NCBI RefSeq assembly: GCF_035084215.1
Contig: NC_090345.1
Coordinates: 14,322,001 to 14,386,000, forward strand
Direction of reading: 5' to 3'
Length of the DNA stretch: 64,000 bases
Source of the DNA: Heptranchias perlo
Taxonomy: Eukaryota
Under the pieces are notes generated by a model, which did not search any database, was not told the origin of the DNA, and worked only from the letters and a program-made list of their open reading frames with translations. Positions 1 to 64,000 of this stretch are shown here, piece after piece. Numbering within the stretch: position 1 is the first letter of the stretch; every line of letters begins with the position of its first letter. The position numbers and the translations under genes are program-made.

Positions 1-203
1 AGCCGCAAGGTGGCGCTGCGTCCGCTCCTCCCAGCCGCAAGGTGGCACTGCAACCGCTCCTCCCAGCCGCAAGGTGGCGCTGCAACCGCTCCTCCCAGCC
101 GCAAGGTGGCGCTGCAACCGCTCCTCCCCAGCCGCAAGGTGGCGCTGCAACCGCTCCTCCCAGCCGCAAGGTGGCGCTGCAACCGCTCCTCCCAGCCGCA
201 AGG
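1..203. repeat. GC-rich minisatellite, 32-bp unit AGCCGCAAGGTGGCGCTGCAACCGCTCCTCCC, 6 full units plus a partial, open at the window edge
   Basis: Unit starts at 1, 33, 65, 97, 130, 162 and 194; near-identical, with one extra C in the 4th unit. Confidence 0.97.
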
Positions 204-293
204 AATCGTGTCCGCGGCAGCCGAGCGGTGCAAAGGAACTGAATTCGTGGGGGAGGGTTAGTGAGCAAGTGTTGGTTTAATATTCGGGATCCA

Positions 294-332
294 ATGGAAG
301 TGAACGTGGGTCAGTGGAGAAGGGAAGAAAAG
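294..332 (+). CDS. SFXN4: SFXN4 exon 1 (MEVNVGQWRREEK)
   Basis: ATG at 294, donor AAG|gtaact, phase 0; resembles the EPNVRFW segment of human SFXN4. Confidence 0.78.
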
Positions 333-3300
333 GTAACTGTGTCACTGATTAATATTTTAACTGTTAGTTCATAACTAGTGCTTTAACCAATTAATGGGCC
401 CTTCAATGGTTGCTGATGTTATTTGTAATGGAATACTGTCAATAACATATCCCAGTGTCAGGAGCTCGGATCCTGATCCGTATTCAGTCCTGCCCTTCAC
501 TGGTACCCTGTCCTCCAATGCAAAGAATTCAAAATCTGCATTCCTCATTTACAAATCCATCCACGACCTTGCTTCACTCTCTCATTTCTGCAACGTCCTC
601 CAGCCCAACATCCCAGTCACACCCTCCACTCTTCCGAGTCCGGACTATTGTGCCTGCTCCCCTGTGGTGAAAGAACCCACCGTCATTGTGACTGCAATTT
701 GCAATTATTTTCCTCCCCCATTTCAAAAATCTCCTATGACCTCGTTTCACCCACTACGAACTCTTTTCCCAATTCTTACTCAATGTCCAGATCCAGCTGC
801 TTCCTTCCCAGATGAAGTGCTTTGGTACATTTTGCTACATTAAAAGTGTTATATAATTGTGAGCCTTTCTAACTGGTGCAGAGTAAATAAAAAGAACCAG
901 AGGTAACAATGTAACTATTACAGAGAAAATAGCAGTACACAGTAACTAACACTAGCTAATAACTAATATAATAACTGCGAGGCCCAGTCAGGGGCTAATG
1001 GAGAATAATATTATCCTAATTTCTTTCCGACAAGTTAAATGACAGTTATCTTTATTGTGCTTTTTGAGCAGACCCCTTGTATATATTGACCACTGGTAAC
1101 ATTTACACTGCAGTAGACGTGAACTTCTGTACTATAACTTTTATAAAGCCACAAAAGTTTTTATGCCGTTTGTGAAAAAAATGCCTTTTTTGTTTAAGGC
1201 AATTTGTATTATGGATGACATGATGTTTTTGCGCATTTGTCTACAGTGAAACAAAGATGTAATGAGCACACTGCTGGCAGCAATGTGCCTAATAAATAGC
1301 CATGATGTGGAGATGCCAGTGATGGACTGGGGTTGACAAATGTAAGGAATCTTACAACACCAGGTTATAGTCCAACTGTTTTATTTGAAAATCACAAGCT
1401 TTCGGAGGCTTTCTCCTTAGTCAGGTGAGCGAGTGTGACGAAGGAGAAAGCCTCCGAAAGCTTGTGATTTTCAAATAAAACAGTTGGACTATAACCTGGT
1501 GTTGTAAGATTCCTTACACCTAATAAATAGGGTAAGGGGTGAATCCGATTGAGCAGCATTGCTGCCCGGATCAGTGAGTGCATGTGTAAAGAGAAGCATT
1601 TTAAAAATATTTGTTCTCAGAATGTGGGCAAGGTGCATTTTTATTGCCTATCCCTGTGCCCCTGAAAAGGTGGTAGTGGGTCTTGAACCACTGCAATCCT
1701 TGTGATGATGGACCCCCACAATGGCGTTCGGTAGGGAATTCCAAGATATTGGCCCAGCAACTATGCAGGAACATCAGTATATGTCTGACTTGGAGAGGAA
1801 CCTGAAGGTGCTGTTGTGCGATGACATGGCTGTTCTTGGCCTTCTCGCTGGGAGAGGTTTCAGGTGCTGTTGAAGTAACCTTGGTGAATTGCTGCAGTGT
1901 ATTCTATGGATAGGACATACTGCAGCCACAGTGGCTTCCAACAATTGTGGTCACAGTCCTCTGTGCCTTGGTGCAATATTTGGTCGAATGCTGCCCTAAT
2001 TACTGTCACCTATCCTCTGGTAACAAAACTTTGCTAACTTCTGAGTCGTTAATAATAAGAACTGCAAGGAAAATACTTTTCTCGTAATGGGAAGAGAGTG
2101 TTCATAACAAATATTTACATCCAACAATGAAAGCTTGCAGAGAAAATAGCTTAATGGGAAAACCTATACTGGCTTTTGGTGAAATGATCCAGCTCCATAA
2201 ATAATAAATCACAGTCATAATTTTATAAATCTAATTTTGCTTGTGTTGTTTTTACTGCATTTAGTTTGATTGTTGTGTTCTGTAGTCCTTCTTTCGTAGG
2301 TTTCTTCAATGGCTGGATATCCTGGATCCCACAACATTATTAGCGTCAAATGTAAGCAGAGTTTTATGTAAACAGCCGTGTAGAATTATGAATAAGTGAA
2401 AGTGATTTTTTTTTAATGAAGGAGTTTGAATGATGTTGTAAACCAGTGACATTCATGATACAGGCATCCCAGCTTTTCGTCATCTGTGACCCTTGATTGA
2501 TCTGTTCAAAAACCACACAGCTGTAGGATGTTGCCAGGTTGGACTTCACTGATGTTCTCAGTTTCTTAAACCACCAGTGAGAGGAAGTAAAGGAAAACTC
2601 TTTGGAAACCGGACTATCCCAGCATCCGCAGAACAAGTGAAAAGACCAAAAGGCCACTCGTGGAGTCTTTAGGGCAGGCCTGTGTACTGTTACTCTATAA
2701 GGCAGCGGGTTCTGACATTTAATAGAGAGAAACTATTTCCGCTGGTTGGGGAGTCTAGGACGAGGGGATATAACCTAAAAATTAGAGCCAAGACTTTCAG
2801 TTTTGAATTGTAAACAATTTTACAACACCAAGTTATAGTCCAGCAATTTTATTTTAAATTCACAAGCTTTCGGAGGCTACCTCCTTCGTCAGGTGAACGA
2901 TGTGAAAATGAAATCCTCGAGATGAAATCGCATTTATAATTCACAGAACAATGCTTGGTGAGTACAGACAGTTTTTTCAACTGCCCGTTGCCAAGGCAAT
3001 CAGTGTGCAGACAGACAGGTGTTACCTGCCAGGTCTCACAGAATATACAGTTTTGAAGTCAGCAAACACTTCTACACACAAAGGGTGGTAGAAGTTTGGA
3101 ACTCTCTTCTGCAAACGGAAGTTGATGCTAGCTCAATTGTTCATTTTAAATTTGAGATTGATTAACAAAAATCTATCAAAGGTATTAAGGGATATGGGGC
3201 TAAGGCGGGTATATTGAGTTATGTCACAGATCAGCCATGATCTCATTGAATGGCGGAACATGGTCAAGAGGCTAAGTGGCCTATTCCTGTTCCTACATTC

Positions 3301-6300
3301 CTATTACAGCCTCCCTCAAGCACGGCACTGTGTGGTAAAAGTCAGTAACACTCTCATAGATAGGAAGAAGGCCCATGTTCTTTATAGATGGATCTAAACT
3401 CTGAGTTGAGTCACGTTCTCATTTTCTACAATTCGGTGTTTTTAAAAAAAAAAATTAGAAAGAACTTGCATTTATATAGCGCCTTTCACGACCTTAAGAT
3501 ATGCCATAGGGCTTCACAGCCCATGAAGTGCTATTAAAGTGTAGTCACTGTTGTAATGTAGGGAAACACCAGGTTGTGCACAAGGTCCCACAAACAGTAA
3601 TAAGACAAGTGACCAGATTATCTGTTTTAGTAATGGGTCAGTCATACCTTAAAGCATCAAATGTATATGAGAAAAAGAGGACATAAAAGCCAGTCACTTC
3701 TTGCTGGCTTCTTCCAATCTGGAGCTGATTAAGCACCTGACATTCTGCAAGCGCATCTCATAAAATTACCACTGAGAGGAAGTAAAGGAAAACACAAAAA
3801 AAAAGGTATGACATAAAAAAAAAAGAAGTAAAGGAAAACTCTTTGGAAACCGGACTATCCCAGCATCCGCAGAACAAGTGAAAAGACCAAAAGGCCACTC
3901 GTGGAGTCTTTAGGGCAGGCCTGTGTCCCATTACTCTATAAGGCAGCGGGTTCTGACATTTAATAGAGAGAAACCATTTCCATTGTTTGGGGAGTCTAGG
4001 ACTAGGGGATATAACCTAAAAATTAGAGCCAAGACTTTCAGTTTTGAAGTCAGCAAAAACTTCTACACACAAAGGGTGGTAGAAGTTTGGAACTCTTCCG
4101 CAAACGGCTATTAACAGCAATTAGATTTGATGGCCTTAAAGGGACAGCCCAACTCCACCATAGCAGCAGAATAATACATTTTGTGTTCTATGGTAGTTCC
4201 TGTTATAAAACAATGTATCACTTGACTTACTGTGAGCAATGTCAAGGGAGATCTGCATACATGTGAGTGCAAAATGGAAGTCACACTGATGAAAATTAAA
4301 AATGGAACTGAAGTAACATTGATTGAAGACCGAATCTGTCATGATCATTGCAGAATAATATTTTCACATCATCCACAGGAAGGTGTAGTAAAGACATTGC
4401 AAAACTCTAAGGGTATTAGTGTGTGTCTGTAAGTGAATTGCAAGACAGAAATCCAGTTGTAGGGACCTTATTTCTGTGTTGCTGCTTGAACCTATTGACA
4501 AATGACCACATCTGTCTCAGTATTGGGACATCTTGGGTGTTCCAGCCTGAGGGCCATAACCCAAAGTTGTTAGGATGACACAGTGGAAATATTACAATTC
4601 CGTTGCTCTACATATACCATTTTTTCCTTACCCAATGCAAAGGACAGCAAAGCAAGCCCACATTTCCTATGAACTGAATCATAACCTTATTCACAAAGTA
4701 TGAGGCGTCTTGCACTGTATTCATTGAGCTTATCAACAGCATACGGGATTCACCCCAGGATTGTTACCTCCAGGTAGCAGGCTTAGGGTGAACAATAAGC
4801 CCCTTATGCAGTTGAAACACTCATTGAATATAGTATGAGACTCCATATGCCCTTGACATCTTTTCCGTAGACAGTCCAAAAAAAATCATGAGCAATGCCA
4901 TGGGAAATCTGCTGGCAGTTTTATATTTTGATTTGTTACCTTCAATGGTGGGAAAAATCTGTCTTTCCGTCTTACTCCCCACGGTATGTTTACTTATGAA
5001 TATACAGGGGAGGGGTGATGAAATGAAGATGACACAGAGTGATGTTCAAATTAATGAGTGGAAGTTTGTCGGAAGTAGATATCGGATTGTTGTTTCAAAT
5101 AAAATAAAAATCTCAGAACTGTTATTAAAAAAAATCTGTGTTCATGTACTCTTCAACAGAAGGAAATACAAAATGCTCAAACTCTGCTTCAGAGCAGCCC
5201 ACCGAGTCTGACGGAGCCAGTGAAAGATGAAAAGGTAAGTCAGCCTGGCAGCAAAAATAAGTTGCTGTAAAATGTAGCCGTGTTCTCAGAGGTTTTCGTT
5301 TTATAGTTTATTTACTTCTGTAACATATTTGCCTTGTGGTCATGTGTTTAACTGCTCCATTTTGTGAAAAGTTGTTTTTAAATCATTACCTTTTTTTTTT
5401 CCCTTTCAGATTAAAAAAGCATTGAAACTTACTCTGGTGAGAAAACTTTCATGAAAGCTGGCCGAGCTTGTCAAAGGCGCACTGAGCCTCTAACAAAGAT
5501 CCTGTCTATAACTCGACCATGCTCATTGTTATCACAAGAACCTCAGTAAAAAGTTAATGGAGGGCATGTGAAAGAAAGAACGCCAACACGAGCTGGTTGG
5601 GCCGAATGGCCTGTTTCCATGATGTAATTTCTATGAACTGGCGTTTATATAGTGCCTTTCACATCCTCAGGACGTCCCCTTTACAGCCAATTACTTTTGA
5701 AGTGTAGAGGCTGATGGGTTGTAGGCAAAGGCAGCAGCCAACTTGCACAAGGCAAGGTCCCAAAAACAACAGTGAGATAAGTGATCTCTTTTTGGTAGTT
5801 TTGGTTGAGGGATAGAATGTCCACAAGCTATGAACATCAACCAGGAGTTTCACAAACCAGCTGGTGAAAGATACCAGTTAATAGGATGTGTGGAATTCAG
5901 ACCTGGGCCTACTGAACACCCCACTGCTATACTTGCTAGGAAACCAAGAGAAGATGAACTTCAAAATCAAATTGTCAACCTGGATGCTGCCACTTTGCAT
6001 CTATAATTCCCCACACTGCAACTTCCCAGTCATCACTGAATTTTGATTTGGTGGGTGGATGTCAAATGAGGATCAGGTGTTTGTTCATAAGTAATATAAT
6101 GGCAAGGTTGATAAATGTGTTTCCGTGCCCCTCCCCTCCCCTCCCCTCCCCTCCTCCACCCCCACCCTTCCCCATCTGCTGTTTCACATCTCTTAAGGGC
6201 ATCTTTTAGAACAGCATCAGCACGTGCCCAGGGGGAGGTATCTGCCTGCTCTCTGACACAAGCAATGCTGCAAAACAAGGGGAGAAGGGAACTGTTAACC

Positions 6301-9300
6301 TATTCAGTAAATTTAATCGGAAAATGGGCAACTTAGGAGAAGGGACAAAGTATGAATCCTGATAAACAAAATGAAAATGCAGTGTATGAATTTTGTGAGT
6401 TTAAAAACAGGCAATCACACAGTTCCTTTCTTTAAAAGAGACCAGCCACAACAACATTTGTCTGCCTGCTTTCTGTTTACAACAGCATTTGATATGGTGT
6501 TGATGTAGGTGAAAATCATTGTGATTTTATACATCTTGTTACTGATGCAAATCTGCCTTATAACTGATTATAGAAAATGTAATTACTTATCATTACATGT
6601 ACCGTGCAATTTGGCAAAAACTGCTCAATGATCAGTCTTCAACCCTTAGCATTTTTGCTGGTGTCCACTGGTAATGTGGTCAATGTAATGCCCATTTCTT
6701 TACCCTCTGTCTCCCTAGTCTTCGGTTCATCCAGACACTGGTGATGTGCTGCCAACAGTATTCCGTGCTTCAGGTGAGTGTTGTTCACATCATTCAGTAT
6801 TTGTTGACCTCCTTTCTTGTATTTCTTTGTTTCAGGATAAATAGTGATTTCCTGTGACATTGCTCACAGGTAGTTTGGCACACAGTTGTGATGTTTAGCT
6901 GCTAACCTGGCCTGTCCCTTTAAAGCCAAAAAGTCTAGTTGCTGTAAATAAGCATACCCAGAAGGCCAATTAGAGGCTAATTGCTGCAGAAGTTTTTCTG
7001 TAGATTGGCAACTCCTTGTAAATCCCTGGCTGCTCTCTAGGGTCAAAAGAAACCAGTACAAAATGACTGGCTTGCTTTCTCTTTTGTATAAAAAAAAATT
7101 GCATATGTGGCTAAGTGTGATTAATGCATCTCAAAACATTTAGATATAGACTATATTATAAAGTAAACATATGAAAGAATGACCATTTTTTCTTTTTCTC
7201 CCTCCTCCCTCCTCCAGCATTCACACCATTTGCTGCCCCTTTGGTAGGTACTGAAATTCCAATATGTGAATATTTAGTTGAATATTTCAATTTGCCATGA
7301 ACTCCTTTTCTCTACTTCCAAAGTAGTTTTAAGTTTACATTAGAAATTAGTTTCTGCTCATTGAATCAGAGGAGATACTGTTTATGTCAACATAACAGAA
7401 GAAGAAGGAGGCATATGACATGCATAGGCAGCTGGGATCAAGTGGATCCCTTGAAGAGTATGGAGATTGCCGGAGTAGAGTTAAGAGAGAAATCAGGAGG
7501 ACAAAAAGGGGACATGAGATTGCTTTGGCAGATAAGGCAAAGGAGAATCGAAAGAGCTTCTACAAATACATAAAGGGCAAAAGAGTAACTAGGGAGAGAG
7601 TAGGGCCTCTTAAGGATCAACAAGGTCATCTATGTGCGGAACCACAAGAGATGGGTGAGATCCTAAATGAATATTTCACATCGGCATTTACAGTTGAGAA
7701 AGGCATGGATGTTAGGGAACTTGGGGAAATAAATAGTGATGTCTTGAGTGTACATATTACAGAGAGGGAGGTGCTGGAAGTCTTAACGCGCATCAAGGTA
7801 GATAAATCTCCGGGACCTGATGAAATGTATCCCAGGACGTTATGGGAGGTTCGGGAGGAAATTGCAGGTCCCCTAGCAGAGATATTTGAATCATCGACAG
7901 CTACAGGGGAGGTGCCTGAAGATTGGAGGGTAACAAATGTTGTGCCTTTGTTTAAGAAGGGCGGCAGGGAAAAGCCTGGGAACTACAGACCGGTGAGCCT
8001 GACATCTGTAGTGGGTAAGTTGTTAGAGGGTATTCTGAGAGACAGGATCTACGGGCATTTGGAGAGGCAGGGACTGATTAGGAACAGTCAGCATGGTTTT
8101 GTGAGAGGAAAATCATGTCTCACAAATTTGATTGAGTTTTTTGAAGGGGTAACCAAGAAGATAGATGAGGGCTGTGCAGTAGACGTGGTCTACATGGACT
8201 TTAGCAAAGCCTTTGACAAGGTACCGCATGGTAGGTTGTTACATAAGGTTAAATCTCACGGGATCCAAGGTGAGGTAGCCAATTGGATACAAAATTGGAT
8301 TAACGACAGAAGACAGAGGGTGGTTGTAGAGGGTTGTTTTTCAAACTGGAAGCCTGTGACCAGCGGTGTGCCTCAGGGATCGGTGCTGGGTCCGCTGTTA
8401 TTTGTTATTTATATTAATGATTTGGATGAGAATTTAGGAGGCATGGTTAGTAAGTTTGCAGATGACACCAAGATGGAGTTTAATTTAGATAAATGTGAGG
8501 TGATGCATTTTGGTAGATCGAATCGGGCCAGGACCTACTCCGTTAATGGTAGGGCGTTGGGGAGAGTTCTAGAACAAAGAGATCTAGGAGTACAGGTTCA
8601 TAGCTCCTTGAAAGTGGAGTCACAGGTGGATAGGGTGGTGAAGAAGGCATTCAGCATGCTTGGTTTCATTGGTCAGAACATTGAATACAGGAGTTGGGAT
8701 GTCTTGTTGAAATTGTACAAGACATTAGTAAGGCCACACTTGGAATACTGTGTACAGTTCTGGCCACCCTATTATAGAAAGGATATTATTAAACTAGAAA
8801 GAGTGCAGAAAAGATTTACTAGGATGCTACTGGGACTTGATGGTTTGACTTATAGGGAGAGGTTGGATAGACTGAGACTTTATTCCATGGAGAGTTGGAG
8901 GTTTCGGGGTGATCTTATAGAAGTCTATAAAATAATGAGGGGCATAGATAAGGTAGATAGTCAAAATCTTTTCCCAAAGGTAGGGGAGTCTATAATGAGG
9001 GGGCATAGATTTAAGGTGAGAGGGGAGAGATACAAAAGGGTCCAGAGGGGCAATTTTTTCACTGAAAGGGTGGTGAGTGTCTGGAACGAGCTGCCAGAGG
9101 CAGTAGTGGAGGCGGGTACAATTTTGTCTTTTAAAAAGCATTTGGACAGTTACATGGGTAAGATGGGTATAGAGGGATATGGGCCAAGTGCAGGCAATTG
9201 GGACTAGCTTAGTGGTATAAACTGGGCGACATGGACATGTTGGGCCGAAGGGCCTGTTTCCGTGTTGTAAACTTCTATGATTCTATGATTCTAACAGCAG

Positions 9301-12300
9301 TTCCCAATTACTATACTATTCTGCAGTAAATTACCAACCTGTTTTAAGAAGATATAGTAATGCCTTGTTGTAACTTTTTAATGTGTAGGCAACTTAATTA
9401 ATAGAAAAAAAAGCAGAATACTTTGAGCATGACATGATTTTTCACTAAATACCTTCCCTGTCAGTGGAGTTAAACTCATAGCACTGGGTATGAATATATA
9501 GCCTTAATAAATCTTACCTAGTATACATTTCAGAATGATCTATCTAATTCTTCTTTATTTTCAGGTTGTAGCTATGCTTCTGCCTCACAAAGGGTTGAAA
9601 CCAGATCTATTTTGGCAGGTAATGATGGTTCCTCACTGGGCCCATTTTGCTTCACACTATTCAAACTCGTAAATTAGTGCGAATAGCATGAGGTTTCTGT
9701 GAGAAGCCAATAACTGGGAGAATTCGCCCACCTACTCACATATGATCTGATCAGAAAGTGGGCAACGTGAAAGAGTTTTTTTTTAACAGTGAAACATGTA
9801 AAGGTGACGGTAGGAAAATAAACAGATCAAAACACTGATGGCTAAATCAGTGGAAAAGTGACAGAAAGAAGACTGTGTGAATCAGAAGGTAGACATAAGA
9901 ACATCAGGGATGAGAAATTTGACCTGGAAGCTCATTGTTCCAGTAAATGTAGTAATAGTTGTGTGTGTGTGTGTGTGTTAATCTGCGTCAAGAATTCAGC
10001 TTTCTATGTAGTTTCTCGCATTCTCCACAGTTACTTTTTTAAAGCATTGGATAACTGGTTTGGGTCACATTTAGGTTAAGTATTCAAAGCAAGACTGAAC
10101 CTGATGTATTATCAACCTGAAACACAGATAAGGTAATCTAGCATTATAAGTTAAATGCTTCCTCTTATCACTTTTTAAATTATGAAAGTTTTACAAATAT
10201 GATGGGAATTATAGTAAAAGGAGAATAATTGTAAAATAATAAGGAACAAAACTTTATAGAGAGTCATGAGTGAACTGTGGAAGAACCATCTTTGCAACAT
10301 TAAATACTAGAAAAATTGACATACTAGAAGTGGAGGGAGAATCATCTCCCACTATACAAAGCAGGAGATAATAAATATTCAGGACAATTCGGTCCTAAAG
10401 AACCAGCAAACTGAACTAGAAAGCAAGTTAGATCTTGTCTAAAATCAGCCAACACTATAATGGCATTCCCCCCCCCACTTTGTTTTATTCCTTTTTAAAT
10501 GCTGTTCATCTGTTTATAAAAAAAATCAATTCTGATGAAGGGTCCACACTTGAAACATTAACTTGTTTGTTCTCTCCACAGATGTTGTCCGACCTGCTGA
10601 GTGTTTACAGCATATTCAGTCTCTCACTCTAGTTCTGAACTCTTTATATTACAGAGCATAATATTTTTATTTATTGTTTAAATCTAAGACCGAACATATT
10701 TCCTGTTTTCTGCATTTTCCCACCAGGCTGCTGGTTCTAGGGCAGTTGTAATAAGTGTATGTGACATAATTTCAGTTTTATAGTATGTAATAAAGCTTGC
10801 CATGAGAAAATATATTAATATTGCTTTCCTTCTTTGTCTGTAGTTCCTCTTTCAATCATACAGTGCAGGATTTAACTTGGCAAACAGAAATAAAACCACC
10901 TGTACAGTAAGTGTGTTATTCCTTTCAACTTGAGTTATATATGATTTGCCTTTAAATGTGTACAATGGCTCCAGAAGACTATATACATTGACCATGTGAT
11001 TGTCGTAAAACCCAATTGGTTCACTAATGTCCTTTGAGGAAGAAAATCTGCCGTCCTTACCCAGTCTGGTCTATACGTGACTCCAGTCTCACATCAACGT
11101 TGGTTGACTCTTAACTGCCCTCTGAAATGGCCTAGCTAGCCACTCAGTTGTATCAAACAGCTACAAAAAAGAATAAGAAGAATAAAACCAGACGGACCTC
11201 TTTGTTGCAATCCTGGCATCAAATTCGAGCACCATCAAGGCACCACCAGCCCAGTCGACCCCGTAAAGTCCTCCTTGCTAACAACTGGGAACTGGTGCCA
11301 AAGTTGGGAGAACTGTCCCACAGACTAGGGGAAAAAAATCCAAAATGATGGGGAACCAAAGTAGAAGTTTTATATAGGAACAAATGGAGGAGGATAGCTA
11401 AGATCTGAAGTTGCTAAAATTAACGTTCAGACCAAAGAGCTCAAAGTGCTAAGGAGAAACTATACTGTTCCTGGACAAAATCTTAAAATCCAGACCAATC
11501 TCACAGTTACCTGCTCTAACTCATTCTTTCAGTCTTGGAAAGATTGTCCCTTCAGACCTCCCACATTTTGCATTCTACATTCCCGACTGCAGAACTACAA
11601 AAACCTGTTGAAAATAATTAAAATTTCTAAAGAAATATTTTAAGTGTCAAATATTTTATCTGCATTATGTGTTTGAACCAAAGTTATGCTTTTCACAACT
11701 GATATTTCTTTTTAGGGTGAGAAGAATCCTCTAAAACAAGTTCTCCTCTTGGTTGGATCTGTGTCCTATACTACATGTTTGGGAGTACGTAATCAGAATA
11801 TTATGTGTTTTATGAAAAATTATCTGATGGCATGATTTAACAATTGTGCCAGGGAGTGCCTTCATTAGTTGGGAAATGTATCTTTAGTTGAAAAGAATAA
11901 GCTCGTTATCATGACTTAAACAATAAAGCGTAACATAACTTTTAATCAATTTTTCTTTTTGGACTATAATGAGCTAAGTTAGTACGAGAAGCCAATTAGA
12001 TCACTTGTAGCATTCAGATCACGTGTGTATTGTCTGTTTTACTGTCTTTGTGATTGAAGAAATGCTCTTGAGCACCAAACACAATTAATTACAGAATGCT
12101 CCTCCAATATCTACTTCCTGGGACGACATTTTTGTTATTAAAACATGTTAGCTTCAACATACTTCAAATTATTTGGCAGCTGCCATTAAGTGCTTATAGA
12201 GAGATTGAAAATGTTTACATGTAATGAAGGCATTTGACCAAGTGGAATGGATGTACCCACTCTTCTTTATGGTTATCATTAATAGTCACATATCCTTCCC

Positions 12301-15300
12301 CCTTACAATTTTTTTTCTCTTACCCAACTACTTCTGAAGATGCTTACTTGTGCTGCTGCGATCTGGTTCCACTGGTGTTGGCAGGCCTTCAGTGCTCAAC
12401 CAAATTGGCATTTTTCGTTTGTAAGCCCTGACAATGAGTGTTGACAGAATGTTCAACAATGGAGGGCATCACAATCAAATCCAATCCTGTCCTCACCTCG
12501 CATCCACACACACAAGTACATTTCCAATAGGGGTTGCTTGATAGAAAATAATCATTCAAAAATGCCTGTGGCTTTTTAGCTGTATATACCGTTACTTCCA
12601 CAATCCTAAGTGAGTTTTACATTGTACATGAAACATTTGGAATGATTATTTTCATGTTTTTTTTGTAAATGGTTCATTTTTTAAAACTGTTTTTATAATT
12701 AGGTTTTCCCTCAGTTTGTGATGTATCGCTATGGATCAAACAGTCCTGGAATGCACACTCTGTTCAGAAAAATTCTGCCAGTTCCTGTACTTGGTAAGTA
12801 GAAAATAGTTTGGAGCGGTCAGAGAGGGCGCTAAGATCATTGTTCTTGGGAATCAGAATGTCACATGTATGAGGTTGAGATGAAAGTGCATTGTTGAAGT
12901 GGGTTTTACCCTACATCTACACCATGTCTACGTGTTAATGACACAGGGGGTAGAGTAGGAAGGTGCTGCATCCCTTATCAAGGGGTACAAATTTACTTTC
13001 TACCAAAAGAAATGGCACACTTTCTAGCTTTAATGTTAGGGCCACATTAAGGCACAACATCAGTGGTATGATGTGGCAATTCATTCTGCAGACTATGTTA
13101 CATTTCAGGTTTAGGATGTGTGTTTCTTTTCTGCTATAATTTTCAGTCAAACTATTTTAGTGTGACACCACTACACTGCACCACAAACCAAGCTCGGGAG
13201 CTTTCCTTCCAGGGTCAGAGACAATTGGAATGTGAATTGCCTCATTGTGCTTTCAGATGTCTGTGGCTGTTGGCTGGAGAGTGTTCCTGGAGTGCTTCAA
13301 GAAGCAGCTACATTGCCCACTGTCTCACTCCAGAGATTGTGGGGAGAGATGCAAGAGGGGGGAAAATAAAGTGTAATTTTTCTTTTCATCTGCCTTTTAA
13401 CCACCATTAGAAAGCATGAGAAAAAGTCAAGATGATTTTCCCATCAATTTTTTGGGAAGCTGCCCAGGCTGTGACCTAGCTATAAATTATTGGTGTCTAT
13501 CATGTGTTAAGATTTAGATTCAAGATGGATTCATAATATGAGATAAACTACAAATTACTTAAAGTGCGTCTGGTTTTGATACTTGTTTAGAACCTGTTTT
13601 TATTTCACTGCTCTCTTTCCTAACAGTGATTGCAAGTGCTCTCAATGTGGCAGTAGTCAGAGGCTTTGAATTGGAAACAGGAATTGAAGTTGCAGATAAA
13701 AATGGAAATGTGGTAGGAGTCTCACAGATAGCTGGAACTAAGGTAAGGGTGTGATGGTGTAGTGGTTATGGTACTGGACTAACAGACCAGAGTTTGTCAG
13801 TTCAAACCTCGCGACGATAAGTTGTGAAATGGATTTCAATTTGTAAGCTAGCACCAGAAAAAATGATCATAAAAGCTACTGAATTTATATAAAAACCCAG
13901 ATGGTTCACTAAAACCTGCACAGTCTTGCTTACATATGATTCTAGTCCACACTATGTGGCTGACTGCTAATGCCCTCTGAAGTGGCTTAGCAAACAATTG
14001 CTACCTCAAGAAGAGAGCATGTGACCTAAAGGCAACTAAGGACAGGCAATAGATGCAGCCTTGCCAGTGTCACCAACATCCCAAGAACCAATGGCGAAAA
14101 AAACGCTTTAAATCATAAACTCTTAAGCTACTTAATCCCCTCCATTTAAAAGATAAGTGCATCTTTTGTCACTATGTCTGCAGTTGCACAGAAGCGAAGC
14201 CAAAGTTTTGAAAGTTGCTTGTGTTATCTCAGTACGATCATCAGCCTGTTGCCGATGATGATTTCTCCATTCATTTCCCCAATGCTAGGGTCCCCTTGAG
14301 TCTCCACACTCTTAGATAATTTCTCTTCTTGCTATTATTATTGGCCTATTGCTGGCACTATTTGAGGTTTACCTTCTTCAATGTAGTAATATGGAATGAA
14401 AGCCAGAAAGAACAAAGAGTAATACAAACAAAAATAGTGAGCTCCCTCAAAGGCTCATTTGGAAAGTTATCCAATAAAGTGCTGACTCACCTAGAATAGG
14501 AAAGTTCCAGGTTGCATTTTCAACCTATGCTGAGTAAATACATCTATGCCTCGGCAGCAGTTGAGGTGCTGCAATAGTTCTCAGCTCCCCTGGGGTAAGG
14601 AGAGGAAATAAGCCAGAGTTCCTAGGCCTGATCACTATGTAGTAACTATTGCTAGAAAGTGCACACTTATGGACATTGGTTGAGGACAGAATTGGACTCT
14701 GCTTTGGTGCTCTATGCAGCTGCCCACTCTGGAATTCTGTTCTCAAAGTTTGTCCACCTCCCTCTCCTCCTTTTAAGATCCTCCTTTAAAACTCAGCCCA
14801 TTGACCAAGCCTTTTGTCGTCCCGAATTTCGCTTAGCATCCATTTTCCTCATACCTCTATGAAGTACATTGAGACATTTTTCTATATAAATGTATGTTGA
14901 TGTTGAAAAAAGGCTGTTCAAATTGTGGGAGATCAGATACTCTTCCAGCAACAGTGCCGTGTAACACTGATGCAATCTGATACTTTTATTTTGGCTTCTA
15001 ATACTCATCATTGATGATAGAGAATTAAATTCCAAATATACTTCATAATCTATGGGGAGATGCAGTTCATCGGTCAATCTTAATTATATTTGGTTCATTA
15101 TTGAAGACTGATCTCTAATCACCCTGAAGCACAGTAAGAAGTAATCTGCAGATCTCGCTGTTTTTTGAGTATGACAGAGTTCAGTGAATTCATTGAGGCT
15201 TTAAAAGTTGCACCGTTGACTGTGGAATTAGCAGAAAAATTTTCAATGTTAATTTTCTCTTTTCTAGGCAGTAAAAGAGACGGCGATTTCTAGAGCAGTT

Positions 15301-18300
15301 TTAATCGGAACTACAGTAGCTGTGCCCAACATGCTTGTCAGCTACTTACAAAGGTATGAAATATTCCTGGTAAATTCTTGCATTGCTTTTCAGACTTAGC
15401 ACAAATTATGTTTCCATATTTTTCTCAAAATAGTATTCCTAACGTGACAGTTAAAAATCTTGAGAATTTGAAAAAAAGCTGTCAATACATAATCTTAAAC
15501 GGTCAACTTGATTTTATTTTCCATATTTTGATGGGAGCCTGGGATGACTCGCCCTCTAATCTTCCACCCTGGTCTGTGAGGATATGCTTGGTCCCTGCTC
15601 TGTATTCCCCATGAAGATGTGATTGACATCAGGAGCTCCCCACGTGAGGAATCACTGGTACATGCTCGTTCCGCCATTCCATGGTGCAGCATTTGAGCTC
15701 CCAAGTGCTATATCACACTGCAATTTTGAATTGTAATCCATTCTTCAGTGTGTCCAGCTTACTGCCTTGGCAGACATTAGATTATGTAAATGTTTATTTA
15801 AAATAGTGTCCATAAAGGTGTTAAACTCACTGTTTTGCTGCCTGATACAGGCTGTTAAAGTTCAACTGTAGTCAGTAGTAATGAGTGCATGTGGGAAGCA
15901 GTGTGGGTTAGAATAGTATCATTTAACTTGAGTCCTGCCTATGAATCTAGTACAGGATAATGGGACAGATCTCCTCTCCTTAGTGTTATCAACCGTCCTG
16001 AATGAAATGTATTCAGCAAGTATCAATTAAAAGATGTGAGTGGGTGCAAGTCCACAGTGCAAACCCCCCGCTCCCCCCACCCCCCCTCCATAATTCGGCA
16101 CTAAATTTGCAGCCTCTGTGAATCTACCAGACTTCCTGGTGTGGCCAATAGGAATGTCACAATGGATAGAGTAAGAATGTTCTCCCACGTTTGGGGTTAA
16201 GGTATGTTGTCGTGGTAGAGCAGAGAGAGCTGTTCTCTGCATTTTGCAAGTTTTGTACTTGATGTTGTGAGTGGCTCTTGCTGACATTGGATAAGGAAGA
16301 GGAAGAAGCATCAAGGAAGAGACAATGAACACAGGGTACGTGGTTTTTGGTGATAGGCTCACGGTGGATCCAGCTGGTGTAGATTCCAGGTAAAATTGGC
16401 TAGATTAAGGGATCACTTATTGTTTAAATGTATAAATCAACAGTGCACCCAGTTGGAACAAGGTACATAAAAATGTCAATTTTGTGATTGGTTTTATATA
16501 CAGTACATTTTTATTACTGATCAGCATTCTGTGATTATTTTTTCCCAGGACGAATTTCATAAGAAGATCTCCTCTTGCACTAGCTCCTATTAGACATATA
16601 ATGACCGCCTTTGTACTAGGGATGATGGTGCCCATTTCCTTCAGCCTGTATCCTCAGACGGGGAAGGTATATGATGAGTTTAAGACTTGCAGTATATTGC
16701 CAACTCTGTTATTGTGTATATAGCCAGCAGTTCCAGATCTCTCACCAGTCTCCTGGAACTAATATTTTCACCTAATGTTCATGAAGGTTTTCAAACTGGG
16801 TTCTGTAGGGAGTCTGTGAGCTCATCAGATTCTTTTCCACTTGTCATTAGATCTATGCTTTACTGTATTAGTTGATTTGCTAACATTATTTCTCTTGCAA
16901 TAAACAAAATCATTTCCTGCAATGAAAGCACCCTTTCCCACTAAATACTGGGAAGACCAAAGCCATTATCTTAGGTCCCCACCGCAAACTCTGTTCCCTA
17001 GCCACCGACTCCATCCCTCTTCCTGGCCACTGTCTGAGGCCAAACCAGAGCGTTCGCAACCATGGTGTCCTATTTGACCCTGAGATGAGCTTCTAACCAC
17101 ATATCTGCTCCATCACCAAGACTGCCTACTTCCACCTCCATAACATCGCCCGTCTCCTCCCCTGCCTCAGCTCATCTGCTGCTGAAACCCTCATCCATGC
17201 CTTTGTCACCTCTAGACTGGACTATTCCAATGCTCTCCTGGCCAGTCTCCCATAGTCCATCCTCCATAAACATGAGCTCATCCAAAACTCTGCTGCCCGT
17301 ATCCTAACTCACACCAAGTCCCGTTCTCCCATTACCCCTGTGGTCGCTGACCTACTTTGGCTCCCAGACCGGGATGCCTCGATTTTAAAATCCTCATCCT
17401 TGTTTTCAAATCCCTCCATGGCCTCACCCCTCCCTATCTCTGTAACCTCCTCCAGCCCTACAACCCTCCAAGATCTCTGCGTTCCTCCAATTCTTACCTC
17501 TTGCGCATCCCCAATTTTAATCGGTCCACCATTGACAGCCGTGCCTTTAGCTGCCTAGGTCCTAAGCTCTGGAATTCCCTCTGTAAACCTCTCCGCCTCG
17601 CTACCTCTCTCTCCTACTTTAAAACGCTCCTTAAAACGTACCTCCTGTCCTAATACCTCCTTATGTGACTCGGTGTCAAATTTTGTTTGATAATCGCTCC
17701 TGTGAAGCACCTTGGGACATTTTACAACGTTAAAGGCACAATATAAATGCAAGTTGTTGTTGTTTCCCTTGGGTAGCTAATGCTGGATTTATCTAGTTCA
17801 GACTTGTGGTCCCCTGGACTGTGTTGGTTTTTACTGGGAGATTTGCAGTTTGCAGCCTCATTTTCTCCCCCATCCCTGCAGTCTCTTTTTCTCCCCTGTC
17901 CATGTCCACCCCTGAGAGTGTCAATATTTGCAGAGTGCCCTACACAGAAAAGCTTGAAAACCACTGCTTCAAACCCTTTAATGCCAGGGGGATGAAGGAG
18001 AAATGTGCAAAGTTCGACCTGTATAACAGATAGCCAATGATTCTTAGTATTTAAGTGCAGGAGATAACCCTAGATAGTCTTTAGTTATAGTCACTCTGTG
18101 AGAAAGAATGATTGCAAAACCTGCAATGGATCAAATTGAATAATTTGTAAGTATTTTATGTATTAAAAACCCAGCGACATAATGTGATATGGGCAGTTCA
18201 GGAATTCCCCACATTTTGAGTTGCCAGTGGGATAGCAGTTAAATAAGATGAGGCATTTCCACCTTGGGCTGAAAAGAGGATGAGGAAGTCAGAAGAGAAA

Positions 18301-18944
18301 GAAGTCAGATCTGGTTCCTTGTATATGCCTCTTAATGATCAGTTACAGAGCAACATTTGGTGTTAGGGCTGGGATTGTGTGGCACAGGGGGTCTTTACAT
18401 GGATAATTCAAATTTGTCCATTTGAGTTTGAAGAGTGGAGTTTACAATTCAGAAATGGAATATGACTCCTCCAATAGCTCAATGGGTAAGCACCCTCTGT
18501 GCTATTATATAGAGCTTTCCAAATCAGGACAATCTCAAGTTTGATCCCTGGTTTGCACAGTTTGTCAGTGTCAACTAATTCAGTGGTGGGAGCACAACAA
18601 TGGATTTCAGTGTCCCTCGTGGAAGAGGAATAAAGTCAATCAGGTTTGCTCTCCTCCGGTAAAGTGTACATGTGTGGATCTCCGGTGGGAACAGGATTGG
18701 GTGAAGTAGCAGAGAGCTAGTGGTGCCTGTGCAACTGTATCCAGTCATGAGTCAGAATAGATGGTGTCGGAAAATGAAAGGTGAGAAAATTAGAAATGCA
18801 CTCTCAAAGCAAAAATAGACTTTTTAAAAAATCTAAGCAGTAGAATAATTGTTAATTTTATTTCAGATAAACAGGAGCAATCTTGAACCTTTGATCCAGT
18901 CAGCCACAACAGAAGATGACCTTTATTACAACAGAGGGTTGTGA
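294..18944 (+). CDS. SFXN4: Sideroflexin-4, complete 14-exon CDS (963 nt, 320 aa)
   Basis: join(294-332,2286-2351,5160-5234,5410-5436,6719-6773,7218-7243,9565-9618,10844-10906,11716-11784,12703-12793,13627-13742,15268-15353,16549-16666,18867-18944). All introns GT-AG, frame open. Motifs RRFLQWLDILDP, VHPDTG, GIEVADKNGNVVGVSQIAGTKAVKETAISR and terminal YYNRGL* are typical of sideroflexin-4. Confidence 0.93.
1300..1518. mobile_element. Penelope-like (PLE) fold-back element: inverted pseudo-LTR arms plus tail, 12-bp TSD
   Basis: 83-bp inverted arms at 1341-1423 and 1436-1518 (1 mismatch); direct repeat CCTAATAAATAG at 1288-1299 and 1519-1530; hammerhead-like core in each arm. Confidence 0.85.
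2286..2351 (+). CDS. SFXN4: SFXN4 exon 2 (SFFRRFLQWLDILDPTTLLASN)
   Basis: tgtag| acceptor, |gtaagc donor, 66 nt. Confidence 0.92.
2808..3047 (-). mobile_element. Solo Penelope-like pseudo-LTR inserted in a CR1 fragment, 10-bp TSD
   Basis: CAGTTTTGAA at 2798-2807 and 3048-3057; empty site visible in the duplicate near 4039; shares sequence with the arms at 1341-1423. Confidence 0.85.
2859..2897 (-). ncRNA. Minimal type I hammerhead ribozyme (PLE type)
   Basis: Minus strand reads TTCAC CTGACGA A GGAGG TAG CCTCC GAAA GCTT GTGAA: stem I 5 bp, CUGANGA, stem II 5 bp, GAAA, palindromic AAGCTT stem III, CUU cleavage triplet. Confidence 0.8.
3455..3632 (-). mobile_element. L2-type / DeuSINE 3' tail fragment
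   Basis: Reverse complement ends gtgaaaggcgctatataaatgcaagttcttt, the same tail as 38100-38146. Confidence 0.75.
3768..4107 (+). repeat. Local duplicate of 2573-3118
   Basis: Near-identical sequence (gagaggaagtaaaggaaaactctttggaaaccgg ... gcaaacgg) about 1.2 kb downstream of the first copy. Confidence 0.93.
5160..5234 (+). CDS. SFXN4: SFXN4 exon 3 (KEIQNAQTLLQSSPPSLTEPVKDEK)
   Basis: aacag| ... |gtaagt, 75 nt. Confidence 0.87.
5410..5436 (+). CDS. SFXN4: SFXN4 exon 4 (IKKALKLTL), 27-nt micro-exon
   Basis: Polypyrimidine tract, tttcag| ... |gtgaga. Confidence 0.87.
6719..6773 (+). CDS. SFXN4: SFXN4 exon 5 (SSVHPDTGDVLPTVFRAS)
   Basis: Sideroflexin HPDTG motif; ctag| ... |gtgagt. Confidence 0.93.
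7218..7243 (+). CDS. SFXN4: SFXN4 exon 6 (AFTPFAAPL), 26 nt
   Basis: Long pyrimidine tract, ccag| ... |gtaggt; restores phase. Confidence 0.88.
7399..9291 (+). mobile_element. Young 5'-truncated CR1 LINE (ORF2 reverse transcriptase, 595-aa open frame 7420-9207)
   Basis: KSPGPD, PGNYRPVSLTS, QHGF, YMDFSKAFDKV, GVPQGSVLGP and FADDTK motifs; (TTCTATGA)n tail; possible TSD TAACAG at 7393-7398 and 9292-9297. Confidence 0.96.
9565..9618 (+). CDS. SFXN4: SFXN4 exon 7 (VVAMLLPHKGLKPDLFWQ)
   Basis: ttcag| ... |gtaatg, 54 nt. Confidence 0.9.
9960..9979. repeat. (TG)n microsatellite
   Basis: About 10 TG units. Confidence 0.9.
10531..10620 (+). mobile_element. Penelope-like pLTR relic (second family) with decayed hammerhead
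   Basis: CTGATGA AGGGT-CCAC-ACTT GAAAC followed by ctctccacagatg..gacctgctgagtgttt.cagcat, which matches the arms at 49806-49976. Confidence 0.7.
10844..10906 (+). CDS. SFXN4: SFXN4 exon 8 (FLFQSYSAGFNLANRNKTTCT)
   Basis: tgtag| ... |gtaagt; QSY..N..NRN sideroflexin motif. Confidence 0.92.
10995..11330 (+). mobile_element. 5' fragment of a non-LTR retrotransposon: SINE-body sequence running into a putative endonuclease start
   Basis: 11005-11125 matches the body of the SINE at 59865-60224; continues into KVLLANNWELVPKLGELSHRL. Confidence 0.65.
11716..11784 (+). CDS. SFXN4: SFXN4 exon 9 (GEKNPLKQVLLLVGSVSYTTCLG)
   Basis: tttag| ... |gtacgt, 69 nt. Confidence 0.88.
12703..12793 (+). CDS. SFXN4: SFXN4 exon 10 (VFPQFVMYRYG...RKILPVPVL)
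   Basis: ttag| ... |gtaagt, 91 nt. Confidence 0.9.
13627..13742 (+). CDS. SFXN4: SFXN4 exon 11 (VIASALNVAVVRGFELETGIEVADKNGNVVGVSQIAGTK)
   Basis: aacag| ... |gtaagg, 116 nt. Confidence 0.94.
13746..14090 (+). mobile_element. tRNA-headed SINE, older copy of the 59865-60224 family, abutting the exon 11 donor
   Basis: ggtgtagtggttatggtactggactaa head; tail ggcaatagatgcagccttgccagtgtcaccaacatccc. Confidence 0.75.
15268..15353 (+). CDS. SFXN4: SFXN4 exon 12 (AVKETAISRAVLIGTTVAVPNMLVSYLQR)
   Basis: tctag| ... |gtatga, 86 nt. Confidence 0.93.
16549..16666 (+). CDS. SFXN4: SFXN4 exon 13 (TNFIRRSP...GMMVPISFSLYPQTGK)
   Basis: cccag| ... |gtatat, 118 nt. Confidence 0.93.
16970..17764 (+). mobile_element. 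L2 LINE 3' fragment
   Basis: Encodes AETLIHAFVTSRLDYSNALLA and DFKILILVFKSLHGLTPPYL..RAFSCLGPKLWNSL; tail atataaatgcaag(ttg)n. Confidence 0.9.
18466..18760 (+). mobile_element. Old tRNA-derived SINE family (related copies near 12330-12600 -, 14500-14720, 19430-19740 -, 24680-24790, 29425-29740, 33030-33350)
   Basis: tagctcaatgg A-box-like head, gtttgatccctggt B-box-like segment, shared degenerate body. Confidence 0.6.
18867..18944 (+). CDS. SFXN4: SFXN4 exon 14, coding part (INRSNLEPLIQSATTEDDLYYNRGL*)
   Basis: tttcag| acceptor; conserved C-terminal NRGL-stop. Confidence 0.93.
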   Translation: MNRSNLEPLIQSATTEDDLYYNRGL

Positions 18945-19779
18945 AAGAGGGCTACAAAATAAGATTGCTGGCTTGTATTCTGTATGGAGATTATTTGTTC
19001 ACATGGACACATCTCATTGAGCACAGATGTTTACACAAAACAAGGTACCTCAGAAGCCCAAATACTGTAGACATTTTACTTGATTATAATGAGTGTAAAA
19101 CACTGAACTCGATTGTAATAATGTTTGACAAAATATTTATTGATTTAACACATTACATCTCAACTAGACAGAAACCAGTTGTAATTCCCGCTATTTGCAA
19201 TGTCATGTTCTGACACTTAAAAGTCGGAGAACCATTGCAATCTATTGTGATAGCATTCAGTGTCGGATTCAATGATCAGGCCTTTGTCTTTGTAATTATG
19301 TGTTGTATAATACCTTTCTCTGGGGTGGGGTTCCAACTTTCTTCCATCCTCTCATGAAGGCGGTGACTCATGGTGGAAAACAGTTCCATAGTTCCATGCC
19401 TAGAGTCCTCTGGTACCTCTGGAAATGACCAGTGTTTATATATGAGCTTGGTCAGTTTTGGGAAGATATATAACCATGGAAGCATCACAGTCAACTTCCA
19501 TCATCCCCTTACTCAACATCCACCTATGCACTAATCAATAGAAGTCACTGTATGGTGATAAAGAGCAACGTCCATGCTTGATTGCCCTACCCATTCCCTT
19601 TACTCGAAATAGAGAGACCTATCGTATTGCCTTCGTGGCTGTCCTGGATGACAGCACAAACCGAATGTGGGACCTTTCTGATCTGTAAGTGTAGCTCAGC
19701 ACCACATTGGTTGGTATATTTAATCACTGTGTTATTGAGGAGTTGCATGTGTTCCATTTCTGGGGGCAGAGACATTATG

Positions 19780-20222
19780 ACCTAGAAATTCATTAACTCC
19801 GCTCGTGCCTAACCGTCCAATATGGCGGGCGACATGTGCCATCTACCATATTGATAAAGTTTCCAGTGTAGGCATTCAGGGCCCGGGCCTGAAACAGGTG
19901 TTGGACCCTTTGCATGTGCAAATAGTGGGCCTAATGCCAGTTTGAGGCCCCCTTCCCAAAATTCCCAATTGCTCCCCTATCGATTGCCTCCCTCCCACCT
20001 CCCAGGAGCTGCCTGAGGGCCACTGCCGGGGAGGCAGCTGACCCAGCTTCATCCTCTTGGAACCGGACAGCTGCCTTTGGCTGCCCGATTGGTGTCCACA
20101 GACTGTCGTCACAATGCAGATGAGGCCTGGATCTCAAATCCGGGTGAGCCCGGGCCTTGGGCGCACGCTCCTGCGCTGCCCATTTTAGTTCCAAAAACGA
20201 GCTGCAACGAATTTCCACCCCC
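19780..20222. mobile_element. GC-rich non-autonomous DNA transposon (MITE-like)
   Basis: Imperfect inverted ends tagaaattcatt / aacgaatttccacccc; GC-rich body. Confidence 0.5.
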
Positions 20223-22232
20223 ATGTCTTTTTATATGTAAGCTATGCAGCTGAACTTTACATCTACTGTGAATGACTGCCAAAATACTTAAATTATTATT
20301 GTACCTTAAGTTGCAACAGTTGTAATTAAGTAACAAATGTTCACTCTTGGATAATAAAAGCACTTCGGTTGATTTTTTTTCCCCCTGGCTGTTTCATTGT
20401 TCATTGGAAACTATCCCATTTTCCATGCAGGTGCCTGTTCTAGTTCTAATACTTGAATGGGCTGAGTAAGTCAATATATATTCATCTTCGAGTGAGTCCC
20501 ACAGTCAATGCTTTATCAAAAAAAAATGGTTTGATACAATCATGATGAACGACCATTATTTCTGGTGTAAAATATCATTTTATTCATTCAATACTAATAT
20601 AATTGGAAGAACTAAGAGGAGCTAGTGAACCTGATCATACAGACCATTACCAATCTACATACACATTTGAAGCTATACGGTGGCTGAAAGACTGTGGGGC
20701 TAATGATGATCTCCTCAATGTTGCCTACTCCATAACTCCTCTAGAAAGTTACTCTAATCCCAGACAGTGTTCCAAGGGCATGTGATGAATGCTATACATT
20801 CTCCTCACTTATGTTGTGGGGCAGATTCAGAATACCAGCAGCAACACAAGCAACCAGGCATACTGTGTGATCTTGCACATGTACAATTCCTCAAAAGTCC
20901 TAAAGGTTTGGGAGGACGGTCCATCCAGGGATTGTGAAAACTGAATTGCTAACCTGTATGAACAAACTGAGAGCGGCTGCTCACTGCCAGAGCAAAATGG
21001 AAAGATGTGGGGGTAGAGTTTCCACTCCGCCCGAACCAGCGGAAAAGCTCGCGGAAAATCAAGTGCCACTTACGTCAGGCGTAAATTGAGTTTCCGCGAT
21101 CTCTTGCGCTGGGTCAAAAATCATCGCGCCCAAAGCCGGCCCCTCCCACAAAACTGGCCACGTCCCCAGATTGAAATAACAAGGATTGCGAGTTTCCACC
21201 GATTGTGGCCGTTTAAGGAGGGTCTTCAAATTAAGCTCGTTTTCTTAGGCACACAGGCACTAGTTGACTAGTGTTTTAAACGTTTTTACATGTTAAAAAA
21301 TATTTAATTTACTAAGAAACTAACTGGTGTACACCAATCAAAGTAATAAATGGTTCAGTATAGTTTTTCTTTAAGTCATTTTCAGTGATATAAATCAGGT
21401 TACTCACAGGCGGAGGACGGGACACTCTTATTAAAAATGCTTATTTTTTGTGATTAAACCCATTTTCAGCTGTATTAATAAAACCACCAGGTTACCACTC
21501 TTAAATACATCAATGAATATTTTTTATTGCAAAGGGGAAAAATTAACGATTACGCTCTATTAAGCTGCCAGATTGCGCTGCTTCATGGAAGATTTTACTT
21601 TTGTGATTCAAGTGCAAACTTGAACTGTAACCTAATCGACGCAATTTTAGAGTGCAATTTGGATCAATTTTGGATTTTAAATATCTGAATAGAATAGTTT
21701 TTTGTTGTGTGTAACAATATATCAGAAATTTGCATCAAGAATGGGAGTAAGTGCCAGTTATAGTGGAGGTGGATAGGCATCAAAGCACAAGCCTGAAGTC
21801 TACTGTAAAGCAAGACTGTTTCACATTAGCAAACTTGCTTAGCACTCCAAAATTGATTTTTCCTGTATCAATTGATTTATTTTAACACACTTCTATTCAG
21901 TATTGAATATAAAATCACATTTTCTGATAAACACCTCCACTTTAACTACACTTGTGCAAAAATAGTCATACTATTAACTTGAAAATATTCTGTTTTCCGT
22001 TGTTCAGTACCATTTAATTTGGGGCGTGTACACAAAATGTAGTTAAGCACTGTTGTTCATGTGTCTCACTAAATGATAATGTTCAGATGTGAAATGAGCT
22101 CTTCCTCGTCTCTGTCCAGTTAAGCATGACTCTACAATTGAAAAATACCATTTGCTGCCACAAGGATAGGTTTGAGTTCTAACCTGATACAACAAACGGC
22201 CTGTTTCTCAATTTGGGGTTTCGAAAGGCAAC

Positions 22233-24173
22233 GGGCCGGAATTTGCTCTGAGCGGCCAACGACCGGCATCCGCTGCTCGTTAGACTTGGACTTGCCTGTA
22301 GACTTTTCATGGGCTTTTCCTCAGACCCTCAGTCCAGTGCGGCGCCCTCTCCTGGGCATCTGTGACCTGTGTGAACGGGGCAAGCTGCTGTGTATCCCCT
22401 TAACCAATCAGATTGAAGCATGTTAATAAGCGGCACAGACACAGAACCAGGATGTGTAAGTTGGAATAGTGAATACAATGTCAAATCAGTTACAGAAAGT
22501 GAAATAGAGAGAGAGGGTAAGAAATATTGAATTAAAAGACAGATAAAAGAGACAAAAGAAACAGTGAAAAAATAAAAATATTTAAAAACATTTTTTTACA
22601 TGTCCAACAACAATTAAAATGTGAAGGAATGAGACTCCACACTTGTAAAAGTGAATTTTCAGTGCCCGAGAGGTTGTTTGGCAGTCATTAAGTTACAAAT
22701 CTCCAGAGAAAGGGGGGAAAGGCGTGCCCAAAGTAGCCCTCATCCTGATGGCCACCTTTGTGTGTGGCTGCATCAAGCTGTGCGTATTCATACAATACCT
22801 CGGTACGCAAACACAAAGTGTCACTACGTGCTGAGGTTCTACCTGTCCCCCTTGTTGCGAAAGATGGGCTGGCCACGCTGCCATGGAACGCTCCATCCAG
22901 TTGGACCGTTCCGCCCCACCTGTCCGTGGAAAAGTTTGTGCAGAAAAACACCTTTGACCACAAGGCGATCAGCAAGTGGTCCGCACTTAATGTCCTCGAG
23001 ACCCTGCGGGTAAAGGAGATGGTGGATCCTGTCAGTTGTTTCCCTGAGCAGACTGTCAACATCATTTGGCAGAATGCCTCATTGCCAGAGCTATCAAACA
23101 AGCATCAAGACCTAGCTTGGCTGGTGGTGAGAAGGGCCCTTCCCGTCAGATCCTTCATGCATTCCTGGAGTCTCAGTGCCACCGCACGCTGTCCCCGAGG
23201 AGGTTGTGGTGGAGACGAGACCGTCACCCATCTCCTTCTGGAATGTGCCTTTGCAAAGAAGGTCTGGAGAGAGTGGTATCTGTCCAGGTTCATCCCGAGC
23301 AGTTCCGTAACACAGGACTCTGTGCTCTACGGGCTGTTCCCGTGGACGCACACTGAGACGGACATCAACTGCTGCTGGAAGACCATCACCTCGGTGAAAG
23401 ACGCCCTTTGGTCTGCCCGAAACCTGCTGGTCTTCCAGTGCAAGGAGCTGTCCTCGACCGAGTGTTGCAGACTGGAACATTCCAAGGTCCAGGACTACGT
23501 GCTCAGGGATGCACTGAAGCTGGGTGCGGCCACCGCAAAGGCTCTGTGGGGAAAGGCAACCATTTAGAGCCTTCCTGCCATTGTATACTGAGGGGCTGGA
23601 ATCAGGGAAAAATCCCCTCGGGCAGAATGTAAAATTCAAATTGATGTAATGTACCTGTAATGAATCTGTAATCAATAATCTGTATTGAGTGTAATGCAAT
23701 GAGGCATCCGAGAGTGTCATGAACTGTAATTATGTGCAATGTGTTCATTGAACTGCACTTGATGTAACCTGCAAATTGTATAATCTGTATTGTACATTTG
23801 GAATGTGATATGACAACTGTATTGTATGAATTGCTGCAAATTTTATGAATAAAGTATATTTTTTGGGAAAAAAAGTGTTTAAAATTTTGGTTAGACTAAA
23901 AAACTTGACGTATCTTTTTCTGTCGCGATTGCATCATTTCCATCAGGGGAGAAGAGGTACTTTGTGCTGTTGCAGTCATTTCAACGTTGAGTCAGCCGAT
24001 GAGATTTCCTTCCTGCAAAGCTTCTGGAGGAGCAGGGCATCTGGTAGAGGAACTTCCGGATTTCTGCATTTAACTGCGCAATGTGTGGTCATCAGAAGTT
24101 CCTCTACCATTTGCACTGAAATCACGGTGAGCACTGTTAGGCTCGCCTTTATTTTTAGAGCAAAATCTGGCCC
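22233..24173. mobile_element. TIR non-autonomous DNA transposon (about 760 bp) split by a Tx1 insertion; relatives at 40320-41100 and 56760-57420
   Basis: Left GGGCCGGAATTTGCTCT versus reverse complement of the right end GGGCCAGATTTTGCTCT; body (aatgagactccaca...cattaag) shared with 57050-57150. Confidence 0.75.
22697..23874 (+). mobile_element. L1/Tx1-clade LINE 3' fragment (ORF2 C-terminal zf-RVT region)
   Basis: ORF 22758-23567 with WLVVRRALPVR and CPRGGCGGDETVTHLLLEC; TGTAA-rich 3' UTR, AATAAA and short A tail. Confidence 0.9.
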
Positions 24174-25952
24174 AGTAAATGCATTAGGTTGGAAGGGGCC
24201 TAAACTGCGTCTGGATGGGATTGTTCACAGTCTGAGTACGCATAGCATTTAGCCCTTGAGTACTGAGTCTGCTGACAGTAGGCTTTATGATAACGTATAC
24301 AACTAGCATATGAATGCAGTTGGCAGGCAACCTCCTAACCCGAGTAAGCATCATTACGGCAGTGCTCCCTTGGTTAGATTTAGAGTTTCCTGTAGTTTTA
24401 CCACCAATCCCCTGTACATTTCCTACATAAGCCAAGACATTAAAACATTAATGTTAAAAATTGTTGCTTAAGCTTTTAATGTTTTTGAAGCATTTTCATT
24501 GTTTTGCTTTTCTTTCCACATGCTGCAATGTTTCTTAATATCTTTGCTTTCTTTTGTTGTTTGTTTTATTAATCGTTTTGCTTTTTTAAAAAAGTTTACT
24601 GGTGATAAAATATCCACATAGTATGCTCCACATAGCAATGATGGTTGCATTTATTTCAACCGAATACATTTCAGACACAGCTCTCCCAATGGTTGTCAGT
24701 AAACTCGGTAGTCCAGTGTCAAAGTGAGCCATTAGACCAGGGAGGTCCCAGGTTCTGTTCCTCTGTATTTTCCACAAACGGCCTCAGCAATTGATTCCCA
24801 CCTAGTGACTTCTGAGAAGTGCAAGTGTGAAGACAGTATCAAACTTGACTATCACTCCCACATGGTGAAAGAACCTGCCAATATTCACGCCCAGGTAGAC
24901 AGGTAAAGAATGGCCACTTGGACATGGTACTGATGTGTAACTGGCGCCTGTGGAATTTTCCTTCAGCAAAGCAGGAGTGAAAATTGGGCTGGAAATATAA
25001 AAATACAATCTCAGAAAACAAAGCAGAGTATCGCTTTAAGAAAACTATTCGTTTTAGCTCACACAAATACATGCTATTTCATTTAAAAGCCGATGTGGAA
25101 CAGCCTGTACCAGTCGATGGAAACAATTAGTAACATTGAAGGATTATATTACAATAAACTATTTCACGCATTTGCTCTAATTTCTCTGCAAAATGACGTG
25201 AGGTGACTGAGGTTTCTTCTGCCGAGAACTCTGTATTTGCTTTTCCGCATGTAATTCAAAATTAACTTTAATTGTGATTCGATGTGGAAAGCTATTTAAA
25301 AAAAAAATAGAATCCTACAACTTAGAATAAAGTAAGAATTAGCATAACCTTGCAGTCTTTCAGAAAATGTTAGATTTTTTTAAAATGGCTGACCAGATGG
25401 AAAAACAGGGTCCCTGTTTTAGATGTCACTGTGCCAGTAATATACTATAACGATTGAGGCTCTTAACACAAGGTTGAGTACATGCATGATTGTCCAAAAC
25501 CAATAAAATTGCTTAAAACAAATGGGACTATCATTTTATAGACCAACAGTCAAATCACGGTATGCCATACAATGAAACCATTCCTCTTATGTAAACTGCA
25601 GCCCAGTAGTAGTAGTATTCACATTCACATATTTTGAACCCTTAAAAAATAATACAGCTTCCTCCAGCTGCACCACACTAACCTGCTGCAAAACCTCCTG
25701 TGTTGGACAGGCTTAAAAAAGTCCACCTTAATATAACTTGGAATTGCATTTAAAGGTGTTAAATTACAGAATAGACCATCCACTAGCCTGTTGAATATTG
25801 TAGCAATTTTAGGAAGTGAATAGATTCCAAATCAACAGCAGATCACAAGCTTTGTGTCAAGGCTGGAGGGAGACAAAATGTTCTGAATGGGTGCTGTATA
25901 TGTAGCTTAATAGGATGAGCCTTTGCTCAGTCCCACTTTCTTGTGAGTTCTA

Positions 25953-26514
25953 GGGCTCGATTTTAACTCCACCTCCAACACTGGTGGAAACCAGGCCAGA
26001 GGGGTAGTTAAATGGAGCGGGGGACTTGCACTTCTTTCCTGCCCCGATCTGCCTGACTGCAATTGTAAATTGCAGGCAGCAGTTGAAGTCGGCGGGGTCC
26101 TCTTTAAATATGCAGATAATTATAGTTATCCGATGACATCATCGGGGCCTGATTTGCCATTTTAACCTGAGGTCTGAGCCGGCATCAGTGATGGCTTCCC
26201 CACCAGGCATTACCTTCTGGAAACAGCCGCTAAGGCCAGAAGAGCACAGTAAGTTTTTTTTTAGTTTCCTTGTGGGTCAAGAGTGCTCCTTGGGCCATCA
26301 TGTCCTGGGCTTCTTCTCCCACTAGGATTCCCCTCCCAGAGCATTCCCCGGCAATGTACTCCTGCCACCCGATTTTAACGGCCGGGCAGCTGCTTCCTGC
26401 TGACCGGAAGTTGGCACACAGTATACTAATCAGGCCTGGCTGTTAAAATCGGCCGAGCCTGTCTTCTGCTGCTCACTTTGCCACGATCACGCCCAGAAGT
26501 TAAAATTGAGTCCC
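25953..26514. mobile_element. MITE with imperfect TIRs of about 16 bp
   Basis: ctaGGGCTCGATTTTAACT ... AGTTAAAATTGAGTCCCtag. Confidence 0.7.
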
Positions 26515-26669
26515 TAGTTTCCAAAAAGGATGTCAATTATTTGTCAAAGGAGGTTGTCCAGTTAATGTTGAGCGATCTGTTCCATGTGTCTCAACTCAAT
26601 GTTGTAAAATCTAAATGGATTGGAAACCTATCTCCTCCCCAAAGAAAAACAAAACTGTAATCTTCAAGA

Positions 26670-26792
26670 TGTGGAGATGCCGGTGATGGACTGGGGTGGA
26701 CAAATGTAAGGAATCTTACAACACCAAGTTATAGTCCAACAGTCAAATAAAACTGTTGGACTATAACCTGATGTTGTAAGATTCCTTACATT
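26670..26792. mobile_element. Short Penelope-like fold-back element (same family as 1300-1518), hammerhead deleted
   Basis: 44-bp inverted arms at 26700-26743 and 26752-26795 (2 mismatches); direct repeat TGTAATCTTCAAGA at 26656-26669 and 26793-26806. Confidence 0.85.
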
Positions 26793-28387
26793 TGTAATCT
26801 TCAAGAATTTGATCTTGTGGTACTACAGATGTAACTCTTTATTTTTCAGTGCAGTTATGCACAGCAGATTATTATTACCGGTACCATTTATAGATATTAC
26901 AAACAGCAGAGTAATTATGGTCTATCTTCATTAATCTGGCCAAAACTGTCACCACAAAATGTGTCATTATTAAAGTGTGTTATTGTGGATGTTTATATAG
27001 ATTTGCTATCATACATCCCCACATATCATTCCCATCTATTGCCTTTTACAAGTTGATCACGACCCACGCATAATTAGTTCTTTTTGGAGTTTGTATATAT
27101 TGAATAACACTTAGGATCTATTTTCAGGGTCAGTGAATTATGTGGATAGATTTAACTTTTGGCTTCCTTGTTAAATTGTTAGATGCAAACCCTGAGGTCA
27201 TCATTTTTTTAAAACAAAAAGTAATCAAAGCCAAAAGGCTCATTACTCTCATCGAGGATTAATCAAATTAAACCGTAGAGATAGTGTTTCAATTTTAAAA
27301 ATACAATTAGAGTTGTCAGAGTGTTATGGTGGTTGGCACACTGTTCTTTCATCTCTTGGGTCTAAATTTGGATCTAGCCCAGACAAATGTGATGAAAGTC
27401 TATCTCTGTAAGTGTAAGGACTCTATCTAAGGGCTGTAGTGTCAGCCTGGCAGTGGCAACACTCTCGCCTCTGAGGCTGGGGCTCAGCCACGTTTCTGGA
27501 CAGAGTAAGAACATAAATCACAGAATAAATTTGCCATATGCTCCTGTTACATAGAATCTACTTTTATCATGGACTTGATTTATCATGGACCCATTTAAGC
27601 TGCTGAGAGGATATTTTGAATACTCTCCAATCTCCAAAACTAGTCAAACAAAACTCTCAAGATGTTTATCCATTCCCACGTCTAAGTTATTCAACAGCAT
27701 CTTGCTGCCCTCCGCAGCCAACATGCTAATGAGCCCCACTGGCAAAGAAACTACTCCCATGTAGAAGCTGGTCGTCTCAATATAAAACAATAGGCTTTAT
27801 TCGATTGTGGATTCAAAACCAGTAAAAAGGATTTGGCTCATCATCTTTCACCTTGATGAGCACAGACGTCATCCCTAATCATTTTTAAACAATTACAATC
27901 AACTGGAGCTGAAGAAGAGATGGGGCTGTGTGTCTGATCGGTGGTAGAACTGCAACACAAGCTTGGGAATAGAGCGCAAACAGGCCCAAGAATGGTTCAG
28001 AACTCCTACATCAGAGTGCGGTGAATAGAGCTACACGTTTGTGCAGGTAATTTCTTTACCGTTTTATTCCAAGGAGCATATAATAATTAATTCACCTCAG
28101 AATTCATTACATTTAAAGCAACACCATTAGAAAAGCTTACTTATCAGTCTGAGCCTGGGAGTGCAGCTCAAAATTTATTTTCCTGCAATGTGATTGGGCA
28201 GAAAAATTGGCATGGGGAGGAGGGGTGGACGGTAGAAAGAAATGTTTTGTAGAAAGTGACCAAATAGAAAGAAGAAAACTACAGCTCTAGCCAATGACGA
28301 AGGTGAAAAGACCAGGAAATCATCAGAAAAAAAACTGTCATACACTACAGTCACAATGTTCAATATGAGCACAGAATTTTACATAAG

Positions 28388-28711
28388 TTTTTTTTAATTC
28401 ATTCTTGGAATCTGGGCGTCGCTAGCAAGGCCAGCATTTATTGCCCATCCCTATTTGCCCTTGAGAGAAGGTGGTGGTGGGCCTTCTTCTTGAACTGCTG
28501 CAGTCCGTGTGGTGAAGGTTCTCCCACAGTGCTGTTAGGTAGGGAGTTCCAGGATTTTGACCCAGCGACGATGAAGGAACGACGATATATTTCCAAGTCA
28601 GGACGGTGTGTGACTTGGAGGGGAACTTGGAGGTGATGGTGTTCCCACACACCTGCTGCCCTTGTCTTTCTAGGTGGTGGAGGGCGTGGGTTTGGGAAGT
28701 GCTGTCGAAGA
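28388..28711 (-). mobile_element. 3' end fragment of the LINE family at 62828-64000
   Basis: Near-identical to 62835-63150; encodes SFIVAGSKSWNSLPNS...FKKKAHHHLL. Confidence 0.88.
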
Positions 28712-29159
28712 ACAGTAGACAGATAAATAAACAGATACATAGGTAGGAAGATGAATCCTGTTAACTGTAATTGTTTGGTACACACAATTTTTCAATACCA
28801 TAATTTCAGAGAAGATAAATTTACTATGTCCGTAACAATGTGAAGCATTCCTTAAAACAGATGTTTAAAATTCCAAATATTTGGACTTACATGTACTGCC
28901 CTTAACTAAGAATGCCATGTGAACCTTTAAAATGAATGTCAAATGTACAATCAAGTTTGCACACATTTTACTAATGGGCCATATGAGAATTCCACTCAAC
29001 TTGTATTACTGAGAAGCCAGGAAGTGAAAACCTGCGTGCAAGTTCAATTTCAATCTTTTATTCATTTAACCAATGTAGTTGTTAAGCCAGATACTGTCTC
29101 TCTAATAATTCACCTTGGTCCACTATATCAAAGGTAGCAAAATGTAAACAGTAACTGAG

Positions 29160-29330
29160 TCAGATCTGAAGCATCTTCTCCGCAGCTGCTAAGTGATACA
29201 GGAAGCTCTCGGTTGCTGGTGGGAAGCGGCGTTCCTTCAGAATCTCCAGAGTGATTTTGGATTTCCCCCCCTCATCTGGTGCCAGCGAGGCTAAATTGGT
29301 CAATATTTCTTTTGTTTTTTGTGAAATGTC
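29160..29330 (-). CDS. DENND10: DENND10 exon 9 (coding part to TGA)
   Basis: [13 protein letters not shown]...AAAEKMLQI*; AATAAA on the minus strand at 29057-29062. Confidence 0.95.
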   Translation of the reverse strand, partial: DISQKTKEILTNLASLAPDEGGKSKITLEILKERRFPPATESFLYHLAAAEKMLQI

Positions 29331-32300
29331 CTGAAAAGAACAATGAAACCACAAGTCAACACAAAGGGGAACTAGTCTGAAACTGCAATTTATTATTTTC
29401 ACATTTTGTTTAAAGCTGCATCCTTGGCTCCCCTGATGGCTCTGCGAGTTTGTCTAGTGTGTAACTATTTCACACAAACCAGGTAGGAAGTTTAATCCCC
29501 AATCAGTGCCGAAGTAGCTGGTCTCAACTGGGACAATGGTAGATGTGCTACAATTGCCCTGAATTGTGGAGAGGAACGTCAGCATGGGCTCCTGATCTTG
29601 ACCTCACTACCAAATAACCCCTCCTGGAAGTGCATCTGTGTGGACTTGGGTGAAGACAGAGTTAACATTGGCTGTGATGTCACCCATGCCTGAATAGCCC
29701 GGCAATACTGACCATTAAGGTTCACGTATGAATAATGCCAATTTGGGTGAGGAACAAAGACAAACTGTACCCCAGCATAAGACTCAACGCCTTCAGGAGA
29801 GGAAGGGATGAAAGAAAACTGGTAAGCGAAGAATAAAACTGCAACCTGAAACAAACCAATCGGTTACAAGAATGATGTCTGTGGCCTGGATGGTGCAGCG
29901 GGTCAACACATTTCCTTTTCAACTGCAGGACTTGGATTTGAATCCAGTTTAAAGGATCCTACACGATGGAAGTTGGGCAGTCTCAACCTAGTTCCCAATG
30001 CATTTGAACCCTCCACACAAAACTGGCAAGAATTTGTCGGTCGCACTCGGAGATCAATAAATAATCCAATCTTATATGGATTTGCCAATGTTTTCAGTCA
30101 ATTAATCATAAAGCAAAAACTTCAGATTCTTATTGGAGACTTTATTTGCCTCCAACAGGAATTAAATAAATTGGGAAGAATTTATTCTGGTATAGATTGT
30201 GCTTGTTCCCTCAGAATTTCTTATCTAATTGCAAACTAATTGGATCTTTAACTAAAATAAAATGGTACTTGTGTTACCTCCACTGCAGAGTGTTTTTTTT
30301 TCATCATTTGTTGCCTTGAGGAGGTGATGGTAGAGGGCATGAAGAGTCACATGTAAAGCAGACTAGGTAGGGGTGGCAGGTTTACTTGCCTGAACGCTAT
30401 TAGTAAATCAGTTGGGTTTTTAATGATAATCTGAGAGTTTTCATGGTCATGCTTTCTGGTGCCAGATTTATTGAATTCACCACAACACAACTTGACTTGG
30501 TAGGATTTGAAGTTGACCTTTAGATTGCTAGTCCAATGCCATAACCGCTACACTTGCTGGTATACTACCATTTACTCGACCCCCGCTTTTGTAAGTTATT
30601 TTCTCCTCACCACCTCTGCAAATTTGCTGAGATTGGGAACTTGTCAGAAGGTTTATTTTCCTCCATTCTGTAATGTTAGCAAAAAAGAAGATATGGGTAT
30701 CAAGCAAGGAAGCATTTGTGAACAGTAGGAAAAACACATCTATGTGCAGTTTATTGTTTGTACAGGGCTTAAAGCATAAAATAGGGCTTTGAATAAACAT
30801 ATGAACCAACAAACTACTGCACAGGGTGAATGGAGCAATCATCATATACTCTCCTAAGACGAGGACATAATGACAAATAATCACCTTAATCACTTGACCA
30901 TCTGATTTCTCCGCGTCACCAGCTGACTGGACAATGAGTTGCCCAATATCCTTGTGCAGTTTACCCATTGTCATTGTCTCTATGAGAGAAAGAGTTAAAC
31001 AGTTCCACATATGCCATCAAACAGTAACAATAAAATCGGTAATAATTTTATTCCATATTACCGGATCTCCCTGTTGTGTTGTTCACGACGAGACAGACAA
31101 TTTATAACAATAAGGTTACTGTCAACAAAGTGTGACTCAAGAAGTGCACGCTATACATAAAACTTTTAATATATTAGTTACGTACAGGTATACCTCCTAA
31201 TGCTGTGAACGTCATCACATATTGATGACACTGAACACAAAGCTGCTGCTGCACCAAAAGCTGCTGCAAGTATTAAATGGAACCAAAACTGAAAAATTCC
31301 CTGTTAACAATAACAGTGTTATAACAATGCCCTTTAGAAAAAAACACACTTAAACCTACGTGCTTTAATGTTATACCAACATGCATATTGTATAATATTC
31401 TTAATCTATCAACCTCAAATTGCTCCAACCATTACCAGTGACAGATCTGTAGCCACCAAAACTTCAGAGTGTGATTAATTTTAAATGCTCTGTCCAGAAA
31501 CAATGTGAGCTTGGAAGGACAAACTCTAAAGTTCTACTGCTGCATGAAATCTTAGTGCCAACACTGTACACAATTACAGTGAAACAGTGCACTGAAACAC
31601 TAAAACACCAGTAATACCTTTAGCATGTGTTGCAACATTGATCTCACTTTCTACCAAATTCACAAATACGTCGTAGATGTCTGGGCGGTCAGTCACCTTT
31701 AAGTCTGTGAAACCAGCTACGTAACCTGCGTTTGAAATGAAAACAACTGTTAGAACTGTTTTCAAAGCCTCTGGATGTTTACCCTCTATTATAAAGGAAG
31801 CTACATCAGTGTTTGCTGCTAGATGAGTGGACAGTTGAAAACTCAAAAGCCACATTACACATCCCACACCTTGACAAAGAGATTTTCCAACAGGTTACTG
31901 CAGTTCAAAGTGGAATTAGTTTTTGTATGTAGATTTGGAGATAAAAAAAAACAATATTCCTACCAGTGCAAGTCTTCAAGGCCTCTAGCTCATCCTGATT
32001 TAAATGCACATAAGGATGAAGTATTGACCAATCCTGCCTATGCCAAATTAATGTAGGCAAAGTCCTGGAATACAAATATAAAAATAAAATAAATATATCT
32101 TGCATTTAGCAAATATCTGCCACACTCCTGACATCATACTTTGAAGTGTCAAAATATATTTCTTTTAAAAGAAGAAATAAAACCAGTTATTTCCCTCTGG
32201 TTTTTCTGGCCTCTCTGCAAGGGCAAGGGTAACGGAACTACAAGCAAATGCCAATTTACAGAAAGTTCCCCCAGCTTTTAGCTTCTAGATGACCGCATGA

Positions 32301-35300
32301 TCTACTTGTCTACACTACTTCTCCACTTGGATTGCCTCAGCATTTGCCTTAAACATAGCTCTATCTTAGCAGCTCAACATCACAATCATACTCCAGACTA
32401 CCAGCTCAAGTGTAGCACTTTTACTGTCACCCCACCAATACATTTTATATTTTTATATTAGATGCCCAGCAATTGAGGTCTTGGATTTGCCTCCATCAAC
32501 AATGGTGATTCCTCTTTTAGTTTGACACTTCAAATTCTACCTAATAGTTTTAAAAAAAACAAGGTCAGGGGTTTTCCACAGTGAGCTTGATAGCACGCGA
32601 TTTTCCTGTCCATTAAAATTGCAAGCTGGCACAAGCATGTGGAAAACTCCAGCCAAAGTGTCCAGAGGTAATTGTTGGAAAGATTGTGTCAAATTTTTGT
32701 GGAGTGGTGTGGAATATAAAATTTAAACACTGCGAAATGCTATGTGCCATTATTTGTTCCCTGTGTGTTGCTTTTACCTGGTGAACTCCTGCAATGCTTC
32801 TATGCGAGGGTGATAGACCACAATTCTCTTCTTTAGCATCAGTGCAGTGTACAGGATAATGGTTTCCATTCCAAACTGATTTACTACGTCTAGAAAAAAA
32901 ATGCATTTCATTGAAAACAAAAACGTCCCCGTCTGCTTTGCACCATCATCAGAAAAAAGCTTGTTTTATACCAAGCAATGAATAGCCCAAAATAAAATAA
33001 GGCTATTGTGCAAAGTTCAAAACACCTAACTCCCCTGATAGTCTACAGGGTAAGGGCAGCACTTGGTATTGCACCATGATCCCAGGTTTGATTCCCAGTC
33101 TGTGTTGAGTTGTCTGGTTTCAGTGGAGGCATGAGTTGAAGCCTCAGCATTCCTGGGTAAGGGAGGGGGGAAAACGTCAACTATGGTCCTTACTCTTGAC
33201 TGCTGGCCATTGTCCCTTGCTGGAATATTTGCATGTGCGGATGTCTGGTGTGAACAGGACTAAGCTCATCTGTGATGTTCTCCACAGTGGAATAGTCTAC
33301 CCACACTCACTATCTAGGCTGATAGATCAAGAATGGTCACATGGGTGAGCTATCAGGGGACAGTTGATGGCTATCCACTTTCAAGAGAGGCTGGGAGTAA
33401 AATGAAAAAAAAGAATAGTTACTTAACTATGATAAATAGATCATTGTATGTAAAATAGTTAAGTTAAAATAAAGGCAGTTCAAAAATAGACAAGTTCTGT
33501 AAGAAAATATATGAGTTTAAATAAGTTTGATGTACATGTTCCCATCACTTGTGGTTTAATGATACTTACAAATTACCATTTTTTGTCACAATAGCTTAGG
33601 ATATCAATGGTATAAAGTTCTGCTTAGCAGAAAGGGACACTATTGTATCTAACACAAATTTCAGGGTCACCACAGATCAGACATTAACACATATAGGTGT
33701 ACATATTTGCTCAGAAATGAATGTATTTCCATATACTCTACAGTGCTTGTTGAATAGGAACAACTGAATAAAGGGAATAAACTCTTTCCCTACACAAATG
33801 TTCCAATTGAGAGCTTTATCTTGCTCTTGGCTCCCGATCTCAGTGCAATGCTCCAGGACAATGCACCATGCCACTTACCATAACACAAAAGAAAGTGCAG
33901 ACAAGGTCATAGAGCAATAAACTGGACTGGATTGGGCCTCAACACCACTCAACATTTTTGGGAGAGCCAGATACTATGTTTATGCCATAACATAAAGCAT
34001 AACTCTTTTGTGCTTACCTTTGATGGATCCAGCAAGATATGCCTTTTTAGCATCATAGTCCTTTACAAGAAATGATCCATTCTCTTCACTTTGACAGATG
34101 CCCTTGGTAAGAACAGAAATATAAACTTCCATCATCCTGGCTGGGCTACCATATTTCATGTACATCCTTCAGAAAAATCAAAATTATTAAATTTATTAAT
34201 TAGATAAAACTTTTTTCTCAGAAGAAATGTTTATTTTTAATAAATGGAACAGGACAGCAAGACACTACTTTCTCGCCTATGAAAAAGTTTCTTTTTCAAG
34301 TGAGAACCACTCTCAGAACTCAAAGGTCCATCTTTCTAAACTGCAAGGGCCAGGTAATTTTCAGATTCAAGTATCTGACTCTGAAATTGAGCTACCTGTA
34401 TACCACCAGGCAAGTGCATTTCAAGCCCAATTTGTATCAATCATGCATTATTGATCCAACCAGATATTAATTATATAATTCAAAAACTCCCAATGTCATT
34501 CTATTGGATCACATAATGTAGTATATAGAGAACAAAGCAAGTGACAGTTTGGCAGGGCTGTAATATATTTAAGGCCATTTTACGTTATGGCCCAGTTCAG
34601 TCTGGGTCCTTGTACAGCAACACTAAAATGATCCTGTGGTGCTGTTGACTAATCAAGGCAATCAATCTCCACAACAGACCCAGACATGAGGTGAGGAAAA
34701 ACCCCAGTAGTGGAAAACTTTAGGAACCATAGGTCCAAAGTCACCAGTTCCTCCCAAGCATGCTGTACTTACTATATCTCATGTCTCAAATTACTCATAT
34801 ACTGTATCCTAAAATATTGCTTTCTGAAAGAAATCTATCTAATTTGCACATGAATGAATAAATACCAACTGCTTCCACTGTCTCCATAGATTTACAACTT
34901 GCTCACTGAAATAATGTTTCTGCAGATTAGCTTTGAATTTACCCCACCCCCCTTCGAGCTCTGGTTCTACTGTTCTGGATAAGGTAAAACATGTTCTCCT
35001 GTTTGTAGAGGGAGACCAACAAAGCCGATCCCTAACATCACAGGGAATAGACAGGAGGAACTATTTGATAATCTAGGACAATTCAGTCTTGAAAAGAGAC
35101 ATGTGAGAGGGGACCTTATGAGGATATATGAAATACTTAATGGGATATAGAAAGTAAACCTAGAACAATACTATCAGATAAAGCAGGGCTGCAGGACAAG
35201 AGGGCACAGGATCAGGATTGTGATGGGCAAATTTAGGACAGACATCGGGGGAGTATTCTTTGCAGAGTAGGTGATCAACAGGTGGAATGGATTGCCATGA

Positions 35301-38300
35301 AGAGTATTTGAGACCAAGACACTGGACTCATTTAAGAAGCAACTAGATGCTGTAATGAAAGACAACAGAATTGGTATTCTGGAGGGATGAGGTCCATTGA
35401 GCCAAAGGGCCTTCTTCATCTGAACTGATCTTACAAGAAATCTGCCACCGTATTCCTGCAGGCTGTTCATGGCCTATTGGGCATATGACTACGTAGTTCC
35501 AACGGCAGATTAGGAAACTCACAAAATGTAGGTCAATTCAGCCACTAGAACAACGTAAGTTGACTGATCTACAATTGGAAGTGCCATTGACTGTGCAAGA
35601 CCCGTGTCTGCGGTCAATAGTACTATTGTAATGTAAAAGCACTTTAAGGAAATCTGATGAAATCATAATAAATAATGCTATTGAATCCATCACATTTAGG
35701 TGTTTATAGCAGTGTGCTGTTTCCACTTTAAATTGTTGTACTACAGTAACTCATCTCACTTTTAGAAGAATAAATACAAGTCCCCTATCTTTGCCCCAAT
35801 ACATGGAAGTTAATGGGAACATCCTTTGAAAGGAAACATTTTTACGAACATACTTATTTTGTCTCTGTCCATACTTGTTCAACACATTTTTTAACCATTT
35901 CAAATGTAAAAATTCTGTGGCAGAATTTTGAATTTGAGATCAGTTTTTGTGAATTTGAGAATAGAGAAAGTAAACAATAAAGTAAAAGGGATGTCAAACA
36001 GACAATCAAACACAAATTTTTAGTTGAAAATATCAACATGGGGGAAGATTTCCTTCTGTGCACTATGTATAGCAAAATTGTAAAAACATTCACTATAAAT
36101 AATATTCACTCTCCTTTGACATTGCACACAGTCAGTCAGGGAATATGGTGGTTCTCTTACCTATCTCTGATGTCTAGGTGTTACTGATTCTCTCTATCTC
36201 ACCTCTTTTGCTTCTGTCTCTCTCTTTCTCTTGTCTGCTACTTCACTCCCCTTAATGCTTCTATTTGCATCTCTCTCTGTCCTCTTCTGTTTCTCTCTTT
36301 TTCTTTTCTTCTTTCTTTTTGGATAGGAGGTAGTAGGTGATTTGGTGTGGTGCCTCCTGGAAAGTTGCTATCAATGGCATTTGGAGGCAGTGGGGAAAAT
36401 GTGGCCCTCAGCGTTTCACTTCCCATCCCCTCCCCCAATCACTCATGTTTCCCCAACCCCTCACATCTCTTACCCCTTCCTGCCACCCCTCCTTCCAATC
36501 ACTAACCTCAGCCTTTTTAAACTACCCACTCAACCCTTGTATCCTCCCTTCCCCCTTGTTCCACTGTCACTCACCTGACCCTTAAACCTTCCATCCACTT
36601 TCCCCCACTCCCACTCATTCCCTCCAAAGGTGGGTGCTCAGAGGCCAGATGCCCCCTCACCCCTATCCAGTTTTTCTTCTCCCCTCTTCTTCCTTTCCTA
36701 TCTGTTTTCCTTAAAGAGACTTTATTTGCTTTCAAAATTGTATTTTGTTAAAAAAAAGTCAAACTAGAATAAAGAAAAACTGCCCATCTGCCTTTCTCTC
36801 TATTTGTTTCTTTCTTTCTCTGTGTCCCTTTCTCCCTCAGTCTCAGGTGCACGAGATTACAATCTCTGTCTCAGTAAGCCATTAGCAATGACCATTTCTG
36901 TCAACAAAACGCAGGTGGAGATCATCAGTTGGCTTCAAAATGTCACCCTTTTTTTGAAACTAGGTAATGGGTAAGTGGGACTTGGTGCAGGATAGGAGAC
37001 GTGCAGCAGAGTTGCGGATAAGCTGAAGTTTATGGAGGGTGGAAGATGGGAGGCTGGCCAAGAGAGCATTAGAACAGTCAATTCTAGAGGTGACAAAGGC
37101 AAGGATAAGCGTTTTAGTGGCAGGTGGGCTGAGGTAGGGGTTGAGGCGATGTTATGGAGGTGGAAGTTGGACAGTCTTTGTGATGGACAGGATTATGGGG
37201 TCAGAAGTTCAGCGTGAGGTCAAATAGGACTCTCAGGTTGCGAACTGTCTGGTTCAGCCTGAGAAAGTGGCTGAGGAGAGGGATGGAATTGGTGGCACAG
37301 GTACAAAGTTTGTGGCGGGAGCTGAAGGTGATGGCTTTGGTTTCCCTAATTTTTGACACAAAATCTAATGCATCTGCACTAGCAATCAGGATTGAGGTTC
37401 TGGCAGATATCACATTTAATTTGACTCCCAATTGTATTCCTAAGAGCAGGGAACTTCTCCCAATTTCCTGGCCAACATTTATCCTTCAGCTATCACCATC
37501 AAAACAGATTAACTGGTCACTTATCTTGTTGCTGTTTGTGAGATCCTGATGTACACCAATTAGCTGCCATGTTACTACAAAACAACAGTGACTAATCTTC
37601 AAAGGTTATTTATTGGCTGTGAAGCACTTTGGGACATCATAAGGAAGGGAAAGACACTATATAAATCCAAGTCCTTTCTTTCTTACCTCACTAAGGTGTT
37701 AGCCATGGCTCGGTGGTTGCACTCTTGCCTCTGAGTCAGAAGATTGTGAGTTCAAGCCCCAGTCCAGAGACTTGAGCACATAATTTAGGCTGACACTTCA
37801 GAGCAGTGCAGTACTGAGGAAGTGCTGCATGAGTGTCCTTCAAATGAGACATTAAACTGAGGTCCCTCTTAGGTGGACGTAAACCATCCCAAGGCACTAC
37901 TCGAAGAAGAGCAGGGGAGTTCTCCCTAGTGACTTGGTCAATATTTATCCCTCAACCAGCATCACTAAAGCAGGTTATTTTGATCATTATCTCATTGCTG
38001 TTTGTAGGACTTTGCTGTGTGCGAATTGGTTGCCATATTTCCTACATTACAACAGTGGCGATACTTTAAAAAGTACTTCATTGGCTGTAATGAGTTTTTG
38101 GGACATCCTAAGGTTGTGAAAGGTGTGATATAAATGCAAGTTCTTTATCTCTCTCTCACTAAGCATTGAACTCATCAACTGAGCCACCTGAGGAAGCTGC
38201 TTAAATGTAAATGCTTTCTTTCTTTATGTATAAACTGGTAATTCATGCTTATTTTTAGCCTTGACCCACTGGGGATATGAACTGTACCCAGCAAAGTAGG

Positions 38301-41300
38301 ATATTGCTGCAGCACTCATACAGATCCGCAGAGACAATGATACAATGTCCAGATTTATCTCAGTCACAGAATTTGAAACTTACCTACATAACACTCTCCC
38401 AAATGATGCATATTTCTCTGGGTTAAAGTCTTTGGCAGTTAGTACTAAAGAAAAATGGGTCACCTATCGTAAGAATGAAAAGGAAAATATCAATAATGTT
38501 TCATGAGTATCATTGTCAGAGGTTAGACTTACACACACTTCTATTTCAATTCTCATGTTCTGTGCAAAATAGGAGAATAGAGTTTGAGAGTGAAAGCTAA
38601 TATTGCTACGACATAAAAAATGTCTCCATATTTACATTGTCATATCATTAGAAATATTCCCAACTTAGTTAGAATGTTCATCCCATTGACAGAATTCCCG
38701 TACTCAGCCTCTGAACAGAAAGTACAGCTGCACCATGTAATATTTCCATTATCCAAATCTTCATTCTAGGCCGTTCAGAATTAAAGTTGCTCTGTACAAG
38801 ATAAAAATATTAATCAAAAAATTGTGCATCTAAGTGAATGGAAAATTTAGTCCCACGTATCAATGTCACTGAGATTTACCATAGGCGTTTTACTTGAGAA
38901 CCCCATATCCTATCTATCATCAAGACTGCCTATTTCTACATCTGCAACATACCCGCCTCCACCTTACTCACCCCATCCACCAGTGAAACCCTCATTCATG
39001 TGTTTACCAACTTGATGTTTGACTTCTCCAAGGCTCTCCTCTCCGACTCCAGAGCTCCACTCTTAATTAACTCCAATTCATTCAAAACTCAGCTGGCACT
39101 AGGTCCACTGCCCTTATCAACCTCCTCTATGTGTGTTCAGTTTGACTTTTTGCATGTTCTTTAGAAAGACTTCTAACATAGTAAATTCTGTACTTTTGTT
39201 CCTTTGAATAGCAAACTTACATTAATAGTCTAGGATCATGAAACATAAAGTCAGTCAGTTTGACTGACAGAGCAGTTTTGTTAATCATCTGGATGATGTT
39301 TTGGTAAAGCAGAAGGACGCCAAAGACCATTGTTGTAAGAATGCCCTCCGTCCCTCTGCAACACAAAGCAGCCTCCAAAAACAGCGTACTAAGGGCATAA
39401 TTGTCACTGTGTTCACAAGAGTACTTTTTTTGCTTCCTCTCCAAAAGTGTACAGTTAAAAAAATAAAAGTTGCTTCTTAGGTAAGTATTCACCTTCTCTC
39501 CTCTAGTTATTTTGTGAAAATCAAAGGAGTTATGAATGATAAATTCTCAACTTTGCTGAAAAAGAGGCTGTTTCTCAGAGTTATTAACTTAAAAAGGATT
39601 TAGTTTTTCTCTACGCTGTAAGCTAGTTTCTTCCCATCCCCACGTGGAAACTACATTGTCACCAAGAGGGAAGATTTCCTCTGTGTACTATATGTAACAA
39701 AATTTATAATGAACAAGTTTACAATTATTATACATCGTGCACTGAAGAAATCTCCTCTCTCCCCAAGAGGTTGAGTAGACAACCTATTCCCAGGTCTCTA
39801 GTAATTCCAACCAGGTTCTAGGATATGCACCAGTGTGGTGTGGGTTGGCTGTCTCTCTGAGATTTCCTCCTTTTCATCCTTTGGAGAACTCCACCTTGTG
39901 TGTATTCAGTGTCTCCCCTGAGTGACAATGACAGTGTCCCGGGAGCAGGTCAGTTGGTATGTGGCCCAGAGAGACTGAGAGTGAGGGAAAAAGGAGAAAT
40001 TTTACACTCACATTAAAACAAATCAGTAAAGGATTATGTACCTTTGACAATGCAGTGGGATCCTGGACTTGTGTGGTTGTGATATAATACCAGGTTCTTC
40101 TGAACTGACCAAACACAAAGGTGTGAAGGACATCATTTTCATTAGTAAGGCAGCATTTCCTTAAAAGCAGCTCTCTGAGTTCTGCAGTGACGGTAGGGTA
40201 GCACCACACCCACAATGCATCACCGTTTGTGTCTTTTTCTAAGTAGGAAGAACATTCACTGTGAGAGTGTGAAAGAGCTGTGTGGAAGTTATATGGTTTA
40301 TTTAACATACAGTTGATTCTATCAGGAAATTAGCCTTTAAGGCACCAGTTCCCCCCCCTCTGCATTGGTAGACCTTTAAAAATCAGATTTGGCTTCCAAA
40401 ATAACAGCGAGTTTCATGGTGCTGGGCATTATTAATGTGTAAATCATCCAGCAACTTGTGGTGAGGAAGAGATACCCTGTGAACTGAGGATTGCCACAAG
40501 TTGCTGGTCGATTTGGTCCGCCGTTAGCCTCGCAAAAACGGCCTCAACCTCCCTGTGAGTTTCATGAAATTGCTGTATTTGCACATTAATTGCCTATTAA
40601 ACTCACTGCAGAAAATTAGGGCTGCTACTTAACAGCATAAGTACCTTTTTAATGAGGGGATTTATGTTCCTGCAATGCCATCAACCACTTGCCCAGAAAG
40701 GGAACAATTTAAACTGCGGAGTCTCATTCCTACAGGTAGTAAATTGTTCTGAAGAGATTTTTAAAATTTTAATTTTTTTTTTTACTTTTCCTTTCTGTCT
40801 CTTTTTTCTCTCTCTTTTAATCCAATCTTTTTTTCCCTCTCTTTATTTCTTTCTGTTCCTGATTTGACTCTAATTCACCCCATTTCCCTCTCTGTCCTTC
40901 CTCGGTTTCTTTCTCAATCCTTAAATCTCTTTGGTTAAGGAAATAAGACTGTTGGTCACATCGTTTACCAAGGTCCCAGATGCCCCATTGCCCCCGTTAT
41001 CAGCTCTCACTTCTAGAAACTTACAGGACAAAAAATGTTCGGGTTGAATGTGAGGGGAGAAGTCTAACTGACAGGCCAAGCTCCAGCAAAATCTGGGCCA
41101 TTGTGTTGCAAAGAACTAAATGCAAGATGTCAAAGGTCTGAGGGATTGCCTTGGAAGAATTATTGAACTGAGTGAAAGGAATCAATTAACATACACAACT
41201 GTGCTGACTATCTCTACTTAAATTAATCTAGCTCCCTTGTACTGTCAGGCTAATGCAGCACTGTACAACTTCTGGGAGGGAGGGGGGGGGGGGGACATCA

Positions 41301-41896
41301 AATCAACCGAAACGAATGAACTAGTGCCCCTCTACGAATCAGTGACAGGTTGTAGTAACTGTCGAGGCGAACTTGACCATGACGCGATGCCTAATTTTCC
41401 TCTTCAAACAGTTAGTTCTGTCAAGTTGTATGAGCAGGCCCTCAGTCCTCGGCACAACCTGCGTCATGTGGCCGATTAAAAAATACGGAAACCCCCATCT
41501 CCAACATTGTTTGCAGTGTAGCAACCGCTTCGGTGCAGAAAACAAACGCTGGCTGAGCACATTTGCAAATCTGTTTATGTTTGAATAATAAAATCCACTG
41601 GATTGAATTTGCCCTCTGCATTAAACGGGATCTTTTGGGATCCTTGTACACAAGGGTGTCGCCTCACTGTACAATACTGTAACGAGGGTGAGTCAGACCG
41701 AACCAGCTGGGAAATGCAAACATTTTATAGACTTAGAACAGTCTAAGATTTGGTACAGTGCTAGTACCACTCCCTTCTGTTAATGTACAATAACGCGACA
41801 GAAGAGAGTCAGTGAAACATATTTTATCTTCCTGTGTGTTGTCTGCGGAATCTTACCGACCAGCCCCACGCTCAGCATCAGAGGCGCCTCAGCCAT
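29160..41896 (-). CDS. DENND10: DENN domain-containing protein 10 (FAM45A), complete 9-exon CDS (1053 nt, 350 aa)
   Basis: complement join(41857-41896,40042-40238,38384-38463,34018-34166,32778-32889,31964-32064,31618-31725,30885-30979,29160-29330). All introns GT-AG; [26 protein letters not shown] and [22 protein letters not shown] match DENND10. Confidence 0.96.
29880..30040 (+). mobile_element. LF-SINE-like tRNA SINE relic (similar pieces near 15900-16110 and 27325-27420)
   Basis: ctggatggtgcagcgg head, ttgaatccag, then gttgggcagtctcaacctagttccca..ccacacaaaactggca, which resembles the LF-SINE consensus as recalled. Confidence 0.5.
30885..30979 (-). CDS. DENND10: DENND10 exon 8
   Basis: [32 protein letters not shown], 95 nt. 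Confidence 0.95.
31618..31725 (-). CDS. DENND10: DENND10 exon 7
   Basis: [36 protein letters not shown], 108 nt. Confidence 0.95.
31964..32064 (-). CDS. DENND10: DENND10 exon 6
   Basis: [33 protein letters not shown], 101 nt. Confidence 0.95.
32778..32889 (-). CDS. DENND10: DENND10 exon 5
   Basis: [38 protein letters not shown], 112 nt. Confidence 0.95.
34018..34166 (-). CDS. DENND10: DENND10 exon 4
   Basis: [15 protein letters not shown]...AYLAGSIK, 149 nt. Confidence 0.95.
35060..35420 (+). mobile_element. Old CR1 3' fragment
   Basis: Degenerate [11 protein letters not shown]...RTRGH...WNGLP ORF2 end. Confidence 0.75.
36190..36840. repeat. Pyrimidine-rich low-complexity tract
   Basis: Strong C/T skew on the + strand. 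Confidence 0.6.
36965..37350 (-). mobile_element. L2 LINE fragment
   Basis: Reverse complement aligns by eye to 16975-17340. Confidence 0.8.
37696..38146 (+). mobile_element. DeuSINE (SacSINE1-like), preceded by a partial copy at 37443-37683
   Basis: A box TGGCTCGGTGG, B box GTTCAAGCC, Deu-like core gtgcagtactgagg...ggtggacgtaaa..gaagaagagcagggg, L2-type tail atataaatgcaagttcttt. Confidence 0.8.
38384..38463 (-). CDS. DENND10: DENND10 exon 3
   Basis: [27 protein letters not shown], 80 nt. Confidence 0.95.
40042..40238 (-). CDS. DENND10: DENND10 exon 2
   Basis: [15 protein letters not shown]...DPTALSK, 197 nt. Confidence 0.95.
40320..41100. mobile_element. Non-autonomous DNA transposon related to 22233-24173
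   Basis: Shared body (gagtctcattcc) in reverse orientation; end gcaaaatctgggcc. Confidence 0.6.
41857..41896 (-). CDS. DENND10: DENND10 exon 1 ([13 protein letters not shown])
   Basis: ATG in context gacaATGG; donor G|gtaaga; matches human LMLGVGLI. Confidence 0.9.
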
Positions 41897-43576
41897 TGTC
41901 TGCCCAGCTCTGCTCCCAGCAGCTCAGCAACCACAACCTCCTGGTAGCAAATCAGTGGGGAAACACTCCCTCTGAAATAAGTTTTCAACAGGAGTGGGAA
42001 AAGAAATCACTGTCGACGAAAAGTGAAAATGGAACTGTTACTGTTCGTTGTGTTACAACTTACTGTAACTATCACAGTGCTGTCACTGATATAATGTAAC
42101 CAGTTGTAATGTAACTAGTAATAATAATGTAACAATTATTAATGTCAATTATTGTTACTATTACTGGTTTTGTCACTGTAACTTATTGCTACTATTATTA
42201 ATGCAAATCATACTGCAACTGTTAGTGTAACTCTTTAACTGTTTTACTTCAGAAACAGTAATTTTCCGCCTAAAATGTAAAGAACATTTCCTTACTGTTA
42301 TCTTTCAGGACCTCTGGTGTCCCAGATAAAAACTGTCCGCTGCCACTGACAAGCTTCTGAGTGATTGTACAATAACTGAAAGGACCGTACAGGGGCGTGC
42401 AAGGAATGGCACACTACACAAGATGAGGTCTTCGTGAAAAAAGGATGTTGTAAACTTTTTTTTTGTTTGCAAACACACAATGAGTGATGTAAATAGAGAT
42501 GAAGCATGTCATAGTGCCAATAAAAATAGAAAATGCTGAAAAAACACATCTGAAAAGAGAAAACAGGATAATGGAGACCCTTTATGAGAACTGTCACTAC
42601 ATGTCATGACATTGTAACAAATGTGTCGCACAGCTATTCTCTCTGCCAAAACAAAAAACGGGCTGTGACCGAAATAGTGTCCTTTAAAAAAAATCAATGT
42701 AATAACATGCAACTTTTTGTTTATTTATATTACCTCCTAACAATAACAATTTGGAATGACCACTGAAGAAAAAAAACCCAATGAGCATAGCTGAGAACTC
42801 TTAAAGGATTTTAATGGTTTCCTCCTGCCTGCCACATGTTCTTCAAAAATGCTGTCGTCCATTTAAAAAGTACAAAATATAAAAAATTGCTCAGCAGCTT
42901 GTGTAGTAAGAGCATAGGTCAAATACCCTCTTGTGTACCTATCCTAGGTGATCTGTCATCATTGTATTAATGTTGGTATCCAGATTCTAGACACCAGAAA
43001 GTGTGTCTTAAATAACACAGAATTTGGACAGGAATCATTTACCTAATTAAAACTCTTGACTCTCCTCAGTGTAACTGTTTGAACACGAGTCCTATTCCAT
43101 AGAATATAAGAGTAAATGAAGTACAAAAAAAACCCCACAAGATCTGTACAAAATGATCAACACTGACAAATCATTTAAGAATTACTGGGAAAAGCCATTA
43201 CAGATATTTAGGATTTAATGCTGCATTATTTGAACATTTCCCTAGTGTGTGAATTACCTTAGCACCAAGCACTAACAGTCTCTTCTGCATCTATTCTCTC
43301 TGAACCAGACATTAACTGTTGACAGTAATGCACATTTATACCAAAGGGCTAAAAACACTGAAATCATATTATTTTAAAAAATGTAACAGATTGACATTCC
43401 AAAATGAAAGATCTACTTCATAATATTCTTACACAAGAGTTAGAGATTGTTACAAACCATTTAAATTCAAATAATAGATTGTGATAATTTGAAGAAAATA
43501 AACTTTTTGCACTTTTCTTGAATATTAAAGGGTCATTGTCTTTTTGAAAATAAATGTTTTGCAAACTTGTCTACAA

Positions 43577-44000
43577 TTTTTTTTAAAATTCATTCTTGGG
43601 ATGTATATGAGTCCGGCATTTATTGCCCATCCCTAGTTGCTCTGAGAAGGAGGTCCGGGTTTTTTTCTTGAAACACTGAAATCCATGTGGTATTATTTAT
43701 AGTAGTTTGATACAACTGAGTGACTTGCTAAGTCACTTCAGAGGCCAGTTAAGAATCAACCACGTTGGTGTGGGGCTGGAGTCACATAAATTCCAAACCA
43801 GGAAATGACAGCAAGTTTCCTTCCATAAAGGCCATTAGTGAACCACAATACAACAGCTCCACGGTCACTTTTATTGATACCAGATTTTTATTTTCATATT
43901 TTTAAAACTGAATTCAAATTCTCATACTGCCATGGTGGTATTTGAACTCACATTCTGTGGATTATTAGTCCAGTAATATAATCACTACACTACCATACCA
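43577..44000 (-). mobile_element. tRNA-headed SINE, 59865-60224 family
   Basis: Same head (ggtatggtagtgtagtg..actggactaataatcca) and same tail (gggcaataaatgccgg). Confidence 0.8.
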
Positions 44001-44734
44001 ATGCAAGATGGAATGGCAGGAAACATATTATTTGCCAGTGAAGTCAAGCATGATAAAAAATTAGATATTAAAAAAGTTTAATGTTTTTTGTGAAGATTGT
44101 GCCCCTTGATTATAAATCTATATTTTAAAATGACAATTCTAATAATTAGTGCGCTCGTGTTTTAAAAATTGTAATCCATAGTTTCATATTTCATTTCATA
44201 ATTACAATATATTTTGGTGCATACAAAAATATTTATACATCAGTTGCTTCAATGCACTAACTACCTGCAATATTAACATGGAATATTTAAGTTATATAAG
44301 TAATATTGCTAAATTAATACATCACCATTCCTTACATAGCTTATCGCATCTGCTAAGAATCACTCATTAGAAATAATAATACAATTTAGGTTTGTAAAAC
44401 ACACCTCAAACAGAAATAGACACGTTAAGGGGGAGGGGAAACCGGAAGCATGCTCGAAGAATTGAGTTTCTAAGAGACTTTTGATGGATGTGAGAGCAGT
44501 GGTGAGGGAGCAGGGTTTAGGGGCAGAATTCCAGAGGGTAGGGGCACAGTGACTGATGGTAGGGAGTGGGGAATAAGCAGTCAGAGGAACAGTGGGGTCC
44601 TGCGACTCCTAGCTATTTCGATGCATGATACTATTTTTAAAAAAAAAAATAACATTGCAATCGGTGTCACTCTTTCTGGGTATTAAACTAGCTCTGCTGT
44701 CCTCAGCCTCCTAGTGCATAAAAGCACCTCCTGC

Positions 44735-45125
44735 TGCTGCGGGTGCTCGCTCTCCCGGGGACAGTATTGGATGGCGCGCGCGGGCTGGGGCTAGCCGGAT
44801 CCGGCGTGTGCTGGGGCGGGTCACGTGGTGCTCGCCTCCATTTTGAAGCGGTCGGTTCAGGACTGAGGAGCTCCGGGTGCTGCGTTGGGGAGGGAGCGCG
44901 GAGCCTGAAACCATGCCGGCGTATTTCCAGAGACCGGAGAACGCCCTGAAAAGGGCCAACGGTGAGTGAGTGTGAGTGAGGTGGTTGTAAGGGGAACGAT
45001 CGGGCCTGACCCTGGCCCTGCCATATGGCTGAGGTGGCGCTGGCCTGGGAGAGAAGGGGCTGCAGGCCTCTCACCAGGCCTCGCTCATGCACATGTTGCC
45101 CGATCACTCTCAACTTCGTGGCCCC
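44735..45125 (+). promoter_or_regulatory. CpG-island promoter of EIF3A
   Basis: High CpG density; ATTGG 44766-44770, GC box GGGGCGGG 44813-44820, E-box CACGTG 44822-44827, YY1-like CCATTTTG 44838-44845. Confidence 0.8.
44913..44961 (+). CDS. EIF3A: EIF3A exon 1 ([16 protein letters not shown])
   Basis: accATG start, donor G|gtgagt, 49 nt. Confidence 0.97.
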
Positions 45126-48100
45126 ACCGTGAATTTTTCATTAAATATAAGTAACTTAGTAAATAAAGTCAGGCGTCAAGTAAACTCTCTGCTTTAAAAA
45201 ATCTGGGTTTGTGCGTCGACCTGAAGGGAGAATTCCCCTCTCATTGAGGGGGGGGGGGATTAAATTATATTTTTTTATTTAAACATAAATTAATGCATAA
45301 ATAAATTATGCATAAGGCATTCTGGCCACTTTTTATATTTGATCCTACGTTGCTCTTTGTAGTTTTTGCGTTTTACTTCGAGGCTGAAAACTACAGATGA
45401 TTTTGGGAGCCCCGATTCTTCCCTTTTTATTACTGGTCCTCACATCAAAAATTTACTTTTCTTCAACGCACAGATTGTATTTGTTCTGTCCCTTTTATTT
45501 ATTGACGACGGGTCAGCCTTTGAGATCCTATCATTTGGATCTTCCTGGTACTGCCTCAGGTTAATAGGAAGCACCCTATTTCTAAATCTGTATTTTTTTT
45601 GCAACAAAATTTTGGTTCATTAATATGATCTGTTCAAAATACAATTTTCCATTCTTGTCTGATCCAGCTATTTTTTTGAGGCAATTTTGCTGGGAGAAAT
45701 GTTGTCAGTGCTAACATGACAGTTGCTTTAACTACAGGCTGTAAGGGAGAGTTGGATGGAATATCTGGGCGATGTAATGCGCCTTTGTTTGAAATATGTA
45801 ATTTAAGCAGATCTCAAGTCAACAAAATTGCATGTTTTAAGGATTATCAAAGGAATATGTTAAGTAAAATGGTTCATGTACAGAAAGGATAAATAGGACT
45901 GTAGAAAGGGCTTGAAACCAAAAGTGGAAGGGGAGGATCTGTATGGAAATAATAATTTTCTAAAATAAGAAAAAGAGAAAGAAGTGATAAAGGTAACATA
46001 AAGGTAATGGAGGGAGATATCAGGAAACTACAGATCTGTCAGTTTAACATCAGTTATGGTGAAGTTACTAGAATCTATTATCAGGGATAGTGTAACAGAG
46101 CATTTGGACAACCAGAGAGTCTGCATGGATTTGTGAAGGGTAGGTCATGTCTGACAAATCTAGTTGAATTTTTTAAGGAGGTCACTAATATGGTGGAGAA
46201 TGGAGTGTCTATGGATTTCCAGAAGGCATTTGATCAGGTCCCGCAGAAGAGATTATTAGCAAAAATGAGTGTGCACGGAATTGGATATAATCTTGTAACA
46301 TGGTTTGGTAATTGATTGGGAGGTAGGAGACAGAGAGTAGAGCTAAAAAGAATGTACTCTGATTGGCAGTATGTGCCAAGTGGTGTTCTTCAAAGATCTG
46401 TACTGGGGCTTCTATAGATAATATATCTCAAATGAAGGAATAGAGAGTGGTATATCTGAGTTTGCAGCAGACACTAAGTTAGGAGGCTCAGTAAGTTGTG
46501 CAGATGGGAACAGGAAGTAACAGGGGGCCATAGACAGATTAACTGAGTGGGCAAAATTGTGGCAGATCGAGTTCATTGTGGGGAAGTGGTGATGTCATCC
46601 AGGTTAGATCCAAGAAAAAAAATCAGAATATTTTCCTAATGGCAAGAGACTAGGAACTGTGGAGGAGCAAAGCAAATTGGGCGTTATAGTACACAAATCA
46701 CTGAAAGCTAGTGCACAAGTCTTAAAAGTAATCAAAAATGGCTAATGGAATGTTTGTCTTTATCTCAAGGGGGCTGGAATACCAAGGGGAGAAAGTTACG
46801 CTTCCATTGTACAGAGCTGCAGTCAGACCCTCCCTCCAACTATATAAACTCCCTCAAGTTTAGATGGTTGAAGGGTGATCTAATTGAGGTGTTTAAAATG
46901 ATAAAGGGATTTCAAAGGTTAGATACAGAGAAACTCTGTCCTCTGGTGGGGAAAATCCAAAAAAGGGGGCACAATCTTCAAATTAGAGCTAGGCCATTCA
47001 GGAGTGAAATCAGGAAGCACTTTTTCACTGAGTAGTGGACAACTGGAACTCTGCAGAAGCCTGTGGACACTGGGTCAGTTGATATTTTCAAGACCGATCG
47101 CTAAGTTTTTGTTAGGTGAAGGTATCATGAGATTATGGATAAAAGGTGGGTAAATGGAGTTGACTCAGATCAACCACAATTTGATTGGCAGAACAGTCTT
47201 GAGGGGCTGAGTGACGTACTCCTGTTCCTATGTACATTAAGATCCTAATAATTTTGTCATGGGAAGAGAATCAGCAAGTTTTTTTTTTCAAAATTGATTC
47301 TAAAGTATATTCTTTGACTTGTGCTAAACGCTCAGTTTTTTGAAATCCTGCTAATAAATGACAGATGATATAGAAAATGCAGGGATCACATAAACACAGA
47401 ACAGAAATAAGGAAAAATGTCTAATCTACAGTACTTTTGAACATGTTTTTTCATTCCATATACTGAATATTCTGCGTAATATTGTTCAGAAGCCTTTCCC
47501 TTCCCGCCCCCTGTCCACACAGAAATGGTGATAACAGGCCCAGAGTACAGGTCAATGGCTATCAGTCACCCTTTTGTACCTCGCCCAAGCGGACACTGTT
47601 CTGAGTGTATCAGCACACTGACCATGGATGTCATCACAGGCAAACTCAATCCAGTGCTCAGTTGATGACCTTGTGAACTTGCCAGCAAATTTATATCCTA
47701 CCTACAATAGTGTTTGTATCCACATTAAATCACAAAGCCCCTGAGAATTGATAATTGATGTTTTAATGTATGCATGTTGTTACATACGTATCATTCCCTT
47801 TTACAGTAAACCAGTTTTTCTTTGTATCAGCTGGGAGTGTTCTTTTGTTAGGAGGAAAACAGCTCTCTCTGTTGTGTACGTGTTCCATTCCTAGTGTGTG
47901 TTTTTGCACCCACCTGTGAGGCCTGGTGCACTTTACCACTTTACAACTATCACTATATTTGATCTAGATGTGACATGGTGGATTATGTGCATGTTGAAAT
48001 AATTAGGTTAATATAAAATCTTGGTCAACAACAACTTGCCTTTATGTTGTGCTTTTAACAAAAGAAAATGCCTCAAGTTGCTTCACAGGCGCACAGAAAA

Positions 48101-51100
48101 ACGAATACTAAACCAGAGGTGGAGTTATTAGAAAGAGTGACCCTTTTAAGGAGAGCCTTAAAAGAGGAAAGGAAGAGAATTTCAGAGTGAGGGGCCTAGG
48201 TGCCTGAAGGCTCGGCCACCAATGGTGAGTTGAAGGGCAATACAAAAGGGCCAGAGTCGAAGGAATGGAGAGTTTGGGGTGGAGGATGGGAAGCTAGCCA
48301 GGAGAGCATTGCAACAGTAGAGTCTGGAGGTAACAACGGCATGGATGAGCATTTCTGCAGCAGATGGGCTGAGGCAGAGGCGAATAATGTTTAGGTCGAA
48401 GTGGGCGATCTTTGTGACAAAGGCATGGGGCTGGATTCCCAGCTTGAGGGTCAAATTGGATGTTGCGGTTGTGAACAGTCTGGTTCAACTTCAGACAGTG
48501 GCTGGGAAGGGGGTGGAATCAGTGGCAAGGGTACAGAGTTTGGGGATGGGGCGGGGTGGGGGGTGGCCAAAGACATTGGCTTCAGTTTTCCCAATATTTA
48601 GTTGGATGTAATTGCGACTCATCCAAGACTGGAATTTGGACAAGCAGTCTGACAGCACAGAGGCAGTGGAGCTGGGCGTTGTCAGCATACACGTGGAAGC
48701 TGACCCCATGTCTTTGGATGATGTCGCCAAGGGGCAGCATGTAGATGAGGAAGAGGAGGGGGCCAAGTATAGATCCTTGGGGGACTACAGAAGTAATGTG
48801 GGGACAGTAGCAGAGCGCATTGCTGGAGATACTCTGACTACGATTGGATGGGTAATAGTGGAACCAAGCAAGGGCAGTCCGGTTGAGCTGACCAATGGAG
48901 AAGTGGTGTTGGAGGAGGATGGAGTGGTCGACCAAGTCAAAGGGTGCAGAGAAGTCCAGGAGGGATAATGAACCACAGTCACAGAGGATGTCATTTGTGA
49001 CTTTGGTTAGAGCCGTGCTGATTGGAGATTTAAATAGAGTTGCAAGAAAGTTGGGAGGTTCTGGAAGGAGAGAGGGGTCAGAGGTGGGGTTTTTAAGGAA
49101 GGGATGATGATGGTGTTTTTGAAAAGGAGGGGGGAAAGTACCTGAGGAGAGGGAACCATTTATGTCAGCTAGCATGGGGCCAGGAAGGGAAATTGGGTCA
49201 TCTGCAGTTCATTGGGAATGGTGTTACAGGAGCAGGTAGGTTTCCTGCATGAGATGAGCTTAGAGATGGAAAGATTGGAGTCGGGAGAGAAACTAAGGAG
49301 AAACACAGGTTGAGGGCTAAGAGGAGGAGCGGAAAGTAGCAGTGACAACTGAATGGATGGTATCAACCGTAGTAACTAAGAAATCCATGAGTTCCTTGCA
49401 CTTGTTGGAGATGAAGATAAAGGGGCTGGGGAGAGGGATTTAAGGAGACGATTGGTATGGGAGAAAAGTAGCAGGGTGGGGGACAGGAGGTTATCTTCGC
49501 TATCCTGGGGTAGTGGGCAGTTTTGGCAGAAGAGTGAGGCCGGATAGTGCATGATATGGTCCAGCCAGATCTGGTGTTGGATGGCTAACCAGTTTGTGCA
49601 CCTGGTACGCTCTGATCTGGGGCCCTTGGACTTGAAGGCGCAAGGCCGTACCAGAGGGAACAACCAAAATGGGAAAGAGTAAAGGTTTTGTTGGGGACTT
49701 GGGTATCGGAGGTGAAGGAGTGGTTGAGAAAATCGACAGGTGCACAAGTATCATAGCGAATGGAAGGCCAATAGCTTGGGAATTTGAAAGTACAGTTGTA
49801 AATGAAACAAAAACAGAAAATGCTGGAAACACTCAGCCGGTCAGGCAGCATCTGTGGAGAGAGAAACATTGGGTTTCACTTGATAACCATAACCCTCTTT
49901 CCTCAGATGCTGAGTGTTTCCAGCATTTTCTGCTTTTATTTCAGATTGCCAGCAACTGGAGTATTCTGCTTTTTGCACAGTTGTAAATGACTTGGGGAAT
50001 AGTTTTTTCCAAGGACACACGTGGAAGGAAGTAGGATTGGAAGAAGGAAGGGAGACATAAGCGGTGAGGCATACAAGGAAGTTATCGGAGATGGCCTTGT
50101 CTGTGATCACGGCCGAATGAGTGGCCCTGAATATGGAGGGAGAGGTTGAGGGAGGATGGGGGGCGGGGGGGCGCAGTGAATTCAGAGGAGAGAGCGCAAG
50201 GGGACCTGAGATGGGGATGGAAATCACCGTGGATGAGGAATCGCTTAGTGAAGAGGTTGAGGGAGGATGTCTGAGAAACTCTGGTTGGGGCTTGGTGTTG
50301 TAGACAATGCAGATTTTAAGTAAGATGTGACAGGGTGAAAAAGGGTGAGGTGCTCAAGGAATGAGAAGGTGTGACTTGGTGATAAGGGCCACGCCACCAC
50401 CATGGTAGTTTGGGCAGAGCAGGTGATGGAAAGTCTAATCAAACAGGGTGGCTTCAGTAAGGGACTAGGTGTTGCTACCTGTAAGCCAAGCTTCAGTCAA
50501 AACCTGGATGTCAATGCAGTCATCCATAATAAAGTTGTGGATAGCAAGGGCTTTATTCACAGGTGAATGGACATTCTGGAGGGAAATACTAAGAGCAGTG
50601 GTGATGGATTTAGTGGCAGAGTTCAAGGGGGTGGTGATCAGGAGGGGGAGGAGGTTTGCCCCAGACGGGTGTGCTGGGTGGGAAGCTCTGCGATAGAGCA
50701 GAATGGGGCAGTTGGGATTTCTGCTTGTATGGAGGCAATGACACGTGCTTACACAATGGGCCCCTTTTAAGAGGCACAGAGGGTAGCAATATATTTGAGA
50801 GATGAGGGCGAGTTATTTTAATGCAAAGGGGGTTTTGGTTACAATACAAGCAGTTGATACAATCGCTTACAGCCTGCTTTGGAAAACACCAACCTTTTTA
50901 TTTGAATTAGCTTTCTTAATTACTAAGAGAGTAACATTTAAAAGTAAAATCTGATAGTCAAAGCCATTCTTAATAAGTGGTGAATTGGGTAAGTCAGGAT
51001 CGGAAAGTTTTATTGCCTAACTTCATGAATGTTTGGTTACACTGAGATGTTTAAAATTGGTAAATGTTTTTATGTCAAGGATTTGGATTTTTTTTCAAGT

Positions 51101-54100
51101 TTGTTTAAAAGTTTGCACCATGTTTGCCATATGCGGATGCTTCTAATTATTAACAGTTTGCCTGTTTAATTACAGAGTTTTTGGAGGTTGGCAAGAAACA
51201 ACCTGCTCTTGATGTATTGTACGATGTTATTAAGAGCAAAAAACATCGAACATGGCAGAAAATACACGAGCCTATTATGCTCAAATACCTAGAGCTGTGT
51301 GTGGATCTTCGCAAGAGCCACCTAGCAAAGGAAGGATTGTATCAGTACAAGAACATCTGTCAGCAGGTATATTGCATTACTAGAATGCTGTGCACCCACA
51401 TTGAATTACTATTGTTTTGTGAAGCCCATGCTGATGTAATGGGAATTGTTAATCCAGTCGCTACCAAATTTTACTTTTTGCTGATGTTGTTTCTGAAGTC
51501 AGCAGACTTAAATTCAGCAAATAGCATTTTTAGTGGCCAATTGTGTTATTCAAAAAAAGTTAATTTTATTTATATAGTCCAAAAATCTTAATCAAAATGT
51601 TTTTGTCACTCTGGTTTTAGGTTCCAGTGTTCCACTTGTTGAGGTTTTTTTCTCTGTGCCTGGTTTGTGTCTTTTTTTCTTGTAGTACACTTTTTCCATA
51701 CAAAACGGTGCTAGGAAGCCTGAGTCATGCTGCATGTACACAGGAACGTACCCACAGCTCCATTAGCTATCGGTTTTAACATGACAGGCCTGGCAGAGTC
51801 TCTTTGGAATGTATTTTTTTTAAAAACATTCATTACAGTTTAGTTACTTCAATTTACATTTAGTAAAACAGCTTTTAATGCACCAAAATATCCCAAGGTG
51901 CTTCACTTAAGGGCAGAGAAAAATGGACACCAAGCAGAAGTTGGGGGGTAAAATGAAGGTTCTAAGGAGAGATGTAACAAGGGGGAGGTCTTTTTGGAAA
52001 GTAATTCCATAGTGTTGGACTGTGGTGGCTGAAGGTTATCTGTGGTGGACCAGAATGCAATGGGTGCACGGTGGACTAGAATCAGAGGAGCAGAGGATGT
52101 GAGATGGGATGCAGGACTGCAGCAGATTAGAGGTAGGGAGGGGCAAGGCAATTAAGTAAACTTTTAGTTGAGGATTTTGAAGTCGCTGAGATTGGACACT
52201 AGTGAGGGTCTGCAAGAACAGGAGTGATAGATGAGAGATACTTAAAATAATTTTGTATGTTTGTGCAATTCTTTGGCATAAACTTGAGGTTGCATGAAGT
52301 GGAGCTGAGGAGATCAAACAGGAGTTTCAGAGAAAGCAAACTTGGTGTAACAGAGTCACGGTGAAAGTTTCAGTGGCAGTGGGGATGAGGTAGGTCCAGA
52401 GGCAGAAGCGGGCTGTTTTCCTGGTGGATGGGATATAGGGTTTAAAACTGAGCTCGGTGATATGCTGGCACCAAGGTTGCATGCTGTCTGGCTCAGCCTA
52501 AATAGTTGACTAGGAAAGGGCGGGGGGGTTGCAGGGAGGGACTGTATGTGACACACACACTTTTTAACAAAAGAAACTCTTGATCTCATTTCACCTGCCA
52601 TTTGGGTTTCTGGATTCCATAGAATTGCTCAGCTAATGTTAGCTCCTGGACCTGTCAGCAAGCATTTAATTAAAAATAACTGAACTTGGCTTCCTCTCCA
52701 ATCTTGGGTGCCTTTTGAGAAGAGCCTTAATCACAAACTTCAGTATAGGTTGGTTACTTGTGGAGGAAATGTCCATCTATGCTAATAACTACCTCTTTTA
52801 ATGGTTCACTGAAATTCAAAAGTAGCTGATTATTACAAATTTGATGGCCCAGTGGCTTCAGTCGCTCCGGTAAGAAGTCTGAACTTTTGACTCGCACTGC
52901 CCAATAGGCACTTGAAGTTAGTGTGACTGGGGCACGTAACAATAGTACTCCCTTATGACCCTGAACCGTATATTCGCACGTGTACTACTTCAATCTCTCC
53001 AAAGGTGAACCAAGCCAGCCCTTGGTACAACCAGGCTTGAACCAAATCCTTAAACTGCTTTATATCATAGTAACGTGAGTATGTAGACTGGCAGTTATGA
53101 TCGGACTCACTTAATTCAGACAGTACAACTTATCTTGATGATGCAAGGCAAACGGGGGTGGTAATAAGACAAGTAATGAAACAAAAGATGGGTCTAGAGG
53201 AGCTATAAATGGCAATAGCAGAACCATTACCAGCACCTGCTGTCTGAAAAAAATGTGAGCATTGGTTATGATCTGAAGTTATTGAAATCAGTGTTGAGTC
53301 CGGAAGGTTGTAAAGTGCCTTATCGAAAAATGGGGTGCTGTTCTTCGAGCTTTCATTGAGCTCCATTGGAACAGTGTAGGAGGCTGAGGACAGAGAGGTC
53401 AGTGTGGGAGTGGGACGGAGAATTAAAATGGCAAGTGAATGGAAGCTCAGGGTCACGCTTGTAGCCTGAACGGAGGTGTTCAGCAAAACGATCACCCAAT
53501 CGTCATTTGGTCTCCCCAATGTAGAGGAGACCACACTCTAGCCTTTTAGCCTTTGACTGCCTCGCGATGTACATTTTAAATTTAAAAAACTTGACTGCCA
53601 TTGCAGCCTTAGCCTGACCTCCCTGCATCTGTCTGGGTGCTGGTGTTTTATCTCTTGCTGTTCACAGACAGAAAGGGATGGGCTGCTACATCCCCTGACA
53701 AGTAACCAGGACCAGTAACTCACCCAACACAATGGGTGCGATCATTTATTAATTACTGAGATAAGTTAACAAGCAGCTTATTATCCACACCTACTGGAAT
53801 GTCTTATGGTGTCTTTTTTCATTTGCTTTTTACAGGTGAATATCAAGTCCTTGGAGGATGTGGTTAGGGCTTATCTTAAATTGGCTGAGGAAAAGACTGA
53901 AGCTGCTAAAGGGGAGTCTCAGCAGATGGTACTTGACATTGAGGACTTGGACAATATTCAAACTCCAGAAAGGTAGGCTGTCACCAAGCGCACAATTTAG
54001 GCTTTGCCTCCAATGTAATGTGTATTTAGAGTCTGAAAGAATTGAAATTTGTGATAATTTGCCACATGCAGATCTCTTGTGGCGTTGCTCAAGGTAAATC

Positions 54101-57100
54101 GGGTGGTATGCTGTTAACAACAGAAGTAGTTTACCATGTAGTGCATATCTATTATTAATCTGCCAAGACAAATCTCCGTTTGAATTGGCTTGTTCCTTTA
54201 AGGCCAGAAAATTTTATTACTGTAAGTAAAGACAGCCAGCCTGAGGTCATTCAGAGCTTAATTGTTTGTTGAGGGAAATTTGAATGTCCTTGTCCATTGC
54301 TGGCTTTTGCTGAGAAGTATACAGCATTTAAGACTATTTTATATATGTAACAAAGTGAAATGTCTGCACCACACTCCAATTTGTAAAGTCTCTTGATCAA
54401 ATAACAGTTAAACAGTGAATGATCCAAGGCTCTGATTAAGTAAGTTTGATTTTTTTGGCCTTAAAAATGACCTTCACTGTACCAGCAGAATAATACATTG
54501 TACATTGCATGGTATAACAGCCCACAGGTGGTTCAGTAATATATTAAAAATTGTATATCTGCTTGCACAGCTGTATTATTTTAGTACATAGTTATTTTGC
54601 CTATTAATGTTTTTGAACATATACAAAATGGTACGTCTAACACAAACCAGACATCCATTGTATCTACTGTATTGCATTGTAGTGCCACACTTTTGTTACA
54701 GATGTAAAATGACTTTAAAGTGTTGGATGCTTTTGACTGGCTGCCTGAAACTGACTAGCACATTCCAATCTTCGAAGTTCTCTGACCAAACAGTTAATCG
54801 CTGATATGTGCTTCTGTTTACTTAACAATTAGACTTTGTGGCCTTAAAGGGGCACGACTTTATCATGCCAGAATAATGCATTGTGAATTACATGATATAA
54901 CACTCTATACTTATAAAACAGTAACTTCTGACTGACCATGAGCAAATCCGCTGGCGATCTGCTAGAAAGTATGTAAAATGTACAATTTCTGCAATTTAAG
55001 GGAGTTATTTGCTTTAAAAGGAACAGTAACTAGGCTGTATGTACATGGGCAGGCACGTTAACTCATTTTCTTTTATATGATTTGGTTTCAAAATTGAGTC
55101 CCTGGGACCTTGCTTTCTGCACTTCTGGGGCTGGCAAACTGAGTGCAAAAGATGCACTGGGGGTAATTTTATCCCTGAGTGAAGATTTCCTTTTCTATTC
55201 AAGCCAGTGAGAAGTAAAATTTGGTGTGGTATAGAACAGGCAGTCGATTCGCTATCACCCATGGATAAGTTAAATTTACCCCAATGTCTCCAAATCTTTG
55301 TGTTGAATTATGGCCATGTTATTTCAGTTGTGCACTCTTAATTCAAATTGAAATCTTGCAACAACAAAGCTTCCCCTTGTAAATGAATTGAAAATTTGTT
55401 GCTTAATTTGCATTGGTTATTGACCAGTGAAATCTGCAGCTTAAATTCAAATTCAACCTGGTTGAAGCAAACCAGAGCAGCTAACCTTCCTGGGCTATCT
55501 GACCTCGTCTAGTTGGAAGCTGCAAATGAATTCCTCAAAGAATTTGCAACCGACTTGTTTCTGCATTGTGGCTCAGCTGCATCAAAAACCATCACGTGAT
55601 CAAGTACAGGTTTACGCAAGGGGACAAAAGCAACGTTGGCATAGAAAACGTCGACAACAGGGTGAATAATAAAATTCCTGAAATGTTATCCCGTTAGAAG
55701 CTTGAAGACTTCTTCAATGCTGATGAAACAGACCATTTTTTATAAGCTGCTAGGTTTAATCAACGCAAAATGCTTGGGTGAGAAAAAAAAATCTAAGCAG
55801 TGAATTACCATCATGGTTTGCGCTAGCATGACTTGAGGGAGAAAAAGAACGCTGCTGCTAATTGCGAATTTAAAAAAAACCCAATGTTTTCATGATGTTA
55901 TTACTCGGTCTGTAACCTACAGAAACAAAAAAGGATGGATAATTGGTGCTCTTTTTGTGGAGTGACTAAATCCTTTTGACCGACTGCAAGGCAGGAAAGT
56001 CACGTTTATAGGTAACTGGGGCTCACATGAAATGCCTCCATTTAAAAATAGAATGCATTGTCAACTACTTTCAGCATTATAAATTCATCCTACCATCAGA
56101 GGAAGCAGCTGTACCTGACACAGTCAAGGATCCCACACAGGCATTGATGGCCAATTCTGAAGCAGTGCACCTCTTTGAGGGCATGGATTCTGTTTTGCTG
56201 CCAGCCGTCATGAGGTTGGAATCCATGTCAATGCCGTTGAAGTCCAGATGTGTGGATTACTGACTGATGTGGAAATTGTTGATGCTGTGTGGGAGAATGC
56301 TGCTGATAGAATAAGGAAAAAGCCCAAGTGAACGGATCTAGTGAACAGAGGTAGAAGAACCAGCCCCTACTGTAGCCATGGCGTATAATTTTGTGCAGTT
56401 GCTGGCAATGTCTAAAATGACAACTAAGCCAGGTGTCCTGATGGATCTCTTCTCTGTATTATGTACTTTGCGGTCAAATGTGTTGTTGGCAGGAAGCAAA
56501 CTACAGTAAAGAGTATTTTGCAAAATGACTGAACTTTGTGTTGTTCAGCTTGTACAGCGCTCGAGTGTTGGATCACATGAATGACATTAATTGCTGTGAT
56601 GTTTTGTGCTATTTTTAGTGTTTGTTTCAATGGCCTGTAAATTGCTTCGAGTGGCGAACCACCATTGGTCGTCACTCATTAGATTTAAATGCACTCACTA
56701 AGTTACCACGTTCTTTTTGGCGGCAACTTCCTTGAACTGCGAGTTCAAGTAACATTGACATTCTTTCCCTGGCTGTGTGAGTGGTGAAAGGAGGCTAAGG
56801 CCCTTCAACCAATAAGCTTGAAGCAAGCTGCGCTGAGAACCAGGAAGTGCAGTTCATAGACAAAGAGCACAGACTAAAATCCTGGATGTGCCCGATAAGG
56901 TATTATAAAATGACATAGCGCAATAAAGAGAGGATAAGATTAAAAGACTGAGATAAAAGAGAAAGAAGGAAAAAGTAAAAGCAAAATGTTTTTTAATTTT
57001 TAATTTAAACATTTTTTAAAAAAATATCCAAGAACTCCTGAAATCAGGAGCAATGAGACTCCACATTTTTAAATTAGTCTTTAGTGCCAGTGAGGTTGTT

Positions 57101-60100
57101 TGGCCGTCATTGAGACTTACCACGCTGTCAAAACTTAGTTTAGACTTAAAAAACTGAGCGTACCCATTTTGTGACGATATTAGCTCGTTTCCAGCTGGGC
57201 AGGAGAGCACGTTGGCGCTGTTACGTTTATTCTGTTGATTGCAGCCGGCGATGTCCTTTTTAAGGCGAAGTTGTCAGATCGCCGGCGAACCAGGAAGAGC
57301 AAGTTCTGGATTTCCGCGTTTGGCTGCATGTGTGCGGTCGCCGGAACTTGCGCTTCGATTTCACCACTAATGACGGTGAGCGGAAATTGCTTTATTTTGA
57401 AAGCAATTTCCAGCCCGTTAAAATTATTTAATTTGAATTACTGGACAGTTCAATTTTTTTAAGCCAAAATTACCCAGAATTGCATGAGTAGAATATAGTA
57501 GTTTTCACAATGCATGTTAATTTGTTTTTCCTGTATTAAACGATCCGTTTTTGACAGTGTTGTAATTATATATTTTTTTAAAAGCTGGCATAACAGCAGC
57601 ATCCTTTCTGTATCATCAAATGGTATTAGAGTTGCATAGAAGCTTCTGGACTGAGTAAACTTATGGGACTGAAAAATATATTTATGGCACTTGCATTGAA
57701 TATTTATTTATTTGCAGTGTGCTGCTTAGTGCTGTTAGTGGCGAGGACACCCAAGACCGTACAGATCGGCTGCTGCTAACTCCATGGGTCAAATTTCTTT
57801 GGGAGTCCTACCGACAGTGTTTGGATCTGTTGCGTAACAACTCTAAAGTGGAGCGCCTTTATCATGACATTGCCCAACAAGGTAGGGTTTCTTCGGTGAT
57901 CTTGATTTTCTGTCTGCCCTGTTCCCATATCCCTTTATTCCCCTTTCATTTGACTACTTATCTAATTCATTCTTAAATGTTGACATGATCTCTGCTTCAA
58001 TTACTAACTCCTGTAGTGCTTGCCACAGCCTCAAAACCCACTGTATATAAAAGTTTCTCCTGATCTCTGTCCCAATTTCTTGCATTTAATGTTATGTCTA
58101 TGTTCCTTCATTCTAGATACCTCAGCCACTAGATAGTCTCTTTCTATCTACCCTGTCTAATCCCATTATAATTTTATATATCTATTCAAGTCACTTCTAA
58201 ATTTCCTGTTCAAATGCAAAAGCCCCAATTTTTCAAGTCTGTCTTCATATTTATATTTCCTCATACCAGGCAAAATCCTAGTGAATCTGCACTGTACTTC
58301 CTTGCCTCAACATGCTTCCTGTAGTGTAGAGCCCAAAACTGCAGATGGTATTCCAACTGTGTCTTGCTAAAGTTCTATATAGCTTCACCATTACATCTGG
58401 AGTTTTATATTTTACATCTGCCATAATACCCAGTATTCAATTAGCTTTTTTATGACCGTACCTGTTTGAAGTGCTGCTTTCAATGTCACGTGAACCTGAA
58501 CCACAAAATCCAGATTTTGCCAAAATGTACTACCTCATATTACTGACATTGAATTCCATCATCTTATCAATATCCCTTTACAGTCTCCTTTTAATCTTCA
58601 GAATTATTTATTATGCCTTCTGTTTTAGTATTGTCTGTAAATTTGGACACCACTTTCTCTAGCTCTATGCAAATAATTGATGCACATAGTGAACAGGAGC
58701 ACTGGGCCATCACTACCACTTCCAATCACTGAGAAACTGCCCATAACTCCTACTCTGTTTCCTCCCTTCTAACCTAAGAAGTTGTGTACCAAGAACAATA
58801 ATGCTAGAAACAAATGTGGTAGTCAACTTGTTAATTAAATCATGTCTGTGAAATGAGGACAGTGAAGTATAATCAAACTTTTGGAATTTTATTTTCCTTT
58901 GATAAACAATTTTGTTTGCTACCACTTTCAATATATCTGGTATTTTTTTTGTCTTTTTTCTTGATTCCCTGCAGCATTCCACAATTGTACGGATCCTATT
59001 AAATGCACAAGAACAAGTTTGGGGTATCCTCTCCTTGTCCTCGTTTAGGGACAACCTCATAATGTGCTGCATTTACTATTTTTGTGTTTTTTTAAAAAAA
59101 AGTAACCATTTGCTGCTGTTCTGCCATTGCTGAACTTTAATCTGTTGTATTTGGTACTGGAAGTTTTTGAAAATTACTTGTACGTCATCAAATTCCTTTG
59201 TCTTTTTTGCAGCTTTTAAGTTCTGCCTGCAGTATACCCGTAAGGCAGAATTCCGCAAGTTATGTGACAACTTGCGTATGCACTTGGGACAGATTCAGCG
59301 TCACCATAACCAAAGCACAGCTATCAATCTTAATAATCCTGAGAGCCAATCCATGCACCTGGAGACTCGACTTGTACAACTAGATAGTGCAATTAGTATG
59401 GAGCTTTGGCAGGTAACAGATGAACTTCATGAAATTCCATTGGCTTGTCCATAACGAGTTGTATGATTTTTAAAGTAAGGCATAGCTATAAACATGTTGC
59501 TTAGTGTAAAACTGTACCATTCAGGGTGATGCAAATTACACTTACTGTGTGGATCCTACAATAATAAATGGAGTCAGGCAGTGAACATCTATTAAATGAA
59601 CACACAGGATCATTTCCCACTTAATTGCTATGTCTCACATCCACGAAAAATTACAGAATGAACATACAGCTGCACAAAAAGCAAATTCTAGATAACTATG
59701 AGCGGCACTTGTAGTTGTCTTCCTAGCATTCAGGGATGGATTGATAATGGAACAAGCATCTCCGTAAAAAAATCTTATTTTGTATCTGATGTTTTGTATT
59801 GACCTGGATTAGGGTACATATGTTCTGTCATTTGTTTGTCTCGGGTCCTGGCACTTTTTTAAAAATTCGTTCACGGGATGTGGGCGTCGCTGGCAAGGCC
59901 GGCATTTATTGCCCATCCCTAAGAGGGCAATTAAGAATCAACCACATTGCTGTGGGTCTGGAGTCACATATAGGCCAGACCGGGTAAGGACGGCAGGTTT
60001 CCTTCCCTAAAGGACATTAGTGAACCAGATGGGTTTTTACGATAATCCGGTAGTTTCATGGCTATCATTACTGATACTAGTATTTTAATTCCAGATTTTT

Positions 60101-61557
60101 ATTTAATTAATTGAATTTTTAAATTCGCCAGCCGCCGTGGCGGGATTTGAACTCGTGACTCTGGATTTTAGTCCAGGCCTCTGGATTACTAGCCCAGTAA
60201 CATAACCACTACGCTACCGTACCCTTCTGAACCTCTAGGCAAACCTGGGAGAACAACATTCTAGGTATTGCTTTTTAAGTAGTCACCAGCAGAGTTTGAG
60301 AATTAGAGGTATTGCTAGATGCACTTTTTGCTGGGGGTGTTGATGTAGAGTTTCCTTCCTGACTATCCATATCACTTTTTTGGGGTAAGTGCATAGAATG
60401 CTTTACAGAACTTGGTTATTTTACTTAAAATATTTTAGGGAAATGGTTGGGACCCCTTAGAACAAGCGTAAAAGCTTACTGTACATGTAATTGCTTTACT
60501 ATGTGGCTTCAATGAGTGAAACATATCCTTGCTCTTTAGAAAGATCTTGGTTAGATAAACACTACACATTAGTTTGCTAACTGAGAAATAATTCATAATT
60601 CACTTAAGTGTGCAGGAATAGGAAGTTGTTTTGCATGGTGTTCTGTTTGTTTTGAGGTCGCAAATAAGCTTCATACTTGATTTTAAAATAATTGCAAAGC
60701 CTTTGAATGCAGCCAGTTTATACAAACTCCTGTGCTGGTGAGTAAAGTGTGTGGTCAGTATTATACCAGTTGATCTTGTAGTCATTGTGCACTCTGGTGT
60801 TGGCTGTACCTGGAAGCTCTGTAATGATAAAATGTCTAGATTATAACTTTTAAAAAGCCAGTCAACACTCCAACCAAACTGCTGCAGGTAAGAGATCTAA
60901 AAGGACATCCAGACCAGAAAACTGCTGACAAATGTTGCAGTTTTCTTGATCGGCCATGTCTGTTGAAACCAATTGCAATGTCCATTTAAAATAGATTTAA
61001 CATTAGCTTATTGGCTTTGGTTTGCAGAATTTGTCAGCTGTATGGGCATCCATAATAAATGGAACCGATTTTAGTGCTTACTTCCCTTTCCAACAGTAGG
61101 ATGGATCCCGAGTGAAATTGTCAAACTTGCCTAATAGGGAGGAAGATCAAGTATAGTGTTGGTTTAGATGTGGACTAGAATGGTATCTCCTAATTGAATC
61201 CAGTGTTTTATTTTTAACTATCAAGCATCTGTATTCATCTTGAAAATATTACAACTGTGTGGGAAATAAAACTTTCATAGTCTACGAAGTTATGGATTAA
61301 TGGGGATTCTGGTACAGTTTTTGTTTCTAAAGCATGTTTATTTTATAGGAAGCTTTCAAAGCAGTTGAAGACATTCATGGACTGTTCTCTTTGTCCAAGA
61401 AGCCTCCCAAGCCCCAGCTGATGGCTAACTACTATAATAAAGTTTCCACAGTATTCTGGAAATCAGGAAACGCTCTGTTTCATGCATCCACTCTTCACCG
61501 ACTGTACCACTTATCCAGAGAGATGAGAAAGAATCTTTCACCAGAGGAGATGCAGAG
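44913..61557 (+). CDS. EIF3A: Eukaryotic translation initiation factor 3 subunit A, exons 1-6 (gene continues beyond the window)
   Basis: join(44913-44961,51176-51366,53836-53972,57718-57881,59213-59412,61349-61557); [45 protein letters not shown]... is the eIF3a N-terminus. Confidence 0.98.
46005..47232 (+). mobile_element. Degenerate CR1 LINE (RT to 3' UTR)
   Basis: [31 protein letters not shown] and KGDLIEVFK fragments with stops and frameshifts; tail cctgttcctatg. Confidence 0.88.
48025..50780 (-). mobile_element. Degenerate, nearly full-length L2 LINE (APE + RT)
   Basis: [17 protein letters not shown] near 50480-50580; [36 protein letters not shown] and YADN; L2 tail near 48030. Confidence 0.88.
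49806..49976. mobile_element. Penelope-like fold-back element (second family) nested in L2, 14-bp TSD
   Basis: Inverted CAGAAAATGCTGGAAACACTCAGC / GCTGAGTGTTTCCAGCATTTTCTG plus a one-sided tail; ACAGTTGTAAATGA at 49792-49805 and 49977-49990. Confidence 0.82.
51176..51366 (+). CDS. EIF3A: EIF3A exon 2
   Basis: [14 protein letters not shown]...YKNICQQ, 191 nt. Confidence 0.97.
51860..52540 (-). mobile_element. Highly decayed L2 3' fragment
   Basis: Reverse similarity to 16990-17750. Confidence 0.65.
53127..53536 (-). mobile_element. Penelope-like element fragment: GIY-YIG endonuclease pseudo-ORF and 3' UTR
   Basis: Minus strand translates [22 protein letters not shown]...HFNSPSHS...[27 protein letters not shown]. 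Confidence 0.88.
53836..53972 (+). CDS. EIF3A: EIF3A exon 3
   Basis: [46 protein letters not shown], 137 nt. Confidence 0.97.
55330..56520 (+). mobile_element. Decayed pogo/Tigger DDE transposase relic
   Basis: FNADET at 55713-55730, followed by FYKLL and [15 protein letters not shown]; many stops. Confidence 0.75.
56760..57420. mobile_element. Non-autonomous DNA transposon related to 22233-24173
   Basis: Shared body; end gcaatttccagccc. Confidence 0.65.
57718..57881 (+). CDS. EIF3A: EIF3A exon 4
   Basis: [31 protein letters not shown]...DIAQQ, 164 nt. Confidence 0.97.
57940..58850 (-). mobile_element. Ancient CR1 fragment
   Basis: Reverse complement contains ttggaataccatctgcagttttgg (LEY..QFW-like) and other CR1 ORF2-end remnants. 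Confidence 0.6.
59213..59412 (+). CDS. EIF3A: EIF3A exon 5
   Basis: [22 protein letters not shown]...SMELWQ, 200 nt. Confidence 0.97.
59865..60224 (-). mobile_element. Young tRNA-headed SINE sharing its 3' tail with the LINE at 62828-64000
   Basis: Head GGGTACGGTAGCGTAGTGG (A box) ... GAGTTCAAATCC (B box); tail gggatgggcaataaatgccggccttgccagcgacgcccacatccc. Confidence 0.88.
61349..61557 (+). CDS. EIF3A: EIF3A exon 6
   Basis: [29 protein letters not shown]...EEMQR, 209 nt. Confidence 0.97.
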
Positions 61558-62827
61558 GTGCAAAATAAATTTAACTGTATATGTGATGAACACCGAGGTT
61601 CTTTCTTTAGGTTGTAATAACATTTTGGGGGGGAAGACACCATGCCGATCCGGTGGAACACTGCAGCATTAAAAAAAATATGTTGAGGTGCAATTGGTGC
61701 ACTAATATCCTACACCACAGAGTGGCACGCTGCAGGTTCACACCTGCAATTTTCCCATGAGGGTGAAAGTTCCCAATCTCTAGGACTGTTCGTAGGTGCT
61801 TCCCATGGGTGGGGTGAAATGAATAATACGGTGAGTGAATCTGGGCCATGGTCACGCCTGCTATTGATTGGCTGTATGACATTTACAGATGAGATTGCCC
61901 ATTCATGCTTTTGAAGGCAAAATTGTGTATGTAGCATGGGAGAAAGAGGAAGGTAACCGTAACGACAGTTAGTTAAATTTGGTTGCATAACATAATTAGG
62001 GTTTTCACTGACTTGAGTATAAACTGTTTTTGACATCTTTAATGTACACTATGTTCACACAATTAACCATAAATGGATATTTCTAAATCTATTAAGCGTG
62101 GCTTCTTCAGTTAAAGTGGTACAAAATGTTTTTTTTGTGGCATGTTGATTTACAGCTGGCTGCTTATTCATCACCCATGCTGCTTGTTCATTACCGAAGC
62201 TGCCCTATTTAATTTACGTCTTTATGACAGCATAATTTAAAAATTAGCATTTTACAGCACAAATCAATTCATCTCCATTATTAAAATCATTTTTAGCAAA
62301 AGAAAACTTGGCAATGCAATGAGCAAGACTTGATCATTTCTTCTAGCAAAAAAAAATCTGTCAAATTTGAAAATGCTTTGCAATCTCTGTTAGACCTGCT
62401 AGCTTACAATCTAAATTAGGCAGGAACTACCTCAACATCAAAGTGATGGAAGATGTCGTCAACAGTCCCTTCTCAAAAAAAAAAATAGTATTCACTTCTG
62501 AAATTCAAATAGTTACTGGTTCCTTACTTTACCATTAACATAATGTTTTAGTACTGTTGTTGGGTTGTAGCTTTTTTTGCTAGAATTAGATTTTCCTCCC
62601 ATTCAAAGAAAAATGCATATTTGTACAGTCATGCTAAGCATTTTTTTTTAATATGGGGCACAAGAAAATGAGGAAAGAGAAGTGCATTTTTAAAATACTC
62701 TAATGTTTTTTTTTAAAAATACATTTTTGGTCTTTTTGAAATTTAATTCTTGAAGTCCAAACTTTTTAATCTTTTTAGCTACAGCAGCCATAATGGATTC
62801 AAGTTGGAATGCGTTTAATGGTATTGA

Positions 62828-64000
62828 TTTTTTTTCATTCGTTCATGGGATGTGGGCGTCGCTGGCAAGGCCAGCATTTATTGCCCATCCCTAATTGCCC
62901 TTGAGAAGGTGGTGGTGAGCAGCCTTCTTGAACTGCTGCAGTCCGTGTGGTGAAGGTTCTCCTACAGTGCTGTTAGGTAGGGAGTTTCAGGATTTTGACC
63001 CAGTGACGACGAAGGAACGGCGATATATTTCCAAGTCGGGATGGTGTGTGACTTGGGGAACGTGCAGGTGACGTTGTTCCCATGTACCTGCTGCTCTTGT
63101 CCTTCTACGTGGTAGAGGTTGTGAGTTTGGGAGGCGCTGTCAAAGAAGCCTTGGCAAGTTGCTGCAGTGCGTCCTGTAGATGGTACATGGTGCGCTGGTG
63201 GTGAAGGGAGTGAATGTTTAGGGTGGTGGATGGGGTGCCAATCAAGTGGACTGCTTTATCCTGGATGGTGTTGAGCTTCTTGAGTCCTGTTGGAGCTGCA
63301 CTCATCCAGGCAAATGGAGAGTATTCCATCACACCCCTGACTTGTGCCTTGTAGATTGTGTAAAGGCTTTGGGGAGTCAGGAGGTGAGTCACTCGCTGCA
63401 GAATACCCAACCTCTGTCCTCCTCTTGTAGCCACAGTATTTATGTGGCTGGTCCAGTTAAGTTTGTGGTCAATGGTGACCCCCAGGATGTTGATGGTGGG
63501 GGATTCGGCGATGGTAATGCCATTGAATGTCAAGGGGAGGTGGTTAGACTCTTGTTGGAGCTGGTCATTGCCTGGCACTTGCCTGGCGCAAATGTTACTT
63601 GCCACTTATCAGCCCAAGCCTGGATGTTCTCCAGGTCTTGCTGCATGCGGGCACGGACTGCTTCATTATCTGCGGGGTTGCGAATGGAACTGAACACTGT
63701 GCAGTCATCAGCGAACATCCCCATTTCTGACCTTATGATGGAGGGAAGGTTATTAATGAAGCAGCTGAAGATGGTTGGGCATAGGACACTGAGGAACTCC
63801 AGCAGCAATGTCCTGGGGCTGAGATGATTGTCCTCCAACAACCACTACCATCTTCCATTGTGCTAGGTATGACTCCAGCCACTGGAGAGTTTTCCCCCTG
63901 ATTCCCATTGACTTCAATTTTACTAGGGCTCCTTGGTCCCACATTCGGTCAAATGCTGCCTTGATGTCAAGGGCAGTCACTCTCGCCTCGCCTCTGGGAT
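62828..64000 (-). mobile_element. Non-LTR retrotransposon (CR1/Jockey-group RT), frameshifted, runs off the window
   Basis: ALDIKAAFDR, AGVPQ, FINNLP, FADDCTVF and WADKWQVTFAPGKC; 3' end aataaatgctggcc...gaacgaatg(A)n. Confidence 0.92.

Follow-up and report, generated by a model that had tools for sequence, protein, structure and literature searches.

Host gene and insertion site

The window analysed here, a 64-kb stretch of DNA, opens with a GC-rich tandem repeat of ~32-bp units (1-203), which lies just upstream of the predicted first exon of a sideroflexin gene. Five exon translations matched the Pfam sideroflexin family PF03820, two of them at E<1e-4 and three weakly. Judging from exon likeness and from the eIF3a exons downstream (51154-61669, plus strand), the host paralogue is presumably SFXN4; by the likeness of its repeats, the genome is probably that of a cartilaginous fish. 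The predicted exons at 294-332, 2286-2351 and 5160-5234, together with the PF03820 matches, support the antisense position in sideroflexin intron 2 that the initial annotation had given to the focal unit, a short insert whose features are listed in Table 1.

The insert is 240 bp long and flanked on both sides by the 10-mer CAGTTTTGAA. The 10-bp target-site duplication (TSD) claimed for it proved to be genuine, since comparison of the window with itself revealed, at a distance of ~1.2 kb, an insert-free duplicate of both flanks carrying the 10-mer only once (4039-4048); chance 10-mer flanks were rejected on the same ground. The filled and the empty flanks were identical at 273 of 283 aligned bases, a divergence of 3.5%. 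The target was an older high-copy LINE fragment, which we take to be CR1-like, and both LINE sides of the insert aligned to the C-terminus of a LINE RT protein encoded elsewhere in the window. The LINE frame is open across the empty site and split by the insert at the filled one. The near-identical empty duplicate and the LINE frame intact within it indicate that the insertion is young and the empty state ancestral. Precise excision, a possible way of creating the "empty" copy, was rejected because the LINE frame marks the empty state as ancestral. The local duplication in intron 2 spans ~280 bp (2584-3118 versus 3825-4107) and comprises unique sequence and the LINE end; its second duplicate is preceded by a short repeat of its own start and two A runs (3769-3825). 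In four public sequencing runs the LINE flanks were high-copy, and all joints among the 15 of 27 listed skipped the insert, which reflects other LINE copies; no run covered 2600-2713, i.e., the unique flank or orthologous site.

Table 1. Positions of the focal unit, its parts, its surroundings and the related copies in the window
Feature	Position	Strand	Basis or remark
Copy 2: tailed arm (minus) and inverted tail-less arm (plus)	1300..1518		12-bp TSD
Older high-copy LINE 3' ORF fragment, left of insert	2722..2807	+	frame and alignment
TSD, left copy, 10 bp	2798..2807	+	direct sequence match
Focal unit: 5'-truncated, tail-less insertion, probably a 3' pseudo-LTR of a Neptune-type Penelope-like element	2808..3047	-	family and relative comparison
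3' module ending at the short (tail-less) end	2808..2845	-	includes GGAC, 5' arm of a predicted helix with the tail, without its partner
AATAAA with downstream G/T-rich tract	2848..2853	-	motif scan; also in copy 2, the right arm of copy 3 and L002
Minimal type I hammerhead, 39 nt	2859..2897	-	stems I and II of 5 bp each, bulged A, AGCU palindrome, U17
Initiator-like YYANWYY, predicted start 2909	2905..2911	-	motif scan
TATAWAWR match (TATAAA at 2938-2933)	2931..2938	-	29 nt before the initiator-like A
Candidate X-box-like palindrome, matching RTNRCC N1-3 RGYAAC perfectly on the minus strand	2987..3000		motif scan
Imperfect palindrome near the 5' boundary, with GGTAAC half-site at 3026	3011..3036	-	fold z=-3.2, not equalled in 200 shuffles
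TSD, right copy, 10 bp	3048..3057	+	direct sequence match
Same LINE fragment, right of insert	3058..3165	+	frame and alignment
Empty duplicate of both flanks	3825..4107	+	window self-comparison
Copy 3: tailed arm and inverted tail-less arm, no hammerhead left	26668..26795		14-bp TSD

Sister copies and a coding relative

Two further copies of the family are present in the window. Both are head-to-head pairs, in which one arm stops at a small hairpin and the other continues 37-41 nt past it. The three short ends, i.e., that of the focal unit and those of the right arms of copies 2 and 3, agree within ~3 nt when microhomology is allowed for. Over their common part, the focal unit and copy 2 are identical at 79 of 92 positions; the longer arm of copy 2 begins near the equivalent of position 2903, and both of its hammerheads are damaged (a change of G8; loss of the 5' part). 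The upstream part of the focal unit occurred only once in the window, and between its TSDs the focal unit is single, not tandem. Copy 2 lies in intron 1, where the AATAAA and G/T tract of its plus-strand arm run in the host sense and form a possible cryptic poly(A) site.

Comparisons with published elements, here and below, refer to the available portions of the cited texts. An inverted copy together with a 30-40 bp tail is a Penelope-like layout (PMC8557442, PMC3846280), and an optional tail of 30-40 bp has been described along with two RT start sites (PMC11167929). Copies 2 and 3 were assigned to the Penelope layout because their inverted arm and ~40-nt tail match this published arrangement.

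A looser hammerhead pattern recovered two metagenome contigs of one family, L001 and L002, which are 99.6% identical over 677 bp and count as one relative; family-specific DNA patterns found no match in viral contigs, genome contigs or the first metagenome scan. L002 is 68.6% identical to the focal unit over 159 columns, ending at a common TTTACAA that is followed by 44 nt up to an ATG at the contig end. As L002 had been picked by its hammerhead core, the flanks were tested apart from the hammerhead: the likeness outside the search pattern was reached by 1 of 2000 shuffles downstream and by 17 of 2000 upstream. Further upstream, the same strand of L002 codes for a GIY-YIG domain (Atlas score 0.97; no match in Pfam), and the module is thereby linked in sense orientation with the 3' end of a Penelope-like ORF. 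The GIY-YIG frame of L002 (47%) and an RT fragment of L001 (49%) align to one and the same RT-plus-GIY-YIG protein, P0005, and the RT fragment did not match the LINE RT of the window. A CX2-5CxxC linker occurs in the L002 frame 48-581 and in P0005. Placed before GIY-YIG, such a linker marks Neptune/Nematis (PMC3846280, PMC8557442) and would place the element in one or the other of these two clades. Moreover, L001 and L002 show the same type of head-to-head inverted junction as copies 2 and 3. The link to Penelope-like elements (PLEs) runs through one relative and not through the exact focal family: 150 of the 151 long window frames were scanned and gave no GIY-YIG family match, and no full-length focal-family element was found among them.

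The tailed copies are predicted to form a helix between the GGAC following AATAAA and a GUCC in the tail, with the short end located in its loop. One compensatory pair in this helix separates the window copies from L002 (three sequences, two of them near-identical). The tails of copy 2 (1300-1340, minus strand) and of L002 (1427-1470) both end in ATG, which in L002 is that of the contig end and in copy 2 has A at -3 and G at +4. These tail-end ATGs suggest that the long RT start site may coincide with the ORF start codon in this clade.

Hammerhead and promoter-like signals

All four motif positions in the initial annotation (X-box, TATA, hammerhead and AATAAA) were correct, as was the numbering of its predicted cut after CUU, between 2864 and 2863. 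CUU is probably a slow triplet, which was not used as evidence. The focal hammerhead has the core CUGANGA / GAAA / UH, stems I and II, the palindromic 15.2-16.2 positions and the bulge after A9; of the canonical features, a stem III beyond the AGCU palindrome is absent. Our own descriptor of minimal type I hammerheads found one site in the 64-kb window, the focal one, and none in 100 dinucleotide shuffles. Rfam reported no hammerhead in the window at the gathering score or at E<=10, its sole match at E<=10 being a snoRNA (E 7.4), which was taken as chance. The hammerhead search that had been proposed for this site was therefore positive with the descriptor and negative with Rfam, the latter probably reflecting the absent stem III.

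The 240-mer folded with z = -3.2, and stems I and II appeared in both the minimum-energy and the centroid structures. In the predicted transcript, stem II had a pairing probability of 0.97-1.0 and stem I of only 0.33. Co-folding two 41-mers yielded an intermolecular alternative instead of the AGCU dimer, in an energy model unsuited to judging the active form. The extended palindrome AAGCUU might also allow intermolecular pairing of A14 and U17, in competition with the active core. Relative to the focal hammerhead, L002 has one stem II pair changed from G-C to C-G and H17 changed from U to A; this single compensatory pair among three sequences is not significant (164 of 500 shuffles). "Intact" is used here of the sequence of the hammerhead and not of its activity.

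The focal hammerhead resembles the minimal hammerheads of PMC4209133 in the extra nucleotide between 9 and 10.1, the G10.1-C11.1 pair, the palindromic 15.2-16.2, the 5-bp stem I and the conserved core. It differs in stem II, which has 5 bp as opposed to the 7-8 bp of the schistosome families. In the same work, a single minimal hammerhead did not cleave and dimers cleaved little. The anole hammerhead cleaves only with protein, insertion in vitro can proceed without it, and no RNA reads end at its site (PMC11167929); in frogs, one of nine dimers cleaved (bioRxiv 10.64898/2026.07.22.740005). The available text of PMC4209133 and two of its supplements name no shark, and a literature search for shark Penelope hammerheads found none; the supplements of the 2026 preprint, which lay outside its scope, may list such a chondrichthyan family.

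Upstream of the hammerhead, the X-box-like palindrome GTTGCCAAGGCAAT is the only match to RTNRCC N1-3 RGYAAC in the window, where shuffled sequences gave 1.2 matches per 64 kb, equal to 0.0026 per 140 bp in this post-hoc estimate. It is situated 78-91 nt upstream of the predicted start, which was deduced from the spacing between the TATAWAWR match TATAAATG and the initiator-like motif; a second initiator-like match has its A at 2903. In shuffles, TATA and initiator at this spacing are expected 0.003 times per 240 nt, the real window having ~4 times the shuffled rate, and a loose X-box..TATA..initiator string 0.0003 times per 240 nt. By itself, AATAAA carries little weight, with 0.14 occurrences expected per 240 nt; with the downstream G/T-rich tract, the expectation is 0.008. 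Since it lies only 57 nt past the predicted start, AATAAA is more likely to terminate RNA reading through from an upstream ORF than the unit's own transcript. Two strong hairpins are present upstream of the predicted start on the minus strand (2962-2986 and 3011-3036, z ~-3.2 each) and could be either DNA palindromes or 3' UTR structure of read-through RNA.

The strictest X-box consensus was taken from PMC2375033, according to which the presence of the loose consensus alone does not predict RFX control. The case for RFX drive would consist of one motif match, and the one coding relative is without an X-box. L002 has an initiator-like match at the aligned place, but neither a TATA consensus nor an X-box there; it may be too diverged for this to bear on conservation of the X-box. 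At 1260-1267 and 1102-1109, where the focal family has its X-box, L002 carries what we take to be a perfect CRE-like palindrome and an ETS-like site. Promoter turnover among pseudo-LTRs (pLTRs) is a possible reading of this difference. The focal copy has a strict X-box match, and none was found reported for PLEs in the literature searched, nor was any paper found there that links Penelope with RFX or the X-box.

Variation was inspected in public runs, the data being contigs only, without starts, ends or strand. In run X1, 2921 contigs aligned at 80% likeness; X1 represents another organism or is without unique-flank cover, and its RNA status is a guess. The only substitution listed inside the hammerhead in X1 affected N7, a free core position, at 43% of depth. 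Three other organisms had indels at the stem II tip, with only 2809-2903 of the unit covered, and in X5, X6 and X10 positions 2904-3036 were without cover. No variant at or above 5% was listed in the X-box or TATA in X1. This invariance offers no contrast, because 141 of the 144 upstream positions were also free of listed variants. The summed contig depth in X1, which is not a copy number, fell from 278-395k (2809-2865) to 16-32k (2904-3017). The drop fits 5' truncation, and subfamilies with other upstream sequence could also produce it at 2903. Likewise, loose ends clustered at 2894-2897 in three runs (among the 24 of 334 rows listed), which fits either many copies starting at the upstream edge of the hammerhead or subfamilies with a different upstream sequence. 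Among the 15 of 27 contig joints listed, none led from the unit end back to the unit start.

Nature and possible mechanism of the insertion

The best explanation, to which we give a probability of about 85%, is that the focal unit is a TSD-flanked 3' pLTR of a Neptune-type PLE, likely inserted by TPRT from the short, tail-less site, stopped after 240 nt, and likely inert now. The identification as a 3' pLTR follows from the TSD and its empty site, from the PLE layout of the two sister copies and from the relative's GIY-YIG with its Neptune-type linker. It bears out the initial annotation in its view of a solo Penelope-like pLTR with a minimal type I hammerhead, for which the TSD, the family layout and the relative agree; the likeness to PLE pLTRs, whose absence would have spoken against that view, is present in L002 and in the tail-and-inversion layout. 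The same annotation's retrozyme-like, mobile and self-cleaving unit was not supported, as the unit is a monomer whose hammerhead is minimal and whose sequence stops short of both the tail and the 3' helix arm.

Among known systems, the closest are the pLTRs of EN+ PLEs of the Neptune/Nematis type (PMC3846280, PMC8557442), with which the focal unit shares a length of ~200-240 bp, TATA plus initiator, a palindrome near the 5' end and existence as a solo pLTR; the optional 30-40 bp tail and the inverted 5'-truncated partner recur in its sister copies, and the linker before GIY-YIG in its coding relative. PMC3846280 describes 218-bp pLTRs that have TATA, an initiator and 5' palindromes, and also solo pLTRs; TSDs measure 8-10 bp there, compared with 10-14 bp here. 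Unlike its sister copies, the focal copy is a simple, tail-less single arm. Its TATA also sets it apart from the TATA-less internal promoter of Penelope in D. virilis (PMC2377424). Poseidon from Anolis carolinensis (Frangieh et al., 2024, PMC11167929) is similar in that its hammerhead precedes two RT start sites, one on either side of the tail. It initiates in an AC-rich stem-loop, and here the tail is predicted to close a helix whose loop would hold the short end. Poseidon belongs to a different clade, the focal family being known from sequence alone. The ORF start differs as well: with the tails of copy 2 and L002 ending in ATG, the ORF start here seems to lie past the tail, as opposed to inside the hammerhead in the anole element.

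If the element occurs in tandem, the focal stretch would act like an LTR, in the way that, in tandem Penelope copies, the downstream unit is transcribed from the upstream unit's pLTR (PMC2377424, PMC6765202). From its upstream part, with the palindromes, X-box-like site, TATA and initiator, transcription of the next unit would begin ~12 nt ahead of the hammerhead. Counted from the predicted start at 2909, the cut would fall at +46, AATAAA at +57 and the short end at +102. RNA coming in from the upstream ORF would end at the AATAAA, and cleavage by the hammerhead would require either a dimer or the assistance of protein. The template of the focal copy was probably a read-through RNA, given that the copy includes ~140 nt upstream of the predicted start; a circle or strand transfer would also be compatible. 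The solo copy may retain weak antisense promoter activity within the sideroflexin intron. Its transcripts would have neither the tail nor the helix arm surrounding the initiation site and would probably not be reverse-transcribed again, because the 3' arm is absent here and the minimal active anole template extends beyond the start sites (PMC11167929). The focal copy is therefore probably not re-mobilisable. The undamaged hammerhead core, TATA and X-box fit a young copy, and a functional one also.

A more specific proposal extends the pLTR reading: an RFX-dependent TATA promoter in a Neptune-type pLTR, combined with a helix between the post-AATAAA stretch and the tail that sets the short RT start, would leave tail-less copies promoter-competent and immobile. 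We consider it rather unlikely in this full form. If it were true, RFX would be the first named host factor targeting a PLE to germ or ciliated cells, and RFX drive of the promoter, if borne out, would account for the access of such elements to the host germ line. As a known kind of element, the focal unit matters little. It does provide a clean worked example, with the insertion proven by a local empty site and both Penelope end types side by side, along with two mechanistic leads: a helix predicted in two distant families to close over the short RT start site, and a spacing of TATA and initiator that places the RNA start just before the hammerhead.

It is very unlikely that the solo unit is instead a small RFX-driven transcription unit whose RNA self-cleaves and is circularised or re-copied like a retrozyme. 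The X-box, the TATA at -29 to the initiator, the intact core and the AATAAA with its G/T tract do stand in the order that such a unit would have, and the promoter-like string is rare in shuffles, but the relative is without X-box and TATA consensus, and the invariance of both motifs in X1 lacks contrast. Stem II is firmly predicted in the transcript, stem I is poorly paired. A unit-length circle needs two cuts and the unit has one hammerhead only, of a kind that does not cleave alone (PMC4209133) or, in the anole, is protein-dependent and dispensable (PMC11167929). Active retrozymes have moreover been defined as at least two units (bioRxiv 10.64898/2026.07.22.740005), and the tail and helix arm are missing here.

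Slightly less credible again is a PLE-derived family without autonomy of its own (SINE-like or retrozyme), of which the unit would be one monomer, with masters in the form of ~240-bp tandem arrays elsewhere in the genome. The focal unit is like metazoan non-LTR retrozymes in size, low GC, type I hammerhead, long TSD and pLTR descent (PMC7229834; bioRxiv 10.64898/2026.07.22.740005), its length falling in the 150-450 bp range of animal retrozyme units (PMC7229834). The 2026 preprint derives retrozymes from pLTRs, reports them from the one chondrichthyan sampled and describes the dispersed monomers they leave, and the adjoining palindrome at the 5' end occurs at some pLTR boundaries too (PMC3846280). 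Against this, the retrozymes of PMC7229834 have canonical hammerheads and PLEs minimal ones, no end-to-start joint was seen among the 15 of 27 listed, and the other two copies in the window have the tail-and-inversion ends of PLEs. By the features tested, the focal unit belongs with Neptune/Nematis-type pLTRs and fails two retrozyme features, being neither tandem nor equipped with a canonical hammerhead, which has a stem III and a loop 1-loop 2 contact.

Next to no credence is given to host co-option of the insertion as an antisense promoter or enhancer tuning the sideroflexin gene: Penelope pLTRs can drive neighbouring transcription (PMC2377424) and the promoter motifs are intact here, but the site is young by its divergence from the empty duplicate, nothing shows its conservation, and the hammerhead and AATAAA both face away from the host RNA and thus cannot act on it directly.

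Apart from the Penelope-like copies, the window holds three translated RT-bearing frames that are presumably LINE-type. The frame at 7396-9204 (+), located in a sideroflexin intron, is stop-free over 603 codons and represents a fairly young LINE copy with an apparent in-frame deletion after the catalytic motif of its RT. A 272-codon frame at 22749-23564 (+) carries a zf-RVT domain and belongs to another non-LTR element.
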